The translations under genes were made by a program, and so were the position numbers. The notes beneath the pieces are model-generated. The model searched no databases. It was not told the DNA's origin and worked only from the letters and a program-made list of their open reading frames with translations. Positions 1-64,000 of a stretch of 64,000 nucleotides of DNA are shown here, in pieces; positions within the stretch are counted from its first letter, which is position 1, and every line of letters begins with the position of its first letter. The stretch lies in the IMG/VR virus record IMGVR_UViG_2585427945_000001. The stretch is one strand, 5' to 3'. The stretch comes from an uncultured virus (IMG/VR IMGVR_UViG_2585427945_000001). Taxonomy: Duplodnaviria > Heunggongvirae > Uroviricota > Caudoviricetes.

Positions 1-1147
1 GAACACCGGCTCGACGCTGAAGCTGGCCTTGTACAGGCCGGGGTGCCTGTCCTCGGCAGGGTCGCCCACCGGGGAGAAGCCCTCCGCGGAATGCATGATC
101 CGCACCGCTGCGTCGCGGCACGGCTTGCCCATCCACGGGCGACTGACCATGCGGCCAAGGCCGCTGTACTTACCGACGTACTTGGAGCGGTACGTCATCC
201 GGTCACCTCCTTCAAGGCGGCTTCTACGCGAGCAAGGGACGTCAGGGGAAGGACGAGCGGGCGGCCGATGACCTCCCACGCCTCGGCCCCGTCCTCGCTG
301 ACGATGCGGTCCGCTGGGCGAACGTCGGTGCCTAGAGGAGCAGCGAACACTCTCCGGGTGATCACGGTCTCGCTGGCGTCGTGCTCCTCCGTCGAGGAGC
401 CCACGGTCACGCCGTACGGGCTCATCACGGCGCAGTGGTCGACGCGGATGCGGATCTTGGGCCGGGCACCCAGGACCCCGTAGAGTCCCGGACCCGCTCC
501 CCGGCCCGCTCGATGTACCACGTCTGCGACAGCACGTTGGCGATGAGGCTCATACCGGCCGCCACACGGTGACCGGCGGACGTAGTCCGCGGGGCGATGT
601 CGAGCATGCCGGCGCCTGTGGCATCCCGACTGCACGACGAAGCCGTCGAAGCTCGTCGTCGGAGAGGACGACGCCCGTCTGTGAGTCTGCGTAGGACTGG
701 AGCATGCCGCCCGCCTGCTCGGTCCTGAGCCCCTGGGGGTTCGTCAGGATCCGAGCGGCGACGGACAGGGCCACCGTCTTGATGCCGCGCTGCGGGGGCT
801 CGGTGATCCGGTCCCCCACCTCACCGAGGATGGCGTCTTCAGCCAGGTCGTGGGCGAGCTGGGCGCGCTCCTCGGTGAGCGGGGTGCCCAGGAGGGCCCG
901 CAGCTCAGCCAGGCTGAACAGCATCGCCGCCCCCGTCTTCCGGCGAGGAGAGGCCCGTTTGACGGGGGCTGCTCTCTTCGCCGGCGGCGCCACGTGTGCC
1001 GACTTACGTGGAGCCGGCGCGATCTCCCACGCCTTCGAGTTGGTGATGAGCGCCTGTGCCCACTCGGGCACATCGTCGCCGGGGCCGAACACATGGGCGC
1101 GACCCTGGGCGTCTGTCAGGTGTACGTTCGTCCGGAGTCGCGCCATG

Positions 1148-1411
1148 TCAGCTCACCGTCAGTTCAGCGGTGGACGGGCTCACGGCGAGCGACTCCGGGT
1201 CGTCGGTGACGGTCACGGTGCACGTTCCGCTCTTACCCTGCGCCGTCGCAGTGATCACGGCAGTACCCGCGGACACCGCTGTCACGAGGCCACCTGCCGA
1301 GACCGTGGCCACTGCCGGGGTGGCACTGGTCCACGCGGCTGTGCTGGTCACGGTCTGCTTCGCACCGCTGGTCAGGGTAAGTTCCGCGGCGAGCTGCTGG
1401 GTCTTAGCCAT
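1148..1411 (-). CDS. Stand-alone Ig-like (Big_2) protein, copy 1
   Basis: Identical to 57337-57600; motif WTSATPAVATVSAGGLVTAVSAGTAVITAT. Confidence 0.9.
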   Translation of the reverse strand: MAKTQQLAAELTLTSGAKQTVTSTAAWTSATPAVATVSAGGLVTAVSAGTAVITATAQGKSGTCTVTVTDDPESLAVSPSTAELTVS

Positions 1412-1491
1412 TCATCCTCGTCTGTCGTCGTCGGGTTGGTCACAGGTGCCGCCTCAGCCCGTGGTCAGGGCTGCGGTTCCCGGCGACACCG

Positions 1492-2529
1492 TCAGGAAGA
1501 AGGGTCGTCAAGCACCGTTGCACGGAGGGTGAGGTCCGGGGCGGCCACGACCGGGAGGGCGATGGTGGTCGCGCGAGTCCACACGGTCTGTGGGTCCTCC
1601 GACTTGTAGCCGCCGACGGCGATACCTGCGGCGTCGCCGGCCAGGCCGTACCGCGGGTCGTTCGCCTCAACCGGCACACCCCACAGGGTTTTACCGGCGG
1701 CGTCGCCCTGCTCGGGCAGGAAGAGGAGCTGGTCCTCAGGAGTGATTCGCGTGGCGACTCCGTCCACATTCACCTGCGCGTCGTAGATCTCGACCGGCGG
1801 GATTCCGAAGGAGGCCAGTACCGCGTTGACACTCGCTTCGGTGATCAGGCCGGGAGCCACGGCGGAGCCCGCGAACGCCAGGTCGCGCACCTGCTTGTTC
1901 CGCATCAGCAGGTTGTACACCGTCAGCGACATCAGCGTCGCTGCTGGACGGTGCCCGTTGGTGCGGTTGTACACCGCCACCCACGCGCGAAGGTTGTCGA
2001 TCGCCTTCGCGTTCTCGGTGTCGTCCCACGCCACCGACGCGGTAACCGAGTGGGCCGCCGAACGGCCGAAGTCTACGGACGCCTGGACGCCGTTCTCGTT
2101 CAGCGTGACGGCCCCAGTGAACAGCGCCTCGCCCCGGGCAAGCTCTATGCGCGCCGCGAGCTGAGCGACGAGCTTGACAGAGTCCGACTCCATGGCGTCA
2201 CGGATATCGGCGTTCTGGGTGTCGACGTTCCGCATCTTGATCTGGTCGTACTCAGAGACGGGCATCTTCCTGCTGATGGGCGGCAGTTCGCCGCTCACCC
2301 GAGACCCGCCAGGCCGGTACGCGATGTCCGACTCGGCGTCGAAGGCACGGAACCTCGCCGCCTCTACGAGGCCGCCCCCGCCTCGGCTGAAGCGAAACAT
2401 CAGGTCGTTGATGGTCTCGTTGGGGAGCCACCGGTTCAGGTTGAGCGCGTTCTCCTCGCGGAACCGGAGCGCCTCGCGGGCGTAACCGGTGAGTTCCGCA
2501 GGAGTCGCGTACTCAGTGATGAGCTGCAT
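1492..2529 (-). CDS. Major capsid protein, copy 1
   Basis: Identical to 57681-58718. Confidence 0.9.
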   Translation of the reverse strand: MQLITEYATPAELTGYAREALRFREENALNLNRWLPNETINDLMFRFSRGGGGLVEAARFRAFDAESDIAYRPGGSRVSGELPPISRKMPVSEYDQIKMRNVDTQNADIRDAMESDSVKLVAQLAARIELARGEALFTGAVTLNENGVQASVDFGRSAAHSVTASVAWDDTENAKAIDNLRAWVAVYNRTNGHRPAATLMSLTVYNLLMRNKQVRDLAFAGSAVAPGLITEASVNAVLASFGIPPVEIYDAQVNVDGVATRITPEDQLLFLPEQGDAAGKTLWGVPVEANDPRYGLAGDAAGIAVGGYKSEDPQTVWTRATTIALPVVAAPDLTLRATVLDDPSS

Positions 2530-2542
2530 GTATCAGGGCCTC

Positions 2543-2938
2543 TCAGACGAAGATGATGCGGCCGGCGACATCCGCCTTGCCGTTGGCGTCGACGGGGACA
2601 GGGAGCTTCGCCTCACGGATGAAGCAGTGGATGAGCATCGAGCCCACGACCGAGGTGGACGCGACCCCGCGGGCGTCGACGTCCTGAGCGGTGAAGAGGA
2701 AGCCCACGAGGGTCTGCCGACCGTCGCTCGCGGCGTCGTCGTACGGGCCGTACTTCCCGCCGGTCGTCACCTTGCCGAGCGGGATGCCGCTCTTGATGTA
2801 GCCGTCCGGGTAGTGGGTGGCCTTCGTGAACTTCGAGATGTCCAGGGTGACCGAGACAGGGGCGTCAGTGCCGTGGGCGCTGCCGAGCCAGTCACGGCGG
2901 TCCTGGGTGAAGCTCTCAACCTTGAGGTTGAGGTCCAT
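2543..2938 (-). CDS. Head decoration protein, copy 1
   Basis: Identical to 58732-59127. Confidence 0.8.
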   Translation of the reverse strand: MDLNLKVESFTQDRRDWLGSAHGTDAPVSVTLDISKFTKATHYPDGYIKSGIPLGKVTTGGKYGPYDDAASDGRQTLVGFLFTAQDVDARGVASTSVVGSMLIHCFIREAKLPVPVDANGKADVAGRIIFV

Positions 2939-2962
2939 GGATCCTCCAGAGGGGAGTAGTGG

Positions 2963-5833
2963 TTACTTGCCGTGCTTCTGCCGGAAGCGCTCAGCTCCGG
3001 TCGCGACCGACGAGCCTCCGCCGACGTCGGATCCGCGGTCTCCGCCAACCCGGTAGGTTCCGGTGGCGCCCGTGGGAGCGAAGTCCTTCAGCAGCGCGTC
3101 TGCGTCCGCCTCCAGCTCCTCCTTCGTGGAGCCCTGGAGACGCGCGGCCTGCGTGGTGGTGAGGCTCTTCGCGATGGCGACTTCGAGAAGCAGCGCCCTA
3201 CGGACCGCTGCGTCGGCCTCCGCGCGAGCGGTAGCGGCGGCTGCCTCTGCGGTCGCCTTCTCGGCCTGGACCCGCTCGGTCTCGGTGAGGTCGGCGCCTG
3301 GCGCCTCTTCAGCTCCTCGTCGGCCTGGCGCAGTCGCTCCAGCTCCGTGGCGTCCGGGGCGGCCTTCGAGGCTGCCTCATGCTTGCGGGCGTGGTGCTTC
3401 CAGTACGCCACCTGGTGTTCGGGCGTCATGTCGGCCGTCGGCGTGTTGTCCGGGTAGCCGTGCTCGTTGACGGTCGGGAGGTTCTCAGGCTCAGGCATTG
3501 GTGGGGTCCCCTGTCGGGAGTCGTCAGCCCGTGGCGGGCGTCAGGTCGGAAGACGGATGTCATCGGGGCCGGTGAAGCGCTGGCCCTTGAAGCCCAGAAC
3601 GGGCCCGATCTCGCCGTGGTCGTTGGCGATAATGATCTTGCGGTAGTCCACCGCGCGGCCTCCGCGGTCGAAGGTGCCGAGCGCGTCCTCCACGGCATCG
3701 TGGATGCGTTCGAGCTTCTCTTCGTCGATGACCTGGCCGGGGTCCTCGTCGGCTGTCACCAGCTTCACGAGGCAGTCACACCCGGGATGGATCGGCGCTA
3801 GGTCGCGCTTGTGGTAGCGCTGGGTGGAGGCGATCATGCAGAGGCGCAGTCGTACTCGCCCTGTAGTTCTCGGACGGTGTACGAGAAGCGAGGCATGTCG
3901 TCCCCACCTCTCGCACAGTGTGGTCCGGGCTAGCTGTAGATCCGTCTTGGCGATGGTTTCCAGCCGGTGCGTACCGCGGGCCAAGGCGGCGTCGAAAGCG
4001 ACGTCCTTGTCCAACGCGGCCCAAACCTCGGCGAACGGGCGCCGGTAGACGGTCTCAGATCGACGTCGCGTAGCGCGCGTCCGGTCACCCTGTCAAAGTC
4101 CAGGTCCGTCCGCGGTGCTCGCCCGTCGACCTCGCGGTACAACTGCTCCAGGTACGACGCCGTGAGAGCGGCGACCTGCCGCTGACCACCAAGAAGCACC
4201 GGCAGAGTAGTGCGCTCGAAGCGCCGCACGTCGGCATCACGCCACGAGCCGAGACCGGACCATGCGCGAGTGGTACGACCGAGGGTCGTCCTCCACACGC
4301 TCTGCACTGCGGCGCCGTACTTGCCGGTCAAGCCGCGTCAGGGACATCGTCCTCCTCGCGGGTGATCAGCGTTCGGAGTCGCGCTTGCCTGGAGGGACGC
4401 CGGCTCGGGATCCGTGTCGGGCACGGCGTTCAGGGCGTCAGCCGCGCGGTCGATCTCCATGCGGGAGATCTGCGACGGGTGTAGCCCATGTCCTCCATGC
4501 GCTGCCGCCACGGGACGCCGGCCGAAGCCTTCTTGACGGCTGCGTCCGCGAGTTCCGAGACGGTGCGGGACTCGGGGTCACGCCAGATGGTCTCAGCGCT
4601 CCATGTCGTGGCGCGCTCGTCGTCGCCCAGGACCCGGAAGGCCATGCGCATGACGCTCTCCCATGACTCGCCGTACGCACGTTGACGGTCGCGCACCTTG
4701 CTGATGAGTCCGGTTTCCGCAGCTTTCAGCGCGTCGCCGGAGACGTTCACAACGGCGCCGATCAGGTAATGCGGAGGTGTGCGGCTGATTGCGGCCAGAT
4801 CCTGCACGGCGGCAGTCACGGCGCGCACGTAGGGAGCTAGGTCCGTAGCCGCGAACTCCCCAAAACGGACGTCGGGGTTGTCGGTCGTCCAGAGCTTGCG
4901 GATGTCTAGCTGGAAGGGCTGGATCGCTGCCCCGGTGATCGGGTCCTCGTCGACCTCCAGGCCGGCGGCGTACCGCTGTCGGAAGGCGCCGTACTTCATG
5001 GCGGCAATGAGGTTGATCAGCGAGAGGTTGATGCGGTTCTGGATCGAGAGGACGTCCTCGTGCTCCGCGAACCCTTCCGGCCGACGGTTTCGACGGTTGA
5101 TGAAGGGAACGAGGGGCACCACGCCCAGCTCGTTCACACGGTAGCCGTCGGGCAGGTTCGGAAGCGCCAGGGCGTCCCACCCACGAAGCTCCGCAGCGCG
5201 ACCGGAGAAAGCCGGGTTGCCAGTCTTCGTGGTGAACTCGTGCACCCCCGTCGGCGTCCAAAGCGTCGCCCGGGTGTTCCCGGTCCAGTCATCACGCCAG
5301 AGCTTCAGTCCGGCAGCCAGCTTGCGCCGATTGCCCTGCTCATGTTCGACAGCCACCTGCGTGGGTGTCTCATGAGTCAGCACAGGCCGCCCGTCGTCGC
5401 CCTTCTCCACGAGGACGAACGCACGCCGCTGAGACATGGCGCCGTAGTGCACCAGGGCGGAATCAGCATCCATGCTGTTCTCCTGCCAGATGCGGTTGGC
5501 CTCCCGGTCTGCCACACGAGCATCGTCAGGGGAGTCCCGGTCTGCATCGTCGAACCGGAAGCCGTCAACCCCCAGCCGCTCGCCGGGGCTGTCGATGACG
5601 AGACTGAGCCAGTTGGTGCGGGCGTCCCGCATCCACTCCGAAATCTCGCGCGGATCAACGCCCGGAACGTGTGGCAGCTTCGGCTTCCCCTCTGCGGCCT
5701 TCCGGAGGGAAGTGAGCCCTGGGGTGACCTCGTTGTCGTCGTCGATGCTGTCCTTGCGCTCGTCCAGCATCCTCTTGCCTAGCCGCTGGAGCCACCATCC
5801 CGGGGATTCCGGAACCTGTGCGTCAACCGGCAT
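2963..5833 (-). other. Scaffold, minor capsid and portal genes, copy 1, frameshifted by probable sequencing indels
   Basis: Same DNA as 59152-62028 but with small indels that split or truncate the ORFs. Confidence 0.85.
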
Positions 5834-5845
5834 GCGTCCTCCTCC

Positions 5846-7558
5846 CTAGAATGCGACGAGGCGGCCAGTCCGCTTCTTTCGCTTAGTGATCCCTGCGGCA
5901 ACGGCGTCAGCGCGGCACTCGTAGGCGAGCGTCGCGGACATGGCGGCGTCGATCTTCTTCGGCGACTTCGGGTGTTCCTTGCCGATGCCGATGTGGTTGC
6001 GTCCCAGCGGCCGACGCTTGGCGTTCAGCACGTGGCGGGTGAGTGTGGTGCCTTTGCGGGCGTAGTCGGCGTCGGTGTCACCGGCCTTGTCGGTGCCGCA
6101 CCACGAAAGGCCCTTGTCGTCAACGGCCTCCACGAAGCGGTTGAGGGCCTGCTCCATGGCCGTCGGACGGTTGGTCCACCACTCCAGCGGGCGGGCCTGT
6201 GTAGCGCGTACCGACAGGTTCTCGCCGTAGTCCCTGGTCCAGGCGTCCGCGTAGTCCTGCCAGTGCGGCGGGTCGCAGTAGAAGCCGCACACGTCGAAGC
6301 GCTCGAAGGCTCGGGCGACGGCAGCGTCAACCGACTCCCGGTCGACCTGCCACCCGTCGCCCTCTGGACCCTCGGGCTTCTCCCAGACCCCGAGGAGCTG
6401 GAGGTGGCCGTCAGATACGCGGCAGGCTGTAAGGGCCGTGGCGTCGTCGCGGATCGATCCGTCGAAGCCGAGTGTGACCAACTCGCCGGGGGCGATCTCC
6501 TCGTCCCGCCGGCAGAGAAGCCAGGCGTCCGGGTCCATCCACGCATCGGAGGACGACGTCCGGGAGTTGAGGAAGTAGCGCTTGCCGTCCGCGGAGTCGG
6601 TGCGGAGGTCGTAGAAGTCGTCGACGAGGGTGTCTTCGTCGATCCACTCCATGGCGTCGCCGTACGCGTCCCGGAGAGCGGCACGGAGCTGGACCTCATC
6701 CTTCAAGTCCGCGCAAACGCCGTAGCGGTGGTCGTACATGAGTCGCGACCGGCCGCGCTTCTTGCGGCCCTCGCGGATCGCTTCGGCCTCCTCGTACGTC
6801 CGCTCAGCGACACTGTCCTGGCCCGGGGCGAACATGGTCGTGGTTTCGAGATACCACGTGCCGGCGCCCTTCTTCCTCTTGCGGAGGTTTCGGGTCACGG
6901 TCGCGTACATGCGACGCAGCTCAGGCGTGTTGTACAGGTGCGTCTCGTCGAAGCAGACCCACGTCTCCTTACCGCCGTCCTTCGAGGAGGATGAAGCGGT
7001 TGACGGGGTGATCTCCCCACCCTGCGGAAGGTTGATCTTCGTCAGGCCGGGATCGATGCCTGGGATGGCGGAGAGGGGTGACGACTCGTCGGTCAGGTTG
7101 AAGTAGATCGTGTCGTAGACGTTGCCGGTCTGGCCTTCCTCCGTGGCCATGATCCGGAGGTACGGCACCTTGACCGGGCGGCCCATCGGCTCACCGGGCT
7201 CGTAGACGTACTCGAAGCCGAAGCCCCAGGGGTCTCGGTAGACCTCTCCGCCCTCCGCCCAGCCGGCGAACCGGGCGGGGCCGAGCGCTTCGAAGAGTCC
7301 GATGCGGGCGCCTAGGCCGGACTTGTCGCAGCCCTTGGGGCGGGAGAAGAAGGCCGAGTCGTAGAGGAGCTTGCCCTCGTCGTCATCGACCGCGTAACAG
7401 TCCACCACGAAGCCGCTGTACTCGTCGCCGTGGCGGACGGGCTCACCCTGGACGTCACCAGGGCCGTGGACGACCATGAACTCCATCCACGCCAGCGCCA
7501 TCCACCCGATCGAGCGGGACCGATCATGACCCGGGGCGCGTACCGTGACGTGCGGCAT
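5846..7558 (-). CDS. terL: Terminase large subunit, copy 1
   Basis: Walker A-like RPKGCDKS, Walker B CFDETH, nuclease motifs LGFDGS..DATAL and KIDAAMS. Confidence 0.93.
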   Translation of the reverse strand: MPHVTVRAPGHDRSRSIGWMALAWMEFMVVHGPGDVQGEPVRHGDEYSGFVVDCYAVDDDEGKLLYDSAFFSRPKGCDKSGLGARIGLFEALGPARFAGWAEGGEVYRDPWGFGFEYVYEPGEPMGRPVKVPYLRIMATEEGQTGNVYDTIYFNLTDESSPLSAIPGIDPGLTKINLPQGGEITPSTASSSSKDGGKETWVCFDETHLYNTPELRRMYATVTRNLRKRKKGAGTWYLETTTMFAPGQDSVAERTYEEAEAIREGRKKRGRSRLMYDHRYGVCADLKDEVQLRAALRDAYGDAMEWIDEDTLVDDFYDLRTDSADGKRYFLNSRTSSSDAWMDPDAWLLCRRDEEIAPGELVTLGFDGSIRDDATALTACRVSDGHLQLLGVWEKPEGPEGDGWQVDRESVDAAVARAFERFDVCGFYCDPPHWQDYADAWTRDYGENLSVRATQARPLEWWTNRPTAMEQALNRFVEAVDDKGLSWCGTDKAGDTDADYARKGTTLTRHVLNAKRRPLGRNHIGIGKEHPKSPKKIDAAMSATLAYECRADAVAAGITKRKKRTGRLVAF

Positions 7559-7577
7559 CGGCGCCCCCTCTCTGTAG

Positions 7578-8045
7578 TTAGCCGGTCAGCCTCGCTCGCC
7601 GTGAAGTGATGTCGGAAACGTTGCTGCCAGGGCTCTGTGCGGGCCTCTGCGGGGCGCTCGTGGGGTCGTCGACCTTGAGCTTGAGGCGGGCCCTGTCCTC
7701 CGGCGTGGCGCCGAACTTGGCGACTCTGAGGCGTACCTCAGCGGCCAGGGTCCAATGCCCTTTCTGCCAGTACGCGTTGTGCAGCAATGCCGTATCCAAG
7801 AGGCTGTCCCAGTCCGTAGCTATGAACGTCTGAGCCTGCGGGCTCGTGCGCCAGGTGTGCCACCAGGCAACGGTCATGGGGTGCCAGTCAACAAGCTCAC
7901 CGGTCTTTGTATCGACGCCTAGTACACCTTCGGGGAGGTCGGGTCCGCGAAGTTCGTCGTCAGGGGCGATCACGGTTTCAGGCTCGGTCGCGTTGCGCCT
8001 GCGCCGCTTAGAAGGGTCCTTTGGTGCTGGTCCGCGGCCGGCCAT
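7578..8045 (-). CDS. terS: Terminase small subunit
   Basis: MAGRGPAPK N-terminus and AEVRLRVAKFGATPEDRARL motif typical of actinophage TerS; directly upstream of terL. Confidence 0.88.
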   Translation of the reverse strand: MAGRGPAPKDPSKRRRRNATEPETVIAPDDELRGPDLPEGVLGVDTKTGELVDWHPMTVAWWHTWRTSPQAQTFIATDWDSLLDTALLHNAYWQKGHWTLAAEVRLRVAKFGATPEDRARLKLKVDDPTSAPQRPAQSPGSNVSDITSRRARLTG

Positions 8046-8227
8046 CAGCCACGCCCCTCGTCAGCCCACCGACGGCAGTACACGTCAGAGGCGTGCTGCG
8101 TGGTGTGCTCCTCGTGCGGGTACGACAGCCGTACGCACTGCTGATCAGTCTCCGGGTGTCTCGCAGGGCACTGCGTGAGAACACCATCCATCAGGCCTCC
8201 CAGGTAGGAACGACGAACGCCGCCCAT
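8045..8227 (-). CDS. Small Cys/His-rich hypothetical protein
   Basis: Stop overlaps the terS start (TGATG); the start codon is uncertain. Confidence 0.45.
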   Translation of the reverse strand: MGGVRRSYLGGLMDGVLTQCPARHPETDQQCVRLSYPHEEHTTQHASDVYCRRWADEGRG

Positions 8228-8235
8228 GTCGGGAG

Positions 8236-8829
8236 CTACGCCGTCAGCTTGGTCACCACCGCGGAAAGGTCCGCGAGGATCGACGGGCAGGAGCCATGTC
8301 GGCGGCCCGTCATTGCGATGTACCGGCCGGTCCCGTAGATCTCCACGGCCGTGCCGTCGGGGCGTCGGATGCGGCGTCCCTGTCGGACGTTCGCGCGGCC
8401 CCAGATGTGCAGTCCGTCGCCGGACGGGGACACCTCTACGTAGGTGGCGCCCGCGTCACGTACGACGGCTGCGGCCCACGGCGCCAGGCGGCCCGTGAGC
8501 GGGTTCAAGCAGTGGTCCAGGTCGATGCAGATGATGTCGTCAACGTCCGAGAGGACGAAGCCCAGACCGACGCCGGCCGACGAAGCGGCGGCATCCTTGT
8601 AGCTGCTCCACGTCCGCGGGTCGGTGCTGGACGCCGGCATGTCGCCTGTCGTCAGCGGGACCTTCGTCGCGGATCGTCGGACCCATCTGTCGCAAGTCGT
8701 CAGTTCGAGGGGCAGTGAAGTCTTGCTGGCGCGCGAAAGCGCCTTGCGGCACCGGGGCGAACAAGTGCGCGCGTGGGACCGTGCCGTGATCGGCATCGGC
8801 TCGGGGCACATGGCGCAGGTGCGGTTCAT
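8236..8829 (-). CDS. Stand-alone primase-polymerase (prim-pol)-like domain with N-terminal Zn finger
   Basis: Motifs IDLDHC, EVSPSGDGLHIWG and VEIYGTGRYIAMTG; CxxC...CxxxC at the N-terminus. Confidence 0.75.
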   Translation of the reverse strand: MNRTCAMCPEPMPITARSHARTCSPRCRKALSRASKTSLPLELTTCDRWVRRSATKVPLTTGDMPASSTDPRTWSSYKDAAASSAGVGLGFVLSDVDDIICIDLDHCLNPLTGRLAPWAAAVVRDAGATYVEVSPSGDGLHIWGRANVRQGRRIRRPDGTAVEIYGTGRYIAMTGRRHGSCPSILADLSAVVTKLTA

Positions 8830-8989
8830 GGCTCCATCATATTGGGGGCGTGTCACACTTTCAAGCCTCTCACCTGCGGCGATACATCGAAGAGCAAAGG
8901 CCGCGCGTCACACTTTGCGCCTCCCTCCCCGCTGAGAGGCCCCCAGAAGGCCCTGTGTGGGCGCCTGACAGCCTGCCAGCCGGCTCGGT

Positions 8990-9107
8990 TCAGTGGCTCG
9001 ATTCTCAAGCTGGAGACCCGTACTCGGGGGGCGAACCAGCACTCTCTCGGTGCTCACAGGAATGATCAAGGGATCACCCCCTGGGTGATCTTGCTCAAAC
9101 GATCTTG
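8990..9107. other. Probable cos/packaging region
   Basis: Non-coding gap between the HNH genes and terS, with palindrome gatcaccccctgggtgatc and repeated GATCTT. The position is typical of cos phages; the exact cut site is not determinable. Confidence 0.4.
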
Positions 9108-9401
9108 CTAGATGATCTTGGCAGTGAACCCGATCTTGGTCTCCCGATGATCACCGTCGGCATGCTCGCCCTTGATCGTTAGCCGGCCGGGGATCAAGGT
9201 CAGGGTAATCGTCGTCAGGTCGGAGCTGCTGCTCGTCCCGACGTGGATCTTGGGCGCCTTCGCGAGCCGGCCAACGTCGACACCGTTGACGATCACTCGC
9301 GTCACCTGGAGTCCGTCCTCGCCCGTGTCGTCGGCCTCCTCCAGGACCACATGGGAGCCAGTCACGCCGCCTCCATGCGGTTGCCCTTGCGCAGGTTGCA
9401 T
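9108..9401 (-). CDS. Hypothetical protein
   Basis: ORF between the HNH gene and the non-coding region; the true start is probably downstream of the listed one. Confidence 0.5.
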   Translation of the reverse strand: MQPAQGQPHGGGVTGSHVVLEEADDTGEDGLQVTRVIVNGVDVGRLAKAPKIHVGTSSSSDLTTITLTLIPGRLTIKGEHADGDHRETKIGFTAKII

Positions 9402-9841
9402 CGAAGGTGCGCAGTCATGACGTTGGCCATCGTGTGCGACCCACCTCTGCTCAGTGGTACTACGTGGTCAACGCTGGCACTCTCGGGGTCAGGCCACGCA
9501 GCAGCAGCGTCCACGGGGCCGTTACATAGAGAGCACGTCCATGCGTCACGCACGAACACCTCGACGGCACGTACGGTCTCGCTCTCCACACCCATCTTGC
9601 GAGCCCTGCGCCGCTGATCCGCGGCCTTGGTCGCCTCCGGGTACAGCTCCCGCACACTCCCGTGCTCTGCCCAGTACGCCCGCAGGTAGGCCGCATGTCG
9701 GTCCTTGGTCCGCTGCCGATACGCCACCAGCCGGCCGTCTGCTGCCCGGCGCTTGTTGTACGCGCGCTGCTGGCACAGTTCGGTGCAGTACTTCGCTCGG
9801 GCACGGTCGTGGGGCGAACCGCAGTGCGCACAGAGCTTCAC
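9362..9841 (-). CDS. HNH endonuclease with N-terminal Zn finger
   Basis: RDAWTCSLC...SVDHVVPLSRGGSHTMANVMTAHLRCN. Confidence 0.9.
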   Translation of the reverse strand: MKLCAHCGSPHDRARAKYCTELCQQRAYNKRRAADGRLVAYRQRTKDRHAAYLRAYWAEHGSVRELYPEATKAADQRRRARKMGVESETVRAVEVFVRDAWTCSLCNGPVDAAAAWPDPESASVDHVVPLSRGGSHTMANVMTAHLRCNLRKGNRMEAA

Positions 9842-9921
9842 ATCTACTCCAAGGGATGGCGAAGGCCCCGACGCCTTGGAACGTCAGGGCCCTCTTCCCG
9901 CGGGGATCAACCGCGGGCGAC

Positions 9922-10221
9922 TCAGTCGCCCAGCGCGGGGTGCGTGGGCGGTTCTCGGTGCACGGACGGACGCGATCGAGCCGCGTTACCTTCCGCAGAT
10001 GACTTGCGCTGGTGGTGCCAGGGACACAAGAGGCGTAGATTCGCCTCTCTGTGGTCATCTCCGGGCTCTATGTGGTCCACGTCGGTACCAGGTAGCTCGC
10101 ACCGCCTGTCGTCGCTGTAGAGGGCCGTACAGCGCCCCTCGTCACGCCGGATGATGCGACGTCGGATGGCGGGCCAGTTCTTCGGCAGGCGGCTTCTGCG
10201 GGTACTTCCAGCCCAGCTCAT
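9922..10221 (-). CDS. Small HNH endonuclease (packaging-associated type)
   Basis: W..IRRRIIRRD..C...TDVDHIEPGDDH..ANLRLLCPWHH; lies near the packaging genes. Confidence 0.9.
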   Translation of the reverse strand: MSWAGSTRRSRLPKNWPAIRRRIIRRDEGRCTALYSDDRRCELPGTDVDHIEPGDDHREANLRLLCPWHHQRKSSAEGNAARSRPSVHREPPTHPALGD

Positions 10222-10261
10222 TCCGCCTCCATGCTCTGGTCGTTGGCCGTATGCTCACGGC

Positions 10262-10513
10262 ATGCTGAAGAAGTTCCTGGCCGCCCGCGGATACGGGGCG
10301 ATAGACGATCTGGCCCGGCTCGCGTACAAGCGGGGCGACGCGATCTTCACGAACAAGTTCCATCCGCGTCCGACGAAGAACGACACCGACCTGGCGCTGG
10401 CCATCGCCGACGTCGAAGCAGTCGGCTGGGTACTGGTCAACCAGCAGGCAGAGGGTGAGGGGCTGACGCGCTTCGTCAGCCTGACGTTCCGCCGGCGCGA
10501 GGACGGCGTCTGA
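10262..10513 (+). CDS. Hypothetical protein on the opposite strand (moron-like)
   Basis: 83 aa ORF with GC3-biased codons, followed by a hairpin at about 10521-10559. Confidence 0.65.
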   Translation: MLKKFLAARGYGAIDDLARLAYKRGDAIFTNKFHPRPTKNDTDLALAIADVEAVGWVLVNQQAEGEGLTRFVSLTFRRREDGV

Positions 10514-10520
10514 AATAGCT

Positions 10521-10559
10521 CAGCCCCGCTCAGGGGATCGCTCCTCCCTGGCGGGGCTG
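10521..10559. terminator. Hairpin between the + ORF and the tRNA cluster
   Basis: Inverted repeat cagccccgc...gcggggctg. Confidence 0.55.
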
Positions 10560-10567
10560 CGTCTGTG

Positions 10568-10642
10568 TCGGGACAGCAGGATTCGAACCTGCGGCCCTCC
10601 GCTCCCAAAGCGGATGCGCTAACCAAGCTGCGCCATGTCCCG
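10568..10642 (-). tRNA. tRNA-Pro(UGG)
   Basis: Cloverleaf CGGGACA...UGUCCCG-A; anticodon arm UCCGC-UUUGGGA-GCGGA; T-loop GGUUCGAAUCC. Confidence 0.95.
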
Positions 10643-10718
10643 TGGAGCCCCGGCGACGTCAGCGAGTGGGCATACGGACAGAATCCGTCGTCGCTCTCGC
10701 AGAGCGGTCCACCGGGGC
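10643..10718 (-). ncRNA. 76-nt tRNA-sized, CCA-ended non-canonical structured RNA
   Basis: GCCCCGG/CCGGGGC stem followed by UCCA; internal hairpins CGCUC/GAGCG and ACGGA/UCCGU; no T-loop; sits between tRNA-Ser and tRNA-Pro. Confidence 0.55.
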
Positions 10719-10721
10719 TTG

Positions 10722-10804
10722 CGGAAGGTGGAGGAGTCGAACCTCCAACGGGTTGCCCCGTGACGCTTTTCGAGAGCGCTTGGCGTGCCAATGCCCAACC
10801 TTCC
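10722..10804 (-). tRNA. tRNA-Ser(CGA)
   Basis: GGAAGGU/ACCUUCC-G acceptor; anticodon loop CUCGAAA; long variable arm; GGUUCGACUCC. Confidence 0.9.
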
Positions 10805-10900
10805 AACGCGTGGGTGTCTCGGCCTGCCAGCGGCGTCAACTAACTGCCTGCCCACGCTCAGGCGTCCCGGCTTTCAATGCGTCTGGCACGCTACGGGCAG

Positions 10901-10972
10901 CTCCCCACCGAGGATTCGAACCTCGTCCTCCAGGTCCAGGGCCTGGCGTGCTGCCGATTAGACCAGCGGGGA
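10901..10972 (-). tRNA. tRNA-Gln(CUG), atypical C33
   Basis: UCCCCGC/GUGGGGA-G acceptor; anticodon arm CCAGG-CCCUGGA-CCUGG; GGUUCGAAUCC. Confidence 0.88.
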
Positions 10973-10977
10973 TCAAG

Positions 10978-11049
10978 CTGACGTGGCAGGGTTCGAACCT
11001 GCGACCCGCGGATTAACAATCCGCTGCTCTGCCACTGAGCTACACGTCA
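10978..11049 (-). tRNA. tRNA-Asn(GUU)
   Basis: UGACGUG/CACGUCA-G acceptor; GCGGA-UUGUUAA-UCCGC; T-loop present. Confidence 0.95.
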
Positions 11050-11170
11050 AGGATGCTGTCCGGGTCCCGCCGTCGGACAGCGCTGCGGAGGGTCGCCCAG
11101 GGTGCGTATCCCTTGCTCGTCCGCTACATCGGCCGCGCGCTAGCTAGTCGCAGCACGGGACGGCCCTACG

Positions 11171-11242
11171 TACCCCCACGGAGACTCGAACTCCGTTCCC
11201 CGGGGCGAAAACCCGGTGTCCTAGCCCATGGACGATGGGGGC
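11171..11242 (-). tRNA. tRNA-Glu(UUC)
   Basis: GCCCCCA/UGGGGGU-A acceptor; CCGGG-UUUUCGC-CCCGG; T-loop present. Confidence 0.92.
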
Positions 11243-11247
11243 TTGCG

Positions 11248-11320
11248 TGTCCGTGGTGGGGATCGAACCCACGATCTTCAGGTTGAGAACCTGACGAGAT
11301 AACCGCTACTCCACACGGAC
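11248..11320 (-). tRNA. tRNA-Glu(CUC)
   Basis: GUCCGUG/CACGGAC-A acceptor; UCAGG-UUCUCAA-CCUGA; GGUUCGAUCCC. Confidence 0.88.
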
Positions 11321-11480
11321 AAGTGGCGTCGGCCGGCTGTGCTGAATGCCTCCAGGAAGACGACCGTCCGCCTCCCCGCCGTCCGTGGACGACGAGGTAC
11401 CGGGGAGCTACCCCGGTGACGACCCACCTGGCGTGCCAGGGCTGCGAGGAGCGCACTCCGCGGCGGTGCAAGGTCGTCAG

Positions 11481-11555
11481 TGGTCCTGGAAGGATTCGAA
11501 CCTCCGACGCCCGGGTTCGTAACCCGGTGCTCTATCCAGACTGAGCTACAAGACC
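11481..11555 (-). tRNA. tRNA-Arg(ACG)
   Basis: GGUCUUG/CAGGACC-A acceptor; CCGGG-UUACGAA-CCCGG; T-loop present. Confidence 0.95.
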
Positions 11556-11655
11556 TTGACGTCGCGAACCAGGGGTTCACCTGGGACCACGCCCTCTATG
11601 CGGCATCACGCGCTCTCACAATCCGCGCTCGCTTTCGAACCCTCCACACAGCTTG

Positions 11656-11726
11656 TCCCTCCGCCCGGAGTCGAACCGGGATCAGCGCGACCACAACGCG
11701 CGGCTCTGCCATTGAGCTACGAAAGG
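11656..11726 (-). tRNA. tRNA-His(GUG), lacking G-1/C73
   Basis: CCUUUCG/CGGAGGG-A acceptor; GCGCG-UUGUGGU-CGCGC; GGUUCGACUCC. Confidence 0.85.
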
Positions 11727-11985
11727 TGTGTGACGTCAGAGGCTGGCTCCCGGTCGCCAATCGGCGGGTCCGGCAGTGCGTGACGTCCTCCCCCGCCGAT
11801 ACAGGGACCGTTCCGGCTCGTGCGTCCGGGCAGTGTGATCGTCGGCGGGGAGTCTTGGACAGCCGGGGCGCTCAACCGCGCTCAACGCAGGAGGAGAGTT
11901 CCACGGAGCGCAGGAGCGCCACCGGCTGTCGGGGAGGGTCGGACGCCGCGCCATTCGCCGGCGTCGCGTTTTCCCTCCTACACTA

Positions 11986-12007
11986 GTTATGGAGGAAGTG
12001 TTTCACG
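11986..12007 (-). promoter_or_regulatory. Phage-specific promoter motif, short-spacer variant, upstream of the RNA array
   Basis: CGTGAAAC-N4-CCTCCATAAC, versus N14 in the other four copies. Confidence 0.6.
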
Positions 12008-12023
12008 GTAATGATCTTGGTCC

Positions 12024-12150
12024 GCCTCCTCCTCTCCGGGCCAGTCTGGACAGAAAGGCAAACTAGACCCCTATTTCTATCTCTTCCTAACGCGCGAAGG
12101 GTTAGATAGAAATAAGGGTCTAGTTCGTCAAATTGGCCAGACTGACCAGC
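12024..12150. repeat. 127-bp AT-rich imperfect palindrome, copy 1 (identical to 40247-40373)
   Basis: Base-by-base match to copy 2; inner arms aactagacccctatttctatct / agatagaaataagggtctagtt. Confidence 0.95.
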
Positions 12151-12322
12151 CTACCGCTACGCAAAGCGACCAACTACCGCCTACCGATCACTCCGTGGAG
12201 TTATCCACAGCCACCCTGTGGACGGCGGAGGGCTGCGGGCGACGAGGAGGTGGGCGACGAGGGCGGCGACGGGACGGGGTCCTGGGCCCGATATCCCGCC
12301 CAGTCTGTTACCAACCCGTTAT

Positions 12323-13945
12323 CTACAACCTTGCCTGGTAGGCCGCATCCTCCAGCGCATCGGCCTCCGGGTCGACGTGGATCCCGATCTCGAACGTCAG
12401 TCGCTCCTCAACCGGCGCTCTCCAGCGCTCAGGCGGCCACACAGTGACCCGCACACCCGCCTCCTGGAGCATGCTCCTGCGGGCCATGCGGTCGTGAGTT
12501 TCGTGCCAGTCGTCGGCCCAGGTGGTATCCAACTCGACGACCTTCTCCTGGGCGGGGACGACGGGGAGTCGCTCCAACTCCTCCAGCCGGTCGGAGCGTG
12601 CTTGCAACTGCTTCATCACGACGTCCGCGGCCGGCCCACGCAGGTGCCCCAGCCGGCTCGCCAGCTCTTCGACGTCGGCCGCCAGGTCCGCGATCTCCGC
12701 CCGGTGGTCGACGCCCGGCACCCGCACCACCTGCGTGCGGCGGAAGGGGCCCATGTGCGCGAGGAACTGCTCTTCCACGTACGCGTTGACGCCCGCGGCT
12801 TGGATGCTGAGCGCAGGTACCCCCTTGGCGTGCTGCTTGCCGTGGCAGCGGAACACCTCCTTCTTGACGCCCGCCCTGCTCCCCTTCTTCTCCCGGTACC
12901 AGTTGACGAACATGTTCTGCTCACAGACTCCGCAGACGAGAACACCCAGCAGCGGATGCCCGTCCTTGCGTCGTGGTGCGCTGCTGCCCGTGGCGAGTGT
13001 CTTGAGGGCGTCTTGCAGCCGGTACCACGTGTCGTCGTCAATGAGTGCCTCCCCCTGGAGTACCGGGGAGCCGTCTGCGTTGCGGACGACCGTGCCGTCC
13101 CGCTTGACGAGGTGCCCCCGCATGACCGGTGAGAGGAGCATGTCCCGTACGACGGTGAGCTGCCAGGTGCTCTCCGGGTCGGCCTTCCGGGGCGGCGTGG
13201 CGAGCATGGCCCGGTGGTTCTTCGGAGTGATGGCCTCCATCCCCTCCAGCCATCGCAGGATCTCGCTGTAGTTACGCCCGGCAATGGCACGGGCGACCAT
13301 GGAGCGGCGGATGTCCGCGGTGGACTTGGCGGGGTCCTCGGGGTCCTCGTGGACGAAGAGCCACCACCCCTCGTTGTCGTCGGCGAACGTTCGCCGACCC
13401 GGCTTGTAGCCGTAGGGGACGACGCCACCGGGCCACCTGCCGAGCGACTGGAGGTGCGCGGCGGCGCCCTGGTTGCGCTCCATGATGGTCTGGCCTTCGA
13501 GCTGAGCGGCGAAGGCGAGAATGAGCATGATGAGTTCGGACATGGGTGACGAGAAGTCAAGTTCCAGCTTGTCACCGCCAGGGCCCGACGCGAAGACGAG
13601 GCGCTTCCCGTGCTGTTTGGCGTAGCGGCCGAGATCGGCCATGTCCGCCATGGACCGTACCGCGCGGTCCATACGCTGCCAGATGAGGACGTCCCATTCG
13701 TCGGGGCGGTCCAGCCAGTAACGCAGCTCCTCACGCTCCCACGGAGTCGTCTTGAGGGCAGAGACGTCCAGGTCTTTCGCCCATCCGACGAACGTTCCGC
13801 CCATGCGGGTGCCGGTGGCCGTGACCGTCTCCTCCTGGACTTCCGGCGACGTCGACGCGTCGGTGTAGCGGCTGATCCGGAGGGCTCCAACGATGCGGAG
13901 CGCGTGGGCTGTTGAGTTCTCACGCCGTGGCGCGGGTAGGTTCAT
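12323..13945 (-). CDS. int: Large serine recombinase (integrase)
   Basis: Catalytic motif LRIS..S..SPEVQ, D.DVSA, WQRMDRAVR, recombinase domain, Zn ribbon LLGVLVCGVC and a coiled coil. Confidence 0.95.
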   Translation of the reverse strand: MNLPAPRRENSTAHALRIVGALRISRYTDASTSPEVQEETVTATGTRMGGTFVGWAKDLDVSALKTTPWEREELRYWLDRPDEWDVLIWQRMDRAVRSMADMADLGRYAKQHGKRLVFASGPGGDKLELDFSSPMSELIMLILAFAAQLEGQTIMERNQGAAAHLQSLGRWPGGVVPYGYKPGRRTFADDNEGWWLFVHEDPEDPAKSTADIRRSMVARAIAGRNYSEILRWLEGMEAITPKNHRAMLATPPRKADPESTWQLTVVRDMLLSPVMRGHLVKRDGTVVRNADGSPVLQGEALIDDDTWYRLQDALKTLATGSSAPRRKDGHPLLGVLVCGVCEQNMFVNWYREKKGSRAGVKKEVFRCHGKQHAKGVPALSIQAAGVNAYVEEQFLAHMGPFRRTQVVRVPGVDHRAEIADLAADVEELASRLGHLRGPAADVVMKQLQARSDRLEELERLPVVPAQEKVVELDTTWADDWHETHDRMARRSMLQEAGVRVTVWPPERWRAPVEERLTFEIGIHVDPEADALEDAAYQARL

Positions 13946-13950
13946 GCGTC

Positions 13951-14000
13951 ACATGATAGTCAGGTCGGTTGGCGTGTTCCAACCCCAGCGACGTACATGT
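13951..14000. other. Putative attP overlapping the int promoter
   Basis: 50-bp imperfect dyad (ACATG..GTC..GGTTGG / CCAACC..GAC..CATGT) centred on TG at 13975-13976, 5 bp from the int ATG. Confidence 0.65.
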
Positions 14001-14138
14001 CACTCTTTCGTGTCTGGACCCAGAAGAGCCCCGCCTCCCACCTGGGGAAACGGGGCTCACGGGCTGCGGAGGCGGTATGTCGACCTCACCCCGCAGCCCT
14101 CCGCACGCCACCGGCCGATACCTGGCAGCGCACGGGGT

Positions 14139-14387
14139 CTAGGGGGTAGGCGGCTGCGTGGCCTCGCCTTCGCGCACGACGAAGGCAAGCCCAGTGACAG
14201 TCCGCTTGAACTGACGGTGGCCACTTCTCCCGGCGTGCTCCATGCACAGGACGTCGATCGTCTCGCCGGACGGCGACGGAGTGGGATTCCATCCACACGA
14301 CGTGCAGCGCGCGGTGTACGTCGAAGGGATGTCCGGATGCGTGACGATCCTGTGAACGAGGCTGCGGATGATTGTGCGGGGGCTCAC
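14139..14387 (-). CDS. Small Cys/His-containing hypothetical protein
   Basis: CxxC and a C..H...GH motif; overlaps the upstream ORF (GTGA). Confidence 0.7.
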   Translation of the reverse strand: MSPRTIIRSLVHRIVTHPDIPSTYTARCTSCGWNPTPSPSGETIDVLCMEHAGRSGHRQFKRTVTGLAFVVREGEATQPPTP

Positions 14388-14584
14388 TGGCCGCTCACCG
14401 CCCGGACGGCCGGCACGAGCCGTCGTACGTCCCGGCAGGGAGCGCAGGCGTACATCCGCCGCTCAGTGCCGTTCTCCTGCGTCTCGATTTTCATCAGGAT
14501 CGCCGTTCCCGACGGCCCATGGTGCCAGTCGCACCATCCGTAGGACGGCTCCAGGAATGAGGGGTGGACGATAGGCTTTGCCAT
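14384..14584 (-). CDS. Small Zn-finger hypothetical protein
   Basis: WCDWH...YACAPC; divergent from the GntR gene. Confidence 0.7.
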   Translation of the reverse strand: MAKPIVHPSFLEPSYGWCDWHHGPSGTAILMKIETQENGTERRMYACAPCRDVRRLVPAVRAVSGQ

Positions 14585-14704
14585 GTCGGCGCTCCTACTC
14601 AGCGTTGGCCACGCCCCCGGACGGTGACCGCCGTCGCGGGGGTCTTCTAGGTGTACAGCATGCTATAGAACACTACGGCAGTCTATCGCTCGCACTGGCG
14701 TACC

Positions 14705-14980
14705 ATGATCATCTACGGTCCCGCTGTGAGTATCGAGTTGGACGCGACGCGGCCCAAGTGGCGACAGGTAGCTGACATCCTTCGCGCGCGCATCGTCGGT
14801 GGAACCTACCCGCCCGGCTCCCGCGTCCCATCCGTCGTTGCACTCACGGGCGAGTTCGGAATCGCGGCCGTCACCGCACAGAAGGTCATGCGGGCACTTC
14901 GCGAAGAGGGCTGGATCCGTACGGAGGCCGGGATGGGGTCGTACGTCATGGACCGTCCTCCCCGTGCTTCGTCGAAATGA
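14705..14980 (+). CDS. GntR-family winged-HTH regulator
   Basis: KWRQVADILRARI..GTYPPGSRVPS...EFGIA..TAQK...LREEG....G.GSYV. Confidence 0.9.
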   Translation: MIIYGPAVSIELDATRPKWRQVADILRARIVGGTYPPGSRVPSVVALTGEFGIAAVTAQKVMRALREEGWIRTEAGMGSYVMDRPPRASSK

Positions 14981-15089
14981 ACACGCCCATCGTCCATCAC
15001 TCGCAGGGACGAGGTTGCAGACATTCCAGGGACACCTTGGACGGACGCTGATACCGTCCGAAGCGTCCTAACCGTCCCCGGGGGTCCTC

Positions 15090-15827
15090 TTGAACACCGC
15101 GCTCCGTGATGCTCTGTCAGTCGCAAGAATGAGCCAGTCCGCCCTTGCCCGTACTGTCGGCGTCGCTCCCAAGACGGTGGAAAGATGGGTGTCGGACGAA
15201 TCCCGGGCTCCACACCCGAGCACGCGGGAGGACGTAGCGAGCGCGCTGGGAGTGGGAGCCGACATGCTGTGGCCGCGAGCCGTACGGGACGTCGTCAAGA
15301 CGGGCCCGGAGCGGGAGATCGTCGACGCCTACCCGTACCGAAACGCCTGCCCGACGTCCGTGTGGAGCCGACTGATCGATTCAGCGGAGAAGGACATCAC
15401 CTTCGCCGGCTACACGAACTACTTCCTGTGGCAGGAGCAGTCCCGCCTTGCCGACCGCCTGAAGACCAAGGCGTCGGCCGGGTGCGCAGTCCGCTTCCTG
15501 ATCGGCGACCCCGCGAGCGATGTCACACGGCGCCGGGAGGACGTCGAAGGCGTCCCCCTGACGGTCGGTACGCGCATCAGGATCACCCTGGACGCTCTCC
15601 AACGCATGGGTGCCGTGGAGGGCCTGGAGGCGCGCTTCAGCGACGACCACATCGCGCTGTCCGTCTTCTCCTTCGATGACGAGATGTTGGTGACGCCGCA
15701 CCTTTCGTCGCTCCTCGGTCACGAGTCGCCCATGCTGCACCTGCGCCGGCTCGGTGACGACGGACTGTTCGACCGGTTCGCCGGGCACGTAACGGCGCTG
15801 TGGGCTGAGGGACGCCCGGTCGGCTGA
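15090..15827 (+). CDS. XRE-family HTH regulator with C-terminal PLD-like/effector domain
   Basis: N-terminal HTH MSQSALARTVGVAPKTVERW; C-terminal SVFSFDDEMLVTPHL. Confidence 0.85.
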   Translation: MNTALRDALSVARMSQSALARTVGVAPKTVERWVSDESRAPHPSTREDVASALGVGADMLWPRAVRDVVKTGPEREIVDAYPYRNACPTSVWSRLIDSAEKDITFAGYTNYFLWQEQSRLADRLKTKASAGCAVRFLIGDPASDVTRRREDVEGVPLTVGTRIRITLDALQRMGAVEGLEARFSDDHIALSVFSFDDEMLVTPHLSSLLGHESPMLHLRRLGDDGLFDRFAGHVTALWAEGRPVG

Positions 15828-16035
15828 CGACGGTTGGCAACGCAGAAAGCCCCCGCCGGCGTGCGACGAGGGCTCTCAGGTGGTGCTCTACTTTGTACGC
15901 GCCGCCTCCACGGTTTTCCTGCACGTCGGGCACAGAGGGTTCGCTCCGTGTCCGTAGCGGGTCGTGGGCTGGCGGCATCTGGCGCACGGGCCGGTCTGGG
16001 TGCTCATGGGGCGAGGCTACTGCGCGAGGCGTAGC

Positions 16036-16554
16036 TCAGTCCTTCACCCCACAGTCGCAGTCCCACGACCAGCGTCCGCCGTCCCGGAGCTTGCACGAAG
16101 GCGCGTGCCGAAGGATTTCGACCGTGCCCTCCGCTACTCGCTGGAGCATGCTGGCCGCGGAGTCCTCGATGGTGTCGGTCTCGTAGCCGGGGAAGTCGTC
16201 CGCCTGAGCGGCGAGCACCTTGAACGCCTCGCGGATCTCCTCGCGCACGATGGCGCGGACCTCGTCAGCGGTGATCGTGCTCGGCTCCTCGGTTGGCCTG
16301 TCGACGGGCGTGCACCACGTCAGCCCCTCGTCTTCGTGCTCGATGTGGGTGTCCTCGGTGCCGGAGTCGTGCCCCACCGGCCGCCGGCACACGACGTCGA
16401 TGCTCTCCGCGTCGGGCCAGAGAACGGCGTGCTGGCCGCAGACGGGGCCGACAGGCTTGGGCGGTATGACGTTCACGGGCGGGCTTGCCAGGCGCTCAGC
16501 GCGACGCTGGGCAGCTCGCTCCACCCAGTCAAACTGGGGTGCACTGATCGTCAT
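16036..16554 (-). CDS. Hypothetical protein
   Basis: GAGGAG RBS and phage-like codon usage. Confidence 0.7.
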   Translation of the reverse strand: MTISAPQFDWVERAAQRRAERLASPPVNVIPPKPVGPVCGQHAVLWPDAESIDVVCRRPVGHDSGTEDTHIEHEDEGLTWCTPVDRPTEEPSTITADEVRAIVREEIREAFKVLAAQADDFPGYETDTIEDSAASMLQRVAEGTVEILRHAPSCKLRDGGRWSWDCDCGVKD

Positions 16555-16563
16555 GACCTCTCC

Positions 16564-17313
16564 TCAAACCCCGACGCTCGGCCGGCTCTTGTTAAACACT
16601 GTGTGGCACTCACGCAGGTCGACGTACACCCGACGTGGCTCGTCACCCTGGTACTTCTTCAGCCGTCCGGCGTTGGCGGCCCCGCGGATGGTGACCTCCG
16701 ACAGGTCGAACGCCTCCGCAGCCTCTGCGTACGTCACGAGGACGGGCCTCTCCGGCTCTTCCATGGGCTTCGGGGGCTCGTGGGTCACCGGCTCCTCCGC
16801 GGGCGCCTCAGTGGCCTCCTGGGGCCCCTCAGCAGGCGCCTCGCGCTCCTCGTCGACGTCGGCCGGGGCGTCCAGCTCCAACGGCGGGTCGATGTGGAGG
16901 ACGTGAGCAGCCACCAACGGCGGAACGGCACTGACGATGATGACGACCCACGCCTGAACGCCCGTTGCCCCCGTGGTCAACACATGTTCCGCCACCTGAG
17001 CAGCCGTTGCCATAAGGAGCGCCGTCAGGGCACCGACCGTTGCGTTCTTCGAACGGCGTTTGGCCTCCGCCTCCTGCGGCGTTCCCGCGGCCTCCCGCGC
17101 CGTTGTCTTCTGTGCCTTGGCGACGCTCGCTCCGATCGCCGCGTAGAGCGAGAGAACGGCCGGCATCAGCCAGGCAACGCGCGGGTCCCAGCCCGCCATC
17201 TGCGCGAGGGCGTACTCGCCGGGGGCGGAGAGCGCCAGGGCGGCGTAGAGAACGGTCTGCTGGCCGTACTTGCGGGCGGCTCTGACGTGCCAGGGGGTCG
17301 ATGTGGCGGTCAT
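16564..17313 (-). CDS. Multi-pass membrane protein with C-terminal HTH (SpdA/DUF2637-like)
   Basis: About 4 hydrophobic segments, an acidic linker, and HTH VTYAEAAEAFDLSEVTIRGAA. Confidence 0.7.
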   Translation of the reverse strand: MTATSTPWHVRAARKYGQQTVLYAALALSAPGEYALAQMAGWDPRVAWLMPAVLSLYAAIGASVAKAQKTTAREAAGTPQEAEAKRRSKNATVGALTALLMATAAQVAEHVLTTGATGVQAWVVIIVSAVPPLVAAHVLHIDPPLELDAPADVDEEREAPAEGPQEATEAPAEEPVTHEPPKPMEEPERPVLVTYAEAAEAFDLSEVTIRGAANAGRLKKYQGDEPRRVYVDLRECHTVFNKSRPSVGV

Positions 17314-17351
17314 CGTGTCCTCTCTCTCGTGGAACGGGGTGGTGATGCGGG

Positions 17352-17386
17352 CGGAACCCCTGCCGCCTCTACTGGCAGGGGTTCCG
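17352..17386 (-). terminator. Hairpin with GUAGAGG loop
   Basis: cggaacccctgcc-gcctctact-ggcaggggttccg. Confidence 0.65.
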
Positions 17387-17401
17387 AGGGCGCCGTGCTC
17401 C

Positions 17402-17635
17402 TCAGTCGCGGAGGGCGCGAACCATGGAGCGGGCGATCAGGAAGGCGCGCCGGCTGTCGCTCAGGCGGTACATGGAGCGGGCGGCCTCCGTCACGGTGAT
17501 GCGGTCGATGCCGATCAGCGGACGGTCGGAGTCGGCGAAGTCGACGATGGTGGGGTAGTGGTTGCGAGCGCCGGCGGGGGCGGGGGTGTAGGTCTTGCCG
17601 TTCAGGGTGACGATGCCGGTGTCGGGGTTGAACAT
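17402..17635 (-). CDS. Hypothetical protein under its own promoter
   Basis: AGGAGG RBS; downstream of the duplicated promoter/operator cassette. Confidence 0.7.
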   Translation of the reverse strand: MFNPDTGIVTLNGKTYTPAPAGARNHYPTIVDFADSDRPLIGIDRITVTEAARSMYRLSDSRRAFLIARSMVRALRD

Positions 17636-17672
17636 GTCGGCCTCCTGGTCCGTGAGCTCCTTGCGTGACTCG

Positions 17673-17726
17673 ACTATGGCACACATATGTCGCTCGACAC
17701 AACTCCCACGCAAGTCGACTTACGTG
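17673..17726 (-). promoter_or_regulatory. Promoter/operator cassette, copy 1 (about 52 bp repeated at 19065-19118)
   Basis: 20-bp operator, TTGTGT-N18-CATAGT, and the TGTCGNNCGACA dyad. Confidence 0.7.
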
Positions 17727-18547
17727 ACTCGCCGCAGCAGGGTGAACCCCGTCCCGCTCCCCTCGCACGTCTGGAGGACGAGGTCCGGCGCCCCGTCGAA
17801 GTCCGGGATGCTTCCGCCCTGCCGGTTGAGCCGCTGGTGTCCGTAGACCTCGTACGAGCCCGCCAGGGGGCCCCGAATGATGTGCACCGTGCGGCCGACG
17901 GGGACACGGGAGAGCCACTGGTAGCCGTCGAAGTTGTGGCCGGCGAGGATGTTCCCGGCGTACATCGTCAGCGTGCCGGCGTCAATGCACTCCTGAGCGT
18001 GGCCCGTGCAATCCGTGTAGAAGCTGATCCGGATGTCCGCGGGCGGGGTGGCGATCGGGTGCGGCTTCGTCGGCGTCGTCGAGGGGTGGGCGACGGTCTC
18101 CTTCGCCAGCGCCTTGCGCTTCCCCGCGCGAGTCGTGTGCGGCGTAGGGCGAGGCCCCACGGTCGGGCGGTAGGGCTGGACGCCGGAGGAGCTGCGCGAG
18201 AAGTACGGGGCCGGCGTCATGGTGGGCGCCGGCTGGTCGGTGTTCGTCGACAGGACGACGGAGAGGGCCAGGGCCGTGGCGACCCCAGCGACGGTGGCTG
18301 CCGCGCGGACGGGCGCCTTCGAGGGACGGCCGGTGACGGCGAGCCTCTCCCGGATGATGATCGCCTCCTCCCCCACGTCGAACGTGACGGGGAACCAGCA
18401 TCCGCGGTCCAGGCTGTACGCCGACACCCAGACGCCTACCTCCTCGTCACCGATGATGGTCGCCACGTGGGCGAAGGGGGTCCCGACGATGTTGCACAGG
18501 ATGTCGTCGGGGCGGATCTCAGATGCGGGGATGGTGATGGGGTCCAT
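17720..18547 (-). CDS. Membrane-anchored protein with C-terminal sortase-like domain
   Basis: TM segment, Pro/Thr-rich linker, then GNILAGHN...YEV...LVLQTC. Confidence 0.7.
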   Translation of the reverse strand: MDPITIPASEIRPDDILCNIVGTPFAHVATIIGDEEVGVWVSAYSLDRGCWFPVTFDVGEEAIIIRERLAVTGRPSKAPVRAAATVAGVATALALSVVLSTNTDQPAPTMTPAPYFSRSSSGVQPYRPTVGPRPTPHTTRAGKRKALAKETVAHPSTTPTKPHPIATPPADIRISFYTDCTGHAQECIDAGTLTMYAGNILAGHNFDGYQWLSRVPVGRTVHIIRGPLAGSYEVYGHQRLNRQGGSIPDFDGAPDLVLQTCEGSGTGFTLLRRVT

Positions 18548-18575
18548 GAGGGTCTCCTGAGTGAAGGTCTTCGAG

Positions 18576-18619
18576 TGCCCCGGGCGAGACTCGCACTCGC
18601 CTGACTGCCTTTCCGGGGC
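18576..18619 (-). ncRNA. tRNA top-half mimic (acceptor stem plus T-arm)
   Basis: GCCCCGG-N12-GCGAG-UGCGAGU-CUCGC-CCGGGGC-A. Confidence 0.55.
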
Positions 18620-18626
18620 GGTGGTT

Positions 18627-19019
18627 CTACACGTCTCGCGGCTGACGAGCCTTCCGATTCGCCCTTACGGTGCGAGCGTGAGCGGCGTTACCTGCTCGGC
18701 ACTCGGTACATCGACAACCGTTCTCGTACCCCTGTCGTCCGTGGCTTCCAGGCTCGTGGTAACCGCGCTCGATGCAGCTTTTGCGACGATGACAGGGGAA
18801 GCACAGGACTTGGCACTTGGCTATCTCCGCCTCACGCCGCACCTGGCTCCACGACCAGATGGAGTGACTGACCTTCAGCGTCGGGTCGACATGGTCAAGC
18901 TCTAGACGGTCAGCACCCCCACATTCCTGGCAAGTCCTTCCCTCGAAGAACGTCGCACGGCGCTTGGCTGCCCACTCTCGTGCGTACCTCTTGCGTCGTT
19001 CCGGATCTGCGTACGGCAC
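18627..19019 (-). CDS. HNH endonuclease
   Basis: CQECG....LELDHVDP..K...EIAKCQVLCFPCH; GTG start with RBS. Confidence 0.88.
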   Translation of the reverse strand: MPYADPERRKRYAREWAAKRRATFFEGRTCQECGGADRLELDHVDPTLKVSHSIWSWSQVRREAEIAKCQVLCFPCHRRKSCIERGYHEPGSHGRQGYENGCRCTECRAGNAAHARTVRANRKARQPRDV

Positions 19020-19064
19020 CGCTCTCCTCCCGCCTGACTCTCCGTGAGTCCCTGGCGTGGCCAA

Positions 19065-19118
19065 ACTATGGCACACATCTGTCGCTCGACACAACTCCCA
19101 CGCAAGTCGACTTACGCG
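19065..19118 (-). promoter_or_regulatory. Promoter/operator cassette, copy 2
   Basis: Nearly identical to 17673-17726. Confidence 0.7.
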
Positions 19119-19158
19119 GAAGGGCCCGGAGCCGTAGCCCCGGGCCCTCGCTGTGCCG

Positions 19159-19461
19159 CTACTCGCCGGCCAGGAACTCGGCCATGGTGATGATGTCGGC
19201 GACGGTGTGCGGTGTGTCGGCCAGGAGCTCCTTGGCGCGGGCCACGAGGGATTCGCGGTCAGCATCCGACAGCGAGTTCAGCGGCTCCACCTTGTGGAAC
19301 CACGTGGCGGCACTGTCACCGTCCAGCATCACGCAGTACGGGAAGACGTCGTCCCCCGGGTCAAGTGCGGTGAGAGTACCCACCTGGCCGACGAACGGCC
19401 CCGGCCTGTGTTTGTACTCACGGATGATCCGGACTCGGTCGCCCACGTTGATGTTGTTCAC
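19159..19461 (-). CDS. Hypothetical protein (SH3/KOW-like)
   Basis: VGDRVRI motif; C-terminus similar to that of the upstream ORF. Confidence 0.75.
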   Translation of the reverse strand: MNNINVGDRVRIIREYKHRPGPFVGQVGTLTALDPGDDVFPYCVMLDGDSAATWFHKVEPLNSLSDADRESLVARAKELLADTPHTVADIITMAEFLAGE

Positions 19462-20255
19462 GCCTTCCCTCCCGTCAGGAACTCGGCCAGCTCGATCAGG
19501 TCGTTCGCGGTGTAGATGTGGCTGCCGCTCATGGCGTCCACGGCGGCCTCCAGGAGCCGTTCACGGGAGGGCTTGGTCGGCTCTTCGGGCGTGGCCAGCT
19601 CGTCCACGACCTTCTCCAGGCTTTCCGGATTTCCGAAGTGCCACTGCCCGATGTTCTCGACGGTGTTGACGATGATCGCGTCACCCGACACGCGGGCCAC
19701 CGTGAAGACGTCCCCGGCGCGCACGTCGGCGAACTCCGCCCTGTTGACGAGGACGCGCACCTTGTCGCCGGCCTTGATGCCCCGGACCGTCGACTCCTGT
19801 GTGGTGGCGTGCGAGTCGAGGAGGTCCCGCTCCCAGTCCGCGAGAGGGGCGGTGTCGATCGGGTCGACGACCTTGCGGACTGCCTTCGTCCACCAGCCGA
19901 AGGGGCTCTCGCCGTTGCCCATCTCCACGTGGTAGGGGTAGTCCGGGTCGTTCTCGTCGACCACCCGCAGATACCCGCGCCGGCCGACATACCCAAAGCT
20001 GGTGTCCTCCGTGATCTCCACGAAGTCACCGACCGAAGGTCGGGTGTTGGACGCCGCCGTCGCCACACCCCCGTCCACCTCGTCGGCCAGGGCCAGGATG
20101 CCGCGGGCGAAGGCGCGGGCGTCGGCGAGGGATGGGTAGACGCTCTGCGTGAAACTGTCGAGCGATCGGGCTACGAACTCGATCTCCTCGCCCTGTCGGC
20201 ACGCGGTGATCGTGTCCCCGACGCCGCTCGTGCACTGGATCTTGTGCTCGGTCAT
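19458..20255 (-). CDS. Hypothetical protein with SH3-like repeats
   Basis: VGDFVEI and KAGDKVRV repeats; AGAGGAGAG RBS. Confidence 0.75.
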   Translation of the reverse strand: MTEHKIQCTSGVGDTITACRQGEEIEFVARSLDSFTQSVYPSLADARAFARGILALADEVDGGVATAASNTRPSVGDFVEITEDTSFGYVGRRGYLRVVDENDPDYPYHVEMGNGESPFGWWTKAVRKVVDPIDTAPLADWERDLLDSHATTQESTVRGIKAGDKVRVLVNRAEFADVRAGDVFTVARVSGDAIIVNTVENIGQWHFGNPESLEKVVDELATPEEPTKPSRERLLEAAVDAMSGSHIYTANDLIELAEFLTGGKA

Positions 20256-20282
20256 GCTCTCTCCTCTGTTGCGTTCGGGACT

Positions 20283-20302
20283 CACGTAAGTCGACTTACG
20301 TG
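20283..20302. promoter_or_regulatory. Perfect 20-bp palindromic operator CACGTAAGTCGACTTACGTG (representative of about 11 sites)
   Basis: Related sites start at 17707, 19099, 21402, 25124, 27620, 34380, 37482, 41919, 55626 and 57180 (=991). Confidence 0.8.
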
Positions 20303-20304
20303 GG

Positions 20305-20448
20305 CTAGTCGTCGAAGGTGAAGCCGTCCATCAGGTCGCCGTCCGTGCGGGATTCAACGGCCAGGAGGACGTCACCGCCCCAGAGGGCGGCCTCCTCGGG
20401 GCGGACACCCTGGAGGTCGTAGTCGTCAAGGGATGGGATGCGGTTCAT
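20305..20448 (-). CDS. Small acidic hypothetical protein (47 aa)
   Basis: MNRIPSLDDYDLQG...FTFDD; below the ORF-track cutoff. Confidence 0.55.
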   Translation of the reverse strand: MNRIPSLDDYDLQGVRPEEAALWGGDVLLAVESRTDGDLMDGFTFDD

Positions 20449-20482
20449 GATGGGCTCTCTTTTCGCCAGTGACTTACGTGGT

Positions 20483-21265
20483 TTACGCGGCGACAGACAG
20501 GTTGTCCCGGCGGGCGACCCGCTGGGCTGCTGCGACGCCTCGGGTGCGGAGGGGCCGGACGACGGCTGGCTTCACCCCCAGGTCGTCCGCGGCCTGGGCG
20601 TCTGTCATGGCCTCCATGCCGATGCCGTAGAAGGCGCGCAGTGCGAACGCCTGGCGCTGCGGGATCTCGTCCAGGAGGTGGCGGACCAGGCGTCGGCGCT
20701 CCGTCACGTCGGTGAAGTCCGCGGAGCTGTTAGGGATGGTGTCAGCGAGCGTCTGCGCGCCTCCTTCGGCGTTGCGGCCGATGGGAGCGTCGAGGGGCAG
20801 CGCCTCCATGAGTGCTTCACACACGCCCACAAAGGCCTCACGTGACATCCGTCGACGGGGGTCGGCGTCGCTGGATACGATTGCCCAGGCCTCGTCGGCG
20901 TCCCCGTCGGCCCTGTACAGGGCACGCTTCACGGTGTACGCCGCCCAGCCTGACGCATCGACCGACAGTGTTGTCGTCGCCCGGAGCCGCTCGTCTGCGA
21001 CAGCCCGCCGAAGGGCCCGGTACGCGTACGAGTGGAGCTGCGCGCTGCTCGCGTCCGTGGAGTACTCGCGGACGTGCTGGACCAGCACAATGCGCGCCTC
21101 CTGGAGCATGTCCTCCGCCTCGTCCGCCGTGGCGGCGGGGGCAACGGACCGGATGATGCCTCGCACCATCGGCTCGTACGCGCTGACGATCTGCCACATG
21201 GCGTCTTCGTCGCCCGCCTGCGCCGCGCGGATCTTCTCGTCGGTGACGGAGGTCGGAGTGGCCAC
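20483..21265 (-). CDS. Phage sigma-70-family sigma factor
   Basis: Region 1.2/2-like AAQAGDEDAMWQIVSAYEPMV...EDMLQEA; region 4-like LLDEIPQRQAFALRAFYG...AADDLGV. Confidence 0.85.
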   Translation of the reverse strand: MATPTSVTDEKIRAAQAGDEDAMWQIVSAYEPMVRGIIRSVAPAATADEAEDMLQEARIVLVQHVREYSTDASSAQLHSYAYRALRRAVADERLRATTTLSVDASGWAAYTVKRALYRADGDADEAWAIVSSDADPRRRMSREAFVGVCEALMEALPLDAPIGRNAEGGAQTLADTIPNSSADFTDVTERRRLVRHLLDEIPQRQAFALRAFYGIGMEAMTDAQAADDLGVKPAVVRPLRTRGVAAAQRVARRDNLSVAA

Positions 21266-21294
21266 GGTGTGCTCCTCTGTGTTCGTGTGCATGA

Positions 21295-21326
21295 GTTATG
21301 GAGGGGTAACCCGCGAATGTTTCACG
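21295..21326 (-). promoter_or_regulatory. Phage-specific promoter motif upstream of the sigma gene
   Basis: CGTGAAACAT-N-CCCCTCCATAAC. Confidence 0.75.
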
Positions 21327-21414
21327 TGACTTCTGTGAGCCAGGCCACACAATGAGAAGGGGTGGCCCCGTCCGGCCCCCGCCTCCTCTACGGGCGGGGG
21401 CCACGTGTGTCGAC

Positions 21415-21639
21415 TTACGCGGGAAGATCCGTGATCGTGAGCCCGTAGCACTCGGCCACGTCGACGTCGGCCAGGGCTAGCGGGCAGGACTCCCAGCCGG
21501 CCGCGAGGTACAGCGTGGAGGAGTTGAGCAGGCGGTCCTCGTGGTGGTGCAGCAGCGGGAGCCCCAGGAGCCCGGACAGCTCCGCCAGGTCCCCGGCCTG
21601 CTCCGCGGTAGATCGCGGCCCCGTCAGTACGGCGTTCAT
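21415..21639 (-). CDS. Hypothetical protein
   Basis: ATGA overlap with the upstream ORF. Confidence 0.6.
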   Translation of the reverse strand: MNAVLTGPRSTAEQAGDLAELSGLLGLPLLHHHEDRLLNSSTLYLAAGWESCPLALADVDVAECYGLTITDLPA

Positions 21640-22004
21640 GACAGCCCCCCGGTGGTGTGGACCTCGTCCTCCCCCTCCCATCGGAGGAGTGCACGGTCCA
21701 TGGATGCGGTGACACCTCGCACGTACGCGATTGCGTAAGTGAGCTGCGAGGCGCCTGTGTTGAGTTCTGCTAGGAGTGCCGCGCGGGCACCGTCCAGGGC
21801 GATGTTCTCGGTTGGGCGGCCCGGGTCTGCGGTCATCCGCCGGCCTGTTCCGTCCGCGTCCACGTCGGGTCGTCGGCCCGGCATGGTCACTGCGTCGTCG
21901 TAGATGGCCACCATCTGACGAAGGCTGATCAAGTCACGCTCCAGCGTGTCCAGAAGGTCCGTCAGATGATGTCCGTCTGCGACGTGTTTTGGACTGTAGG
22001 TCAC
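21636..22004 (-). CDS. Hypothetical phage protein
   Basis: GGAGG RBS; GRPTENIALDGAR motif. Confidence 0.7.
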   Translation of the reverse strand: MTYSPKHVADGHHLTDLLDTLERDLISLRQMVAIYDDAVTMPGRRPDVDADGTGRRMTADPGRPTENIALDGARAALLAELNTGASQLTYAIAYVRGVTASMDRALLRWEGEDEVHTTGGLS

Positions 22005-22232
22005 GGGCCCTCCCCGGGCAATCGAGCTGCGGCTGAGATACGACGTGGGTTACCGGAGATATGAACCGGTTTGCCCCAACTCATCGGCACGCTGAGTAAG
22101 TCGTACTTATGTCGATCGACCCATCCGACCTGCGGCTATGTCGGGCGACATAAGTTACTGCAACGCTGGACTTTGTTACCGTCTCGTGACACATGTGTGG
22201 GCGGTGTGCGCATGCCGAACCGGGCGCGCGTG

Positions 22233-22646
22233 TCAGCGGGTGACAGGACGACCGCATTCCGTATCCAACTGACCAGCGAGAACGGTCAGCCAGTCGGACA
22301 TGTCCTTGTCGCTCTTCAGGCCGTTGCAACGGGCGCACGCCGGCGCCAAGTTGGCCCACTCGTGAACGCCTCCCTTCGCAAGCGGAGTGATGTGGTCCAC
22401 CTCCGCTACAACCAACGGGCCGAACTGGGCGTCACAGTAGGAGCAGGCCCACCATTCCAGCTCCTCCCACCGTCGCAGAACGTCACGGCGGGAGAGGCCC
22501 GGAGAGGGTTCCGTACCGCGCATAGGGGGCGCAATGGGACACTGGCGTCTCACGGGCCGGACGGTGGAAGGAAGGGTTTCCGCCACCGTCCGGTCAACTG
22601 CGGTCAGTCGTCGTTCAGTTGGTGCGGGGAGGCGACGGGGGGTCAC
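22233..22646 (-). CDS. HNH endonuclease
   Basis: CSYC...EVDHITPLAKGGVHEWANLAPACARCN; start uncertain. Confidence 0.85.
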   Translation of the reverse strand: MTPRRLPAPTERRLTAVDRTVAETLPSTVRPVRRQCPIAPPMRGTEPSPGLSRRDVLRRWEELEWWACSYCDAQFGPLVVAEVDHITPLAKGGVHEWANLAPACARCNGLKSDKDMSDWLTVLAGQLDTECGRPVTR

Positions 22647-24571
22647 TTGCGGGCCAGTTCTGCCGCCCGAGCCTCGTCGGGGTTGGCTGCGTACCAGGAG
22701 TCATTGGCGATCATGGTTGACGCCTTCTTCATGTAGAGCGATCCCCACGAGGCGCCACCGACGTCAGGATCGGTGCCGAGCGGGATACCGCGGAGGGACA
22801 TGGTCATCGCCTCCCCGATCTCCCGGGCGACCTCGCGGGCCTCGCTGTCGGGGGCGTCTGCCACGATCTCGTCATGGACCGGGAGCAGAACGTGCGGTGT
22901 GAGTCCACGGGCGTGGATCTCCAGCAGCCCCTGAGCGAAGATGTCCCGAGCCGTGCTCTGAATTTCTCCGTTGAACGAGGCGTACGCGGCGTCCCGGTCG
23001 AAGACGAGGCGCCGGCCCGACGGGGTTCGGAGTGTGTAGCCGTCCCGGATGACCTGCCCCTGAAGGGCACGGATGTACCGGGCCAGCCGCGGGTACGTCC
23101 GCTTGTAACCCTTCACGGCAGCCTGTGCGGCGGCCAGGGTGAGGCCGGTCTGAGCGGCGATCGTCTTCGCGCCTCCCCCGTACGCCACCCCGAGCTGCAC
23201 CACCTTGGCCACCTTCCGCTGCCCTGGCGTGAAGTCGGGACCGTAGACCGACGCCGCCGTCAGGTTGTGGAGGTCATCGCCCCGGAGGATGGCGGCCGTC
23301 ATCCGCTCGTCGCCGGACAGCGCCGCCATGACGCGCGGCTCCACCGACGAGTAGTCGACGGAGATCATGCGGTGTCCCGGGTCGGCGACGACGCAGTGGC
23401 GCACCTCCCATTTACCCGACGGGAGCTGCTGGAACGGCGGGTCGGAGATCGACATGCGCGCCGTGCGGGCAGCGAGTGCACCGATCTTCGGGTGCACCCT
23501 GTCGGCCTCGTCGGCCGTCCGGAGCATCGCCTCGGCGTAGGACGTGCGCCACTTCGACGCCCTCTTACTGCGGAGCACCGCCATGGCGAGCGGGTTGGGG
23601 GTCCTGCTCTCGATGGGCTCCCAGTCCTTGTCGACGTCGGCCAGGCGCTTCAACACCTTGCCGTCGACCTGAACCGCCCCGCCGGCAGTACGCTCCGGGA
23701 TGACCTCTCCCATGCCGAGCAGCGCTTCGGAAAGCTGCTTCGTGGAGTTGACGTTGGCGACGCCGTACCGCTTCGCCTCCTCCGCCCAGCGCGCTGACTC
23801 CTCCAGCAGCTCCGCGGAGAGCTGCGTGGTGTGCCCGCGGTTGATCCGCATCCCGCGGCGCTCGATCAGCGCACAGACATAGCCCACCTCGTGTTCAAAG
23901 GGTACGAGCGATGGGTTGATCCCCAGCTCCCTGACGCGGGCCTCCACCTTCGGAAGCAGGCGGGACGTCAGGATCACATCGCCGCCCGCGTAGCTCAGAT
24001 ATTTCGGGTTGTCGATGCTGATCGCAGCCCAGCCGGTGTCCTTCGTCTCTCCGATCGTGTGGAACACGTCGTACAGGCCTGCGGCAGTGTCCGGCGCCGA
24101 CGGATCGACGTAGTGGGCGGAGGCGTCCTTCAGGCCGTTGCCGACGCCGCCCTGATCGCGTCGACGAGGGTCGGCCAGGTGGCTGTAGATGTAGGTGTCG
24201 ACGGTCTTCGGGGCGAGCATCTCCAGCGACGCGCCGGGCAAGTGCCTGTCGGTCGCCAGCATGTCGAAGTTGCGGTTCTGCATGGAGAGGGCGGGGGCCG
24301 TTCGCAGGGCCCACGCTGCGAGCCGCTGAAGGTCACTCCCCTTTTCGACCTGGAGCACCCACGCTTGATCAGGAGTGCCGAACTGAGCGGTCCGGATGCG
24401 AAAGCCGCTCGTGAACGTGCCGAGCCCGGTCGTCTCCGTGTCGTATGCCAGGCGCTCCCCGCGGTTCGCCACGTCGATGATGCACCGCTGGAACTCCTGG
24501 AAGTCCTCCACGGTCTGGGGGACGCGGACGGGGATCTGCTGCCCGAGAACGGGGAAGCTGTGGTTGATCAC
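22643..24571 (-). CDS. DNA polymerase family A with 3'-5' exonuclease
   Basis: Exo I YDTETTG; TARMSISDPPFQQLP; motif A DYSSVEPR; motif B RKVAKVVQLGVAYG; motif C VHDE. Confidence 0.96.
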   Translation of the reverse strand: MINHSFPVLGQQIPVRVPQTVEDFQEFQRCIIDVANRGERLAYDTETTGLGTFTSGFRIRTAQFGTPDQAWVLQVEKGSDLQRLAAWALRTAPALSMQNRNFDMLATDRHLPGASLEMLAPKTVDTYIYSHLADPRRRDQGGVGNGLKDASAHYVDPSAPDTAAGLYDVFHTIGETKDTGWAAISIDNPKYLSYAGGDVILTSRLLPKVEARVRELGINPSLVPFEHEVGYVCALIERRGMRINRGHTTQLSAELLEESARWAEEAKRYGVANVNSTKQLSEALLGMGEVIPERTAGGAVQVDGKVLKRLADVDKDWEPIESRTPNPLAMAVLRSKRASKWRTSYAEAMLRTADEADRVHPKIGALAARTARMSISDPPFQQLPSGKWEVRHCVVADPGHRMISVDYSSVEPRVMAALSGDERMTAAILRGDDLHNLTAASVYGPDFTPGQRKVAKVVQLGVAYGGGAKTIAAQTGLTLAAAQAAVKGYKRTYPRLARYIRALQGQVIRDGYTLRTPSGRRLVFDRDAAYASFNGEIQSTARDIFAQGLLEIHARGLTPHVLLPVHDEIVADAPDSEAREVAREIGEAMTMSLRGIPLGTDPDVGGASWGSLYMKKASTMIANDSWYAANPDEARAAELARK

Positions 24572-25059
24572 TAGATGTGCCTCCACTTCGTGCGGGCCCG
24601 AATAGCTGACGTCTGCGAGTACGAGATTCCGAACAACTCTGACGCTTGGCGGATCGACATTCCGTCGGACATCGCCTGACGCATGTCAATTACGTCTTGA
24701 GCAGATAGCACCGCACGACCGTTGCGCTCCCCCACCGGGTCGGTACCGTGCTGTCGCCGGTGCGCGTGGTTCTCGGCACTGCTCGTCCATGCAAGATTCG
24801 ATAGGCAGTTGTTCCGGGGGTTACCGTCCAAGTGGGCTCCCTGGGCGCCGGCGCCCGGAGGCTCCCCGACGAACTCAGTTAGCACCAGTCGGTGAACTGA
24901 CCGAGCAACTCGCGTGCGATCCTTCATCAGCACGACTCGGGCGTACCCTCGCTTGTCCTGCCCGGGTCGCAATACGTGGCCACGAATTCCACGGATCCGG
25001 CCCTCATCGCTGACGCGGTATCCCGGGAATCCCGTAACATCCCGCCACTGCTCAGTCAC
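24571..25059 (-). CDS. NUMOD4-HNH homing endonuclease
   Basis: EQWRDVTGFPGYRVSDEGR; VHRLVL..F...HLDGNPRNN..SNLAW. Confidence 0.9.
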   Translation of the reverse strand: MTEQWRDVTGFPGYRVSDEGRIRGIRGHVLRPGQDKRGYARVVLMKDRTRVARSVHRLVLTEFVGEPPGAGAQGAHLDGNPRNNCLSNLAWTSSAENHAHRRQHGTDPVGERNGRAVLSAQDVIDMRQAMSDGMSIRQASELFGISYSQTSAIRARTKWRHI

Positions 25060-27545
25060 TGCGCACGCTCCCCGAAAATGTTGATCGCCCCGCTGTCAGG
25101 CTCTTCCGCTGCACCAGCGCCTTCCGCAAGTCGACTTGCGGTCTCCTTTTCGTCATCCGTCATGAGGCGAACCCCGTTAAAGCCCCAAGCGCCCCGCTTC
25201 TTGTCCTTCTTGAACCCGCGACTCTCAAGCTCGACAGCCAACGCCCAGCCGGAAAGGATCTCCTTCCGGTCAAGGCCCGCGTCCTCGGCCCACTCCTTGT
25301 AGGCCCTGCGGGCGGCCATAGGGGGCAGCCGCGTGCCTTCCTCCCGCACAGTGCACGCACTTAGCCACTCCTGGAGGCGGTCCTCCGACTCCCTATAGTC
25401 CTGAGTTGCGGTGGACACCGACGCTGGCTCGCCCAGCCCCTGCGCGTACCACTCCACGGCGCCGGCTACAGCCCAAGCCAAAATTCCCTCCGACTCCGCG
25501 CGAAGCTTGGCGGGCAGGGTCGTGTCCTTGTTGCCCTTCGCGTAGGAGAACGTGGCGTCGAACGGCACCAGCTTCACGCGCCTCCACACGCCCTCATCCT
25601 GGCTCAGGATCGCGGGCTTAAAATTTCCGGCAACCAGCAGCAGGAAATTCGGGGTGTAGGTGAACGGATTCTGATTCAGGAAGCGGCATGTGATCGGATC
25701 TCCGCCCGTGAGCTGCTTCACCAGAGCTTCCGCCAGGCGTGCATACTTGGTGGTTTCCGACGCCGTCACGATCCGTGCGCCTCGCAGGGACGCCAGTTCC
25801 GGAGACGCCTGACCCACGCTGACGGAGCCCTCGAAGGTCTGGAACTGTGTGCTCTGCGTGACGCCCTTGAACACGTGGATCAGGGCGTCCAGGAAAACGC
25901 TCTTCCCGTTACTTCCCTGGCCGTGCATGAACGCGAAGCAGTGCTCAGACGTCGACCCGGTGATGCCGTAGCCGACGAGCCGCCGCATGTAGCCGGGCAG
26001 GTCCGGGTGGCCTGGGAACACCTCCGTCAGGAACTGGTTCCACCTCTCCGCCGGGGCGTCGGGGTGATAGGCGACGGCGAGCCGCTTCGTGAGCATGTCC
26101 TCCGGGCGGTGCGGCTGGAGCTCCCCCGTCCGGAGGTTGACCGTCCCGTTCTCCACGGACAGCAGATCGTGGCGGGCGTCGAACTCCCCCGCGTCGACCG
26201 GCACACCGGGGACGCTCGGCAGCTCCTTCATGACGGCGTCGATGCTGCGGTTCGTCAGTGCCTTGAGCGCCAGGCGACGCTTCGAGTCGTCGCCCGACGC
26301 GATCAGTTCCGCCCCCAGAAGATGGAGACTCTCGCGCACCTTGTCGCCACCCGGCGCCCACACCTTGCCATCCCAACAGAGGAACCCAAGACCCTTGGCG
26401 TAGCGGACTCCCCCGCCGTTGCGGGTAATGAAGTCCCGCAGCATGACGGCAACGCCGACGTCGGTGTTGTCGAAGAGGGAGCGTGCGGACTCCGACATGG
26501 TGTCCAGGGCTGCGTCAGTGGCGGGCATGTCGGGCGCCTCCTTCGGCGGTTCGGGGGTCGGGGCCGGTGTCAGGCCGACAACGGGGGCGGAGCGGACAGC
26601 GGCGTGAAGTGCGGCGGGGAACGTCTCCGCGTCACGCTTCCTCCAGTCGGACAGGTCATCGCCTTCGTACGGGATCTCCAGGCGGCGCACCATGACGCCG
26701 GCGCGGACGAGAGCAGCAGCTAGGGAGTCGGTGAACCCGGCCCCCGCGCGGTCCCGGTCGCCGCAGATGACGACGTCCAGGTCCAGCAGCCCGGCCGCCA
26801 GTTCGGCGACGAGGGCGGCGTTCCGGGCGAGGCCGGCGCCGCGGACGGCCACGGCGTCGTAGCCGGCACCGACAGCTGTTAGCGCGTCCCCGGGACCTTC
26901 GGTGACGAGGACGGTGTCGAAGCCGGCGCCGGAACGGAGCATCCCCCACTTCGCCCACGTGCGGCCGTCAGGGTTCGTCAGGGACACCCAGCGGGCGGGG
27001 CACTTGCCGCCGATGTCGCGGCCTTGTAGCCCCCTGGCGACGCCGTCGAAGCCGTAGAGCGGGACTGTGATGCGCGGGTGACGTGTGAAGCCGCGGGAGA
27101 GCCACGCCTGCGGGCGGTCGCCCGGGGCCGCGTAGCCGACGCCCAAGTCTTCCGCCTGCTCCACCGTCAGCCCGAAGCGGTCGGCCAGGTACGCCGTCGC
27201 CTCCTCCGACCCTGGCAGGGCGGCCGACGTCTCGTCGACGAACATGCGCAGACCGGCGATCTCACCGGGGCCGACGGTCTCCGGGGGCTTGGCGGAGACG
27301 GTGCGGGCTCCCTGGCTGTCGACGTTGAAGAAGTCGGACGGATGCAGCCCCAGCTCCTTCATCTTGGCGCCCACGTCCGTCTGAGTGCAGCCGGCCCGGC
27401 AGACGTAGAGGAGCTGTCCGCTCTCCTTGAGCGTCAGCTTCAGACTGGGCGTGGTGCGGTCTCGGTGGGCGGGGCAGTACGCAAGATGACCATCGTGATC
27501 ACCGACGACCCCGCTCAGGCGCCCCAGAATTTCGGTCAGTCGCAC
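25056..27545 (-). CDS. Primase-helicase (Zn finger, TOPRIM and P4/D5 SF3 helicase)
   Basis: CPAH; VTEGPGDAL; D.DRAG; Walker A GQGSNGKS; VKQLTGGDPITCR. Confidence 0.95.
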   Translation of the reverse strand: MRLTEILGRLSGVVGDHDGHLAYCPAHRDRTTPSLKLTLKESGQLLYVCRAGCTQTDVGAKMKELGLHPSDFFNVDSQGARTVSAKPPETVGPGEIAGLRMFVDETSAALPGSEEATAYLADRFGLTVEQAEDLGVGYAAPGDRPQAWLSRGFTRHPRITVPLYGFDGVARGLQGRDIGGKCPARWVSLTNPDGRTWAKWGMLRSGAGFDTVLVTEGPGDALTAVGAGYDAVAVRGAGLARNAALVAELAAGLLDLDVVICGDRDRAGAGFTDSLAAALVRAGVMVRRLEIPYEGDDLSDWRKRDAETFPAALHAAVRSAPVVGLTPAPTPEPPKEAPDMPATDAALDTMSESARSLFDNTDVGVAVMLRDFITRNGGGVRYAKGLGFLCWDGKVWAPGGDKVRESLHLLGAELIASGDDSKRRLALKALTNRSIDAVMKELPSVPGVPVDAGEFDARHDLLSVENGTVNLRTGELQPHRPEDMLTKRLAVAYHPDAPAERWNQFLTEVFPGHPDLPGYMRRLVGYGITGSTSEHCFAFMHGQGSNGKSVFLDALIHVFKGVTQSTQFQTFEGSVSVGQASPELASLRGARIVTASETTKYARLAEALVKQLTGGDPITCRFLNQNPFTYTPNFLLLVAGNFKPAILSQDEGVWRRVKLVPFDATFSYAKGNKDTTLPAKLRAESEGILAWAVAGAVEWYAQGLGEPASVSTATQDYRESEDRLQEWLSACTVREEGTRLPPMAARRAYKEWAEDAGLDRKEILSGWALAVELESRGFKKDKKRGAWGFNGVRLMTDDEKETASRLAEGAGAAEEPDSGAINIFGERAQ

Positions 27546-27641
27546 GGCTCTCCTCTCGTCGTGGGCGGTCTCGCTACGCCCAAAGCCCCCTGCTCCGGAG
27601 AGGCAGGGGGCTGGGGTCTTGCGTGTGTCGACTCGCGTGGA

Positions 27642-27824
27642 TTACTCGTCGTCGCCGACGGTCGAGAAGAACGTGACGTCGTCCATGAATGTCTCGTACT
27701 CGCCGTCGGCCTTGTCGTCACCGAGCAGGAGAGCGGTCCGCACGTGCTCCCGCGCCTGCTCGATCGTCATGGAGTCTGTGCCGAGTACGTCCAGGAACGC
27801 CGTGAACTCGATGCGCTGCTTCAC
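27642..27824 (-). CDS. Small hypothetical protein
   Basis: GTGA overlap with the resolvase stop. Confidence 0.55.
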   Translation of the reverse strand: MKQRIEFTAFLDVLGTDSMTIEQAREHVRTALLLGDDKADGEYETFMDDVTFFSTVGDDE

Positions 27825-28231
27825 GCTGCTGCCCTCCGGTGCTCCTCGTCGATGTCGTACCAGCGGTCGAAGGCGGCGTCCTTCAACGCCTCCTCCATGT
27901 CCCGCATGCGGTTCATCAGCCGCACGTCCGTCGCCACGTCGCGCACCACGTAGCCATCGGCCGTGCCTTTCATCCGTCGCTTCACCACCGCGCAGCCGTA
28001 CGGCTGGCCGGCGTTGACGGCTTCCCGGTTGGCCTGCGCTACGTAGGAGGAGAGGGTGATGGTCTTCTCCGCCTTCGCCTCCAGGGCGTGGAGGTAGTAG
28101 CCGTCGATGTCGCCGATGTCGAGCCGGCCCATCTGCGCGTTCCTCCGGGCGCCCGGGTTGTGGTGCTCCCGGAGGTAGGCGGCGAGGGCGGACTCCCACG
28201 CGGTGCCCTTAGCCTTCGCTGGATTCGCCAT
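27821..28231 (-). CDS. Holliday junction resolvase-like PD-(D/E)XK nuclease
   Basis: KAKGTAWE...DIGDI....LEAKAEK. Confidence 0.8.
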   Translation of the reverse strand: MANPAKAKGTAWESALAAYLREHHNPGARRNAQMGRLDIGDIDGYYLHALEAKAEKTITLSSYVAQANREAVNAGQPYGCAVVKRRMKGTADGYVVRDVATDVRLMNRMRDMEEALKDAAFDRWYDIDEEHRRAAA

Positions 28232-31200
28232 CGTCACCCCACTTCACCCAGACCTCGAAGAGGATGCTGTTCTCCTGGTAGTCGACGCGCCTTGGCTCGT
28301 CCTCGACGATCCACGAGTGGCTGCCGTAGGTCAGCCGGTCGCCGATCTCCTTCGCCACCTGTGCCCGTACGGCCGCCTCGATCTCCGCGACGAATCCCGC
28401 TTGCCGGTACGCCTTGTCGCCGTACCAGGCGTCGAAGACCTCCCACACGGCGGGGGAGATCTCGAAGTCCTCGCCGTCGATCTGCATCGTCATGACGACT
28501 CCTTCCGTCGGTCGCGCATGCGGATGATCCGGGATACCGCCTGGTCATGCCGGCGGTAGTTGCCGAACGGGACGCGCTTGTCGTTCACGAGGTCCCAGAC
28601 GACGTAGAGGGGGTAGTCACAGCCGAACGACAGGGCGACGGCGTCAGGCTGCTTAATGCGGATCTCGTAGTCACTCGTCCCGGACACTGGCAACCCCCCT
28701 CCCGCGCGATCTCCGCGGACTCCTGGTAACAGCCCCACTCTTCGCGGCTGATGCCTTCGTCGGAGGTGCGGAGTTCGCGGCCCCGGTTGTTGATCTCGTC
28801 GGCGATGGTGCAGCGGAGATGCCGCTCCTTCACCTCCCATGCCGCTCGCGCCTCTTCGACGCCACGGCGGAACCAGTAGCCGGTCATGCCGTTCCACTCG
28901 CCTTCGAGCGCGAGCGGGACGGGGAGGCCTTGGTAGGTGTCCGGGATGGCTGTACCGGTGACTCCGTCGGCGATCATGCGCCTTCCTCCTTCCTCCTTCC
29001 TCCACGGCAGGTCCGCGAGCTGCGTACCCGACTCCACGCGGTACAGCAGCTCCCATCCGCCCCCGGTCCGGCCGTAGATCTCGCCTCCGCGGGCGCCCTC
29101 GAACTCCTCGTAGCCGACGGCCAGCTTCGCCAGCCCGATGCCCGCGTGGAGCTTCACCACCGGCCGACGGTCGGGGACGATGGAGGCGAAGGGCTCGGCC
29201 TTGAGCTTCGCGCGGTACGGGGCGCACTGATCTTCCATGTTCATGCGCGCTCCTCCCGCAGCTTCAACGCTCGCCCACGGATCCGATGGGCGAGCTTCCC
29301 GTAGACCCTCTCCGACGTCGGATCGGTGGCACTCCAGTAGGCCTCAAGGACTTCGTTCGCCAGCTCCTCCAGCACGTCGGCTGTCTGCGCCCGCACCGCC
29401 GCCTCGAACTCGTCCAGGAACACGGCGAGGCTCATCTCATCGCCCGTGTCATATGGATCGAAGTACGCGACCGCCTCTTCTCGCGTCACGCTGCCGCCTC
29501 CCAGAACCGGAGGAAGTTCTCCACCTCTTCCGGGTACCGGTCCACGCCGGTCCCCTCGCCGCACTGGAGACCCTTGTGGGTGTCGTAGTCCAGCTCCGCG
29601 ACGTACGCGCGGAGGGTGCGCTCCAGCCGGGCGGGGTCGAGGTCGGGGCGTATCTCGGTGAGGGGGCCGTGGTCGACTCGGGCGTCTTCGATGCTGCACT
29701 CGCAGTCATTCGAGACTGGCGACCCATTCGCCCGCTCCGTCAGCCGCAGCATGCCCGGCTCGTACTCGGTCCAGGTGTCGCCGTCGCAGTCCTTGAACTG
29801 TCGCTCGCTCACTGCTTTTCCAGCTCCCTCATGAACTCCTCGGTGAGCCAGCCCCACGAGGCGTACACGCTACGCGGCTGGCTGAAGGTGACAGGCTCGT
29901 CGTCGGGGACGGCCCGGACGATGCGGAGGGTGGGGTCGTGGTTCACGAGCCGCCCCACTTCTTCGTCTCAGGGTCGCGCTCGTCGAACGGCTCCCATGCG
30001 AGGGAAGCGCGCTCGATGTAGGTGCGCACTACGCGCGCTGCCGAGCCTCGCGCAGAAGCGTCGCGGCTGGCCTGCCGCCTGGCGTTCTCGGCAGATTGGT
30101 ACGGCCCACGAACGTCGGTGAGGATCTGCCCCTCCCACTCGTCCAGGAATTCCGGGGCGCTGTACCGCGTCTGGTACGTGTACTCCGGGTTCCGCTTCCG
30201 ACGCTGGTACTCGACCACCGAGCGCCACTGCTCCATGTCGTTGAGGCTGCCGTTCGTCGCCATCAGCCCGCCTCCCCCGCCACGTACGCAGGCACGGTGC
30301 CGTCTGCCTTGCGGAGTACGAGGACGTTCGAGCCGACCTCACTGCGCTTCGCTCCGCGGTCCCAGTTGGAGGCCGTTACCTCCATCATCGGCCGACCCGA
30401 CGGGGCAAAGTAGACGACGCCCAGCTTGAAGTAGCTGGATGACGATGCGGCGGAAAGGACGTAGTCCCCCTCTTCGATGGGGGTTCCGAAGCTGTCTTTC
30501 ATCAGACCTCCTCCCAGCACGCCGGCTGGATCTCAACGAGCGGGCCGAAGGTCGCCTCAACCTCCGCCGGGTCCATCGACAGTCCGACCGCCGGGACGTC
30601 GTCTTCCACGGTCGGATACGAAACGAAGAAGATCGCGTCTCCGCGGTGGCCCGTGAGCCAGATCGCACCGTCGACGTCCTTGTAGAACGGCATCAGTTCC
30701 CCTCTCGATTGATCACGTCAACCACGGCCCCGCGCACGAACGCGACACCGACGGCCTCCCAGTACTTCGCGAAGTCCTTGCGCTCCGTCGCGCTCCTCCG
30801 CACTCGGATCACAGCCTCTTCGCCGGCGGCCCTGATGTCGCCCAGGGCCGGGGCGTTGGCGGCGTCGATGGTGTGGATGGCGGTCATGAGGGGACCTTGG
30901 TGAGGGGGCGATAGCTCATGACGTAGTCCAGGGTGCAGCCGTCGTCGATGTCCTCGGGCTTGTGGTATCCGTCCCCGATCACCTCGCCATCAATGCGCGC
31001 GAAGTACCAGGTGTCGTTGTCCCGGTCGGTGTACGTCGCGCCCAGGTCGTATGTCACGCCGTCGTACTCGAACGTGTCGGCCGCCGGGGCGGGCTGCTCA
31101 GCGGCGGGCTTGGCCAGCGCCTCGTAGACGCGGTACACGGTGCCGCTCACCGACGTCTTCTCGATGTGCTGCCGTAGTTCGTCCGCCTCGTCCTCCGTCA

Positions 31201-32392
31201 GCGTGAGGACAACGACCGTCTCTTCGATGGTGCGCGTGCGGGTCTCGTACTGTGCGGTTGCCATGGGTTCTCCTCGTAGCTAGTTCGGCGCGTCTTCAAG
31301 GCTCTCGGTGGGGAACTGGATGGTCCGGAAGTCGTCGGTCGTCTGGCCGTTGCGGATCTCCCACAGCTCTCCGCGCCAGATGATTACGCCGTCGTCATCG
31401 CACAGCTCGAAGCCGTCTTTGCGTGCCGCCCAGATAGCAGCCTCGATTGCTCGGGCGTGGTGCTCGATGTCAGCCATACGCGGCATCCTCTCCCTCTCCT
31501 ACGCACTCAGCCCCCGGGCCACGTGGGCGCCGGGGGCGGGGTGGTTACTGCTTGGTGAAGGGGGCGTAGGTCACGCCCTCGTACGTCCACGCATCATCGG
31601 TCGTCTCGTCGACGGGGGTGACTTCGGCGGCGTAGACGTCGCCGTTGTCGAATCCGAGGTCGATCCGGTACAGGTGCCGGTCACCCTCGACAGCGCGGAA
31701 GTCCCCGGTGTTGCTCGTGACAGTCCCGACCTGGCCGTGGGTGTACCCTGCGTACGTCGCCCGGTCCACCCGCACGCGGGTGCCGACGGGGACGAGGGCG
31801 GTCGGCTCGACCTTGGTGAGCGCGTCGGCCCGCGACCAGAGGTGAGTTCCGTCGGCGCGCTTCAGAACCCAGAACTCTGCGGAGATGCCGTTGAACGGGC
31901 CGGCGGAGGCGGTGTACTCGTCGTCGAATCCCATCGTCACCCTGTCGCCGACGGCGAACCTGGGCAGCGCCTCCAGGTCTGTCCTACGCGCCGTGTCCTC
32001 CCGCCCGTCCTCGCGACGGACTACCACCCAGAGGAAGCCCGACGGACTGGTGAACGGCCCGTAGGTGACTTCTACCTCGTCACCGCGCAGGAGCGCCCTG
32101 TCCCCTACCTTGTACTCGCTCATGCCTGTCCCTCCGCGTCACCGATGACGACGACGTGTTCGGCGCCGATGGTGCGGAGAGCGAGCGTCTTGCGGGCGCT
32201 GATGCCCGACTCACGCCCCGTGGGGCGGACGGTCAGGACCGGGACAACCCGTCCGGCCGCGCGGTTCGTCTTGGTCTCCACGACCACGGCCTCCGTCACG
32301 CGGACACGGTTCCCGCGGCGGGTGGAGAAGGTGATGAGCTTGCCGGGGCGGATCTCCGCACCCGTGAAATCCGTCAGGGGTGTGCGTGCCAT
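28209..32392 (-). other. Cluster of about 13 small, tightly overlapping hypothetical early genes
   Basis: Examples: 28209-28493, 29943-30263, 30263-30502, 30502-30693, 30693-30887, 30884-31264, 31280-31486, 31545-32123, 32120-32392; ATGA/GTGA overlaps and RBSs. Confidence 0.75.
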
Positions 32393-32393
32393 G

Positions 32394-33365
32394 TCAGTTC
32401 TCCCTTGTGTGAGTGTCTAGCGTGAGCAGGTAGCGGTACGCCTCGTACGCCTGTGCGGGGACGACGCCGTTTCCGATCGCCTTCAACTGCTTGGCCCGGG
32501 GGTCACGGCCCCTCGTCGCCAACCCCGGAACGGCGGTGACCCATCCGTCGGGCAGCCACATCAGCCACTCCGCGAAGCGGGCCGTCAGTCGGCGTCCTCC
32601 TCGCGGACCGGTCTCCGTCGGTGCCGGGGCGGGCCGGCCACTCAGGTGCTCTTGGCGTCGGATGGCCGGGAGGTAGTCACCCCACCACTCGGCAGGCGAG
32701 TAACAGCGGTTCGAAGGTTCTCCCCGCCCTTCCGGTGCGGGCTCGTCCCCGCTCCCCCCGTCCCGTCCGACCCAAGTTGTGCCGTCGGGGTCTTCAGGAC
32801 GAGCGCCACCTCCGACAGAGGCCGGCTGTTCGTCCCGTGCAGGTTCGACGCTCCCGACTTCCAGTCGCGGGCCGTCGGCGTCGGCAGGGTAGGCGATGGC
32901 GAACCAGCGGTCCCGGTGGTGGGCGGCGCCCACGTCGGAAGCTCGTAGGCATGTCCACCGGACGTCATACCCGATCGCGGCCAGGTCGGCGACGACTTGC
33001 CAGAGCCCCCGCGACCGGATGGCGCTGACGTTCTCCAGGAAGACGAGTCGCGGTCGAAGGACGCGAATCGCCTCAATGACGTTCCGATAGATGCCAGACC
33101 GGTCACCGTCGATCCCCTCCCGGGGTCCTGCGTTGCTGATGTCCTGACAAGGCCAGCCAGCAACGACCTTGGTGACCTTGCCCACGAGCTGCGCCCAGTC
33201 GTACGTCGTGATATCGCCGATGTTCGGTACGTCGGGCATCCGGTGGGCGAGGATCTTGCACGCTGCCTCGTCGACCTCCGCAACGTACGCCACCCTGTCG
33301 TCGGTCAGTGCCTCAACGGCCATCCCGAGCCCGCCGTACCCGGCGCAGAGTTCAAGGATCGGCAT
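32394..33365 (-). CDS. DNA cytosine-5 methyltransferase
   Basis: Motif I ELCAGYGG, IV GWPCQD, VI LENV, VIII AHHRDRWF, IX RLTARFAEWLM, X KAIGNGV. Confidence 0.93.
   Translation of the reverse strand: MPILELCAGYGGLGMAVEALTDDRVAYVAEVDEAACKILAHRMPDVPNIGDITTYDWAQLVGKVTKVVAGWPCQDISNAGPREGIDGDRSGIYRNVIEAIRVLRPRLVFLENVSAIRSRGLWQVVADLAAIGYDVRWTCLRASDVGAAHHRDRWFAIAYPADADGPRLEVGSVEPARDEQPASVGGGARPEDPDGTTWVGRDGGSGDEPAPEGRGEPSNRCYSPAEWWGDYLPAIRRQEHLSGRPAPAPTETGPRGGRRLTARFAEWLMWLPDGWVTAVPGLATRGRDPRAKQLKAIGNGVVPAQAYEAYRYLLTLDTHTREN
32642..32968 (-). CDS. Alternative-frame ORF nested in the methyltransferase, encoding TRD-like repeats
   Basis: LPTPTARDWK...LSEVAL and LKTPTAQ...LRTAVTRL, out of frame with the catalytic motifs; start uncertain. 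Confidence 0.55.
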   Translation of the reverse strand: MTSGGHAYELPTWAPPTTGTAGSPSPTLPTPTARDWKSGASNLHGTNSRPLSEVALVLKTPTAQLGSDGTGGAGTSPHRKGGENLRTAVTRLPSGGVTTSRPSDAKST

Positions 33366-33397
33366 CTCTCCTCTTTCGTGTGTGTATCCTCGTGACC

Positions 33398-33436
33398 ACG
33401 GCGCCCCCTCCGACCTCTACTCGGAAGGGGCGCCGT
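33398..33436 (-). terminator. Hairpin with GUAGAGG loop
   Basis: acggcgccccctccga-cctctac-tcggaaggggcgccgt. Confidence 0.65.
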
Positions 33437-33453
33437 TCGTGATGTTCGGTAGG

Positions 33454-34224
33454 TCAGGCAGCCGCAGGCAGGTCCGCCGGCTGCGCCGCCTCGTAGACGC
33501 CCAGAACGTCGACGACGGGGCGGTTGTACGAGACGTCCCTGCCGGCCTTCGTCGTGTACGCCACGTGCTCGATCGCCAGCGTGGCCCGCACCGGACGGCC
33601 CGGGTCGGTCACCTTGCCGTCGGCGTCCTCCTCGCGCCCGCCCACGGTGTCGATGGCCTCGATGATCTCGTGGAGCACGTTGACGAGCGACCAGCCGCCG
33701 GAGTTGAAGCGGAACTTACCGATCTCCGGCCGCTCGGCCAGGGCGAACACGATGTCGATGCTCGGCTTCGGGCCCTTGCCGCTCTTCGCACGCGCCTTGC
33801 GGTCCTCCAGGAGCGCGGGGCAGCCGCACGAGGTACCGACCAGCGTCGGGTCGTCGTCGGAGAGGTACTTGACGCCGTCGCAGTGGTGCGTCAGGCCGGA
33901 GAAGCCGAAGAGCTTCATGCTCGCGTCGATGGCGTCGGAGTTCGCGATGACGATCTCCACCGACTTCGACGTGGTGAGCACCTGGAGGGTGTCCTCCTTC
34001 TCCGTCTCCCACTCCTCGGCCTCGCCGCCCATGAGTTGCGAGATGACCTCGGCCACCATCGGGTCGCCGGTCGTGACCCGCCATTCGTTGAGGCTCTCCG
34101 GCTGCTTGCCGACGAGGCGGCCGGCACGGAAGCGGCCCACGATGTCGTCGGAGAACGACTGCTTCCTCGGCTTCGGCTTGGCGTCGGGGTCGGTCTCGAA
34201 GATGTTGAACAGGTTGTTCGCCAT
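33454..34224 (-). CDS. Recombination directionality factor / ssDNA-associated protein (phiC31 gp3-like)
   Basis: DDIVGRFR.G, WRVTTGD, HHCDG, CGCP, F.LA..PEIGKFRF.SG.W; resemblance to phiC31 gp3 is from memory. Confidence 0.85.
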   Translation of the reverse strand: MANNLFNIFETDPDAKPKPRKQSFSDDIVGRFRAGRLVGKQPESLNEWRVTTGDPMVAEVISQLMGGEAEEWETEKEDTLQVLTTSKSVEIVIANSDAIDASMKLFGFSGLTHHCDGVKYLSDDDPTLVGTSCGCPALLEDRKARAKSGKGPKPSIDIVFALAERPEIGKFRFNSGGWSLVNVLHEIIEAIDTVGGREEDADGKVTDPGRPVRATLAIEHVAYTTKAGRDVSYNRPVVDVLGVYEAAQPADLPAAA

Positions 34225-34279
34225 GTGTGCGAGTGCCTTTCGTAGGTGGCGTGTCGAGCGGGCGTTCCCCGCTGCCTTA

Positions 34280-34311
34280 GTTATGGAGGGGTGAGCCGCA
34301 GATGTTTCACG
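34280..34311 (-). promoter_or_regulatory. Phage-specific promoter motif upstream of the RDF gene
   Basis: Same 32-bp motif as 21295-21326. Confidence 0.75.
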
Positions 34312-34316
34312 GAGAC

Positions 34317-37300
34317 TCAAGATCTTTTGAGCCGGTAGACCTCGTCGCCGTCGACGGTGCCCACGCACTCCAGAGGGCTCACGTAAGTCGACTTGCGTGA
34401 GGTGTCCAGCTCCGTGCGGAGCCGTGCGATCTCCGCGTCCTTGAGGGCCAGGGCCTCCGGGAGGAACCGGGCGTTGTCTGCCGCACGGCGCCGGGCGGAA
34501 AGCCAGGCAAGGCGGTAGCGGCGGGACCGGGAACGCTCGTCACAGAGCTGTGCCCATGTGCTGAGTGCCAGACCCCACATGCGGCGACGGGCGGCCCGCT
34601 GGCGAGCGACCTCGGTGCGGGCCAGAGCGAAGTCGCCGGGGAGCGGTGTCACAGCGCCTCCACCTCCAGCCAGATCCGGAAGACCTTCGGGTCGGACGGG
34701 AACGGGTCGCACGTCTCCACCTGAACGTCGATCGAGCGGTCGTCCTCGCCCACGGCCCGAAGGGTGTACTTCTGCTGCGGACCCTCCTCCGGAACGGTGT
34801 AGCCCTTGATCCATTCGGCCAGGGTTCCAAGTGCGTAGGCCTGGACGTCGGTCGTCAGGTCGATGGGGTCTGCCATGCTTCCTCCTCTACAACCATGTGT
34901 GCCTTGCTGAGCGCCTCCGCGATGACCGTCGCCCACTTCTGCCGACGGGCCTCCACGAGGCGCCAGAAGGGGCCCTCATGGGCTTCGATGAGTTCCGCCG
35001 TCGTCGGTCCTGCACCCGCGAGGGCGCCAACCCAGTAGCCGTCGTACCGTTCCGCCCGAAGACGCTGGGCGTACCGCTGGTACATGCGGAGCTTCTCCCG
35101 GGCCTGGACCAGGTCCCACGCCACCCGGTCGTTGTAGGTCCGGTCCCAGAGCCGGTCACCTCCGATGCCGTAGCCCTCACAGTCCAGGCAGCGAGCGGCA
35201 CGGCCGTGCCAGGGCATCTCGCGGAAGTCGCGCCGGTCCTTACGGCGCCGGCACAGGCCGACGCAGAGCAAGGTGTTCTTGCCGTTCGGGTGGTCGCGCT
35301 CGAACTGGTCGCGGACGGCGTCGGCGAGGGTATAGGTCACGCTGCCCCCACCCTCGCCAGCATCGCCGCGAGCCATGTGGCGGCCAGGTGCTCCGCCACG
35401 GTCGGCGACCACCCGCGGGCGATAAGGTCCGCCTTCATGCCGTCGGCGATGTCGACGAGCGGCTCCACGAGCGTCGCCCGGATCTCCAGCAGTCCGTTCG
35501 CCCATGCCTCCCGCTGCTCGTCGACGGACGGTGTCGGTGCTCCAAACATCAGCGACCTCCCCGCGGGTCGTGGTCTCCGAGGAACTTGGTAGTCGCCCGG
35601 TACGCCGCACGTTCTGCGGCGGCCCCCTGCCACCGCTCGAACACACGCGTGCATGCTCCGACGATGGATTCCTCTGCCGACTCCCCCGGGTCGTGGTGAA
35701 CGTAGGCATCCTCCACGAACGTCGACCGCCACCGGCCCTTCTGGTGCCGGATCTCCACCCTCAGGTTAGAGATGGACGTCTCTCGGACCCGGTAGAAGTA
35801 ACCCTCCGGCAGCTCCGGGGCGCCGGCGGCTACGAGTTCGGCCATGCTCACCACGCCACCTCCAGATCCGCGCGCAGGGCGGTAGCCGGGTCCCAGTCCG
35901 CCATGTCGCCGAAGTCGCGCACGAGCCCCAGCGCGCGCCGGATGAGTTCCAGCTCCGCGAGGGTCAGCTCCACGTCGACGGTGCCCGTGCTCTTGATCTT
36001 GGCCATCAGTTCTCCTCCGTCTTCCACAGACGTGCTTCACGGCGTCGGACGATGCGGCGGAACCACGGCCCCTTGTCGCCCTCGTCGGCGTACCTGTGCG
36101 GGATGATGCGGCTTGCGGACATCAGCCCGTTGGGACGGCCCGCGCGGTTCTTTCGGCTGTGCCACCGTGACCGACCGGTCCCGGGAACGGGAGTGCTCAT
36201 CACTCCTCGCCCCCTTCTAGGAAGCGCGCCACCTGGAGCACGTCGTACACGCCCACGGTGTCGTCCCATCGCAGGTCGTTCACGAGCGCGTGGGCCCGCC
36301 GGAACAGGTCCACGCGCTCCATCTCGGCTTCCACGGCCGCCAGTTCGGGCGACGGTTCGCCGGCGTCGATGGTGGCCATTAGACGCCCTCCTCCAAGATG
36401 TCGATGATGCGCCGGAGCTGATCAGCCGTCAGAGTCTGGACGCCCGCCTGGGACAGCCCCTTGTCGCGCATGACGGTACGAAGCCGGTCCCGCTCCGCAC
36501 CGTCGGCCAAGCCCTCTCGGGTGGTGAGGTATCGCAGGCCGACACCCTCCTTGTTCGCACCGCTGTGCCGCCGAAACCGCCCCCGGGCACCACGCACGGT
36601 CAGGTACAGGCGGCCGACGGACGCCACGGTGACAGGCCGGGGCGAACAGCGCTGTTCGCAGAGCATGACCTCGTCGCCTACGGCCAGATGTGTCAGGTCA
36701 GGCACGGGGGTCCTCCACGTCGTCCTCTTCGTCCTCCACGTCGGGGTCGACCATGTACGAGGCATCGAGAATGCCGTCTCCGTAGCCGCCGACCTCACAC
36801 TCCGGGTGGCTGCGGATCTTCCGCGCTGCACGGCGGAGCGTCTCTTCCTGCACCTCCTCCAGCGCGCGGCTGCACAGCTCCAGCCACTCGTCGGAGCCGT
36901 CGGCGTTGACGAGTTCAGCCCATGCGCTCACGGGTGCACCTTCCCAAGGCGTCGGTCCAGCTCTTCACGAATGATGCGGCGGAGAAGCTGCTCCTGCGTC
37001 TCCGGCTCCCGGACCCAGCCGTTGGTGCCGGTGTCCCAGACCTCCAGCGGGCCGAACTCCTCCCGCACCGTTTCGAGCGGCAGTGCATCCCACATGTCGC
37101 GGGTGGCGTAGCCCTCGTCGATGGCGTCCCAAGACCACTGGTCGCCGTCCTTGTCGCGGTAAGTGTTGCTCATGCCGCATCCACCTCCCCGTCGGTGTAA
37201 CCCTTCGCGTAGCCGGCTTCGTACGCATCGCTTCCGACCTCGCTCTCCATCTCCCCCAGGAACTGGCTCACGTCGTCCTCGTCCATGACGACGGTGCTGA

Positions 37301-39344
37301 TCGTCTCCCCCCGGGGGTTGCGGGTTTCGAGGTCGAACTCAATCCCGCGGCGGGTGATGGTGACGGTGGAACCGTTGGCGGTGTGGACGGTCTGACTCAT
37401 GCGGAACATCGGTGTCTCCTCTGCTCGGTGCTTACACGCCCGAAGCCCCCGGCGCCGAAGCAACCGGGGGCTGGGGTGGTTCACGTGTGTCGACTTGCGT
37501 GGGCGGGCTAGACCATGGGGTTATGCGGAAGGTCAAGCGTCTTCCACCGCAGAGGCTCTCCACGGCCGTCGACGTCGTTCAACTCCAGGAACCGAGTCCC
37601 CCGCCCGAAGCCGTCGTCCAAGAACAGGCCGGCGTCGGCTGCGGCCTTGATCGCCACTTCGATGGCGGCTGCGTGCTCTTCGAGGGTCACGCCTCGTCCT
37701 CCTTCAACCGGTTCAGCACGTCGGCCGCGAGCTGCGCCGTCTCCCGGGACGTGTACCGCGTGACTCCCCACGACTGTCGGGCACCGTTGCGCCGAGCCAG
37801 GAGAAAGTCGCCGTGCTCCTCGGTGACGACGTACGTCGCCCGGTCGTTGCGGGCCTTGCGCTCTGCCTCCAGAGCCTCGGTGTACACCTCGGACGTCATC
37901 AGTGGCCTCCAGTCGACTGTGAGGGCGGGCAGGCAGACCGGTGACACTGGTGGGTCCAGCACCAGTCGGGGGAGCGCATCTCTTCTTCGGTGGCGCGGGT
38001 GGTAGGGGTCACGTGGCAGCCCCCGCCTCGTCCAGGTCCTTCACCGTGATGTTGAAGCCATAGCCGTAGTAGAAGGGGTTACCGCTGCTCCAGCCGACCT
38101 CCAGCTTCAGGACATCGCCCATGTCGGCGTAGATGTGCCACGTCGAGAAGCCGTCCGTGGTGCCCACACCCGTAATGATGTGGTCCACCTTGTCGGGGTC
38201 CAGGAGGAAGCTCTCCAGGGCGGTGTACGCACAGCAGTCGTCGGTGTCCTGAAGTTCGACGCGCTTGCCGTTGTCCAGCGTGATGACGAGCGCGTCCGAC
38301 GATCCGCCCCACCACGTCGGGGTTGCCGTGCGCTCGGCACTCACGATGCGGTGACCGACCACCGCCTCCCGCAGGGAGTCGACGTTGTCCGGCATCGTGC
38401 CGTCATCGTCGTGCTCGCGCAGGGTCTCTTCCGGGTACATGGTCATGCTCTCTCCTCATCCCACGCCGAAGCGGGGGCGCCCACGTCGGACGCCCCCGGG
38501 CAGTACCGTGTGCTACTTGCGGAACAGCCGCCGGACGAAGCCGGCCGCCATGTTCAGCCCGAGGACGAACAGGACCGACGTCCCGTAGCCGATGGCGGGG
38601 ACAGCGATGAACGCTCCGTGCACGGCGCCCATGACGAGCATGAGGATGAACGCCTGGATGGGCAGGGCAGCGATCAGGACGACGCAGGTGACGGCCACTA
38701 CGGCGCCCTGCGCTCCGGGCTGCTGAGTCACCATTCCTGCTCCTCCGCTTCGTCGGCCAGCTTGATCAGACGCAGCCCCAGGAGACGCGCCTCGTCGGGT
38801 GTCATCGACGAGTGAAGCCACGAGTCAGGGTCCCGGAACTCCACGACAGGCAGGGTCACGATGCCGCCTTCGGCGTAGGGCTCGCCGACGTCGTTACCGT
38901 ATGCGTTCATGCGCTCTCCCCCTTGAGTCGCGCGATCTCTCGTGCCTGGCTGACGATGGTGGCTCGGAGTTCGTTGACATCGTCCAGACGAGCCGCCAGC
39001 ATCTCCGCCCCTGGCCCCTCCAGCCGCATGCTCGCGGGCTTGGACTCGTAGGCGGCCCTGTAGCCGTCGCGCTCCTCCCTCAGTGCCTTCGCAGCAGCCA
39101 CCACCCGCCGCATGTTCGCCGGGTCCCAGACCGACATGCGCGGCCCGGTGTCGCCCAGGACGACGCCCAGTGCCACGGCGACGTCACCGACGACTCTGCG
39201 AGCCTGGCCTCCGATCTCGTTCTCCTTGTACATCGCCGCCTCTGCGGCCGACTCCAGGCGGTCGATGGTGGCTCGGACTTCGGAGTCCCGGTACCGCGTA
39301 CGCTCGCTGCTGAAGGCGGTGAGCAGCTCGCTCAAAGTCCTCAC
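34317..39344 (-). other. Cluster of about 18 small hypothetical early genes
   Basis: Examples: 36200-36379, 36698-36931, 36928-37173, 37170-37409, 38009-38446, 38728-38910, 38907-39344, and a membrane ORF ending at 38513; overlapping starts and stops. Confidence 0.7.
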
Positions 39345-40144
39345 GCCGCACGCCTCTCGGTCCCAGTGAGACGAACCCCGCCCTGGACGATCGGCTTGCC
39401 GACGACGCCCTTCTTCCCTTCCCGGTCCCACTCGAACACGGCCCGGAGCGCCTTGAAGACCTCGTGGACCTCCGGTCCACACTCAATGGGGTGGAAGGCC
39501 CATGCCTCCGGCCGGACGTGGAGGACAGCTCCGCCGACGATCTCCGGCATCGGGATGGACTCCCCCGTGTCGGCCAGGATGATGCGGCTGGCGTACCGGT
39601 AGGCGGAAAGCTGGAGCGCCACCGACTCGTAGACCGCCTTGGAGGTCTTCCAGTCGATGATCACGATCTCCCCGTCTACCTTCGCAATAGCGTCGAAGGA
39701 ACCGGCCACCTGAAGGTCGTCGTCCCAGACGGTCTCCTCGAAGTAGAGGAACTCCGGCTGCACCTCGTCGAGGAACTCGCGAAAGTGCTGCACGTGAGGC
39801 TGCACGTCGGCGTGCACGTGGCGCAGGTTGACGCTCTCGCCCCGCGCGAGCTTCTCGAAGTAGGTGTGGGCCGACGATCCCAGGTCGCTCGCCGCCTTGC
39901 TCTTGCGACGATGAGCATTTTTCAGGTAGTCCATCGCGCCGGCCGGGTCCCGCTCGACGAGCTTGTTGACGATGTCCCAGTTGTCGATCGCTGCCTGTGC
40001 GGCCTCCTTCGCCGCCCAGAAGACCAGGAACGGCTTGGGCTCCATCCCCACGACGCTTGTCACGCCCGGGACCTTGATCCGGCCGTCGTCGGGGTCGACG
40101 TAGAACCTGCTGCCGCCCCTCTTGATCGTGCTTACGCCTGCCAT
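39341..40144 (-). CDS. PD-(D/E)XK exonuclease (RecE/Cas4-like)
   Basis: PGVTSV, LGSSAH..FE, AGSFD...IIDWKT, LQLSAY. Confidence 0.88.
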   Translation of the reverse strand: MAGVSTIKRGGSRFYVDPDDGRIKVPGVTSVVGMEPKPFLVFWAAKEAAQAAIDNWDIVNKLVERDPAGAMDYLKNAHRRKSKAASDLGSSAHTYFEKLARGESVNLRHVHADVQPHVQHFREFLDEVQPEFLYFEETVWDDDLQVAGSFDAIAKVDGEIVIIDWKTSKAVYESVALQLSAYRYASRIILADTGESIPMPEIVGGAVLHVRPEAWAFHPIECGPEVHEVFKALRAVFEWDREGKKGVVGKPIVQGGVRLTGTERRAA

Positions 40145-40183
40145 GTGGCCTCCACCTCGTTGGCGTGTCTCCCTTACGCCTTA

Positions 40184-40215
40184 GTTATGGAGGGGTGCGG
40201 CGAGAATGTTTCACG
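40184..40215 (-). promoter_or_regulatory. Phage-specific promoter motif heading the early operon
   Basis: Same 32-bp motif. Confidence 0.75.
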
Positions 40216-40246
40216 GGTGACCCAAGATCTTTGAGGAAGTTCCGGA

Positions 40247-40373
40247 GCCTCCTCCTCTCCGGGCCAGTCTGGACAGAAAGGCAAACTAGACCCCTATTTC
40301 TATCTCTTCCTAACGCGCGAAGGGTTAGATAGAAATAAGGGTCTAGTTCGTCAAATTGGCCAGACTGACCAGC
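40247..40373. repeat. 127-bp AT-rich imperfect palindrome, copy 2
   Basis: Identical to 12024-12150, same orientation. Confidence 0.95.
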
Positions 40374-40411
40374 GGGGGCGGAGGAGGATCCGGGCTGACG
40401 TATGGCGACGA

Positions 40412-41149
40412 TCAGCGGCCCGACCTGGGCTTCTGGGTCAGCTTCCGCAGGTTGGCGATCTTCTTCTCCATGGCGGCGAGCTCAGCGTCCAGCTTCGCCC
40501 GCTGTCCGTCCGTCATGTGCGACTTAATCACGCTACGGTCGAACTTGTCCAGGATGTTCCCTGCCACCTCTGCCAGGCGCAGGTGGTCCGACGTCGCACG
40601 TACGGGCTGGCCCTTGTCGGCCGGCACCGCCGGAGCGTTCTTCGTCGCACGCTTGGCGGGACGAGGCGTGGACTCCTCGACGGCCTCCGTCGCACGGACC
40701 GCCTGGACGATGGCGGCTACCGCCTTGCGCTTGTCCTGTCCCCGTTCCAGGGGCGACGTGGGCTGCAACCCCTCCGCCTCAAGCTGCCGGGGGGTGAGGT
40801 GGCGCCGCAAGATGTTCCCGATGTGCCACCTGACGGCGGCCTGCATGTCCTGTAGGCGGTCCTCGGGGATGTTCATCCCGCGGTACATACCCGCCACGAC
40901 AGACCGGTACTGCCCCGAGCGTCCCCGCATGTCGTCGTACTTGATCCGTAGAGCGACTTGCGTGACCGCCAAGTTCTTCAGCAGCGTCGTCGCCTTGCCT
41001 TGAATGCTCTCGTACTCCCGGGCGTAGGCGGCACCTCGTGCGACGAGTGACGCCGCTGACTCGTTCGAGATGTCGTCGAGTTCGAGCGTGGGGATGTCGT
41101 CGCCATGTGCAACGGTTCCCTTGTCGGGTCGGGCCAGCTCGGAACTCAT
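40412..41149 (-). CDS. Putative immunity repressor (phiC31 c-like)
   Basis: Lies between the late/dNMP-kinase genes and the early operon, as c does in phiC31; helical basic protein with AAVRWHIGNILRR. Similarity is recalled, not searched. Confidence 0.5.
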   Translation of the reverse strand: MSSELARPDKGTVAHGDDIPTLELDDISNESAASLVARGAAYAREYESIQGKATTLLKNLAVTQVALRIKYDDMRGRSGQYRSVVAGMYRGMNIPEDRLQDMQAAVRWHIGNILRRHLTPRQLEAEGLQPTSPLERGQDKRKAVAAIVQAVRATEAVEESTPRPAKRATKNAPAVPADKGQPVRATSDHLRLAEVAGNILDKFDRSVIKSHMTDGQRAKLDAELAAMEKKIANLRKLTQKPRSGR

Positions 41150-41235
41150 GTGGGGGACCTCTCGACATCGAGACATAAGGGCGTGACCACCGTAGCGCAA
41201 GTCGCTACGGTGAGCCAGACCTTACCTGTTAGTGA

Positions 41236-41865
41236 TCACGATGGGGTGAAGGGTTGCCCGCAGACGCCGCATAGAACCGGTCCGCGGTCCACCACGGTGG
41301 GCGACATCTGCATCTTCCTGACCGGCTTGCACTGGCATTGCAGGGTCAGCCTGGCCGGCGTCCTGTGCTTGGCTGGCGCCTCCGGGACAGGCAAGCGTGG
41401 CAGCGCGTCGGGGATGACGGTGTCCAGGGCGACGATGTCGTCGGCGTACAGTTCCCGTGCTCCGACGGTCAGAGCCGGCGTGGCGTATCCCCGGGTGGCC
41501 GTACGAGCCATACCTGGCGGCCAGTGGAGTCCTACCTCCTCCGCTGCCGCCAGATACGTTCCGTTGTGGTAGGCCCCGCGAGTATTGGTGTCCTGCTGCC
41601 CCCGGATCCAGCACAGGACGTGCGCCGCCTCGTGGAGAACCGTTTCGACAGTGCATGCGCCTCCCTCTTTTAGTACGTCGGCGCTGACGACGACGCCTAC
41701 CGCGACGTCCCCCGCCCACGCCAGGCGGCTTTCGGAGTCGTGCTTGGCGGAGGACGGGGCTGCGGAGGCTGCGATGCGGGCGGGTGGCAACTCTGGAACG
41801 GCATCCCGGATGTGAGTCCACAAATCGCCCAGGGCTTCGTGGAGCGGGGAGGGTGAGGTCGACAT
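41236..41865 (-). CDS. SprT-like zinc metalloprotease-fold protein with C-terminal Zn ribbon
   Basis: TVLHEAAH...YHN, then CQC...CGVC; apparently leaderless (TTGTGT-N18-TACGCT-N6-ATG). Confidence 0.75.
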   Translation of the reverse strand: MSTSPSPLHEALGDLWTHIRDAVPELPPARIAASAAPSSAKHDSESRLAWAGDVAVGVVVSADVLKEGGACTVETVLHEAAHVLCWIRGQQDTNTRGAYHNGTYLAAAEEVGLHWPPGMARTATRGYATPALTVGARELYADDIVALDTVIPDALPRLPVPEAPAKHRTPARLTLQCQCKPVRKMQMSPTVVDRGPVLCGVCGQPFTPS

Positions 41866-41950
41866 ACGGCGAGCGTAGAGCGGGTCTGTCGCGCGACACA
41901 ATTTTGAGTGTAGGGGGCCGCGTGGGTCGACTTGCGTGGCGGCCCAACGC

Positions 41951-41990
41951 AAAAAGGCCCCTACCTGCCTGTTACGGCGGGTAGGGGCCT
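41951..41990 (-). terminator. Intrinsic terminator ending the late/lysis operon
   Basis: aggcccctacc...ggtaggggcct stem followed by a U-run on the minus strand. Confidence 0.8.
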
Positions 41991-42058
41991 CGGTGGTGTG
42001 GGTGAATCTTTGCCTAAAGGTCATCCTCTGATGTCAGGAGCGGCGCCGACAGTGGGCA

Positions 42059-42304
42059 CTACTCGGTCGGCGTGACCTTCTTCCGGGCGCTCTCCCCGAC
42101 GAGGATCGGGAGCACCACGGCGAGCACACCTCCGACGCTCTGTGCGGTCTCCTGCGTCGCCAGGGCGGGCACGAGGACACCAGCGGCCAGGACGACCGAC
42201 GTGAGTGCCGCACGCAGCCGTACAGGCTCCTGGGAGGCGAAGATCTGGAGCGCGACGTAGGCGCGGAGAGCGGCGTCGTTCAGGCGGGCAAGGATCTTCT
42301 TCAT
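42059..42304 (-). CDS. Holin-like membrane protein
   Basis: Two TM segments and a C-terminal RKKVTP. Confidence 0.65.
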   Translation of the reverse strand: MKKILARLNDAALRAYVALQIFASQEPVRLRAALTSVVLAAGVLVPALATQETAQSVGGVLAVVLPILVGESARKKVTPTE

Positions 42305-42891
42305 CAGACTCCAGTCGTCAGCAGGGCGCCGCGGGATGCGCGGTTGTGGAAGATGGCCAGCTCGCGGTACAGGTCGCTGACCGATCGGTCGTTGCAGATC
42401 AGGTGGTGCGCGTCCTCCGGCGTCAGTCGCTCCGACTCGTGGTCGAGCTGGGCGACGCCGGGGCGGTGGATGTAGAGCAGCGCGAAGCCCGCGCGGCGGA
42501 GTGAGGCGACCTCGTTGGGGTAGCGCACGTCGGTGATGACGGCCGGGATGCCCGCTTCGTTGGCCTCCTGAGCTCGCCTCATGGCGGCCCGGAGCCAGAA
42601 GTCTTCGTCGATGGCGCGGATGGAGGCGCCCAGCTCCTGGAGGATGCGGCGGACCTCGGGAAACATGTCCTTTGCCTCCTCCCACCCTGACGAGCGCACG
42701 GCGGAGGACAGTCGGTACGGAGTGTCGCCGTACCGCAGTGATCCCATGACTACTGGGTCCAGCTTCAGCGCCGCTTCCTTCAGCGGGTCCGCGAAGGCCA
42801 CACGCTCGTAGCCGTGGGTCTCCACGAGCCACTGGCCGGAGGTGTCCTTGCCTGCGCGTGCCCGTCCGATGATGCCGATGTTCGGCTCCAT
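42304..42891 (-). CDS. Deoxynucleoside monophosphate kinase
   Basis: GRARAGKDT, FADPLK, RRILQELG, VITDVRYPNE, HESE. Confidence 0.92.
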   Translation of the reverse strand: MEPNIGIIGRARAGKDTSGQWLVETHGYERVAFADPLKEAALKLDPVVMGSLRYGDTPYRLSSAVRSSGWEEAKDMFPEVRRILQELGASIRAIDEDFWLRAAMRRAQEANEAGIPAVITDVRYPNEVASLRRAGFALLYIHRPGVAQLDHESERLTPEDAHHLICNDRSVSDLYRELAIFHNRASRGALLTTGV

Positions 42892-42926
42892 ACCGTCCTC
42901 CTCTGTCGTGGGATCCCTACGGCATG

Positions 42927-42958
42927 GTTATGGAGGGGTGACGCCAAGATGTTTCACG
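42927..42958 (-). promoter_or_regulatory. Phage-specific promoter motif upstream of the dNMP kinase gene
   Basis: Same 32-bp motif. Confidence 0.75.
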
Positions 42959-42973
42959 GGGCCCTCATGATCT

Positions 42974-43303
42974 TTAGGAGCCGTCACCCCGCGGGTGGGG
43001 ATGCCCGATGATCATGTGCTCCGCGTCGTGGCCGGCCTGCCACTCGCGGACGTGGGCGACGGACTCCCGGACGGAATCGATGTCGTCGCGGACGTCGTCC
43101 AGGCGGGCGTCGAACCTGGCCTGGAGGCGAGAGCCGACGGCGTCAAGAGCGTCCAGGGTGACGGCGCGGGTCTCCTCGCCCTGGTCCTCCACGGCGGTTC
43201 GGGTGCGCTTGAGGACGGCGAGGATGGCGGGGATGGCGGCCACCACCGCCGCACCCAGAACGGATGCAGCGGTGATGACGGCGATGATGACGTCAGGTCC
43301 CAT
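42974..43303 (-). CDS. Lysis-cassette membrane protein
   Basis: N-terminal TM segment plus coiled coil, directly after the endolysin. Confidence 0.7.
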   Translation of the reverse strand: MGPDVIIAVITAASVLGAAVVAAIPAILAVLKRTRTAVEDQGEETRAVTLDALDAVGSRLQARFDARLDDVRDDIDSVRESVAHVREWQAGHDAEHMIIGHPHPRGDGS

Positions 43304-43306
43304 AGG

Positions 43307-44401
43307 TCACGCCTTGACCTTGAAGCCGCGCTTGGCGCCCAGCTTCTCCAGGCTCGCCTTGCCGGGGATCCCGTCAGCCGCGGAACCGGTGTAGCCGCAC
43401 TTGCGCTGCCATGCGGCGTAGGCCGTGACGGTCACGGAGCCGAAGGAGCCGTCAGCCGCGTACTTCGCCGCGAGCAGGCCCTCCGCCTTGAGTGCCGCCT
43501 CCACCACCTTGACGTCAGCGGCATGCGTCGTCCCGCCCTGCTTGAGGCCGGGGTCCCGGCGAGCGGCGGCGACCAGGTTGGAGAGGTCGACGACAGGTGC
43601 GGCCGGCTTGGCAGCCGCCGGAGCGCTGGGCAGCTTGCCCATCAGCTTCTTGAGCGACGCCTCGCCGGGGACACCATCAGCGTCGGAACCGGTGTAGCCG
43701 CACTTGCGCTGCCACTTGGCGTAGCTCTTGGTGTCAGCGTCGGTCCACGTCGGGCCAGGGCCCTCGACGTAGGCGGAGCACCCGGCAGCGACGAGCGCCT
43801 TGCCGACTGCCGTCACGTGGGCGCCATTCACACCGTAGCCGTACTTCAGACCGCCGATGGTGACGGTGGCCCGGGAGACGCCGGAGCCGGCAGTCGGGGC
43901 CGTGGAGGCCGCCTTGCCGCCCGCACGCTTCACGATCTCCGGGAGCTGGGCGACGATCTTGGAGCCGGGGCAGGAGGTGTGTCCGCCCCATGCGGCGCCG
44001 CCCATGGCGTGGTAGCCGAGGCCCCTGCCAGACGGGCTGGTCGCGACCTGGAGCGGGACGCCGTAAACCTCGTGGGCCCAGCGGAGGACGTCGGCGCACC
44101 GGTCAAGCTGGGCGTCGGTGAGGGAGTCGCCGCCCTGGCCCTCGTTCTCCACGGACAGCCACGAGCTGTTGCCGTTCGCCTGAGCCCATGCCTTGTTGGC
44201 GGTGTCGACCCACTGGAAGAGCCGGCCGTCCTTGCCGGTGCCGAAGTGGCTGGACGCCCGCGCGGCGGGGTTGTCGAACCATGCCTCGGAGCCCATCAGC
44301 GTTCCGGCCATGATGTGGATGACGACGCCACGCACCTCCGCCTGGCCGCCCTTGGTGAAATTCCGGACCGGCCGCCACTGGGCGCTGTTCAGTCGTGCCA
44401 T
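43307..44401 (-). CDS. Endolysin: N-acetylmuramoyl-L-alanine amidase with two peptidoglycan-binding repeats
   Basis: VVIHIM, SSHF, AWAQ..GN...SVENEG, GYH...HTSCPG; repeated YA.WQRKCGYTGS.ADG.PG. Confidence 0.93.
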   Translation of the reverse strand: MARLNSAQWRPVRNFTKGGQAEVRGVVIHIMAGTLMGSEAWFDNPAARASSHFGTGKDGRLFQWVDTANKAWAQANGNSSWLSVENEGQGGDSLTDAQLDRCADVLRWAHEVYGVPLQVATSPSGRGLGYHAMGGAAWGGHTSCPGSKIVAQLPEIVKRAGGKAASTAPTAGSGVSRATVTIGGLKYGYGVNGAHVTAVGKALVAAGCSAYVEGPGPTWTDADTKSYAKWQRKCGYTGSDADGVPGEASLKKLMGKLPSAPAAAKPAAPVVDLSNLVAAARRDPGLKQGGTTHAADVKVVEAALKAEGLLAAKYAADGSFGSVTVTAYAAWQRKCGYTGSAADGIPGKASLEKLGAKRGFKVKA

Positions 44402-44463
44402 TGCTGCCTCCAGGGCATAGAGAAAGCCCCGACGCTGCGGGGCGTAAGAGGTTTGCGGGCTGT

Positions 44464-45039
44464 TCAGTCCAGAGAGAAGCGGATGCCGTCGAGGTAAAGG
44501 AACCCGACGGCGGAGTCCACGGTGTACGTCAGGGAGCCGCCGACCTGGAGCGCCGCCACACGGCCCGTTCCGCTGCTGGCGGGAGTGGTGAACGCTCTAC
44601 TTGCGGTTGGCCGTGCTTCCGTTGGCAGCGTCGCGAAGGTCGTTTGCGTTCCGATCACCAGGTTGGCGTTGTTGGAACGGCGGAATACCCCGCGCAATTC
44701 GACCGATCCATTCACGATGCGGTACCCAGGGCTTCCCGCTTCCGCGGTGTACCCCGTGGAGAACGTGAAAGGCTTCCACGGCCCCGGAGACATCGGCCTC
44801 CAAACACGGTCCGCCCCGTACCGATCCCACCGGTCTTCGGCGATCAGGTAGCTGATCATTCCGGGAACGGCTTCGTACGGCCCGGTGAGTTGGGCGGAAC
44901 GCTCGTTGGCGTTGGCGAACCGGAGAACGCTGCGCCCGACGATCCCGTTCACCACCGTTTGAAACGCGGTCTCAGCGTTCGGTGCGTCAGAAAGGACAGG
45001 GTACTGAACTCCCTGCCCGTATCCGTCAGATGAAGGCAT
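44464..45039 (-). CDS. Minor tail / tail-tip protein
   Basis: LRFANANER and ATLP..ARP motifs; last gene of the tail module. Confidence 0.7.
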   Translation of the reverse strand: MPSSDGYGQGVQYPVLSDAPNAETAFQTVVNGIVGRSVLRFANANERSAQLTGPYEAVPGMISYLIAEDRWDRYGADRVWRPMSPGPWKPFTFSTGYTAEAGSPGYRIVNGSVELRGVFRRSNNANLVIGTQTTFATLPTEARPTASRAFTTPASSGTGRVAALQVGGSLTYTVDSAVGFLYLDGIRFSLD

Positions 45040-45056
45040 TCAGAAACTCCTCTGGT

Positions 45057-45323
45057 TCACGACGTGGTGTCGGAAAGGGCGCCCATTACGAGCCAATTGC
45101 CGTCAGGGGTGAAGTCGACTCGGACCCTGTCGCCCACGGCCGGGGCGGAATAGGACTTGAGCCGGCGGACCCTTTCGACGAGCCCGCGGGAGGTGGTGAC
45201 GTCCACCGTGCCGTCGGTGTAGGTGGCCGCCACTGTGGCGATGAGCCAGCCGGGGGCCTCCTGCCGCACAGCCTGCGAGGCGGCCCTCTGGACGGCCTCT
45301 GTGAGCCGCTGACGTGCTGTCAC
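45057..45323 (-). CDS. Small minor tail protein (OB-like)
   Basis: SYSAPAVGDRV...GNWLVMG; position in the tail module. Confidence 0.7.
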   Translation of the reverse strand: MTARQRLTEAVQRAASQAVRQEAPGWLIATVAATYTDGTVDVTTSRGLVERVRRLKSYSAPAVGDRVRVDFTPDGNWLVMGALSDTTS

Positions 45324-46429
45324 TCCAGCTCCTCCTTACCGCCCCTGAGCGTCAGGGTGCCGGTCTCCTCCGCCGTCAGGGGGACGGTGAAGGACTGCGC
45401 GATAGCCAGTTCCTTGCGCCCGGCATGCGAGATGCGCAGGCAGTCCCCCGCCTCCAGGGCAGGGTTCGGAATAGCGGTGATGGCGAGCTGTACATTCCGC
45501 GCTGTGGCGTCGAAAAGGGCGTAGTCCGCTGCCGCCTGGCAGGCGCCAGTGCTCATCAACAGGGACGACGAGATGTGCTTAGGGACTTTCCCGAAGGGGC
45601 CACCCCATCGCGTGGGGCTATTCGGGTTCGTATCGTACGCAACGGCGCTCACCGGGATTCCGCCGGCCGCAATGTTCTCCCCGCTTGCCACAACGGCGTT
45701 GTAAACGGCCGATCGGGACATTGTCCGGGCGGACGACATCAGCGTTCCGCCCTCGCCCTCCGCAATCTCCCACACAACGGCGGACGACAACACGTCGGGG
45801 AGATCAGCAATGACGAAACGGTCGAGGGCATCGACGTATATTTCCGCCTGCATCGAAAGGGCGACCTGTTGGACGGCTTCCCACCGGTCGCCATCCGCGT
45901 TCCACGTCGCAACGGCCACCGGTGGGTTCCGACTTCCGGCCGTTGCGTTGACAATCACAGCATCGGGCAGGGTTTGGCGAATGAGATACTCGATCGCCTG
46001 GACGCATGTCGTGTAGCCGCGAGTGGACGTCGGCACCATGAATTTGTCGTCGATGATGTAGCACTCCGACGACTGCCCGGTGAGCGTTACGGGGCCTAGC
46101 AACGTGTCGCCGGCGGGCTCGTTGATTCGAAAGGTCCCGAGCGGCACCGACTCGATGGTGCCACCCGCGAATCGAATTCCTCGGGAGACCACGAGCGTCT
46201 GCCCGTAAACGGCTAGCGGATCCAGCTCTCCCCACGGGAGGTACTTCGGATCCGCCACCGTCAACGAGAGCGTCCGCCGGACCTTGCTCCCCCTGTCCAC
46301 CGTGACCGACCCGGCGGTGACCGGGAGGTCGGGCACGGTGGCGAGGCCGTTGTACATGGCGGCCACGGTGACCGTCATGGTGTGGGACGTGGTGAGGGCC
46401 TGGAGGAAGGCCGGTGACACGGGGCGCAT
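45320..46429 (-). CDS. Minor tail (hub-like) protein
   Basis: MRPVSPAFLQAL...GSVTVDR...VPLGTF...PNPALEAGD; TGATG overlap. Confidence 0.8.
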   Translation of the reverse strand: MRPVSPAFLQALTTSHTMTVTVAAMYNGLATVPDLPVTAGSVTVDRGSKVRRTLSLTVADPKYLPWGELDPLAVYGQTLVVSRGIRFAGGTIESVPLGTFRINEPAGDTLLGPVTLTGQSSECYIIDDKFMVPTSTRGYTTCVQAIEYLIRQTLPDAVIVNATAGSRNPPVAVATWNADGDRWEAVQQVALSMQAEIYVDALDRFVIADLPDVLSSAVVWEIAEGEGGTLMSSARTMSRSAVYNAVVASGENIAAGGIPVSAVAYDTNPNSPTRWGGPFGKVPKHISSSLLMSTGACQAAADYALFDATARNVQLAITAIPNPALEAGDCLRISHAGRKELAIAQSFTVPLTAEETGTLTLRGGKEELE

Positions 46430-48669
46430 CAGGTGCCTCCTACTCCGGTGTAGACCCCCAGCCACGATTTGTACGTGGTGAGCATGCTCATGGCGTCGGG
46501 GTGCTCGGTGAGTACGGTCTGCCAGGTGCGGCCTGCGGAGCCGGTGGCACCACCGATCGGGCGGTCGACCTCCGTCAGGGGGACGGTCCAGGTGCGGTCC
46601 CGGTACTCCGCGTACTCCACAACTGGTGCTTCCGAGACGTCGCCGACTGAAACGTATACGTCCTTCTCGCCCCAGAGCGACGGCCACTGGATAAGCAGCA
46701 CGGTGCCCGCCTCCAGCAGCCACCACATGGCGTCGAGTTCTTCCGCCGTCTCCGTGACGAGGGTGAGTGTCCCCTCGCGCGATGTGCGCATGTCGGAGAT
46801 GACGATGGGCCGAGCACGCCCGCGGACTGCGTTGACGCTCTGCCGCGCCTTCCTCGTCCACGTCGGCTGGCCGCCCTTGGCGACGACGGCCGTCGTCTGG
46901 CGGGCCGGCATGCCGGGGTCCTTGAGGACGATCTCCGTCGGGAGCGGCTCCGGGATGGTGATGGGGTCGGACATCGTGCCGTTGCCGGTAGCGCTGGTCG
47001 TCCAGAGCTTCAGGTAGTAGGACACGGGGATGCCGAGCGGTGCTTCGTAGTCCTCGACCACGGTACGATCGCCCACCACCGTGTTCTGCGACGTGTCGCC
47101 GGACTCGCCGCGTACGGGGGTGAGGTTGCCGTCCGCCTCTACCCGCCACAGGCCCCAGTTGACGTACCCGCCGGCGGTGAGGCCCTGGAGGGCGATGGAT
47201 GCTCCGTACTTGTCGGGGATCGGGTCCGCGATAGCCGCAATGCCGCCGGGTGCCATCGTGACGGCGTCGACGTAAATCTGATCACCCGCTGGGGCGTCGA
47301 TCATCGTCAGGACGAACCGCAGGCCAACGGCACCGTCAGGAGCGGCGGCCGACGAGGGAATGGTGTACCACCCGCCACCGGACGCATTCAGGTGCCATTG
47401 CAGGGTGGTGGATCGCATGTCCGCACCCGCAGCATCCACCCACACCAGCCGGGTGCTGAGGGATCGTCCAGTGGTTGCCCCGACCCGGATCCGTGCCGTA
47501 ACGACGTAGGCCTGGCGGGCGGAGACCGGGGCCGGGACAGCGGTGCTGATGACGGCGTCGCCTGTGGCGGTCGGGGTGATCAGCAGCGAGGCGCTGCCCT
47601 CGTAGGCGATCGTCGTCGACCGACTGATGGTGCAGCCGGAGACCGCCGTCCAGCCGGAGACGTCGACCTCCATCGACTGGGTGTTGTAGTTGATGAGGGA
47701 GCCCGCCGGGACCGGGGCCGTGATGAGCGCCATCCGGTCGAACAGCCACACTTGTCCTGCGACCCCTGCCGCTGCCCGTAGGCGCAGCCGGCCGTTCACG
47801 GCGCCTGGTGGGGCAACTCCGATAGTGGAGATGTACAGCCACTCGTCCGCCGTCGGCGTCCAGGCCGTCGACGGGGAGGACGTCAGGTAGGTGCCAGCCT
47901 CGTCGTACCACCGCAGTTCAACGCGCACCTCTGCACCTGACACCGTAGCCCCGACAGGGCGCACCATCGCCGACCCCAGGAACTCGGCCCCCGGGACTGT
48001 AGGAACGTTGGCACCCATACCGACCTGGACCTCACCTGCGGCCACCGATGTGGCCTGGAGGCTGTACCACCCTTCGTAGGCGGTAGTTGCTCGGCCCAGG
48101 GTGACGTTTCCCCACGCCGCCCAGCCCGCGCTACTCACCTCCACTGACGAGGTGTTGTACGGCAGCAGGTTCCCGGCAGGGCTGTTGGGCGGGCCGAGCG
48201 CGATGGTGTCCGCGAGCACTGCTGCCCCCGCCGTCAGGCCGGTGACGGTCAACGTTACGGAGGCGTAGTTGGCGCCGGCTGGGGCCGTCCCGATCGGTAT
48301 CGGCGGCGGGGCGTTCCACGCGGTGCTGTTGACCAGGGTCACCCCCGCAGACGACAGGGAGCCCAGCGAAGTACCGCCCGTCACGGCGGCATACCAGTCG
48401 ACACGCATGGTGCCAACCCGTCCTGCGGCAGCAACCACGTTGGCCAGCAGGGCGTAGCCGGTGTATTCCTGGCCCGCCGTCACCGGTACACGAGCGACCG
48501 TGGTGGCGGTGACCGAGCCCGCAGCCGTGGCGGTCATAGCCAGGCTGCGGGCCCCCTGGTAGAAGCGGGTGGAATGGCTGAGCGTGGTGTTCGCTCCGGC
48601 CATCCACCCGCTGGTGTCGGTCTCAATACCGCTGGTGTTGGCGTTGAGGAGGTTAGTGGAGACGGTCAT
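46429..48669 (-). CDS. Minor tail protein with three carbohydrate-binding-like repeats and a C-terminal distal-tail-like region
   Basis: Three NLL..NT.S.E....GW...YEG..SL repeats; EDYEAPLG. Confidence 0.8.
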   Translation of the reverse strand: MTVSTNLLNANTSGIETDTSGWMAGANTTLSHSTRFYQGARSLAMTATAAGSVTATTVARVPVTAGQEYTGYALLANVVAAAGRVGTMRVDWYAAVTGGTSLGSLSSAGVTLVNSTAWNAPPPIPIGTAPAGANYASVTLTVTGLTAGAAVLADTIALGPPNSPAGNLLPYNTSSVEVSSAGWAAWGNVTLGRATTAYEGWYSLQATSVAAGEVQVGMGANVPTVPGAEFLGSAMVRPVGATVSGAEVRVELRWYDEAGTYLTSSPSTAWTPTADEWLYISTIGVAPPGAVNGRLRLRAAAGVAGQVWLFDRMALITAPVPAGSLINYNTQSMEVDVSGWTAVSGCTISRSTTIAYEGSASLLITPTATGDAVISTAVPAPVSARQAYVVTARIRVGATTGRSLSTRLVWVDAAGADMRSTTLQWHLNASGGGWYTIPSSAAAPDGAVGLRFVLTMIDAPAGDQIYVDAVTMAPGGIAAIADPIPDKYGASIALQGLTAGGYVNWGLWRVEADGNLTPVRGESGDTSQNTVVGDRTVVEDYEAPLGIPVSYYLKLWTTSATGNGTMSDPITIPEPLPTEIVLKDPGMPARQTTAVVAKGGQPTWTRKARQSVNAVRGRARPIVISDMRTSREGTLTLVTETAEELDAMWWLLEAGTVLLIQWPSLWGEKDVYVSVGDVSEAPVVEYAEYRDRTWTVPLTEVDRPIGGATGSAGRTWQTVLTEHPDAMSMLTTYKSWLGVYTGVGGT

Positions 48670-48950
48670 TCGCCGTCACCGCCAGTCTCCTCGTCACCCC
48701 CACCGTCCTCACCGGGCTCCGGGTCCTCGTCGGGGTTGGGTACCGGCTCCACATCGTCGGGGTTCGGCACCGGCTCGTCGCGCAGGTCGGGGTTGCCCGC
48801 CCCGCCGGAACCGTCGCCGTCACCGAACCCGTCGTTGTCTCCGAGCATCCACCCCGGGGAGTACCCCCAGCCCGGCGCGACCGGCGGGTCCGGCTCCGGG
48901 GGCCCCGCGTCGTACACGGGCGATACATCGGGCTCAACTGGGGTACCCAT
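48666..48950 (-). CDS. Highly acidic Pro/Gly/Asp-rich small protein
   Basis: TGATG overlap with the tape measure stop and ATGA overlap with the next gene. Confidence 0.65.
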   Translation of the reverse strand: MGTPVEPDVSPVYDAGPPEPDPPVAPGWGYSPGWMLGDNDGFGDGDGSGGAGNPDLRDEPVPNPDDVEPVPNPDEDPEPGEDGGGDEETGGDGE

Positions 48951-51900
48951 CAGGTCCACCGTCCTGTCTCTAGATCTGCTGCCACGTTGTTGTCGTGCAC
49001 GACGATTTCCGTCCGCACGATGTCCTCGATCTCTCGGTCCCCGACGAAGACCCTGACGTCCGCCTGGAGCGTCGTCGGACTGGAGCCACCCGCGGACATA
49101 CCGTTCGTCGCGCGGGCGATGGCCATGGAATCGGAGTTCGAGTGGACTCGCGTCGGGGTGAGGAACTCCAGCAGTTCCGGCCCCCGCTCCCCGACCCACG
49201 CCGTCTCACCGAGGCCCGGGAAGCCGCCTGCCGCGTACCCGCCGGGACGGTTGTACGCCTTCGGAAGCGACCCGTACGCGGCCTTCGCGTAGCGCATCGA
49301 GGAGAAGATGTTGGCCAGCGGGTTGGTCGAGACCCCGTACAGCTTGGGTCCGACGCCCTGCATCTGGCCGGCGTAGGCGTCGAAGGTCGGCCGGATGACC
49401 TGCATGAGGCCGACCGACGGGTGGCCCGCCTGCCAGTTGGAGTCCCAGCGGTTGACAACGTTCGGGTCACCGCCGGACTCCTGCTGCATGCGGCGCAGCG
49501 TCAGGTCCGCGTACGACGCCGGGTTGCCCGTCATCTTGAGGGCCTGCTGCACCGTGCCACGCCAGCGGTTGACGCTCTTGCCGCCACCGCCCCCGGCGCT
49601 GCTCAGGTACGGCATGGGGTCCACCGTCTTGCCACCGACTCGCGCCTCCAGGTGGAGGTGAGGGCCGGTGACGTTGCCGGTGGCGCCAACCTGTCCGATG
49701 ACCTCGCCCTGCCGGACGCTCTTGCCGAGCGTGGCAACGAGGGAGGACATGTGGGCGTAGAGGGACGAGAGCCCACCACCGTGCGCGACCGTGGCGTGTA
49801 CACCGTACGGTCCGCTGCTCCCCGTCGATGCCACCTTGCCGTCGGCCACGGCGCGAATCGCGGTACCCACGGCCGCCGGGAAGTCGAGCCCGGTGTGATG
49901 CCCGGAGGACCACATCTTGCCCGCGACGCCGAAGCGAGTGCCGTACGGGGCGTTCACGGGCTTGATCCACTGCCCGCTGCCGCCCCCGTCCCCTCCACTG
50001 AAGACCTCGATCGCCTTGTCCTTCAAGGAGTTCAGCACCTTGCCGGGGATCTTGGCGACGGATTTCGACCACGGGTCCGTCAGATACGGCTTCAACTGGC
50101 CCGCGATGTAGTCCTTCGCCTTGCCGAAGATCGCCGTCGGGTCCATGAAGTCGCCGATGCCGGATATGAAGCTGCCGACGTCGTTCGCCTTGTCCTTGAA
50201 CCAGCCGACGATGCCACCGTTCTTGTAGGCCGGCATACCGCCCGCAATCGCCTTCTGAACGCCGCCGACGCCGCCTGAACGAGCAGCGGCATTCCACGCG
50301 TTGATCCGGTCGGCTCCGATTGCCCGGGTCCACTCGGGACGCATGACAGCCTCACCGCCGCCCACGGCGATGACTCGGTCATCACGGCCCGGGGAGTAGC
50401 CGGACATGATGCCACCCGTGTGGAAGCCCTCAAGGTTCAGCTTCTTCAGCGGGTCGGCGCCTGTGACCTTGGAGACCGCATTCCACAACGGCACGATTCC
50501 GCCGTTGTACACGTGCTCCATAATGAAACGCACAGGCTTCTTGGCGATATCCTCGACCTTGTCCCAGGCCCGTTTGATCGAGTCCTTGGCGTCGTTGAAG
50601 GAATCCGCCACGGCACTAACGGCCTTCTTGATTCCGTCGAATGCCGGCTTCAGGGCCTTGTCGTAAAGCCAAGTCGCCTTGTCCGCGATCCAGCCGAAGA
50701 CTGGAGAAAGCACCTTGTCCCAGAGCCACTTACCGGCGTCGCCCAGCGCCTCGAACTTCTTCTTGGCGTCGTCCATGGCGGGCTTGATGGCCTTGTCGTA
50801 AAGCCATCCTGCCTTGTCGCCGATCCACTGGAAGGCAGGCCGGAGTGCCTTCTCCCACAGCCACGTGGCACCGGCTCCGATGCCACGGAAGGCAGGGCCA
50901 AGTGCCTTGTCCCACAGCCACATCCCGATAGCACCGAGCGCCTTGATAGCGAGCCAGACCGGGAGGAGCAGGAGGGTGATCAGGACTGTGATCAGGATCT
51001 GAGCAGCGTCCGCGATGAAGCTGAAAGCGGGTCGGAGCGCCTTCTCCCACAGCCAGACGGCTGCGGAGCCCACCGCCTGCATCCCCGCCCATATGCCGTC
51101 GAATGCCGGCTTGAGGCCGTTGTCCCAGATCCAGATTGCCGCCGTCTTGATGGCACCTGCGACGGTGTCCACCGCGACGCGGAACCAGTCCCAGTTCTTG
51201 TAAGCGTAGACAACGGCTGCGACGAGAAGGCCGACCACGAGAATGATGGCCCGGATGATGGGGACAATTCCCGTCGCGCTCAATGCCACCGCCCAACCGC
51301 TTGTGGCGATGGTGGCGACAATCATGACCGACTCGTACAGCACCATAGCGCCTGCGAAAGCGGTCATGCCGAGCGCTATAGCCTTCTGGGCGAAATAGAG
51401 CAGCCATAGCGTCTGAATGAACTCTGGGCAGTTCGTCGCCAGCCACGATATGGCACCGAAGAGCGGGCCCAGAACGTCGAACATCGCCGTCGACAACGGG
51501 GAAAGAGCTTTCGCGGTGTCCAATGCGGCGCGCATGATGTCGCCCAGGAACTCCGCCAGACCAGGTGACGTGTCCTTGACGTACGCGAGGAACCGTTCAA
51601 AGTCCGGGGACCCCTTCAGGCTCGCACCCCACTTGGCGAATCGGCCGGTGATGCGGTCGGAATGCCTGACGATCCCTTCCATGTGCGGGAGGAACGCGTC
51701 GATCATCCCCGTAATGCCCTTGAGGACGTTGCCGAACGCCCGGCCGAACCCCTCAACGGCAGGCTGGACGTTGCCTCGCAAATCCTCCTTGAAGGACACC
51801 CAGAAAGGCTCCTTCATTTCCGCCGACGCACTGTCCTGGAGGGACTCGATCCCCTTCGCAGCACCGAGCGCCAGAGGCGTCAGGCCGGGCAATGTGTTCT

Positions 51901-54115
51901 TCGCGCTGTCCACCCCGCGGGTAAACAGGGGGAGCACGTCGGGCTGGAGAGCGAGGGACCATTCCTTGAACGCCTCGGTCAGCCCTCGCGGGCCGGCGAT
52001 GGAGTCGTACAACGCCCGCTGGGGCGGTGTGAGGTCCGCAAGCGCCTTACGGTACTCGTCAGCCTTGGAGATCGCCTGGACCGTGGTGTCGATCGAGGAG
52101 AGCCGGGCGGACTGCACCGAGCGTTCGGCGGACGCGATGGACTCCGCGGCAGACACTTGTGCGTCGGCAGCCGACTGAACGGCGTCAGCGACCCCTCGTT
52201 GGGCGTCGGCCACAGACTGAGCGGACTCCCGCGGGGAGCGGGCCGCCTTCGACTGGGCGTCGGCCACGGCCATGGCGGCTTCCCGGACCGCCCTCTGAGC
52301 GTCGGCCAGGCCCTCGGTCTGGTCCCGCACCCGCCGCTGTGCGTCAGCCAGTCGGTCGGCTGCTGTGGTGACGGCGTCGGACCCCTCCACGCCGGCCTTA
52401 CGCATCTTGCGCGCCTCGGCCTGGAGGTCCGTGTAGCTCTGCTTCTGCTTCTTCTGGCTCTGGATCGCCTGGTCGTAGGCAAGCTGAGCCTTGTCGAAGT
52501 CAGTCTGACTCATCAGACCGGCGTCGTACCGACCCGTCGCCCGCTGGAGTTCCTCGCGGGCCTCGGTCACCCGCAGCGCTGCCTCACGCTGGTTGAGGGC
52601 ACCGTCGGTGAGGCGGTCGTTCAGGTCCTTCAGCGCACGTTCGGCGTCCTTGCGGGCCCGGGTGAGGCCCTCCTCCGCCTCCAGGGCGTTCTGGTTGGCG
52701 TCGGTGAGACCCTCCTGCGCGTTCCGCACCCGACGATGGGAGTCCACGAGGGACTGCTCAGCACGCTTGATGTCCTCGGCCGACTGCTTGCGCTGGTCCG
52801 CTGACCGCTGAACGGCCTGCTGGACGGCCCGCTCTGCGTCGGCCACCTGACGAGAGGCGGATGCGATGGACCGGGCGGCGTTTCGGTGGGCGGTTGCGAG
52901 CGTCGCTTGTGCGCCAGCCATCTGAAGGGCCCGCTGCGCTGCCTGCTGGTTGACCTTCGCGCTGTTGTCGGTGGCAGTCGTCGCCTCCTTCTCAGCGGCG
53001 GTCTTCGCCTGCATCACCTCCATCACATCCATGACGGCCGGGATGGCGACGAGGGCCACTGCACCGATGCCACCTGCGGCTGCCGTCGCCATGGCGGCTA
53101 CGGCACCGAGACCCGCGGCAAGTACGGGCCCGAGGGGGATGGCGGCCAGGACCGCAGCCTGAATCGTCAGGCCCAGCAGGGCACTTGAGGCCCCGGACGT
53201 GTCAGCCAGGGCCTTGATGCGGAAGATCTTGGTGTCGTCCGCCATGGCCTGTAGAGCGGCGAGCTGGGCTGCGGCCCGCTGGGCGTCCACCCGGACGTCG
53301 ATGTCATGCCGCTGCACGCTCAGGATCGCGAGGCGCTCTTGCAGATGGTTGATCTTCGCAAGTGCCTCGGTGGCGCTGATGTCGATCCCGATGCGCTTGT
53401 CCGACAGCTCGGTGAGCTGCGCACGAATGCCCTGGATCTGCGCGCGGGCCGGCGATGTGTCGGCGTCGACGTTGATCTCGGGAAGGGATGCCTGCGCCTC
53501 CTTGACGGCCGCACGCATGCGGGCGCCCAGGGTCCCGTCAGTCTCGAACCGGATGTGGCCGGGCCGAGCAGTCAGGAGCGCGATCTCCTCCCGGATCTCC
53601 GCCAGAGCCGCGCGAGCTGTGGCGGTGTCGGCCCGTACCGCGATGTTCGGATGAGCAGCCCCCAGCCGACGGAGCTGCTCCTCCAGCCGCGTGACCTCCG
53701 CCTCCGCGGCTTCAGCGGATACGTCGATACCCACGCGCTTGTTGGAGAGCTGTTCCAGCTTGGCCCGGATGCGGGCGAGCTGGGCGTCTACACCCTCGTC
53801 GCTGAGCTTGACGTCCAGCTTCGGCATGGCCTTGAAGGCCGCTTCGAGCTTCCTCCGGATGCTGCGCGCGAAGGCGCCACCCGCGTCGTCACCCTGCTTG
53901 CCCGCTACGCGAACACCCACTCGACCACCGTTGACGATGGCGTCGGGGATGGCGATGACGATATTCTTCGATATCGCCTCCCCCATCCGCTTACCGGCGT
54001 CCTCGCCGACCCTGTCCGCGATGGGAAGAACCATCGCCTTCAGCTTGGTGTGGAACTGGGGGATCACGGGGACGACGTCGACCGCCGCACCACCGACGAT
54101 GTCAAGGTCCGGCAC
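48950..54115 (-). CDS. Tape measure protein with M23 peptidase and lytic transglycosylase domains
   Basis: 1721 aa, helical, with Trp-periodic repeats; HTGLDF...YAH...GPHLHLE; QESGG...GLMQVI. Confidence 0.95.
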   Translation of the reverse strand: MPDLDIVGGAAVDVVPVIPQFHTKLKAMVLPIADRVGEDAGKRMGEAISKNIVIAIPDAIVNGGRVGVRVAGKQGDDAGGAFARSIRRKLEAAFKAMPKLDVKLSDEGVDAQLARIRAKLEQLSNKRVGIDVSAEAAEAEVTRLEEQLRRLGAAHPNIAVRADTATARAALAEIREEIALLTARPGHIRFETDGTLGARMRAAVKEAQASLPEINVDADTSPARAQIQGIRAQLTELSDKRIGIDISATEALAKINHLQERLAILSVQRHDIDVRVDAQRAAAQLAALQAMADDTKIFRIKALADTSGASSALLGLTIQAAVLAAIPLGPVLAAGLGAVAAMATAAAGGIGAVALVAIPAVMDVMEVMQAKTAAEKEATTATDNSAKVNQQAAQRALQMAGAQATLATAHRNAARSIASASRQVADAERAVQQAVQRSADQRKQSAEDIKRAEQSLVDSHRRVRNAQEGLTDANQNALEAEEGLTRARKDAERALKDLNDRLTDGALNQREAALRVTEAREELQRATGRYDAGLMSQTDFDKAQLAYDQAIQSQKKQKQSYTDLQAEARKMRKAGVEGSDAVTTAADRLADAQRRVRDQTEGLADAQRAVREAAMAVADAQSKAARSPRESAQSVADAQRGVADAVQSAADAQVSAAESIASAERSVQSARLSSIDTTVQAISKADEYRKALADLTPPQRALYDSIAGPRGLTEAFKEWSLALQPDVLPLFTRGVDSAKNTLPGLTPLALGAAKGIESLQDSASAEMKEPFWVSFKEDLRGNVQPAVEGFGRAFGNVLKGITGMIDAFLPHMEGIVRHSDRITGRFAKWGASLKGSPDFERFLAYVKDTSPGLAEFLGDIMRAALDTAKALSPLSTAMFDVLGPLFGAISWLATNCPEFIQTLWLLYFAQKAIALGMTAFAGAMVLYESVMIVATIATSGWAVALSATGIVPIIRAIILVVGLLVAAVVYAYKNWDWFRVAVDTVAGAIKTAAIWIWDNGLKPAFDGIWAGMQAVGSAAVWLWEKALRPAFSFIADAAQILITVLITLLLLPVWLAIKALGAIGMWLWDKALGPAFRGIGAGATWLWEKALRPAFQWIGDKAGWLYDKAIKPAMDDAKKKFEALGDAGKWLWDKVLSPVFGWIADKATWLYDKALKPAFDGIKKAVSAVADSFNDAKDSIKRAWDKVEDIAKKPVRFIMEHVYNGGIVPLWNAVSKVTGADPLKKLNLEGFHTGGIMSGYSPGRDDRVIAVGGGEAVMRPEWTRAIGADRINAWNAAARSGGVGGVQKAIAGGMPAYKNGGIVGWFKDKANDVGSFISGIGDFMDPTAIFGKAKDYIAGQLKPYLTDPWSKSVAKIPGKVLNSLKDKAIEVFSGGDGGGSGQWIKPVNAPYGTRFGVAGKMWSSGHHTGLDFPAAVGTAIRAVADGKVASTGSSGPYGVHATVAHGGGLSSLYAHMSSLVATLGKSVRQGEVIGQVGATGNVTGPHLHLEARVGGKTVDPMPYLSSAGGGGGKSVNRWRGTVQQALKMTGNPASYADLTLRRMQQESGGDPNVVNRWDSNWQAGHPSVGLMQVIRPTFDAYAGQMQGVGPKLYGVSTNPLANIFSSMRYAKAAYGSLPKAYNRPGGYAAGGFPGLGETAWVGERGPELLEFLTPTRVHSNSDSMAIARATNGMSAGGSSPTTLQADVRVFVGDREIEDIVRTEIVVHDNNVAADLETGRWT

Positions 54116-54573
54116 TACGCCTCCTTTGGCTGGTTCCGCAGACGCGGGTCAAGCGCGCGGCGCTGGTCGTCCGTCATCCCCTTCCGGGGCGTGACGTTGG
54201 GGGGGATTCCGGGGCGTGACGTCGGCGTGAATTCGGGAGGCTTACCGCCGGCGGCTGCGATGGCCACGGAGCGGCTGAGTACGATCTCGTCCCGCAGCTC
54301 CGCGAGGAAGATCTCGACACGGCTCCACGGAGCCAGGTCGGGGCGGTACTCGGTACGAGCCCGCTCCATCTGCTCCGGCGTCACCGCGTTACGCATCTCC
54401 GTCTTCGTCGACGACTCCTGCGGGAGCTTCTCGATCCAGATGCGGAGGGTGCGGAGGGAGACACCCCCGCGGTACACGTCCAGGAGCCTGGCTCCGGGGT
54501 AGTACCGCGGGATGTCAGCCTCTAGCGCTTCCGCGTGCTCTTCGAGGACTTGGCACGTCCAGAGGACTTTCCC
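54115..54573 (-). CDS. Tail assembly chaperone, -1 frameshift extension (gpGT-like)
   Basis: Open -1 frame KVLWTCQVLEEHAEALEADIPRYYPG... starting from the slippery site. Confidence 0.85.
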   Translation of the reverse strand, partial: GKVLWTCQVLEEHAEALEADIPRYYPGARLLDVYRGGVSLRTLRIWIEKLPQESSTKTEMRNAVTPEQMERARTEYRPDLAPWSRVEIFLAELRDEIVLSRSVAIAAAGGKPPEFTPTSRPGIPPNVTPRKGMTDDQRRALDPRLRNQPKEA

Positions 54574-54842
54574 GGGGCCTCCCCGGTGGACTCCATGGCG
54601 GCCGACGTGAAGTCGTTGATCTCGTCGAAGGTCGGGTCCAGGTCGATGAACGACTGGACGTCGTCCTCATGCAGGACGCCAGCCGCCCACGCGTCGTAGT
54701 CGCCGTTCCGGAGAGCACGGAGGTACGAGGGCCGCCACTTGTTGCCGGGCTTGATCCGCAGCTCAGCGCCACAGAGCGTCGCCGTGCCGTACTCCTCGTT
54801 CGCCTCGTTCTCCTGGGCGTCGGCAGGGGTGATGTCAGTCAT
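54522..54842 (-). CDS. Tail assembly chaperone (gpG-like)
   Basis: Between the major tail and tape measure genes; ends ...GEAPGK. Confidence 0.88.
   Translation of the reverse strand: MTDITPADAQENEANEEYGTATLCGAELRIKPGNKWRPSYLRALRNGDYDAWAAGVLHEDDVQSFIDLDPTFDEINDFTSAAMESTGEAPGKSSGRAKSSKSTRKR
54567..54573 (-). other. -1 slippery site G GGA AAG
   Basis: Same heptamer as lambda G/GT, in the correct phase. Confidence 0.88.
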
Positions 54843-54943
54843 GGGCGCGGGTCTCCTATGTCAGGGGGTAGCTCTGCGCGGGTCTACGTGCAGGGTGAAG
54901 CGACGCCCCGGACCCGCGCGGAACGGGGCGTCGCTGGTCAGTA

Positions 54944-55002
54944 GGTGCGGCCTAGCCCAGGTCGAGGGCCACGGTTCCCGGCGACACCGTCAGGGAGAAG
55001 GG
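54944..55002 (-). other. Putative -1 frameshift cassette on the major tail gene, encoding an Ig donor strand
   Basis: C CCT TCT CCC TGA followed by a hairpin; -1 frame reads ...SLTVSPGTVALDLG*. Confidence 0.7.
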
Positions 55003-55598
55003 GTGTCACCCTCCGCCTCGAAGAAGCCCGAAACGTCTACGCCGCCGTAGTCGATCGAGCGCCTCACAGCACTGGAGTTACCGGCACCCTTGTAGAACTT
55101 GAACGTCATCTGCACGTTCATGACGTCACTCGTCTGCGGCTGTTCGTCGCCACGCTCGACGACCTTCCCGTTCGGCATGTAGAGCCGCATCCGCTTGTCA
55201 CCGTCCAGGGTGTCGAAGACGAATGCGTACCGAAGGTCAGCCGGCTTGTCGGGGAGGGAGTACGTCACGATGTCCTCGGTGGGCTCCAGGGAGGCCACGG
55301 GCACGTTGTCGTACAGGGCCCGGACAAGCGGGGACAGGCCCTCCAGGAAGGTGACCTGCGTGCTCTTGACGCTCTTCGTCATGAGCGTGCGGATGGGCTC
55401 CAGAGAACCTGCCGCATCGACGTCCTTGGACTCCTCCTCAATCTTGAAGAGGCCGCCGTCGGTCGTCACCCAACCCATGTTCATCCACGGGGTGGCCGGG
55501 TCGGCGAAGTCGACCGGCATCACGGTGTTGATCGGCGCCGCGTACACGAGATAGTCACTTGCGCCGAACGTCAGATCGGCATTGCGGGTGTCCGCCAT
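54990..55598 (-). CDS. Major tail (tube) protein
   Basis: W.NMGWVTTDG motif; upstream of the tail assembly chaperones. Confidence 0.9.
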   Translation of the reverse strand: MADTRNADLTFGASDYLVYAAPINTVMPVDFADPATPWMNMGWVTTDGGLFKIEEESKDVDAAGSLEPIRTLMTKSVKSTQVTFLEGLSPLVRALYDNVPVASLEPTEDIVTYSLPDKPADLRYAFVFDTLDGDKRMRLYMPNGKVVERGDEQPQTSDVMNVQMTFKFYKGAGNSSAVRRSIDYGGVDVSGFFEAEGDTPSP

Positions 55599-55661
55599 GA
55601 ATGCCTCCAGGGCATGCGTAGGGGCTCCGTGAGTCGACTCACGGAGCTAGGTAGTCGGGGG

Positions 55662-56033
55662 TTACGCGGCCCGGAGGCTCACGGTGTACGTGGCGCCACG
55701 TCGGTGGACTGCCTCGTTGGCCCAGGGCTGGCGCGTGGGGCCGGACATGCAGCGGACGGAGCGGATGACGGCGCCGGGAACCGGGCCTGTGAGGAAGACG
55801 AGCGCCTCGCGTACCTCGTTAGCCAGGCTTCGCGCCTCATCCGCCGTGGCTGCGAACACGTCGACGGCCACGGCGGGGGTCTGCCCGAAGCGACCGTCCG
55901 CGCCGGCGACGCGCTCCACGCGGATCATGGGGAGTGCGTCCTCCAGGTCCGCAGGGGTCTCGGCCGCGCAGAAGACGCCGAAGCGGCCCTCCAGCCACGG
56001 GGCGAGGACGGCCTCCACGTCAGCCATTGGCAT
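55662..56033 (-). CDS. Tail terminator-like protein
   Basis: LPMIRVERVAG...VAVDVFA; position before the major tail gene. Confidence 0.78.
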   Translation of the reverse strand: MPMADVEAVLAPWLEGRFGVFCAAETPADLEDALPMIRVERVAGADGRFGQTPAVAVDVFAATADEARSLANEVREALVFLTGPVPGAVIRSVRCMSGPTRQPWANEAVHRRGATYTVSLRAA

Positions 56034-56382
56034 GCTCCGCCAGGGCCGCCATGTACGCCTTGGTCAGCGGGGCGTACCGCGGGATGTTCCAGTTGCCGTA
56101 CTCCACCGCCTTGGCGTGGGGAGCGGTGTTCACCACCATGGCTCCGTGCCGCATCCGGGGCTTACCGCGGAACGGGATGTTTCTGAACACCGGCTCGACG
56201 CTGAAGCTGGCCTTGTACAGGCCGGGGTGCCTGTCCTCGGCAGGGTCGCCCACCGGGGAGAAGCCCTCCGCGGAATGCATGATCCGCACCGCTGCGTCGC
56301 GGCACGGCTTGCCCATCCACGGGCGACTGACCATGCGGCCAAGGCCGCTGTACTTACCGACGTACTTGGAGCGGTACGTCAT
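56020..56382 (-). CDS. Neck protein (HK97 gp10-like)
   Basis: SPVG....GLYKASF...APHAKAVEYG. Confidence 0.78.
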   Translation of the reverse strand: MTYRSKYVGKYSGLGRMVSRPWMGKPCRDAAVRIMHSAEGFSPVGDPAEDRHPGLYKASFSVEPVFRNIPFRGKPRMRHGAMVVNTAPHAKAVEYGNWNIPRYAPLTKAYMAALAEHANG

Positions 56383-56738
56383 CCGGTCACCTCCTTCAAG
56401 GCGGCTTCTACGCGAGCAAGGGACGTCAGGGGAAGGACGAGCGGGCGGCCGATGACCTCCCACGCCTCGGCCCCGTCCTCGCTGACGATGCGGTCCGCTG
56501 GGCGAACGTCGGTGCCTAGAGGAGCAGCGAACACTCTCCGGGTGATCACGGTCTCGCTGGCGTCGTGCTCCTCCGTCGAGGAGCCCACGGTCACGCCGTA
56601 CGGGCTCATCACGGCGCAGTGGTCGACGCGGATGCGGATCTTGGGGCCGGGCACCCAGGACCCCGTAGAGTCCCGGACCCGCTCCCCGGCCCGCTCGATG
56701 TACCACGTCTGCGACAGCACGTTGGCGATGAGGCTCAT
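56379..56738 (-). CDS. Head-tail stopper/adaptor
   Basis: DVRPADRI....WEVIGRP; position after the connector. Confidence 0.75.
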   Translation of the reverse strand: MSLIANVLSQTWYIERAGERVRDSTGSWVPGPKIRIRVDHCAVMSPYGVTVGSSTEEHDASETVITRRVFAAPLGTDVRPADRIVSEDGAEAWEVIGRPLVLPLTSLARVEAALKEVTG

Positions 56739-57112
56739 ACCGGCCGCCACACGGTGACCGGCGGGACGTAGTCCGCGGGGGCGATGTCGAGCATGCCGGC
56801 GCCTGTGGGCATCCCGACTGCACGACGAAGCCGTCGAAGCTCGTCGTCGGAGAGGACGACGCCCGTCTGTGAGTCTGCGTAGGACTGGAGCATGCCGCCC
56901 GCCTGCTCGGTCCTGAGCCCCTGGGGGTTCGTCAGGATCCGAGCGGCGACGGACAGGGCCACCGTCTTGATGCCGCGCTGCGGGGGCTCGGTGATCCGGT
57001 CCCCCACCTCACCGAGGATGGCGTCTTCAGCCAGGTCGTGGGCGAGCTGGGCGCGCTCCTCGGTGAGCGGGGTGCCCAGGAGGGCCCGCAGCTCAGCCAG
57101 GCTGAACAGCAT
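56735..57112 (-). CDS. Head-tail connector
   Basis: VALSVAARILTNPQGLRTEQAG...LSDDEL. Confidence 0.8.
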   Translation of the reverse strand: MLFSLAELRALLGTPLTEERAQLAHDLAEDAILGEVGDRITEPPQRGIKTVALSVAARILTNPQGLRTEQAGGMLQSYADSQTGVVLSDDELRRLRRAVGMPTGAGMLDIAPADYVPPVTVWRPV

Positions 57113-57335
57113 CGCCGCCCCCCGTCTTCCGGCGAGGAGAGGCCCGTTTGACGGGGGCTGCTCTCTTCGCCGGCGGCGCCACGTGTGCCGACTTACGTGG
57201 AGCCGGCGCGATCTCCCACGCCTTCGAGTTGGTGATGAGCGCCTGTGCCCACTCGGGCACATCGTCGCCGGGGCCGAACACATGGGCGCGACCCTGGGCG
57301 TCTGTCAGGTGTACGTTCGTCCGGAGTCGCGCCAT
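57093..57335 (-). CDS. Small head-associated hypothetical protein
   Basis: FGPGDDVPEWA...ITNSKAW with a basic tail. Confidence 0.75.
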   Translation of the reverse strand: MARLRTNVHLTDAQGRAHVFGPGDDVPEWAQALITNSKAWEIAPAPRKSAHVAPPAKRAAPVKRASPRRKTGGGDAVQPG

Positions 57336-57336
57336 G

Positions 57337-57600
57337 TCAGCTCACCGTCAGTTCAGCGGTGGACGGGCTCACGGCGAGCGACTCCGGGTCGTCGGTGACG
57401 GTCACGGTGCACGTTCCGCTCTTACCCTGCGCCGTCGCAGTGATCACGGCAGTACCCGCGGACACCGCTGTCACGAGGCCACCTGCCGAGACCGTGGCCA
57501 CTGCCGGGGTGGCACTGGTCCACGCGGCTGTGCTGGTCACGGTCTGCTTCGCACCGCTGGTCAGGGTAAGTTCCGCGGCGAGCTGCTGGGTCTTAGCCAT
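57337..57600 (-). CDS. Stand-alone Ig-like (Big_2) protein with the first strand moved to the C-terminus
   Basis: Starts at KTQQLAA, ends DDPESLAVSPSTAELTVS; GAGGA RBS. Confidence 0.88.
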   Translation of the reverse strand: MAKTQQLAAELTLTSGAKQTVTSTAAWTSATPAVATVSAGGLVTAVSAGTAVITATAQGKSGTCTVTVTDDPESLAVSPSTAELTVS

Positions 57601-57633
57601 TCATCCTCGTCTGTCGTCGTCGGGTTGGTCACA

Positions 57634-57693
57634 GGTGCCGCCTCAGCCCGTGGTCAGGGCTGCGGTTCCCGGCGACACCGTCAGGAAGAAGGG
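57634..57693 (-). other. Putative -1 frameshift cassette on the major capsid gene, encoding an Ig donor strand
   Basis: C CCT TCT TCC TGA followed by a hairpin; -1 frame reads ...FLTVSPGTAALTTG*. Confidence 0.7.
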
Positions 57694-58718
57694 TCGTCAA
57701 GCACCGTTGCACGGAGGGTGAGGTCCGGGGCGGCCACGACCGGGAGGGCGATGGTGGTCGCGCGAGTCCACACGGTCTGTGGGTCCTCCGACTTGTAGCC
57801 GCCGACGGCGATACCTGCGGCGTCGCCGGCCAGGCCGTACCGCGGGTCGTTCGCCTCAACCGGCACACCCCACAGGGTTTTACCGGCGGCGTCGCCCTGC
57901 TCGGGCAGGAAGAGGAGCTGGTCCTCAGGAGTGATTCGCGTGGCGACTCCGTCCACATTCACCTGCGCGTCGTAGATCTCGACCGGCGGGATTCCGAAGG
58001 AGGCCAGTACCGCGTTGACACTCGCTTCGGTGATCAGGCCGGGAGCCACGGCGGAGCCCGCGAACGCCAGGTCGCGCACCTGCTTGTTCCGCATCAGCAG
58101 GTTGTACACCGTCAGCGACATCAGCGTCGCTGCTGGACGGTGCCCGTTGGTGCGGTTGTACACCGCCACCCACGCGCGAAGGTTGTCGATCGCCTTCGCG
58201 TTCTCGGTGTCGTCCCACGCCACCGACGCGGTAACCGAGTGGGCCGCCGAACGGCCGAAGTCTACGGACGCCTGGACGCCGTTCTCGTTCAGCGTGACGG
58301 CCCCAGTGAACAGCGCCTCGCCCCGGGCAAGCTCTATGCGCGCCGCGAGCTGAGCGACGAGCTTGACAGAGTCCGACTCCATGGCGTCACGGATATCGGC
58401 GTTCTGGGTGTCGACGTTCCGCATCTTGATCTGGTCGTACTCAGAGACGGGCATCTTCCTGCTGATGGGCGGCAGTTCGCCGCTCACCCGAGACCCGCCA
58501 GGCCGGTACGCGATGTCCGACTCGGCGTCGAAGGCACGGAACCTCGCCGCCTCTACGAGGCCGCCCCCGCCTCGGCTGAAGCGAAACATCAGGTCGTTGA
58601 TGGTCTCGTTGGGGAGCCACCGGTTCAGGTTGAGCGCGTTCTCCTCGCGGAACCGGAGCGCCTCGCGGGCGTAACCGGTGAGTTCCGCAGGAGTCGCGTA
58701 CTCAGTGATGAGCTGCAT
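57681..58718 (-). CDS. Major capsid protein (lambda E-like family)
   Basis: 345 aa after the decoration and scaffold genes; GELPPISRK, ARIELARGEAL. Confidence 0.92.
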   Translation of the reverse strand: MQLITEYATPAELTGYAREALRFREENALNLNRWLPNETINDLMFRFSRGGGGLVEAARFRAFDAESDIAYRPGGSRVSGELPPISRKMPVSEYDQIKMRNVDTQNADIRDAMESDSVKLVAQLAARIELARGEALFTGAVTLNENGVQASVDFGRSAAHSVTASVAWDDTENAKAIDNLRAWVAVYNRTNGHRPAATLMSLTVYNLLMRNKQVRDLAFAGSAVAPGLITEASVNAVLASFGIPPVEIYDAQVNVDGVATRITPEDQLLFLPEQGDAAGKTLWGVPVEANDPRYGLAGDAAGIAVGGYKSEDPQTVWTRATTIALPVVAAPDLTLRATVLDDPSS

Positions 58719-58731
58719 GTATCAGGGCCTC

Positions 58732-59127
58732 TCAGACGAAGATGATGCGGCCGGCGACATCCGCCTTGCCGTTGGCGTCGACGGGGACAGGGAGCTTCGC
58801 CTCACGGATGAAGCAGTGGATGAGCATCGAGCCCACGACCGAGGTGGACGCGACCCCGCGGGCGTCGACGTCCTGAGCGGTGAAGAGGAAGCCCACGAGG
58901 GTCTGCCGACCGTCGCTCGCGGCGTCGTCGTACGGGCCGTACTTCCCGCCGGTCGTCACCTTGCCGAGCGGGATGCCGCTCTTGATGTAGCCGTCCGGGT
59001 AGTGGGTGGCCTTCGTGAACTTCGAGATGTCCAGGGTGACCGAGACAGGGGCGTCAGTGCCGTGGGCGCTGCCGAGCCAGTCACGGCGGTCCTGGGTGAA
59101 GCTCTCAACCTTGAGGTTGAGGTCCAT
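58732..59127 (-). CDS. Head decoration protein
   Basis: GYIKSGIPLG...YGPYD..ASDGRQ; between scaffold and capsid genes. Confidence 0.8.
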   Translation of the reverse strand: MDLNLKVESFTQDRRDWLGSAHGTDAPVSVTLDISKFTKATHYPDGYIKSGIPLGKVTTGGKYGPYDDAASDGRQTLVGFLFTAQDVDARGVASTSVVGSMLIHCFIREAKLPVPVDANGKADVAGRIIFV

Positions 59128-59151
59128 GGATCCTCCAGAGGGGAGTAGTGG

Positions 59152-59688
59152 TTACTTGCCGTGCTTCTGCCGGAAGCGCTCAGCTCCGGTCGCGACCGAC
59201 GAGCCTCCGCCGACGTCGGATCCGCGGTCTCCGCCAACCCGGTAGGTTCCGGTGGCGCCCGTGGGAGCGAAGTCCTTCAGCAGCGCGTCTGCGTCCGCCT
59301 CCAGCTCCTCCTTCGTGGAGCCCTGGAGACGCGCGGCCTGCGTGGTGGTGAGGCTCTTCGCGATGGCGACTTCGAGAAGCAGCGCCCTACGGACCGCTGC
59401 GTCGGCCTCCGCGCGAGCGGTAGCGGCGGCTGCCTCTGCGGTCGCCTTCTCGGCCTGGACCCGCTCGGTCTCGGTGAGGTCGGCCGCCTGGCGCCTCTTC
59501 AGCTCCTCGTCGGCCTGGCGCAGTCGCTCCAGCTCCGTGGCGTCCGGGGCGGCCTTCGAGGCTGCCTCATGCTTGCGGGCGTGGTGCTTCCAGTACGCCA
59601 CCTGGTGTTCGGGCGTCATGTCGGCCGTCGGCGTGTTGTCCGGGTAGCCGTGCTCGTTGACGGTCGGGAGGTTCTCAGGCTCAGGCAT
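59152..59688 (-). CDS. Capsid scaffolding protein
   Basis: YWKHHARKHE; coiled coil; RLQGSTKEELEADA. Confidence 0.85.
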   Translation of the reverse strand: MPEPENLPTVNEHGYPDNTPTADMTPEHQVAYWKHHARKHEAASKAAPDATELERLRQADEELKRRQAADLTETERVQAEKATAEAAAATARAEADAAVRRALLLEVAIAKSLTTTQAARLQGSTKEELEADADALLKDFAPTGATGTYRVGGDRGSDVGGGSSVATGAERFRQKHGK

Positions 59689-59729
59689 GGTGGGGTCCCC
59701 TGTCGGGAGTCGTCAGCCCGTGGCGGGCG

Positions 59730-60539
59730 TCAGGTCGGAAGACGGATGTCATCGGGGCCGGTGAAGCGCTGGCCCTTGAAGCCCAGAACGGGCCCGATCT
59801 CGCCGTGGTCGTTGGCGATAATGATCTTGCGGTAGTCCACCGCGCGGCCTCCGCGGTCGAAGGTGCCGAGCGCGTCCTCCACGGCATCGTGGATGCGTTC
59901 GAGCTTCTCTTCGTCGATGACCTGGCCGGGGTCCTCGTCGGCTGTCACCAGCTTCACGAGGCAGTCACACCCGGGATGGATCGGCGCTAGGTCGCGCTTG
60001 TGGTAGCGCTGGGTGGAGGCGATCATGCAGAGGGCGCAGTCGTACTCGCCCTGTAGTTCTCGGACGGTGTACGAGAAGCGAGGCATGTCGTCCCCCACCT
60101 CTCGCACAGTGTGGGTCCGGGCTAGCTGTAGATCCGTCTTGGCGATGGTTTCCAGCCGGTGCGTACCGCGGGCCAAGGCGGCGTCGAAAGCGACGTCCTT
60201 GTCCAACGCGGCCCAAACCTCGGCGAACGGGCGCCGGTAGACGGTCTCAGGATCGACGTCGCGTAGCGCGCGTCCGGTCACCCTGTCAAAGTCCAGGTCC
60301 GTCCGCGGTGCTCGCCCGTCGACCTCGCGGTACAACTGCTCCAGGTACGACGCCGTGAGAGCGGCGACCTGCCGCTGACCACCAAGAAGCACCGGCAGAG
60401 TAGTGCGCTCGAAGCGCCGCACGTCGGCATCACGCCACGAGCCGAGACCGGACCATGCGCGAGTGGTACGACCGAGGGTCGTCCTCCACACGCTCTGCAC
60501 TGCGGCGCCGTACTGCCGGTCAAGCCGCGTCAGGGACAT
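59730..60539 (-). CDS. Minor capsid / maturation (MuF-like) protein
   Basis: CALC..ASTQRY.....PIHPGCDC; follows the portal gene. Confidence 0.75.
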   Translation of the reverse strand: MSLTRLDRQYGAAVQSVWRTTLGRTTRAWSGLGSWRDADVRRFERTTLPVLLGGQRQVAALTASYLEQLYREVDGRAPRTDLDFDRVTGRALRDVDPETVYRRPFAEVWAALDKDVAFDAALARGTHRLETIAKTDLQLARTHTVREVGDDMPRFSYTVRELQGEYDCALCMIASTQRYHKRDLAPIHPGCDCLVKLVTADEDPGQVIDEEKLERIHDAVEDALGTFDRGGRAVDYRKIIIANDHGEIGPVLGFKGQRFTGPDDIRLPT

Positions 60540-62028
60540 CGTCCTCCTCGCGGGTGATCAGCGTTCGGGAGTCGCGCTTGCCCTGGAGGGACGCCGGCTC
60601 GGGATCCGTGTCGGGCACGGCGTTCAGGGCGTCAGCCGCGCGGTCGATCTCCATGCGGGAGATCTGCGACGGGGTGTAGCCCATGTCCTCCATGCGCTGC
60701 CGCCACGGGACGCCGGCCGAAGCCTTCTTGACGGCTGCGTCCGCGAGTTCCGAGACGGTGCGGGACTCGGGGTCACGCCAGATGGTCTCAGCGCTCCATG
60801 TCGTGGCGCGCTCGTCGTCGCCCAGGACCCGGAAGGCCATGCGCATGACGCTCTCCCATGACTCGCCGTACGCACGTTGACGGTCGCGCACCTTGCTGAT
60901 GAGTCCGGTTTCCGCAGCTTTCAGCGCGTCGCCGGAGACGTTCACAACGGCGCCGATCAGGTAATGCGGAGGTGTGCGGCTGATTGCGGCCAGATCCTGC
61001 ACGGCGGCAGTCACGGCGCGCACGTAGGGAGCTAGGTCCGTAGCCGCGAACTCCCCAAAACGGACGTCGGGGTTGTCGGTCGTCCAGAGCTTGCGGATGT
61101 CTAGCTGGAAGGGCTGGATCGCTGCCCCGGTGATCGGGTCCTCGTCGACCTCCAGGCCGGCGGCGTACCGCTGTCGGAAGGCGCCGTACTTCATGGCGGC
61201 AATGAGGTTGATCAGCGAGAGGTTGATGCGGTTCTGGATCGAGAGGACGTCCTCGTGCTCCGCGAACCCTTCCGGCCGACGGTTTCGACGGTTGATGAAG
61301 GGAACGAGGGGCACCACGCCCAGCTCGTTCACACGGTAGCCGTCGGGCAGGTTCGGAAGCGCCAGGGCGTCCCACCCACGAAGCTCCGCAGCGCGACCGG
61401 AGAAAGCCGGGTTGCCAGTCTTCGTGGTGAACTCGTGCACCCCCGTCGGCGTCCAAAGCGTCGCCCGGGTGTTCCCGGTCCAGTCATCACGCCAGAGCTT
61501 CAGTCCGGCAGCCAGCTTGCGCCGATTGCCCTGCTCATGTTCGACAGCCACCTGCGTGGGTGTCTCATGAGTCAGCACAGGCCGCCCGTCGTCGCCCTTC
61601 TCCACGAGGACGAACGCACGCCGCTGAGACATGGCGCCGTAGTGCACCAGGGCGGAATCAGCATCCATGCTGTTCTCCTGCCAGATGCGGTTGGCCTCCC
61701 GGTCTGCCACACGAGCATCGTCAGGGGAGTCCCGGTCTGCATCGTCGAACCGGAAGCCGTCAACCCCCAGCCGCTCGCCGGGGCTGTCGATGACGAGACT
61801 GAGCCAGTTGGTGCGGGCGTCCCGCATCCACTCCGAAATCTCGCGCGGATCAACGCCCGGAACGTGTGGCAGCTTCGGCTTCCCCTCTGCGGCCTTCCGG
61901 AGGGAAGTGAGCCCTGGGGTGACCTCGTTGTCGTCGTCGATGCTGTCCTTGCGCTCGTCCAGCATCCTCTTGCCTAGCCGCTGGAGCCACCATCCCGGGG
62001 ATTCCGGAACCTGTGCGTCAACCGGCAT
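60520..62028 (-). CDS. Portal protein (SPP1 gp6-like)
   Basis: ANRIWQEN, LGVVPLVPF.N, SGDALKAAE; follows terL. Confidence 0.93.
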   Translation of the reverse strand: MPVDAQVPESPGWWLQRLGKRMLDERKDSIDDDNEVTPGLTSLRKAAEGKPKLPHVPGVDPREISEWMRDARTNWLSLVIDSPGERLGVDGFRFDDADRDSPDDARVADREANRIWQENSMDADSALVHYGAMSQRRAFVLVEKGDDGRPVLTHETPTQVAVEHEQGNRRKLAAGLKLWRDDWTGNTRATLWTPTGVHEFTTKTGNPAFSGRAAELRGWDALALPNLPDGYRVNELGVVPLVPFINRRNRRPEGFAEHEDVLSIQNRINLSLINLIAAMKYGAFRQRYAAGLEVDEDPITGAAIQPFQLDIRKLWTTDNPDVRFGEFAATDLAPYVRAVTAAVQDLAAISRTPPHYLIGAVVNVSGDALKAAETGLISKVRDRQRAYGESWESVMRMAFRVLGDDERATTWSAETIWRDPESRTVSELADAAVKKASAGVPWRQRMEDMGYTPSQISRMEIDRAADALNAVPDTDPEPASLQGKRDSRTLITREEDDVPDAA

Positions 62029-62040
62029 GCGTCCTCCTCC

Positions 62041-63753
62041 CTAGAATGCGACGAGGCGGCCAGTCCGCTTCTTTCGCTTAGTGATCCCTGCGGCAACGGC
62101 GTCAGCGCGGCACTCGTAGGCGAGCGTCGCGGACATGGCGGCGTCGATCTTCTTCGGCGACTTCGGGTGTTCCTTGCCGATGCCGATGTGGTTGCGTCCC
62201 AGCGGCCGACGCTTGGCGTTCAGCACGTGGCGGGTGAGTGTGGTGCCTTTGCGGGCGTAGTCGGCGTCGGTGTCACCGGCCTTGTCGGTGCCGCACCACG
62301 AAAGGCCCTTGTCGTCAACGGCCTCCACGAAGCGGTTGAGGGCCTGCTCCATGGCCGTCGGACGGTTGGTCCACCACTCCAGCGGGCGGGCCTGTGTAGC
62401 GCGTACCGACAGGTTCTCGCCGTAGTCCCTGGTCCAGGCGTCCGCGTAGTCCTGCCAGTGCGGCGGGTCGCAGTAGAAGCCGCACACGTCGAAGCGCTCG
62501 AAGGCTCGGGCGACGGCAGCGTCAACCGACTCCCGGTCGACCTGCCACCCGTCGCCCTCTGGACCCTCGGGCTTCTCCCAGACCCCGAGGAGCTGGAGGT
62601 GGCCGTCAGATACGCGGCAGGCTGTAAGGGCCGTGGCGTCGTCGCGGATCGATCCGTCGAAGCCGAGTGTGACCAACTCGCCGGGGGCGATCTCCTCGTC
62701 CCGCCGGCAGAGAAGCCAGGCGTCCGGGTCCATCCACGCATCGGAGGACGACGTCCGGGAGTTGAGGAAGTAGCGCTTGCCGTCCGCGGAGTCGGTGCGG
62801 AGGTCGTAGAAGTCGTCGACGAGGGTGTCTTCGTCGATCCACTCCATGGCGTCGCCGTACGCGTCCCGGAGAGCGGCACGGAGCTGGACCTCATCCTTCA
62901 AGTCCGCGCAAACGCCGTAGCGGTGGTCGTACATGAGTCGCGACCGGCCGCGCTTCTTGCGGCCCTCGCGGATCGCTTCGGCCTCCTCGTACGTCCGCTC
63001 AGCGACACTGTCCTGGCCCGGGGCGAACATGGTCGTGGTTTCGAGATACCACGTGCCGGCGCCCTTCTTCCTCTTGCGGAGGTTTCGGGTCACGGTCGCG
63101 TACATGCGACGCAGCTCAGGCGTGTTGTACAGGTGCGTCTCGTCGAAGCAGACCCACGTCTCCTTACCGCCGTCCTTCGAGGAGGATGAAGCGGTTGACG
63201 GGGTGATCTCCCCACCCTGCGGAAGGTTGATCTTCGTCAGGCCGGGATCGATGCCTGGGATGGCGGAGAGGGGTGACGACTCGTCGGTCAGGTTGAAGTA
63301 GATCGTGTCGTAGACGTTGCCGGTCTGGCCTTCCTCCGTGGCCATGATCCGGAGGTACGGCACCTTGACCGGGCGGCCCATCGGCTCACCGGGCTCGTAG
63401 ACGTACTCGAAGCCGAAGCCCCAGGGGTCTCGGTAGACCTCTCCGCCCTCCGCCCAGCCGGCGAACCGGGCGGGGCCGAGCGCTTCGAAGAGTCCGATGC
63501 GGGCGCCTAGGCCGGACTTGTCGCAGCCCTTGGGGCGGGAGAAGAAGGCCGAGTCGTAGAGGAGCTTGCCCTCGTCGTCATCGACCGCGTAACAGTCCAC
63601 CACGAAGCCGCTGTACTCGTCGCCGTGGCGGACGGGCTCACCCTGGACGTCACCAGGGCCGTGGACGACCATGAACTCCATCCACGCCAGCGCCATCCAC
63701 CCGATCGAGCGGGACCGATCATGACCCGGGGCGCGTACCGTGACGTGCGGCAT
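62041..63753 (-). CDS. terL: Terminase large subunit, copy 2
   Basis: Identical to 5846-7558. Confidence 0.93.
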   Translation of the reverse strand: MPHVTVRAPGHDRSRSIGWMALAWMEFMVVHGPGDVQGEPVRHGDEYSGFVVDCYAVDDDEGKLLYDSAFFSRPKGCDKSGLGARIGLFEALGPARFAGWAEGGEVYRDPWGFGFEYVYEPGEPMGRPVKVPYLRIMATEEGQTGNVYDTIYFNLTDESSPLSAIPGIDPGLTKINLPQGGEITPSTASSSSKDGGKETWVCFDETHLYNTPELRRMYATVTRNLRKRKKGAGTWYLETTTMFAPGQDSVAERTYEEAEAIREGRKKRGRSRLMYDHRYGVCADLKDEVQLRAALRDAYGDAMEWIDEDTLVDDFYDLRTDSADGKRYFLNSRTSSSDAWMDPDAWLLCRRDEEIAPGELVTLGFDGSIRDDATALTACRVSDGHLQLLGVWEKPEGPEGDGWQVDRESVDAAVARAFERFDVCGFYCDPPHWQDYADAWTRDYGENLSVRATQARPLEWWTNRPTAMEQALNRFVEAVDDKGLSWCGTDKAGDTDADYARKGTTLTRHVLNAKRRPLGRNHIGIGKEHPKSPKKIDAAMSATLAYECRADAVAAGITKRKKRTGRLVAF

Positions 63754-63772
63754 CGGCGCCCCCTCTCTGTAG

Positions 63773-64000
63773 TTAGCCGGTCAGCCTCGCTCGCCGTGAA
63801 GTGATGTCGGAAACGTTGCTGCCAGGGCTCTGTGCGGGCCTCTGCGGGGCGCTCGTGGGGTCGTCGACCTTGAGCTTGAGGCGGGCCCTGTCCTCCGGCG
63901 TGGCGCCGAACTTGGCGACTCTGAGGCGTACCTCAGCGGCCAGGGTCCAATGCCCTTTCTGCCAGTACGCGTTGTGCAGCAATGCCGTATCCAAGAGGCT
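63773..64000 (-). CDS. terS: Terminase small subunit, copy 2 (truncated by the window edge)
   Basis: Matches the 3' part of 7578-8045. Confidence 0.85.
   Translation of the reverse strand, partial: SLLDTALLHNAYWQKGHWTLAAEVRLRVAKFGATPEDRARLKLKVDDPTSAPQRPAQSPGSNVSDITSRRARLTG

Follow-up and report, generated by a model that had tools for sequence, protein, structure and literature searches.

In bacterial tRNA maturation, RNase Z or RNase P cuts a precursor transcript at the ends of the tRNAs of an array. Hairpins with NCCA are known model substrates of RNase P, and synthetic minihelices composed of an acceptor and a T stem are minimal substrates of RNase P, the CCA-adding enzyme and aminoacyl-tRNA synthetases. 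To our knowledge, minihelices have so far been a laboratory tool only. Phage T4 encodes two stable non-tRNA RNAs, species 1 and species 2, within its tRNA cluster, and both are matured by tRNA enzymes. A literature search at the level of titles and abstracts found no natural minihelices in phage tRNA arrays. A report on the toxSAS enzyme FaRel2 describes minihelices as efficient substrates and states that FaRel2 selects tRNA-Gly as well as tRNA-Thr via the acceptor pairs 1-72, 2-71, 4-69 and 5-68 (PMC11559606).

Here we describe a 76-nt element that lies among the tRNA genes of a phage. It is like T4 species 1 and 2 by this location, a likeness drawn from their description alone, while host and phage lineage differ. 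Its outer seven base pairs are built like those of a synthetic minihelix, as an acceptor stem to which N and CCA are attached, but it contains neither a T stem nor a T loop and continues instead as a 10-bp helix with irregular pairing beyond it. Unlike synthetic minihelices, it is natural and gene-encoded, and its CCA is not conserved across the family. With the tRNA pseudogenes of phage arrays, here of tRNA-Thr(CGU), the element shares the acceptor helix, U8, U73, CCA, the length and, for the window copy, the place next to tRNA-Pro that several tRNA-Thr(CGU) genes occupy. It differs from such pseudogenes in that its interior is unrelated or deleted rather than a mutated cloverleaf, and in that its helix is intact in seven of seven copies, which occupy different slots.

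The window, the whole stretch of 64,000 nt analysed here, carries genes for a serine integrase, both terminase subunits (small and large), a portal protein, a major capsid protein, DNA polymerase A and a primase-like protein. At 85.6% identity, the best match to its large terminase is the one of Streptomyces phage Samy (the second-best match is below 50%), and both genomes have the same layout of integrase, tRNA array ending in tRNA-Pro, reverse ORF, HNH and cos; the window belongs to a temperate, Samy-like phage of Streptomyces. A terminase search of viral contigs yielded 76 related loci, 27 of which carry tRNAs; these arrays mostly end in Pro(UGG) and are very variable in content. In GenBank phages, blastn with 121 nt found no DNA match to the element, and the window's array as a whole matched generic tRNAs only. 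The Samy study reports that all four Samy tRNAs are induced upon prophage activation (PMC11302927).

ARAGORN calls eight tRNA genes in the window, all on the minus strand: His, Arg, Glu, Glu, Asn, Gln, Ser(CGA) and Pro(UGG). Rfam confirms seven of the eight at the gathering score and tRNA-Ser through its clan. We checked the tails of all eight, and the preliminary description was right that none encodes a full CCA; the bases after the discriminators are CAA, CTG, CGC, CGT, CTT, CTG, CAA and CAC. The fold of the 100 nt after tRNA-Pro contains a GC-rich hairpin (10521..10559) between the array and a convergent plus-strand ORF, which is likely the end of the array transcript. A consensus terminator scan did not call this hairpin, and a consensus promoter scan found no promoter. 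At the other end of the array, the gap to the integrase holds a near-perfect, comparatively AT-rich inverted repeat of ~100 nt (12039-12147, minus strand; 45–48% GC), also present in Samy (L138 ~4640-4760), which may be a regulatory or recombination site; its Rfam score as a plant miRNA hairpin is a chance family match.

The element occupies 10643..10718 on the minus strand. Read from 10718 to 10643, it consists of GCCCCGG, 58 interior bases, CCGGGGC, U and CCA. Its 5′ strand of seven bases (G1–G7) pairs with C66–C72 in a perfect terminal stem, which grows inward to ten pairs through U8·G65, G9-C64 and G10·U63; in both the MFE and the centroid fold, the helix strands are G1–G10 (10709..10718) and U63–C72 (10647..10656). 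The U73-like base and the encoded CCA (10643..10646) adjoin tRNA-Pro(UGG) (10568..10642), the last gene of the array, without a gap, A10643 touching the +1 position at 10642. Upstream, a CAA linker (10721-10719) connects the helix to G10722, the discriminator of tRNA-Ser(CGA) (10722..10804), and A10719 is predicted to pair with U73 as an eighth outer pair, A(−1)-U73. Sequence and fold of the minus strand thus bear out an extendable 7-bp terminal stem, a U discriminator and an encoded CCA, as first described. The 76 nt said to separate the two tRNAs hold when counted from the foot of the stem, whereas the interval from the tRNA-Ser discriminator to tRNA-Pro +1 is 79 nt.

The predicted fold is a rod of ten terminal pairs and an irregular inner hairpin, with a free energy of −40 kcal/mol (z −3.9) that none of 200 shuffles equals. 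By itself, the interior has z values of only −0.7 to −1.3, and shuffles confined to it fold equally well in 63 of 500 cases; the second hairpin alone has z −2.25 and is matched by 20 of 500 shuffles. The above-chance stability of the element comes wholly from its terminal helix. The two internal hairpins of the preliminary description are therefore not beyond chance, and they are not conserved in relatives. Among the six foldable inter-tRNA spacers of the window, the spacer with the element is the only one with pairing ends and has the most extreme z value.

We compared the element with the defining features of a tRNA. It possesses an acceptor stem of 7 bp (GCCCCGG/CCGGGGC) and a single discriminator, U73. 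A T arm with a GTTCRA-type loop would be expected in a tRNA; no such motif occurs in the element, and a model of tRNA-Thr introduced below skips the entire interior. An anticodon arm with a 5-bp stem, a 7-nt loop and U33 is likewise not present, and the only hairpin there has a loop of 3–5 nt. ARAGORN reports no tRNA in the element at default, relaxed, mitochondrial or intron settings, and Rfam returns no tRNA match to it at E ≤ 10 with either 1301 nt or 83 nt as query, the gathering cut-off being 29 bits. The element fails three of four defining tRNA features and cannot form a cloverleaf. Sequence, ARAGORN and Rfam thus agree with the earlier statement that it lacks a T-loop and a canonical anticodon arm. 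An armless or intron-bearing tRNA was considered and rejected on the empty ARAGORN relaxed, mitochondrial and intron modes, and the weak similarity that Rfam reports to TMV_UPD-PK1 (20.7 bits, where the cut-off is 33) was taken as chance.

Unusual tRNA genes do occur in the related arrays. Those called by ARAGORN in L025 (2003-2082), L015 (6168-6245), L035 (2419-2489), L056 (5548-5634) and L031 (3346-3413), where L numbers denote individual loci, include genes whose anticodon loops have 8 or 6 bases (anticodons given as ctgg, gt and at), a Pro(ggg) of 87 nt and a Leu(aag) of 68 nt; they are odd or decaying genes. A tRNA-like gene in L028 (652-765) combines acceptor stem, D arm, T arm (GGTTCGAATCC) and an encoded ACCA with ~40 extra bases in place of the anticodon loop, which could be an intron or insertion or mark a broken tRNA.

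Homologues of the element were sought by pattern scans, by inspection downstream of tRNA-Ser and with a covariance model, R1, built from six copies, with which the window and 57 loci (946,712 bases) were scanned; the window copy scores 74.3 bits. Homologues are present in seven distinct phage sequences among the 58 sources, the window included. The window copy is the reference for a long form of 76 nt that ends in UCCA directly before tRNA-Pro. The L077 copy is also long (75 nt) and ends in UCCA, 1 nt before a Tyr-like sequence; relative to the window it carries G10A, which converts G·U to A-U, an altered hairpin loop, and A52G in an internal loop. A short form of 38 nt (34 nt plus UCCA) is found in L011, again directly before tRNA-Pro, and corresponds to an L077-like form minus exactly 38 nt between two CGCTC repeats. 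In the window, the segment absent from the short form lies at 10664..10701, with CGCTC direct repeats flanking the deletion. The L028 copy, also short, stands in another slot, before tRNA-His; it differs from L011 by three substitutions, one in the loop, one giving a C-G pair at position 8 and one at position 73, and its tail is CGUG. The L081 copy is short with three loop changes and ends in CUAC, and the L032 copy (57 nt) has a different inner hairpin and ends in CGAC; both precede tRNA-like sequences. The L005 copy (48 nt) has an unalignable interior and the tail C-CCA, 1 nt before a Tyr-like sequence. Its stem reads GCUCUGG/CCGGAGC, the helix being kept through a C-G to U-A change, and its −1/73 pair is G-C instead of A-U.

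Common to all seven copies is only the terminal helix of ~10 bp, the interior being deleted (38 nt) or replaced; the ends are 80–100% identical among copies, and the interior is unalignable. All six variants folded, that is, all but L028, form closed hairpins. Conservation in relatives, which the preliminary description had named as a test of its stems, thus divides them: the terminal stem is kept in seven sequences, and the internal hairpins are deleted or replaced. Across ten pairs and six sequences, 96.7% of the cells are paired. The covariation that had been suggested as a check is not significant, with one pair changed on both sides, a value reached by 84 of 500 shuffles. The stem identity of the window, L011 and L077 carries no weight, because their flanking tRNAs are ~98–99% identical (1–2 differences). 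The helices of L032 and L081 are identical over 23 nt although their tRNA-Ser and terminase have diverged. This identity, the recurrence of the short form in a different slot in L028 and the pair change in L005 hint at either selection on the helix or recent transfer.

Contigs from four DNA sequencing runs (X1, X2, X4 and X6), which the alignment of copies leaves out, add further variation. A contig of X6 joins 10663 to 10702, the same 38-nt deletion, and there are copies with 84 (X6) or 172 (X1 and X2) extra letters between the element and tRNA-Pro. X4 carries one divergent filler with CAA instead of CCA. An interior 22-mer pattern gave no match in viral contigs. The pattern of the tRNA-Ser 3′ end plus CAAG found three already known contigs and nothing else in viral contigs, and its matches at 25 genome-contig and 28 metagenome-contig loci were all chance hits to unrelated sequence. 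L079, too, is a chance match and not a homologue.

The ends of the element point to a specific tRNA. We set its first 10 and last 11 positions against those of 98 tRNAs from related arrays. The ten tRNA-Thr(CGU) genes fill ten of the top 12 places, with 14–17 of 21 positions identical to the element, and the next isotype is Gln, with a mean of 12.8. Furthermore, U73 occurs in Thr alone among the compared isotypes, and TCCA is encoded by six of the ten Thr genes. A covariance model of these ten genes (R2), run without filters over 10400-12000, matches exactly 10643-10718 with 15.3 bits (E 0.005 for the 1.6 kb); the aligned parts are only the acceptor stem, U8, U73 and CCA, and 57 nt of interior are skipped where the model has 58 nt. 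When interior positions 11–45 are compared ungapped from the 5′ end, the top three tRNAs are all Thr (19, 19 and 17 of 35 identities), and 19 of 35 is reached by 2.35% of 2000 shuffles (P ~0.02); the identities cluster on the 3′ strand of the D stem, at position 26 and along the 5′ strand of the anticodon stem. The interior's 3′ half resembles no tRNA (83% of shuffles score equally well), and when the interior is compared globally and with gaps over its full length, the outcome is not above chance, its best score being reached by 69 of 200 shuffles. A tRNA-Thr ancestry would therefore rest mainly on ~21 terminal bases and a modest signal in the 5′ interior.

Gene order is a second line of comparison. 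In the arrays of seven relatives, no called tRNA stands closer upstream of tRNA-Pro than Thr(CGU). It lies directly next to Pro in L002 (gap of 3 nt) and L026 (5 nt), and in L022 the distance is 39 nt. At the junction, L002 reads ...GGGGC-U-CAAA|CGGGAC and the window ...GGGGC-U-CCA|CGGGAC; the order in L002 is module X-Thr-Pro, and in the window module X-Ser-element-Pro. The element is next to tRNA-Pro in the window and L011 and has other neighbours in L077, L005, L028, L032 and L081. Thr(CGU) is also present in one of the seven element-bearing sequences, L028. Further apparent remnants, read by eye, are a 5′-truncated Thr-like sequence in L029 and truncated Pro-like plus Tyr-like sequences in L077; ARAGORN calls none of them, and Rfam, run on L077 and the L005 contig, makes no Pro-like or Tyr-like call.

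On these grounds, we read the element as a former tRNA-Thr(CGU) gene that has decayed to its acceptor helix and is probably excised as a by-product, with a rough probability of 0.55. It retains the 7-bp acceptor helix, U8, U73, CCA and the length of a tRNA; without a T arm and an anticodon loop, it cannot decode. This ancestry escaped the preliminary description. The tail of U73 and CCA needs no special explanation, because family tRNA-Thr(CGU) genes encode the same tail, and it was presumably inherited from the former gene and not specially added. Against a relic stands the uneven decay: ends kept and an unalignable interior are not what simple neutral erosion predicts.

The position of the element in the array makes its release as a discrete RNA plausible. 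It would be co-transcribed with the array as part of a precursor; a search of public sequencing runs for window positions 9500-12500 returned no RNA run. At tRNA-Ser, RNase Z or RNase P would cut, RNase Z after the discriminator, because tRNA-Ser lacks an encoded CCA, while cleavage by RNase P at tRNA-Pro +1 would leave exactly ...UCCA-3′OH. Together, the two cuts would free CAA-hairpin-UCCA, a stable hairpin with a 3′ CCA. RNase P might trim this product further, because NCCA hairpins are among its model substrates. If the element is a relic, the freed RNA would be a processing by-product, at most a structured spacer directly 5′ of the next tRNA.

Two observations leave room for functional readings: the helix has outlasted at least three independent interior rearrangements and occurs in different slots, and it always ends 3–7 nt before a tRNA or tRNA-like sequence. 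One such reading is a functional minihelix, in which the Thr-type acceptor stem and 3′ CCA are excised by tRNA-processing enzymes and act through the acceptor end, for example as a decoy for antiphage toxins directed at the acceptor stem or CCA, or as a ligand of the CCA-adding enzyme, ThrRS or EF-Tu. The geometry is right, with a 7-bp stem, N and CCA, and cleavage at tRNA-Pro +1 would expose the CCA; the closure of every folded variant is also in keeping with it. NCCA follows the helix in four of seven copies, the window, L077, L011 and L005, the last with its different stem, compensatory pair and G-C at −1/73. However, the tail is missing in L081, L032 and L028, the three UCCA copies (window, L077 and L011) are not independent, given their nearly identical flanking tRNAs, and the single double-sided pair change is not significant. 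The U73 and CCA appear inherited, a T stem-loop is lacking, and closed hairpins of related arrays have no enrichment of CCA after them (15 of 1185). Of the acceptor pairs read by FaRel2, the element shares G1-C72 and C2-G71, but its pairs 4-69 and 5-68 are C-G, unlike the G-C and Pu-Py determinants reported for this toxin. We regard a functional minihelix as rather unlikely. The decoy or mimic for acceptor-end toxins proposed in the preliminary description is weakened by the same two facts, the presence of CCA in only four of seven copies and the identity of the tail with that of family tRNA-Thr genes.

A bolder version holds that Samy-like phages turned a dead tRNA-Thr gene into a natural minihelix gene, excised with a ready-made CCA, that soaks up acceptor-end toxins or serves as a mark for RNase P, and that belongs to a wider class of NCCA hairpins; we consider it quite improbable. 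Candidate toxins could be toxSAS enzymes, which choose tRNA-Thr and tRNA-Gly by their acceptor stems, and nucleotidyltransferases of the MenT/AbiEii type.

A separate hairpin family of these arrays, termed B, is represented in the window at 11856-11928 (minus strand), upstream of tRNA-His, in Samy (L138 ~4865-4935) and at 21 other loci. Its terminal helix is long, rich in GC and marked by compensatory changes, such as GGCGCUC/GAGCGCC versus ACCGCU/AGCGGU, and its interior holds an apparently invariant, anti-Shine-Dalgarno-like sequence, CUCUCCUCC. Rfam gives no match for this hairpin, and the Samy hypothetical ORF SAMYPH_95 starts inside it. Its tails vary: TCCA in seven of 23 copies, TTTTTG in two, and TCCT, TCCC, TTCA or TTTT in others. 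Selection for a UCCA tail in family B was considered and rejected, given the seven of 23 copies with TCCA and the fact that its U and C are part of a longer GAC...GUC stem.

The second functional reading is a leader or punctuation hairpin: a helix a few bases 5′ of a tRNA would mimic an upstream tRNA for RNase P or, in a variant, shield the upstream tRNA from 3′ exonucleases, so that the helix matters and CCA and interior are incidental. Consistent with this, the helix is the sole conserved part, and in every context it ends 3–7 nt before a called tRNA or a tRNA-like sequence, namely Pro (window and L011), His (L028), Tyr-like (L077 and L005) or other tRNA-like sequences (L081 and L032). The tRNA-like partners, however, were read by eye, with no call by ARAGORN and none by Rfam (L077, L081 and the L005 contig). 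Of the 90 tRNAs of related arrays that do not directly follow another tRNA, 44 have a helix of 6 bp or more ending within 7 nt of +1, compared with 30 of 151 random control positions, the first count being inflated by shared ancestry and unannotated tRNA remnants; this array-wide count supports a leader hairpin about as much as a minihelix or decoy. Other conserved hairpins also lie just 5′ of tRNAs. A conserved 27-nt hairpin (GCUGUCCG...CGGACAGC) at 11055-11081 on the minus strand, 6 nt before tRNA-Asn, recurs directly 5′ of different tRNAs, in L040 (before Pro), L021 and Samy (before Leu), and appears to be another leader-hairpin module. Against such a role, the element is sporadic (seven matches among 58 sources), and Samy and most arrays lack it, their tRNA-Pro presumably being processed normally. 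We accordingly assign a low probability to a leader hairpin as well.

The tRNA-like sequences of L081 (~2540-2610) and L032 (~4920-4990), which directly follow CCA-less copies of the element, have a well-formed T arm (GACGGTTCGAGTCCGTC) and, in a CUGAUCA loop, the anticodon GAU, but no normal D arm; ARAGORN calls neither, and Rfam, run on L081, does not call the one there. Spacer modules are shuffled relative to tRNAs, the 95-nt spacer that precedes tRNA-Ser in the window standing before Thr in L002 and before Pro in L025. A spacer module of ~64 nt with a conserved interior, at approximately 11789-11852 (minus strand) in the window and also just before tRNA-Ser in L011, has a closing stem that changes on both strands between the two copies (CUCCCCGCCGA/UCGGCGGGGGAG against GCGCACCGUCGA/UCGGCGGUGCGC), which suggests a further structured unit that is not a tRNA.

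Finally, the element, a GC-rich inverted repeat, could be an intrinsic terminator or act at the level of DNA as another palindrome, such as a recombination or att site. Its outer seven bases are the same on both strands, and the Thr model R2 also scores on the plus strand (11.4 bits). On neither strand, though, is the stem followed by a run of U, the terminator scan is empty at the element, and its UCCA is followed directly by tRNA-Pro on the same strand; the annotated att repeat of Samy lies upstream of the integrase, outside the tRNA array. A terminator or other DNA-level palindrome is very improbable.

Taken together, the element is tRNA-derived, with a conserved helix and without conservation of interior and CCA, and is most likely a relic. 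Phage tRNA arrays are now read as lists of tRNAs, and the remainder is ignored as spacer; the element illustrates that such 'spacer' can turn out to be a module of recognisable tRNA origin, one that keeps its acceptor helix as the rest changes. If the helices are only relics, they would be useful markers of the shuffling and decay of arrays and would account for hairpins overlooked by gene finders. Should they be produced and used, they would represent minihelices of natural origin and a new route by which phages reach acceptor-end enzymes and toxins.

Follow-up and report, generated by a model that had tools for sequence, protein, structure and literature searches.

In the genome of an uncultured Streptomyces-type siphophage, the gene of the major tail (tube) protein ends in a short cassette that is also carried by the major capsid gene, and the peptide encoded by this cassette in the −1 frame aligns with the one strand that is absent from a separate, small Ig-like protein of the same phage. 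By homology, this peptide tag is very probably the missing strand of a Big_2 domain, and the cassette is probably a functional recoding signal. We lean towards a full chain of events in which a −1 shift would make a tagged tube isoform, which would dock the free Ig protein by strand complementation. If true, this would be a new assembly principle of virion decoration, in which frameshifting adds no more than the strand for docking and the product of one Ig gene is shared by head and tail.

The cassette at the ends of the tube and capsid genes

The window, which is the whole stretch of 64,000 nucleotides that was analysed (IMG/VR record IMGVR_UViG_2585427945_000001), contains a genome of about 56.19 kb and wraps on itself, so that positions 1-7805 repeat 56185-64000. 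The nearest named relative is Streptomyces phage Samy, with 80.7% identity across 37% of a 4.4-kb query. The genes and features of the structural block are collected in Table 1. A consensus scan of positions 54400-58000 found no promoter or terminator, and among the public runs listed, none was RNA with matching phage sequence.

Table 1. Positions of the structural genes and of the cassette features in the window
Feature	Position	Strand	Basis or remark
Head decoration protein	58732-59127	minus	
Major capsid gene, 345 aa	57681-58718	minus	Phage_cap_E, phrog_29
Capsid cassette: heptamer 57687-57693, −1 ORF PFFLTVSPGTAALTTG and stop TGA	57643-57693	minus	
Free Ig gene, 87 aa	57337-57600	minus	Big_2 match, profile positions 18-78 of 79
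Connector genes	between the Ig ORF and the tube gene in listed order	minus	
Major tail (tube) gene, 202 aa, zero-frame stop TGA 54990-54992	54990-55598	minus	Pfam Phage_TTP_17, 3e-13; phrog_476, 9e-28
Proposed −1 slip heptamer CCCTTCT (zero frame C CCT TCT)	54996-55002	minus	identical in 13 of 15 copies
Tube −1 extension ORF PFSLTVSPGTVALDLG and stop TAG (54952-54954)	54952-55002	minus	strand A alignment, frame-specific conservation
Outer stem, 5′ arm, 1 base after the stop	54980-54988	minus	
Inner hairpin, 6 bp, 7-base loop	54953-54971	minus	
Outer stem, 3′ arm homologous to the capsid arm	54944-54952	minus	one C.C mismatch in 9 pairs, read by eye
Alternative 8-bp 3′ arm from the energy fold, overlapping the next hairpin	54927-54934	minus	
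GC-rich hairpin after the tube gene	54902-54932	minus	kept in cassette-less relatives; terminator-like, without a T run
Tail assembly chaperone, next gene after the tube gene	54522-54842		
Two chaperones and the tape measure gene	after the tube gene in the structural block	minus	

At their 3′ ends, the capsid and tube genes both close in a Pro/Ser-rich stretch, which is followed by the heptamer CCCTTCT, a stop codon three bases on, a stem-loop and a −1 ORF of 16 codons. In the −1 reading of the tube gene, a residue H precedes PFSLTVSPGTVALDLG. The preliminary description had stated that the tube gene end, ACC CCT TCT CCC TGA, resembles the capsid 3′ end, and this was confirmed, since the two share an exact 22-mer at a distance of 2691 bases and are 85% identical from CCC to the extension stop. 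There is no net indel between them, so the differences preserve the frame and the stop position, as had been claimed. The TAG that ends the tube extension lies where it had been placed, and no Ig gene comes after the tube gene, which is followed by a tail assembly chaperone gene instead. When up to 3 mismatches were allowed, the 22-mer matched the window three times against 0.02 expected from shuffles, and two of these three matches are one capsid site counted twice through the wrap, where the capsid cassette recurs at about 1452-1504. The likeness of the tube and capsid copies continues beyond the extension stop into the 3′ arm of the RNA stem (54944-54952). Searching the window in six frames with the A-strand motif, we found three real sites, namely the extensions of the capsid and tube genes and the Ig protein's C-terminal tail, all of which end three residues before a stop codon. 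The same search gave one further, unrelated match at 40094.

We compared the region with 17 relatives, consisting of Samy and 16 IMG/VR loci, three pairs of which are identical there. The capsid cassette together with the Ig gene was present in one of them (L018, equal to L002, L088 and L096), the tube cassette in none, and 16 of the 17 were without any cassette and without an Ig gene. The tube genes of the relatives stop about 50 bases earlier and abut a 3′ flank that is also kept in the window, indicating that the tube cassette of the window is an insertion. It is nearest to the capsid copies of its own lineage, to which it is 85-87% identical.

Between the two wrapped copies, over about 7.8 kb, 15 single-base homopolymer indels and not one substitution were counted, so that the assembly is prone to errors just where reading frames are decided. 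No difference between the wrapped copies falls in the capsid cassette, and the tube cassette occurs once. Contigs that are 90-95% alike, from four public runs of two studies, carry the tube cassette as well. Three relative contigs span 54700-55300, with no indel among the differences listed for 54898-55300, and in one relative contig the capsid copy is present as well, about 2.4 kb upstream. Among the differences listed for relatives X2-X4, two substitutions fall within the extension, V to M and D to Y; both are non-synonymous, and they spare the heptamer, the stop and the stems.

Recurrence, RNA structure and −1 frame coding

A total of 15 copies of the cassette were found across nine records, on capsid and major tail genes. 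Both genes carry it in the window, L097, L107, G002 and Thermobifida phage P318, the capsid gene carries it in L018/L096, G003 and G004, and in G001 it is on the tube gene only. The host genes encode major head proteins of phrog_29, 10, 267 and 2263 and major tail proteins of phrog_476/117. The extension has a length of 15-18 codons in 13 of the 15 copies and of 35 codons in the capsid copies of G003 and G004. In the tube copy of L107, the zero-frame stop is lost and the −1 ORF is kept.

P318, the isolated phage among the cassette records, was reached through a short blastn match. Its major tail gene ends in the same heptamer, one codon, the stop TAA and the same 10 bases, with the −1 ORF PFSLTVSPATVELSF; its capsid gene ends in the canonical heptamer C CCA AAT with the −1 ORF PKFTLTVTPDSVSLELGS, and is followed by ORF22, which encodes 88 aa and is annotated as an Ig-like domain-containing protein. 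G002 is P318-like in its copies on both genes. The capsid proteins of the window and P318 are unrelated (BLASTP E = 9) and their tube proteins barely related (E = 0.033), yet tblastn of the window Ig protein against GenBank phages found the P318 Ig protein as the sole match, with 50% identity over residues 1-82. These related Ig proteins beside unrelated capsids indicate that the module is portable.

G001-G004, L097 and L107 were found by a looser pattern scan and by a scan with an alignment of small Ig proteins. With the Ig region as query, blastn found nothing among GenBank phages, an exact 21-mer scan of viral contigs found the L018 genome alone, and degenerate pattern scans of genome and metagenome contigs, in which TGA and CCNGG were required, gave chance matches only. 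L080 (Sphingomonas, in frame) and L081 were rejected as chance pattern matches, as was L083 in the looser viral scan, which L087 also matched. A word-indexed protein search returned five relatives only. A protein atlas contains an 86-aa Big_2 cluster of 63 members, mostly from Actinomycetota.

We observed an outer stem of 7-10 bp in all 13 copies analysed, which starts 0-1 base after the zero-frame stop, closes at or just after the extension stop and encloses the inner hairpin. Shuffled sequences matched the observed stem length in 4-137 of 1000 cases per copy. Among 14 copies, stem positions 1, 5, 6, 7 and 8 of 10 have changed on both sides, and position 6 shows four pair types, with the 3′ arms chosen as the best complement, a choice that favours pairs. 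In the inner hairpin of the tube copy, a C-G pair of the capsid copy is replaced by U-A and an A-U pair by G-U, and pairing is kept. Single-sequence folds of the three closest copies, which are GC-rich, showed no gain over shuffles (z = 0.11, −0.47 and −1.04). RNAalifold on a MAFFT alignment of 11 copies gave two trivial pairs and no stem, because the 3′ arms were misaligned. The stem begins 6-7 bases past the heptamer (9 in the P318 capsid copy), and a spacing of 6-7 bases is classical for −1 frameshift stimulators. The cassette thus has a candidate stimulatory RNA 5-9 bases downstream of the heptamer, as −1 frameshift signals do, with covariation as seen for 3′ arms picked by best complement.

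In the seven codons after the conserved core, the mean nucleotide identity of nine copies is 44%. In these codons, the extension frame scores +1.35 per residue in BLOSUM62 at 34% identity, whereas the other frames score −0.78 (+1) and −0.45 (zero) at 14-15% identity. The capsid and tube copies of P318 are 53% identical in DNA and have the same peptide pattern. The conserved overlapping −1 ORF that accompanies −1 frameshift signals is therefore present in the cassette.

The shift site itself we infer. The zero-frame heptamer of the window, C CCT TCT, does not have the form X XXY YYZ; a canonical heptamer of this form, C CCA AAT, occupies the corresponding position only in the capsid copies of P318 and G002. 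Among 145 Pro codons, 20 are CCT, and among 182 Ser codons, 11 are TCT, which makes both minor codons, and re-pairing from CCU to CCC in the P site would be favourable. The A-site tRNA at CCCTTCT would re-pair with a G.U in the middle position, which counts against a −1 slip, and the conservation of CCCTTCT could reflect just preferred Pro-Phe codons in the −1 frame. The Leu codon in the cassette is CTG or the rare CTA in 14 of the 15 copies and never CTC or CTT, a choice that always makes the zero-frame stop, which suggests selection for the stop itself. In most copies, CCC or UCC is the last codon before the stop. CCC_UGA is a +1 shift site in Listeria phage tail genes, according to the accessible part of PMC5009743, and by analogy the CCC/UCC-stop context may give a +1 product from the cassette.

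The tag as strand A and its linkage to the free Ig protein

The Ig ORF of the window matches the Pfam family Big_2 (PF02368) with 35.9 bits (cut-off 22.8) over the positions given in Table 1, and in five of five further cassette records searched, the only Big_2 match begins at position 17-18. One small Ig ORF of this kind is present in every cassette record. A match that starts so late indicates that strand A is absent from the Ig ORF. We aligned the frame of tag, spacer and Ig with nine intact in-frame Big_2 domains of tail-tube-like proteins, which are 52-60% identical. The tag aligned to the first strand of the intact domains, with the four invariant columns V, P, T and A, and the spacer formed an insertion of 17 columns that separates strand A from the conserved T-x-Q-L of strand B, suggesting that a Big_2 domain has been split at the A-B loop. 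At the sequence level, the cassette and the Ig gene thus have the arrangement of donor-strand systems, in which an acceptor is without one strand and the strand is on another polypeptide. In a Pfam search with the read-through chain, the Big_2 match did not reach the extension.

The free Ig protein carries an A-like strand of its own. The C-terminal tail of the window Ig protein, SLAVSPSTAELTVS, is A-strand-like, and a linker followed by a second A-like strand ends the protein in six of seven distinct records with a complete Ig ORF, the exception being G001; the Ig ORF of G004 ends at the contig edge. Tags and Ig tail resemble each other within a genome, with LDHP in all three L107 copies and LDSPG common to both copies in G003. 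In an exhaustive profile search, 138 of the best 150 stretches listed, all of them in giant tandem Big_2 proteins, reached at least position 80 of 88. Since the match reaches this far, the Ig tail aligns as the first strand of the next repeat, and on this alignment the free Ig protein is a register-shifted Big_2 unit.

The fold of the Ig protein alone was predicted from seven sequences with a pLDDT of 84.6, in which the tail forms two strands at a confidence of about 71. According to this model, the Ig protein may fold without a foreign strand, its own tail forming strands. The fold matches of the model included LigA, LigB and intimin Big_2 domains, the best with a TM of 0.72 over 71 columns, as well as PDB entries 8zdh, 8zdj and 8zdk of Mycobacteriophage Douge, with all E values above 0.001; the Foldseek search of the PDB gave no match at E <= 0.001. 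The read-through chain of capsid tag, spacer and Ig, in which TGA was set to W and 10 relatives were used, folded with a pLDDT of 47.3.

Linkage was observed between the tube cassette and the Ig gene. All six records with a tube cassette (the window, P318, G002, G001, L097 and L107) have an Ig gene, and the tube cassette occurs in 0 of 16 Ig-less relatives. The Ig gene lies after the capsid gene in the window and elsewhere, except in L097, where it comes after the tube gene; the capsid gene of L097 is tagged and has no Ig gene after it, the mirror of the window. In G001, the Ig gene comes after an untagged capsid gene, and the only tag is on the tube gene, 2.2 kb away. The arrangements of L097 and G001 are difficult to account for if tag and Ig protein do not act in trans. 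Tag and Ig ORF share a frame, with 1-3 stops between them, in six of eight cases (the window, L096, L097, L107, G002 and G003), and are in different frames in P318 and G004, unlike in their close relatives G002 and G003. A Shine-Dalgarno sequence and a start codon of its own were found at every Ig ORF. We read the shared frame as a likely trace of origin from a conventional frameshift-fused Ig domain, and not as a sign of read-through.

The virions of P318 have been analysed by LC-MS/MS in a search that covered annotated ORFs only. Its Ig protein, ORF22, was detected in gel-filtered virions with 18% coverage, alongside the capsid protein with 47% and the tube protein with 31%, and the word frameshift is absent from the available text of the paper (PMC6893835).

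The preliminary description had proposed that the cassette is a portable tag, that the capsid extension is not a relic, and that one Ig gene serves head and tail in trans. The portability is well supported by the occurrence on four capsid PHROG families and major tail genes in nine records. Recurrence, the conserved −1 peptide and the strand A alignment also give good support to a capsid extension that is no relic. The action in trans fits the linkage in L097, G001 and the relatives, but the A-like strand that the Ig protein has of its own, which the preliminary description does not mention, complicates a simple tag-and-catcher picture.

Proposed mechanism, alternatives and known systems

In the reading that we favour, a fraction of the ribosomes would slip back by one base near CCCTTCT on the tube and capsid genes, with peptidyl-tRNA-Pro moving from the minor codon CCU to CCC. 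The slip, the exact site and efficiency of which we infer, would be aided by the rare UCU, by the stop three bases on and by the stem-loop 6-7 bases after the heptamer. Ribosomes that have slipped would add about 15 residues (FSLTVSPGTVALDLG) in place of the usual C-terminal Ser-Pro, and the added peptide would be the A/A′ strand of a Big_2 domain split at the A-B loop. Strands B-G would be made separately, from the 87-aa gene downstream of the capsid gene with its own start codon. The free Ig protein may then take the tag as a donor strand and so complete its fold, by which Ig domains would be placed on tagged tube and capsid subunits. A more speculative and rather doubtful form of this reading is a "nicked tandem-Ig array", in which the free Ig protein would consist of strands B-G plus the A strand of the next repeat, and the tags would prime a head-to-tail non-covalent polymerisation. 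If true, Ig whiskers of variable length would be made on head and tail from one 87-codon gene, as a natural tag-and-catcher with its dosage set by ribosomal frameshifting.

Alternatively, the frameshift may be real and the extension may act alone, for example in assembly regulation or in a subunit contact, with the Ig protein binding otherwise or completing itself with its own C-terminal strand. The confident fold predicted for the Ig protein alone, with a tail of two strands, is consistent with this, and short frameshift extensions without an Ig fold do exist, as in T7 gene 10B (accessible part of PMC5009743). We nevertheless consider it unlikely, because the strand missing from the Ig ORF is precisely the one to which the tag is homologous, because tube cassettes are confined to genomes with an Ig gene, and because G001, with an Ig protein without a tail and a capsid without a tag, has a tag on the tube only. 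It is quite unlikely that the tube copy of the window is inert and not usefully expressed, having been duplicated fairly recently from the capsid cassette by recombination between similar 3′ flanks. Despite 15% divergence, the ORF, the stop position and the inner hairpin (with the compensatory C-G to U-A change) have been kept, the cassette has no listed indels in the relatives that are 90-95% alike from two studies, and four other records have capsid and tube copies, of which the P318 pair is only 53% identical. A duplicate would account for the nearness of the tube copy to the capsid copies of its own lineage (85-87%) and its absence from the 17 IMG/VR and GenBank relatives, for the mismatched homologous 3′ arm, and for the GGGC-stop-G.C..CACCT stretch common to the flanks of both sites.

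A role as an RNA element only, acting after two very highly expressed genes in mRNA stability, processing or attenuation, would make the −1 ORF a by-product. The two-tier conserved stem-loop lies directly after the stop and the synonymous positions of its 5′ arm are almost invariant, as such a role would predict. However, the peptide is conserved even between copies with unrelated inner hairpin sequences, the tag has its homologue in strand A of Big_2, the stop position of the extension is constant and the cassette co-occurs with an Ig ORF without strand A, so that this explanation is very unlikely. That the capsid extension, the spacer and the Ig ORF form one chain by frameshift and stop read-through, the tube cassette being a truncated remnant, is highly improbable: in P318 and G004, tag and Ig ORF are in different frames, each Ig ORF is equipped with a Shine-Dalgarno sequence and a start codon of its own, and none of the eight phage tRNAs is a suppressor tRNA. 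These points stand against the frame shared by tag and Ig ORF, with 1-3 stops between them, in six of eight cases. The frame break could also be a homopolymer assembly error, with the tube protein continuing in frame, and the 15 homopolymer indels between the wrapped window copies and the run of four C before the heptamer point in this direction. The same −1 layout recurs in 14 further copies, which were assembled independently and include those of a published isolate, and the contigs of relatives have no listed indel across the site, which makes such an error extremely improbable.

A −1 shift that tags the tube protein for docking by the free Ig protein would be a natural analogue of engineered split-domain tags. 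The cassette is compact and portable, with about 70 bases, and has been grafted onto at least four capsid families. CCCUUCU with the stop and the stem is possibly a new −1 shift site in high-GC actinophages. For annotation, extensions of 16 codons and "hypothetical" Ig genes of 87 aa are currently unlinked, for example in the P318 record.

In chaperone-usher pili, an Ig-like fold without one edge strand is completed by the strand of another polypeptide. Pilins are without the C-terminal G strand and receive an N-terminal extension, and chains can form where one subunit serves as acceptor and as donor of a strand. The phage system differs in that the N-terminal A strand is missing, the donors are C-terminal and there is no chaperone or usher; the complementation would be its counterpart to that of the pili, as judged from sequence.

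In several phages, frameshifting displays Ig modules. The accessible part of PMC5009743 describes that −1 or +1 frameshifting appends Ig-like domains to capsid or major tail proteins in T3, A2, A118, A500 and PSA, and that Ig-like domains move between phage genes by non-homologous recombination. In SPP1, gp17.1* is a frameshifted tube isoform with an FN3 domain at a ratio of 3:1 (available text of PMC8718954). In these accounts, which cover Lactobacillus A2, Listeria PSA, A118 and A500, T3 gene 10 and SPP1 gp17.1* (PMC8718954 and Fraser et al. 2006, as cited in PMC5009743), capsid and tail-tube genes are both recoded at their 3′ ends and yield a minority isoform displaying an Ig-fold module, as we propose here, and the modules move between unrelated structural genes, as they do here. 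Like the extensions in the class of Fraser et al. 2006, the cassette lies 3′-terminally on capsid and/or major tail genes, but its extension of 16 codons is not the complete Ig-like domain of that class. As far as the same sources describe them, A2, PSA, A118, A500, T3 and SPP1 carry a whole Ig-like or FN3 domain in cis, whereas here about 15 residues, a single strand, would be added and the rest is a separate single-copy gene. CCCTTCT is not among the shift sites of Fraser 2006 class systems described in those texts.

In the literature searched, with most subscription journals outside its scope, we did not find a phage-borne Ig domain that is split and completed in trans, or this heptamer. 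That frameshifting displays Ig modules on heads and tails is known; the split domain, the one-strand tag, the single Ig gene acting in trans and the cassette were not found described.

Big_2 domains also occur on the outside of the tail tube of other siphophages. Phage lambda gpV and T5 pb6 have C-terminal Big_2 domains, but these are complete and in frame, as far as the available text of PMC8718954 describes them. Mycobacteriophage Douge is an actinophage with related Ig-like domains on head and tail, as we propose for the phage analysed here. In the accessible text on Douge (PMC13033339), which has 0 occurrences of the word frameshift, one such domain is joined in frame to gp8, the capsid protein, and another to gp13, the tube protein, and these domains bind mycobacterial glycans. 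The binding of host surface glycans by the Douge domains suggests a role for the Ig protein of the window, and the system may tune adsorption.

Genome wrap and repeated motifs

Positions 1-7805 were found to repeat 56185-64000, the window wrapping round a genome of ~56.19 kb. Comparison of the two wrapped copies revealed 15 single-base indels, every one within a homopolymer run, and no substitutions; this pattern is the mark left by assembly errors in homopolymers.

The window also carries several repeats, listed in the table. One is a motif of ~25 bases in 11 copies (families D8/D16), the core of which is a 20-base near-palindrome with GTCGAC at its centre; possible roles for it are those of an operator, of a site associated with promoters, or of a terminator site. 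Another motif of 39-72 bases (D19/D20) has four copies, in which GGAGGGG is followed a few bases later by ATG TTT CAC GG, and resembles a leader or ribosome-binding region present in repeated copies. Besides an exact direct repeat (D15), whose copies lie 28 kb apart, we found that the tape measure gene holds internal tandem-like repeats (D9/D10/D14), 48-106 bases long and spaced by 57 or 135 bases.

Coordinates of the features discussed
Feature	Position	Strand	Remarks
tRNA cluster	10567-11726	minus	8 genes: Pro-UGG, Ser-CGA, Gln, Asn, Glu x2, Arg, His
GTCGAC motif	20278-20302		10 other sites, e.g. 17702, 19094, 21397, 34375, 37477, 41914, 57175
GGAGGGG motif	21288-21326, 34273-34311, 40177-40215, 42920-42958
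Direct repeat	12024-12150, 40247-40373		127 bases
Tape measure gene	48950-54115
Tape measure internal repeats	50624-51140
Free Ig protein ORF	57337-57600	minus
Region between capsid tag and Ig ORF	57601-57645	minus
L107 tube cassette	5667-5762
L099 open frame	79-3294		in G003

Cassette variants in other viral records

In the tube copy of the cassette (heptamer CCCTTCT, nearby stop, stem-loop and short -1-frame ORF) in the viral record L107, the zero-frame stop is lost and the zero frame continues for 21 codons; despite this loss, the -1 ORF PFSQVVSPSSVALDHP is retained. In L099 (G003), the cassette-bearing frame is open over 1042 codons and matches, one after the other, families of portal proteins, of proteases and of major head proteins, indicating either a fused gene or neighbouring genes in one stop-free frame.

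Frame and C-terminal strand of the Ig protein

The capsid tag, which is the -1-frame extension peptide, and the Ig ORF of the window lie in a common frame, with two TGA codons and 13 codons between them. The two share one frame, with 1-3 stops between, in six of the eight cases (the window, L096, L097, L107, G002 and G003). No suppressor tRNA was found among the eight genes of the window's tRNA cluster.

We found that a second A-strand-like peptide, behind a 4-residue linker, ends the free Ig protein (residues 70-87). Such a C-terminal tail is absent in G001 and present in most relatives, and that of the window's protein aligns as the first strand of the next repeat in tandem Big_2 proteins.

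Follow-up and report, generated by a model that had tools for sequence, protein, structure and literature searches.

Ig-like subunits without an edge strand are known from chaperone-usher pili, in which each subunit is completed by a strand of its neighbor, leading to head-to-tail polymers. An Ig-like domain has also been split by engineering: in SpyTag/SpyCatcher, the two parts of the CnaB2 domain are locked by a Lys-Asp isopeptide bond. For about 20 years, phages have been known to append Ig domains by frameshifting, and each time the entire domain sits within a single chain. Such domains are joined to capsid or tail proteins in T3 (gene 10), Lactobacillus phage A2, and the Listeria phages A118, A500, and PSA (Fraser et al. 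2006/2007, summarised in Atkins et al. 2016, PMC5009743). In mycobacteriophage Douge, the capsid protein gp8 and the tail tube protein gp13 carry C-terminal Ig-like domains (PDB 8ZDH and others), and the isolated domains bind host surface glycans (PMC13033339).

The locus described here belongs to a Streptomyces phage that appears to hang a small Ig-like protein on both head and tail through a missing beta-strand added by frameshifting. It shares with the frameshifting phages above a slip site, here putative, placed at the extreme 3' end of the major capsid and/or tail gene, a presumed minority product bearing Ig, the use in some cases of both capsid and tail, and a module that moves between genes. 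It differs from them in that no more than one strand (17 codons) lies in the shifted frame, the remainder of the domain being encoded and started separately, and in that one Ig gene, with a spare strand, would serve two tagged proteins. With Douge it has in common an actinobacterial host and the same type of domain on head and tail, but the Douge domains are in-frame covalent parts with no frameshift, split, or spare strand.

The window is the whole stretch of 64,000 nucleotides that was analyzed. It is longer than the genome of about 56.2 kb and wraps round, and therefore the region of interest is duplicated within it (1111-1531 and 57300-57720 are identical in sequence). The features at the end of the capsid gene are as follows.

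57681..58718, minus strand: major capsid protein gene, 345 aa, C-terminus ...LDDPSS (Pfam Phage_cap_E, 5e-33; PHROG 29 major head protein, 1.6e-65)
57687..57693, minus strand: putative -1 slip heptamer, C CCU UCU, with the zero-frame codons CCU and UCU, both rare
57643..57696, minus strand: tag, a -1 frame ORF of 17 codons plus stop (57645-57643), RPFFLTVSPGTAALTTG, strand A/A' of Big_2
57634..57679, minus strand: capsid-cassette hairpin, 7 nt 3' of the heptamer, with an outer 9-bp stem (GGUGUCGCC / GGCGGCACC) and an inner 6-bp hairpin
57601..57642, minus strand: 42-nt spacer from the tag stop to the Ig ATG, with the hairpin 3' arm, a GAGGA ribosome-binding site, and a second in-frame TGA
57337..57600, minus strand: Ig protein (catcher), 87 aa, a Big_2 protein without strands A/A' (Pfam Big_2, PF02368, positions 18-78 of 79)
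57340..57393, minus strand: spare strand-A-like peptide, the last 18 residues of the Ig protein, DDPESLAVSPSTAELTVS
1148..1511, minus strand: second identical copy of the capsid-end cassette and Ig gene

The capsid gene ends on the minus strand with ...CTT GAC GAC CCT TCT TCC TGA (stop 57683-57681). A TGA at 57699-57697 shuts the -1 frame upstream and leaves it open from 57696 onwards only, and any shift is thus confined to those last four capsid codons. Every detail of the capsid end, its -1 frame, and the stop of that frame given in the first-pass annotation was found in the sequence. Among 12 structural genes (4,997 codons), the rare dicodon CCT-TCT has just two in-frame occurrences; one is in the capsid gene, the other in the gene for the major tail protein, and both lie at the third-last codon. 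The stop codon of the capsid tag directly precedes the 3' arm of the hairpin, of which the z-score against shuffles (-1.49) is not significant alone. The second TGA abuts the ATG of the Ig gene, and the capsid -1 frame and the Ig gene are in phase. The first 20 nt of the spacer past the tag stop are identical to those of the relative L006, while the Ig coding region is much changed.

The Ig protein was matched to Pfam Big_2 over residues 3-67 with 35.9 bits, above the gathering score of 22.8; the relatives L071 and L072 scored 43.4 and 37.7 bits. The first 17 profile positions are absent, and this polypeptide does not hold a complete A-to-G domain; the proposed lack of the N-terminal strand in an 87-aa Big_2 gene is thus borne out by a match that begins at position 18 of 79. 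Tag and Ig gene together correspond to a single Big_2 domain divided between profile positions 17 and 18. Alignment A6 places the capsid tag on the first strand of complete Big_2 domains, with the split visible as an insertion of 17 columns in the A/B turn. Split proteins from three lineages all begin at Big_2 position 18, and unsplit -1 ORFs at position 4-5.

The ungapped alignment claimed between the C-terminus of the Ig protein and the capsid extension was reproduced: the last 18 residues, set against the capsid end plus extension, are identical at 11 of 18 positions as counted by eye. Codons differ at several of the shared residues (Ser TCG vs AGC, Leu CTG vs CTC), indicating that the likeness between spare strand and tag does not come from recent DNA copying. 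The spare C-terminal strand was present in all eight split Ig genes with a complete 3' end (window, L006, L071, P318, L072, L074, L085, and L100) and in none of the 15 unsplit domains of which the 3' end was read (including L073, L158, L161, L173, L182, and L185-L192).

A second cassette was found at the end of the major tail protein gene.

54990..55598, minus strand: major tail protein gene, 202 aa, C-terminus ...GDTPSP (PHROG 476 / 117 major tail protein)
54952..55005, minus strand: second tag cassette, heptamer CCCUUCU at 54996-55002, -1 frame HPFSLTVSPGTVALDLG, stop TAG 54954-54952
54944..54988, minus strand: tail-cassette hairpin, with an outer stem including one C-C mismatch and an inner hairpin

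The -1 ORF of the tail gene is also 17 codons long, and 23 nt (CCTGACGGTGTCGCCGGGAACCG) are identical between the two cassettes. The tail hairpin has a z-score of +0.41 against shuffles and is therefore not significant on its own. The window thus carries two tags and a single Ig gene, with no Ig gene downstream of the tail tag. The system had at first been described as specific to the capsid; this has to be given up, as the tail protein bears the second tag and the unsplit relatives found are tail-protein fusions. A third cassette candidate at 47331-47341 was a chance match within a long ORF.

The heptamer CCCUUCU is invariant in eight cassettes from six contigs. It departs from the canonical slip site X XXY YYZ, which is found as C CCA AAU (CCCAAAU) in the capsid genes of P318, L072, and L074; by our own reasoning, re-pairing of the A-site tRNA on CCCUUCU would need a G-U pair at the middle position. 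Conserved structure was looked for 5-9 nt downstream, and the stem was found to start 7-8 nt past the heptamer in 13 of 13 cassettes. Two stem positions covary (position 19 as UG, AU, GU, GC, and UA; position 21 as GC and CG), and the z-scores of cassette hairpins are as low as -6.0 in the best case. Since the 5' arm of the hairpin codes for part of the tag, RNA constraint accounts for some of the conservation of the tag peptide. Six of the 12 matches of the cassette pattern on viral contigs were unrelated (L172, L174, L175, L176, L179, and L181).

These features suggest the following order of events. A programmed -1 ribosomal frameshift at C CCU UCU, stimulated by the hairpin 7 nt downstream, would cause a fraction of ribosomes to end the major capsid protein, and independently the major tail protein, with a strand A/A' peptide of about 13 residues in place of its normal last residues. 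The catcher is the separately translated 87-aa protein, which from its sequence consists of Big_2 strands B to G. After assembly, the catcher would join the tagged subunits by beta-strand complementation, and one small gene would thereby decorate both head and tail. The completion of a split Ig domain in trans by frameshift-added tags is well supported, and tagging, catcher, and docking taken jointly are considered probable. The Douge domains suggest by analogy that the decoration probably serves to adhere weakly to glycans on the host surface.

A short -1 frame ORF for strand A was found directly upstream of the split Ig gene in all seven distinct contigs that include upstream DNA (window, L006, L071, P318/L069, L072, L074, and L183). 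The -1 frame is thus conserved wherever the Ig gene occurs with upstream DNA, the co-occurrence that the first-pass annotation had asked for, and together with the placement of the CCT-TCT dicodon this puts the arrangement beyond chance. A second tag on the other major virion protein was found in four of the five genomes that could be checked: on the tail protein of the window, the capsid protein of provirus G002 (L177), and the tail proteins of P318 and L072. The phage of L006 has no tail tag, indicating that the tail tag is dispensable. The combination of two tags and one Ig gene is seen also in Thermobifida phage P318 and in an unrelated provirus. The capsid proteins belong to different families (PHROG 29 for the window, PHROG 267 for P318), and the Ig proteins are mutually just 49-60% identical, indicating that the module has been retained through long divergence.

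The phase between tag and Ig gene bears on a covalent alternative, in which the frameshift would be followed by read-through of two TGA codons to give a capsid-Ig fusion. The two are indeed in phase in the window, L006, and L071, and to this extent the observation of an in-phase Ig gene behind 42 nt with a ribosome-binding site stands; they are out of phase in P318 and L183, however, and phase is not a conserved feature. The stops also vary, being TGA and TGA in the window vs TAG and TAA in L071, the tail tag of the window and the capsid tag of G002 have no Ig gene downstream at all, and the yield would be negligible if a frameshift had to be followed by read-through twice. Read-through of in-phase stops was rejected as a general mechanism because neither phase nor stops are conserved, and we regard the covalent fusion as extremely improbable.

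The tail proteins of L173 and L182 carry the same cassette (CCCTTCTCCCTGACGGTG), but their -1 frame encodes an entire Big_2 domain of 85 aa. They thus have the whole Ig domain in the shifted frame that marks the phages of Fraser et al., which the window does not, and the suggested ancestry in a frameshift-Ig fusion gains support from them. The same unsplit ancestors would fit a second alternative, that a stop codon broke such a fusion and the -1 ORFs are left over, the Ig protein binding otherwise or being dispensable; the rarity of the split form, the lack of a tail tag in the phage of L006, and the weak hairpins of the window point the same way. Against such decay, the cut point, heptamer, hairpin, open tag ORF, ribosome-binding site with ATG, and spare strand are all kept across the diverged Ig lineages and different capsid families. 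Tags about 2.6 kb away from the Ig gene retain heptamer, hairpin, and strand motif, two of the three changes between the tags of the window and L006 leave the -1 frame residue unaltered, and P318 virions contain the Ig protein (see below). A mere relic is accordingly held to be improbable.

The split form is rare, with no case among 802 actinobacterial genomes sampled. A search for homologous proteins with the Ig protein gave five matches, of which only that of L006 was of the split kind, and when representative proteins were searched with the split-Ig alignment, the best 150 matches were all giant multi-repeat Big_2 proteins, so that small split forms did not come to light this way. By tblastn against cultured phages, the L071 Ig protein gave no match, and the non-P318 matches listed for the P318 Ig protein were, by annotation, fused or multi-domain proteins.

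Structures were modeled with AlphaFold2. The Ig protein alone was predicted with a pLDDT of 95.1, without strands A/A' and with the C-terminal strand unpaired (no secondary structure), and it aligned to LigA 109-182 and Douge gp8 310-382 from the second strand onwards only; as to the monomer prediction that had been proposed as a check, the Ig protein alone was not modeled as self-complemented. A cis model was made of tag, spacer, and Ig protein as one chain, read through with TGA=W. The tag then formed strands E2-8 and E11-15 (pLDDT 92 over residues 1-10), the spacer was disordered, and the model aligned from residue 1 to LigA 93-182 (Z 15.8, 85 residues, rmsd 0.9 A). Among solved phage structures, the Ig-like domains of Douge came closest to it (Z 14.1 for gp8 and 12.6; 42% identity). 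Tag plus Ig protein is thus predicted to fold as a complete Big_2 domain, and both alignment A6 and this fold agree with the proposal that the capsid extension is the strand which the Ig domain encoded downstream lacks. Since the tag was pre-placed on strand A in the guiding alignment, the cis fold indicates compatibility rather than binding.

Docking of the tag would resemble SpyTag/SpyCatcher in that a beta-strand tag of about 13 residues completes a separately made, truncated Ig-like domain, but the present system is natural and the other engineered. A SpyCatcher-like isopeptide bond needs a conserved triad of Lys, Asp (or Asn), and Glu. No Lys, Asp, or Asn position is common to the tags LTVSPGTAALTTG and LTVSPGTVALDLG and their homologues, and the binding of the tag would therefore be non-covalent, unlike that of SpyTag.

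The spare strand may add a fourth step, in which it would fill the groove of a further copy, leading to short head-to-tail Ig chains on the tag. Its linker equals in length the inter-domain linkers of natural tandem Big_2 arrays (alignment A4), and the strand could thus fill the groove of the next copy. This step is offered tentatively, with somewhat more doubt than confidence. In a wider form, a chaperone-free donor-strand polymer is conceivable, in which the 13-residue tags on capsid and tail-tube subunits nucleate Ig chains, each copy completes the next with its C-terminal strand, the virion carries a brush of Ig fibres, and the cassette is mobile; the number of fibres would then be set by frameshift efficiency and their length by the supply of Ig protein, and the tag cassette of about 55 nt would be a mobile module making any virion protein an anchor. 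We regard this wider form as possible but rather doubtful.

Alternatively, the spare strand might cap the groove of its own or a neighboring copy until displaced by the tag, without any polymer. Such an intramolecular or dimer cap would keep the free Ig protein soluble and give one Ig per tag, as in self-chaperoned donor-strand exchange. Engineered self-complemented pilins, with a short linker to a C-terminal donor strand, offer a precedent. Exactly one spare strand per split Ig protein suits a one-to-one cap, and the pLDDT of the C-terminal strand falls from about 90 in the Ig protein alone to 64-65 with the tag in cis, as expected from competition for one groove. The tandem-array rows of alignment A4 may lie behind the value of about 90 for a structureless monomer tail. 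In the monomer model, however, the tail makes no strand with its own domain (nor has it secondary structure in the cis model), and in the tandem-domain proteins SbsC (87 residues, rmsd 4.3 A) and Sap (85 residues, 4.2 A) it superposes instead on the next domain's first strand and the linker before it. The linker length of natural tandem arrays likewise speaks against a cap, and parallel A'-G pairing is, as reasoned from Ig topology, out of reach with about five linker residues. A cap without polymer is thus judged unlikely.

Chains formed by the spare strand would differ from pili in polarity: the C-terminal G strand is missing in pilins and the donor is N-terminal, whereas here N-terminal A/A' is missing and the donor is C-terminal. 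The genes around the locus encode phage head and tail proteins. No periplasmic chaperone or usher would take part, assembly would be cytoplasmic, and the first donor would be made by frameshifting on a virion protein.

No paper on a split Ig domain or on donor-strand assembly on phage virions was found in the freely accessible literature searched. What is new here is the division of the domain between genes; the frameshift would give the strand alone, and the body of the domain would join after assembly. This could explain how a single 264-nt gene decorates two different lattices, how a bulky domain is kept from procapsid and tail-tube assembly, and how Ig copy number is uncoupled from frameshift efficiency. 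The system would be a natural counterpart to engineered split-domain tags and, if chains form, a second, independently evolved donor-strand polymerisation outside bacterial pili. For annotation, this gives a concrete rule: capsid and tail genes with CCCUUCU or CCCAAAU at their ends should be examined for a very short -1 ORF behind the heptamer, a feature at present unannotated.

The Thermobifida fusca phage P318 is a cultured and harmless system, which allows direct testing. Its mass spectra were searched against predicted ORFs only (PMC6893835). Virion presence is known for this P318 homologue rather than for the phage of the window itself. With respect to the proposed presence of the Ig protein in virions, the split Ig protein of P318 (ORF22) was identified in purified virions by mass spectrometry with 18% coverage, next to 47% for the capsid and 31% for the tail protein (Table 1, PMC6893835).

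The window holds the genome of a Streptomyces-type siphophage or prophage (67% G+C, about 56.2 kb), and wraps round it, bases 1-7805 returning at 56184-64000 with 99.8% identity. The two copies of the repeat, which could reflect a terminally redundant genome, a concatemer or noise from assembly, differ by small indels (alignment of 7818 columns; portal ORF of 467 aa versus 502 aa). Among cultured phages, Streptomyces phage Samy is nearest, with 79.7% identity across 76% of the capsid region. On the minus strand, the structural genes run in the order terminase, portal, protease, scaffold, lambda-gpD-like decoration protein and capsid protein, followed by the Ig gene, connector/neck genes, major tail protein, chaperones and tape measure protein. 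The features considered are:

58732-59127, minus strand, gene for a head decoration protein like lambda gpD (Pfam HDPD, 5.9e-08), immediately preceding the capsid gene
57681-58718, minus strand, capsid protein gene (Phage_cap_E, PHROG 29)
57337-57600, minus strand, Ig gene, 87 aa (Pfam Big_2 match)
54990-55598, minus strand, major tail protein gene (PHROG 476)

The capsid gene ends with GAC GAC CCT TCT TCC TGA. Its -1 frame is closed by TGA at 57699-57697 and then reads RPFFLTVSPGTAALTTG up to a stop at 57645-57643, and the 87-aa Ig ORF starts 42 nt past this stop, in phase. On re-reading the sequence, the gene end, the extension with its stop and the in-phase spacing were all as described in the first-pass annotation. 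Stop-codon read-through, with which the phase would agree, is an unlikely explanation. The Ig ORF covers positions 18-78 of the 79 in the Pfam Big_2 profile, as expected from the earlier claim that it starts without the N-terminal strand, and the resemblance claimed for its C-terminus was borne out by an ungapped alignment of its final 18 residues with the capsid end plus extension. The capsid-end cassette (slip heptamer, short -1 ORF and hairpin) and the Ig gene region are present in two identical copies within the window.

The major tail protein gene ends with ACC CCT TCT CCC TGA, and its -1 frame contains 17 open codons, HPFSLTVSPGTVALDLG, before a stop at 54954-54952; the capsid -1 frame is likewise open for 17 codons, and the two cassettes have 23 identical nucleotides in common. 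Thus a single Ig gene is accompanied by two strand-A tags, one on a head protein and one on a tail-tube protein. The first-pass annotation had proposed a frameshift-added strand on the capsid; the split of the Ig domain between tag and separate gene is well supported and extends to the tail, where that annotation had missed the tag. Across 12 structural genes with 4,997 codons, CCT and TCT are seldom used (6.2 and 2.8 per thousand), and nowhere but at these two gene ends do they follow each other in frame as CCT-TCT.

The relative L006 carries no cassette in its tail protein gene, which ends ...GAGGGCTGA GCCCCACCTACC (locus L184, 900-960). Compared with this locus, the window has a cassette of about 55 nt inserted at this point (within 54940-55010), after which GGGCTAG GCCGCACCTAC resumes; with similar sequence at both junctions, the tag cassette behaves as a small insertable module.

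Because CCCUUCU is a non-canonical heptamer, we infer -1 frameshifting from the sequence pattern. In minimum-free-energy folds, all 13 cassettes formed a 9-bp stem 7-8 nt past the heptamer, enclosing a second hairpin. Stem position 19 is paired as U-G, A-U, G-U, G-C or U-A (one mismatch, in L173), and position 21 as G-C or C-G. RNAalifold on a MAFFT alignment gave the same stem with two compensatory pairs, two rows being misaligned by one column. Cassette z-scores ranged from +0.64 to -6.0, and with the window's own at -1.49 and +0.41, the argument draws on how often the signal recurs, not on the window by itself. The hairpin 3' arm codes for the residues after strand A in unsplit forms; in split forms it falls outside the coding sequence, in the spacer right behind the tag stop, which accounts for the first 20 nt of the spacer being invariant between the window and L006.

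The survey of capsid relatives took in 68 loci, namely Samy with 46 viral and 21 genome contigs, among them some duplicates of one contig. The proposed co-occurrence of cassette and Ig gene held, both being present in L006 and neither in the other 67. Apart from the outliers L009, L047 and L067, the capsid genes of these 67 finish with a variant of ...ADVL/ADVI/ADVIA, and at most of the loci the connector gene comes directly afterwards. L006 keeps the heptamer, tag (LTVSPGTAALTLG), stop position and 42-nt spacer, and two of its three changes in the tag relative to the window are synonymous in the -1 frame. The slot between capsid and connector genes is occupied in Samy (L001 4032-4283) and L003 by an unrelated 83-aa ORF with no function assigned, and is empty in most other relatives.

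Comparison by Ig protein and by cassette showed the split form in further relatives. In Thermobifida phage P318, the capsid is of another family (PHROG 267); its gene has the canonical heptamer C CCA AAU at the end, with the -1 frame ...FTLTVTPDSVSLELGS*, and is followed by a separate 88-aa Ig gene (start MAATQQL, end ...INVEPSSAELELEE*); its major tail protein gene has CCCTTCT at the end and the -1 frame ...PFSLTVSPATVELSF*. Metagenomic loci L072 and L074 share this arrangement. Provirus IMGVR_UViG_2615840680_000002 carries cassettes on both capsid (L177, PHROG 29; tag LTVTPSSASIPLG) and tail protein (L178/L071, PHROG 117; tag LTVAPSAVVLPLG), and its lone Ig gene lies 3' of the tail gene, not of the capsid gene. 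Additional split Ig genes were found in L085 and L100, of which the upstream DNA is missing from the contigs, and in L183 a cassette precedes a separate Ig gene at the contig end. The -1 extension of L183 (1501-1620) runs for 37 codons through the hairpin without a stop ahead of the 3' arm, the Ig gene being in another frame; L183 may represent a variant of the split or an intermediate on the way to it.

According to the P318 report (PMC6893835), LC-MS/MS of purified virions detected the split Ig protein, ORF22 (7.8-kDa "hypothetical protein", 21166-21432), at 18% coverage, with the capsid at 47% and the tail protein at 31%. The spectra were matched to predicted ORFs alone, which put frameshift peptides beyond detection; the text reports no fibres.

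Unsplit relatives display the same domain on one chain. In tail proteins L173 and L182 the slip cassette is identical, but their -1 frame encodes a whole 85-aa Big_2 domain with a stop directly past strand G. Among 401 Streptomyces genomes sampled, eight gave a hit, all in-frame fusions, and in a class-wide sample 11 of 401 did (L158 and L161 in-frame fusions, the others within long open frames); the split form was found in neither sample. Streptomyces prophage tail proteins (L185-L192 and L073) carry a complete in-frame Big_2 at the C-terminus. In-frame fusion is the common, unsplit way to display this domain.

The cut site is constant at Big_2 profile position 17/18 across lineages with Ig proteins 49-60% identical, a spare strand-A-like C-terminus is present in all eight split Ig genes with a complete 3' end and in none of 15 unsplit domains, and tags are kept on genes distant from the Ig gene. 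Decaying remnants would not be expected to show any of these regularities, and the explanation of the split as a relic is unlikely.

The Ig protein alone was predicted by AlphaFold2 with a mean pLDDT of 95.1, its strands ending by residue 68 and residues 69-87 lacking secondary structure. The model superposed on LigA 109-182 (Z 10.9, rmsd 0.9 A, 69 residues) and on Douge gp8 310-382, both without the first strand of the reference domain, and its tail takes the course of the linker and the following domain's strand in proteins with tandem domains. The combination of a pLDDT of about 90 with no secondary structure over residues 69-87 may stem from tandem-array rows in the input alignment. Tag, spacer and Ig protein were also modelled as one chain, with the two TGA codons read as W, as a tether and a test of the in-phase idea. 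Here the tag formed strands 2-8 and 11-15 (pLDDT 92 over residues 1-10), the spacer was disordered and the C-terminal strand fell to pLDDT 64-65. This model matches complete Big_2 domains from residue 1 (LigA 93-182, Z 15.8, rmsd 0.9 A, 85 residues; Douge gp8 296-382, Z 14.1; Douge gp13, Z 12.6; lambda gpV, Z 11.0). In the input alignments the tag had already been matched with strand A, and the tail with the strand of the following domain, so that the folds show compatibility, not affinity. In alignment, the linker ahead of the spare strand has the length of inter-domain linkers in natural tandem Big_2 arrays. The spare strand is suited to donation to a further Ig copy, and chains built in this way are conceivable though somewhat doubtful; that it serves as a cap displaced by the tag seems improbable.

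Taken together, a tag-and-catcher system is the best reading and a fairly probable one: -1 frameshifting would put strand A on a fraction of capsid and tail-tube subunits, and the separately made, strand-deficient Big_2 protein would dock on these tags through strand complementation. With the gpD-like protein, the head would then carry two kinds of decoration. The function is probably weak glycan adhesion, by analogy with mycobacteriophage Douge, in which Ig domains borne covalently by head and tail show such adhesion (PMC13033339). That frameshifting adds whole Ig domains to capsid and tail proteins is established (Atkins et al. 2016, PMC5009743); L173 and L182 are ordinary members of this kind, but in the window the shifted frame encodes no domain. 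The proposed complementation is similar to that of chaperone-usher pili, but would use the opposite strand and polarity and work without chaperone or usher; engineered SpyTag/SpyCatcher is another parallel, from which the isopeptide residues are missing here. No description of a split Ig arrangement in phages was found in the literature searched, which included few subscription journals. By eye, the C-terminal third of the tape measure protein (1721 aa, 48950-54115, minus strand) contains stretches resembling an M23 peptidase and a lytic transglycosylase.

Follow-up and report, generated by a model that had tools for sequence, protein, structure and literature searches.

A candidate portable -1 frameshift cassette at the 3' termini of major capsid and tail genes in a high-GC actinophage

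Fraser et al. 2006 are said to have described immunoglobulin (Ig)-like domains on phage structural proteins. According to the parts of two sources considered here (PMC5009743, PMC8718954), Ig-like domains are appended by frameshifting to capsid or tail proteins in the phages T3, A2, A118, A500, PSA and SPP1, the members being T3 gene 10, the head and tail genes of Lactobacillus phage A2, cps and tsh of the Listeria phages A118, A500 and PSA, and SPP1 gp17.1*. In the same parts, one phage may have both genes affected, and the domains move between genes (PMC5009743, PMC8718954). The capsid protein (gp8) and the tail-tube protein (gp13) of mycobacteriophage Douge carry C-terminal Ig-like domains that bind mycobacterial surface glycans, as stated in the portion of PMC13033339 used here. 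Recoding in tail operons is further exemplified by the tail-chaperone pair G/GT of lambda type, for which the consulted part of PMC5009743 gives a -1 shift and a fixed product ratio.

We analysed a stretch of phage DNA of 64,000 nucleotides, referred to as the window, in which the major capsid gene and the major tail gene end in the same short element. Our overall reading, to which we give a probability of about 0.6, is that this element is a portable cassette for programmed -1 frameshifting, which would add a tag for docking to the 3' ends of both genes. Literature searches on frameshifted Ig-like capsid and tail proteins and on donor strands in phages brought up no description of the site or of a split Ig domain.

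Genome context and anatomy of the element

The phage genome comprises about 56.2 kb and is printed past its own end in the 64-kb window, positions 1-7805 and 56185-64000 being 99.8% identical (15 indels, 0 mismatches). All genes of the region lie on the minus strand. The late operon runs from terminase, portal, protease, decoration protein and major capsid protein to a small Ig-like ORF, followed by head-tail connector and neck genes, the major tail gene, two tail chaperones and the tape measure gene. The candidate cassette is carried by a high-GC actinophage. The nearest isolated phage is Streptomyces phage Samy, with 82.8% identity across the first 1,084 bases of the query, a stretch which takes in the last part of the decoration gene and then the capsid gene to about 35 bases short of its stop; neither of the two elements is present in Samy. 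Eight tRNAs are encoded in the genome, Pro(UGG) and Ser(CGA) among them, and none could be linked to the frameshift site. The features of the late operon and of the two copies of the element are as follows.

59730-60539, minus strand: protease gene
58732-59127, minus strand: decoration protein gene
57681-58718, minus strand: major capsid gene, 345 aa, stop TGA 57683-57681; phrog_29 major head protein, E 1.6e-65
57693-57687, minus strand: putative slippery heptamer C_CCT_TCT, capsid copy, in phase, three codons before the stop
57686-57680, minus strand: capsid spacer TCCTGAC, containing the zero-frame TGA 57683-57681
57634-57679, minus strand: capsid two-part hairpin, base 7 nt past the heptamer
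57679-57671 and 57642-57634, minus strand: capsid outer stem, GGTGTCGCC (RNA GGUGUCGCC) with GGCGGCACC, 9 pairs, one of them G-U
57662-57657 and 57649-57644, minus strand: capsid inner stem, CAGCCC with GGGCTG, 7-nt loop
54990-55598, minus strand: major tail gene, 202 aa, stop TGA 54992-54990; phrog_476 major tail protein, E 9.4e-28
55002-54996, minus strand: putative slippery heptamer C_CCT_TCT, tail copy, phase as in the capsid copy, three codons before the stop
between tail heptamer and hairpin, minus strand: tail spacer CCCTGAC, containing the TGA 54992-54990
54944-54988, minus strand: tail hairpin, a single C-C mismatch in the outer stem and UGGCCC/GGGCUA as the inner stem
54988-54980 and 54952-54944, minus strand: tail outer stem, 3' arm GGCCGCACC, 8 of 9 positions pair
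within the tail hairpin, minus strand: tail inner stem, TGGCCC with GGGCTA, 7-nt loop
54573-54567, minus strand: tail-chaperone heptamer G_GGA_AAG, leading into ORF 54115-54477
1445-1504, minus strand: repeat print of the capsid copy by the wrap of the genome; heptamer 1498-1504, match 1474-1504

Capsid and tail genes alike end in ...C_CCT_TCT_(T/C)CC_TGA, and the arm GGTGTCGCC starts 7 nt past the heptamer. A first-pass annotation of this DNA had described, for both copies, a heptamer in the same phase, a 7-nt spacer with the stop and a two-part hairpin; all its coordinates were verified on the minus strand. It had also placed the heptamer outside the XXXYYYZ pattern, which is correct, as C_CCU_UCU is in phase but has UUC and not YYY at positions 4-6. 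Upon a step back by one base, re-pairing would be full in the P site (CCU to CCC) and incomplete in the A site. The GGGAAAG site of the tail chaperones, proposed there as a third recoding site of the same operon, lies in canonical phase and opens into the next ORF.

Among 4,481 late-gene codons, in-frame CCT-TCT occurs at these two gene ends only. The codon use of 13 late genes includes TCT for 14 of 254 Ser codons, 77 CCC against 28 CCU, and abundant UUC. A 22-nt core, CTGACGGTGTCGCCGGGAACCG, is common to both copies and was found three times in the window (0.02 expected), a count which includes the wrapped repeat of the capsid copy; it occurs nowhere else in the window. Since the window wraps a genome of about 56.2 kb, the "third" copy is the capsid copy again. 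All three frames, the -1 frame included, close within the element in both copies. Moreover, a TGA in the -1 frame lies two codons upstream of the capsid heptamer, so that a shift would be confined to the five codons around the heptamer. TGAC flanks the element in both window copies. The motif GGAGGG, located 8 nt before the tail heptamer, was considered as an upstream Shine-Dalgarno-like stimulator and rejected as inconsistent across sites.

The inner stem had been claimed to covary between the copies (CAGCCC/GGGCUG versus UGGCCC/GGGCUA), and the replacement of C-G by U-A and of A-U by G-U is indeed seen. For the outer stem, which had been described as paired with a G/C variation, the claim stands in the capsid copy with its 9 pairs and fails in the tail copy, where the G/C change is uncompensated and leaves the C-C mismatch. 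Folded together with the upstream context, neither window copy returned the outer stem (z -1.2 to -1.4). When only the downstream sequence was folded, the capsid copy gave the hairpin of the first-pass annotation (z -0.45), and the minimum free energy structure of the tail copy paired the 5' arm with a terminator-like hairpin further downstream (z -0.04). The window hairpins are unexceptional for 67% G+C. A scan of 54400-58000 for intrinsic terminators found 0 terminator-like sites, neither hairpin is succeeded by a T-run, and no relevant Rfam family was matched by the element. As a separate observation, a strong hairpin of terminator-like appearance lies downstream of the tail copy. Part of the apparent RNA covariation doubles as protein coding in the -1 frame.

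The -1 frame and a split Big_2 domain

57643-57693, minus strand: predicted capsid -1 extension PFFLTVSPGTAALTTG, closed by TGA 57645-57643; resembles Big_2 strands A/A', PSSM 8.8, p 1e-4
54952-55002, minus strand: predicted tail -1 extension PFSLTVSPGTVALDLG, closed by TAG 54954-54952; PSSM 10.3, p 4.7e-5
57337-57600, minus strand: 87-aa Ig-like ORF with its own ATG and a Shine-Dalgarno-like GAGGA; Big_2 strands B-G and a trailing A-type strand SLAVSPSTAELTVS

At all sites the -1 frame follows the pattern F-x-L-T-V-[ST]-P..., and for the capsid copy the same PSSM gave -35 and -26 in the other two frames. With a strand-A matrix built from 35 intact domains, the -1 frame scored far above both other frames at 12 of 12 sites; empirical p values against 127,906 15-mers of the window ranged from 0 to 0.018 and were at or below 1e-3 in 10 of the 12. 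The +1 frame holds no Ig-like peptide. When aligned with 35 intact Big_2 domains, the -1 peptide falls on the missing first strand and ends exactly at the start of the ORF, and the non-coding gap between capsid gene and ORF appears as a 17-residue insertion. The extension in the window comprises 16 codons and corresponds to strands A/A', not to a whole Ig domain. These comparisons argue that the -1 frame is a conserved coding frame, in which the capsid junction peptide would read ...DDP-F/S-FLTVSPGTAALTTG.

The 87-aa ORF matches Pfam Big_2 (PF02368) with 35.9 bits at a cut-off of 22.8, its residues 3-67 covering positions 18-78 of the 79 in the profile. Positions 18-78 are likewise covered by the ORFs of locus L050 and of Thermobifida phage P318, which is less than the whole domain. 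All six split ORFs start at the same position of the domain, with M-A-x-[ST]-[QE]-Q-L, and a purine-rich ribosome-binding sequence and an ATG of its own were seen for each; at 49-79% identity they represent diverged lineages. Past the last domain strand, five of the six carry an A-type strand. It reads SLAVSPSTAELTVS in the window, LMTVTPGTADLDLTEA in the IMG/VR provirus L007, SLSVTPSSVTLDSPGGSGS in L114, IDVEPSSAVLELGE in the P318-like L183, and SLSVTPPTATVELG in G001, and is absent from the intact domain of L112. A corresponding end, INVEPSSAELELEE, is found in the annotated P318 ORF.

The Ig ORF is located after the capsid gene in the window and in P318, and after the tail gene in G001. Tag and ORF share one frame in the window, with two TGAs between them, and are in different frames in P318 and L120. 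This difference among phages argues that tag and ORF would be translated separately. Tags without an adjacent Ig gene are found on the tail genes of the window, P318, the P318 relative IMGVR_3300016268_000035 and L113 and on the capsid gene of G001.

AF2 modelling of an artificial single chain, obtained by reading the window stretch across both TGAs, placed the tag in two strands (E2-8, pLDDT 91, and E11-15, pLDDT 79), followed by a linker at 46, a core at 95-97 and a loose trailing tail (64, 56); this result leans on the alignment of intact homologous domains. For the 87-aa ORF alone the mean pLDDT was 88.9, residues 69-87 being without a strand; in neither of the two AF2 models was the trailing A-type strand modelled as a strand. 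A fold search returned Big_2 domains as the nearest solved structures, among them the capsid protein and the tail-tube protein of Douge (8zdj_S, 37% identity, and 8zdh_B, 33% identity). At the level of sequence comparison we show a Big_2 domain to be split, the first strand pair being predicted on the tag and the rest in the 87-aa protein, which amounts to an acceptor without one strand and a matching strand on another polypeptide. According to the consulted part of PMC6893835, ORF22 of P318, which is the split Ig protein, was found with 18% LC-MS/MS coverage in gel-filtered virions.

Recurrence of the element in other phages

Heptamer, stop and stem were also present at gene ends in eight further phage records, the genes belonging to several capsid and tail families. 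By PHROG assignment, all host genes are major capsid genes (phrog_29, phrog_2263) or major tail genes (phrog_476, phrog_117, phrog_2491, of which phrog_476 and phrog_117 overlap on the same proteins), the site being located 3'-terminally. In four records, namely the window, P318, IMGVR_3300016268_000035 and G001, it occurs on the capsid gene as well as on the tail gene.

A pattern scan of viral contigs with the heptamer fixed yielded 10 stretches; 3 were chance matches, and the other 7 lie at gene ends whose -1 peptide is Ig-like. With the four bases before TTC left free, 114 stretches were obtained and 51 non-redundant ones examined. A long gene end together with an Ig-like -1 peptide was seen in eight of these, the heptamer being CCCTTCT in 7/8 and CCCAAAT in 1/8; L189, L124 and L216, long gene ends from the same scan, were counted as chance, as their -1 peptides are not Ig. 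Searching five records with the Ig protein alone, independent of any nucleotide pattern, added two more cases, L356 and L358. The former is the tail gene of G001, with CCCTTCT, the tag PFSLTVAPSAVVLPLG followed by a stop, the arms GGUGGCGCC/GGCGUCACC and an Ig ORF thereafter; the latter belongs to G002, which has a capsid gene without a tag and an Ig ORF of 73 aa without the trailing strand. At 10/10 non-redundant CCCTTCT sites the base before CCT is C, the preceding codons encoding D, T, V, A and S; C is used at third codon positions with a frequency of 0.55 (window) and 0.32 (P318).

In Thermobifida phage P318 the capsid gene is followed by an 81-nt gap and an 88-aa Ig ORF. The capsid gene carries a canonical C_CCA_AAT at the equivalent place, with the -1 peptide PKFTLTVTPDSVSLELGS and a stop. 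The P318 tail gene ends in GTC_CCT_TCT_CCC_TAA followed by CGGTGTCGCC, and its -1 peptide reads PFSLTVSPATVELSF before the stop. Window and P318 tail sites have 22/23 bases in common; in the P318 tail hairpin the outer arm is as in the window and the inner stem is wholly different. The GenBank record of P318 has no frameshift annotated at the capsid or tail gene. The tail tags of P318 and L113 differ by two synonymous and three conservative codon changes. UCU accounts for 34/132 Ser codons in P318 genes and is not rare there. L112 shows the classical arrangement, its -1 frame continuing for 85 codons and encoding a whole Big_2 domain, and the tags of L114 and L120 extend over 35 residues.

Forty-six viral contigs encode a relative of the capsid protein (38-81% identity), and 45 of them lack the element and have a different next gene; element and small ORF occur only in L007. 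Relative to Samy and to 45/46 capsid relatives, the element thus resembles an inserted module. Conservation in L007 is higher in the element than in the spacer after it, and the pairing of the inner stem is kept, with G-C changed to G-U. In the tail gene of the same record (locus L002), the tag is absent and the 5' half of the element is missing. All sites derive from one mobile module, so that their conservation may partly reflect recent transfer.

Among the matches listed in a heptamer-free scan of genome contigs, 1/120 was true, namely L334, a P318-like tail site; the other listed matches were rejected as ordinary genes read in another frame, e.g. a conserved Streptomyces gene with QFFLTVSPT, and a host range did not emerge from these matches. 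A metagenome scan with split-ORF alignment kept 79 loci, 75 of which were intact domains in large proteins, two ran off the contig edge and two were split. The latter are L361, with scant upstream DNA, and L364, which resembles the L114 contig (same ORF). The best 150 matches of a profile search in 1.84 billion representatives were giant tandem Big_2 proteins only, and a word-indexed protein search gave 5 matches. In the phage collection the split type was found in P318 only, and no DNA match to the element was obtained there.

Downstream-only folds of 11 sites gave free energies of -20 to -45 kcal/mol, with z between -2 and -6 in 8/11 and +0.17 for L112. The base of the stem lies 6-8 nt after CCCTTCT in 8/9 such sites, L112 being the exception; at both CCCAAAT sites, of the P318 capsid type, the same arm lies 10 nt past the heptamer, and in L356, the twelfth site, 7 nt past it. 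At 12/12 sites the 9-nt 5' arm has a downstream 3' partner scoring 7-8.5 of 9, a score reached by 2 to 136 of 1000 shuffles depending on the site. The partner of the capsid arm scores 8.5 of 9 (equalled by 5/1000 shuffles) and that of the tail arm 7.5 of 9 (136/1000). Variant arms come with matching partners, i.e. GGUGUCGCC/GGCGGCACC, GGUGGCGCC/GGCGUCACC, GGUGACCCC/GGAGUCACC and GGUUACGCC/GGUGUGGCC. In a cross-pairing matrix the partner of the own class was best for the variant arms, at small margins and with modest specificity. A compensated structure 5-9 nt downstream is accordingly present across the set, the two window copies alone being statistically unexceptional, and the variants support the view that the basal stem has been maintained by compensatory change.

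The first-pass annotation had suggested a non-canonical -1 signal, in which C_CCU_UCU is followed by a short stop-containing spacer and then by a hairpin; what the shifted frame encodes had escaped it. This proposal gains from the recurrence of the element, the swap to C_CCA_AAT, the conserved coding in the -1 frame and the compensated basal stem, and from these comparisons -1 frameshifting very probably takes place at C_CCU_UCU sites.

Proposed mechanism, alternatives and relation to known systems

We infer slippage, its rate, the tRNA events, docking, polymerisation and function alike, and envisage the following course. With CCU occupying the P site and UCU the A site, three codons short of the stop, the ribosome would meet the base of the hairpin 7 nt downstream, that is, at the mRNA entrance. 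A fraction of ribosomes would move back by one base, Pro-tRNA passing from CCU to CCC. The A site would then present UUC, and either Ser-tRNA slips along or the rarely used UCU is still empty. The tRNA account is one of these two options, a tandem slip with Ser-tRNA on UUC or a P-site-only slip over a slow UCU. Upon a tandem slip, the middle position of UUC would be mismatched to Ser-tRNA. The rarity of UCU, the excess of CCC over CCU and the abundance of UUC in the window fit a P-site slip with a slowly filled A site. UCU is common in P318, which argues that the idea of an empty A site is not general.

Shifted ribosomes would add 16 residues, PF(F/S)LTVSPGT(A/V)AL..G, before terminating within the hairpin's 3' half. 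The peptide would represent strands A/A', with which a Big_2 Ig-like domain begins, and of this domain strands B-G would be made apart as the 87-aa protein with a spare A-type strand at its end. On a minority of capsid and tail-tube subunits, the tag would complete one 87-aa subunit each and anchor it on the virion. Docking of the 87-aa protein by such strand complementation stands somewhat better than even and accounts best for the anatomy. The spare strand of a docked subunit could in turn recruit a further subunit. The full picture of non-covalent Ig decorations, in which a low-frequency -1 shift provides a 16-residue donor strand, a 9-kDa subunit snaps on and head-to-tail chains, akin to a nicked tandem Ig array, could grow on two structures, is tentative, and we put it at rather less than an even chance. 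By analogy with Douge, weak binding to host surface glycans would be a likely use.

It is conceivable, if unlikely, that the frameshift is real and the tag a relic or in another role, an ancestral whole-domain shift having been cut by a stop and a new start, with the protein attached otherwise or absent. The unsplit form in L112, the loss of one part in some relatives (the tail gene of the L007 record, G002), the confident folding of the ORF alone (pLDDT 88.9) and a trailing strand that is not a strand in the models would suit such a history. A relic, however, accords poorly with a cut kept at the same position in six ORFs of diverged lineages (49-79% identity), with a spare A-type strand kept in 5/6 of them and with tags retained where no Ig gene is adjacent (the tail genes of the window, P318, IMGVR_3300016268_000035 and L113, the capsid gene of G001). 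Changes among tag codons are moreover synonymous or conservative, and ORF22 of P318 is present in purified virions. An element without any recoding, serving as a non-coding RNA signal (terminator or attenuator, RNase site, 3' stabiliser) with the last codons copied along, is improbable. Despite nucleotide divergence the -1 frame fits Ig strand A at 12/12 sites and in L112 continues into the domain, and a non-coding role leaves the invariant silent C before CCT and the CCCAAAT at the same spot unexplained. The U-run, terminator-like sites in the scan and an Rfam match are all missing as well, against which stand the position of the element after the stops of the two most abundant virion proteins, the closure of all three frames within it and the strong terminator-like hairpin after the tail copy.

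The module also occurs in unrelated capsid and tail families, looks inserted relative to Samy and 45/46 capsid relatives, and is flanked by TGAC in both window copies, as might be expected of a selfish insertion or a gene-conversion tract bounded by the inverted repeats GGTGTCGCC...GGCGGCACC and useless to the phage. We consider this very improbable in view of its placement, which is without exception 3'-terminal on a major capsid or tail gene and constant in phase, the lack of a core copy elsewhere in the window and the matching split Ig gene linked in each genome. Hardly credible is a single capsid-Ig chain, produced by a -1 shift with TGA read-through, by a ribosome hop or, in the manner of Listeria phage PSA, by a +1 shift at (U/C)CC_UGA. 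A separate ribosome-binding sequence and ATG are present for each split ORF, the +1 frame holds no Ig-like peptide, and the tail copies offer no ORF for joining; window and L007 differ in the sequence of the gap, which is not conserved, and matched take-off and landing codons are lacking. The single frame shared by tag and ORF in the window, two TGAs apart, would speak for one chain, but this relation is lost in P318 and L120. The CCC_UGA of the tail copy does resemble shifty stops known from the consulted part of PMC5009743.

If the preferred reading of a frameshifted docking tag is correct, a conserved portable cassette whose heptamer breaks the X_XXY_YYZ rule has been missed by gene callers and annotators, and would provide a natural system in which P-site-driven slippage could be tested in high-GC bacteria. 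One domain divided between a recoded tail and a free subunit would be a natural tag-and-catcher and a new way of attaching decorations, and would account for free-standing 9-kDa Ig proteins in virions. The dose of a surface adhesin on two structures, supplied by one gene and set by the ribosome, would become testable. As a small pair for display or capture, the 16-residue tag and the 87-aa protein might also find use in actinophage engineering.

Completion of a fold by a strand of another polypeptide is known from donor-strand complementation in chaperone-usher pili and from engineered Ig-type split pairs, e.g. SpyTag/SpyCatcher, and in donor-strand systems a subunit that both accepts and donates can form chains. 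Pilins lack the last strand and receive an N-terminal donor, whereas in the window phage the first strand is missing, the donor is C-terminal, and complementation is a prediction. The two are unrelated in sequence (the Pfam Pilin family matched the 87-aa ORF with E 0.063, below the cut-off), and no chaperone or usher is evident. The lambda-type G/GT shift belongs to the same operon as the element, but uses a canonical heptamer and a long extension, and its products are not virion parts. Douge resembles the window phage as an actinophage with Big_2-type domains on capsid and tail tube, which are the nearest solved folds; its domains, however, are C-terminal parts of the capsid and tail-tube proteins without a split, and the word "frameshift" is absent from the text (PMC13033339). 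The frameshift-appended Ig systems match the window phage in place, in purpose and in the combination of capsid with tail. The consulted parts of PMC5009743 and PMC8718954 name -1 sites for A2 and T3 and the +1 sites CCC_UGA and ACA_CCC, but not C_CCU_UCU. In phages of the T3, A2, Listeria and SPP1 type the shifted frame encodes a whole domain, whereas in the window phage it would encode the first strand pair only, the rest being the product of a separate gene. The addition of Ig-like domains to heads and tails by frameshifting is thus known; what appears to differ here is the heptamer, and the addition of a single strand pair with the remainder of the domain as a free subunit.

Surroundings of the tail copy of the element

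Two features of the window flank the tail copy:

54900-54934 (-): strong hairpin GCGACGCCCCG...CGGGGCGTCGC, then TT, directly 3' of the tail copy
55012-55017 (-): Shine-Dalgarno-like GGAGGG, ending 8 nt (GGAGG: 9 nt) upstream of the tail heptamer

The hairpin is terminator-like, without a long U-run, and is kept in Samy, the nearest isolated phage, and in the related tail locus L002. Its 5' arm can also form base pairs with GGUGUCGC, an arm of the frameshift stem, and the two structures might therefore compete. For the Shine-Dalgarno-like feature no counterpart is present upstream of the capsid heptamer, and among relatives its occurrence upstream of the heptamer is inconsistent.

Relatives with a partial or altered element

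L002 5670-5700: end of the tail gene (IMG/VR record 2515154149)
L358 1300-1720: capsid gene and Ig ORF (IMG/VR record 3300049139_000049)

The L002 tail gene lacks the heptamer and the 5' arm and ends in GGGCTGAGCCCCACCTAC, which is similar to the 3' half of the element; its stop is at the position of the -1 frame stop in the window. This points to 53 nt having been gained or lost between short GGG repeats at this gene end. In L358, the frameshift tag is absent from the capsid gene and a 73-aa Ig ORF, devoid of both the first and the trailing strand, follows immediately downstream; this arrangement is a natural minimal version. Unlike this capsid gene, the tail gene found in that record (L113) carries the tag. 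In two tagged genes of capsid family phrog_2263 (L114, L120) the -1 tag extends 35 residues to a basic end (...RKRK), and the hairpin is far longer (-44 to -45 kcal/mol).

Genome wrap and further features of the window

The genome of about 56.2 kb is printed past its own end, window 1-7805 and 56185-64000 being the same region. Between these prints there are 15 indels but not a single substitution, a pattern that resembles errors of long-read assembly or a circular overlap left untrimmed. The frame of one ORF is not the same in both (3088-3498 versus 59152-59688).

10567-11726 (-): cluster of eight tRNA genes (Pro-TGG, Ser-CGA, Gln, Asn, two Glu, Arg-ACG, His)
40161-40232 and 42904-42975: direct repeat of 72 nt with 74% identity, which includes TTATGGAGGGGTG...GATGTTTCACGGG
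50624-51140: internal repeats, starts 57 or 135 nt apart, within the 1,721-aa tape-measure ORF
54567-54573 (-): canonical -1 site G_GGA_AAG, within the tail chaperone gene 54522-54842

The 72-nt repeat may be a repeated regulatory region. From the G_GGA_AAG site the -1 frame enters ORF 54115-54477, and this tail chaperone pair (54522-54842 / 54115-54477) has the G/GT type of arrangement.
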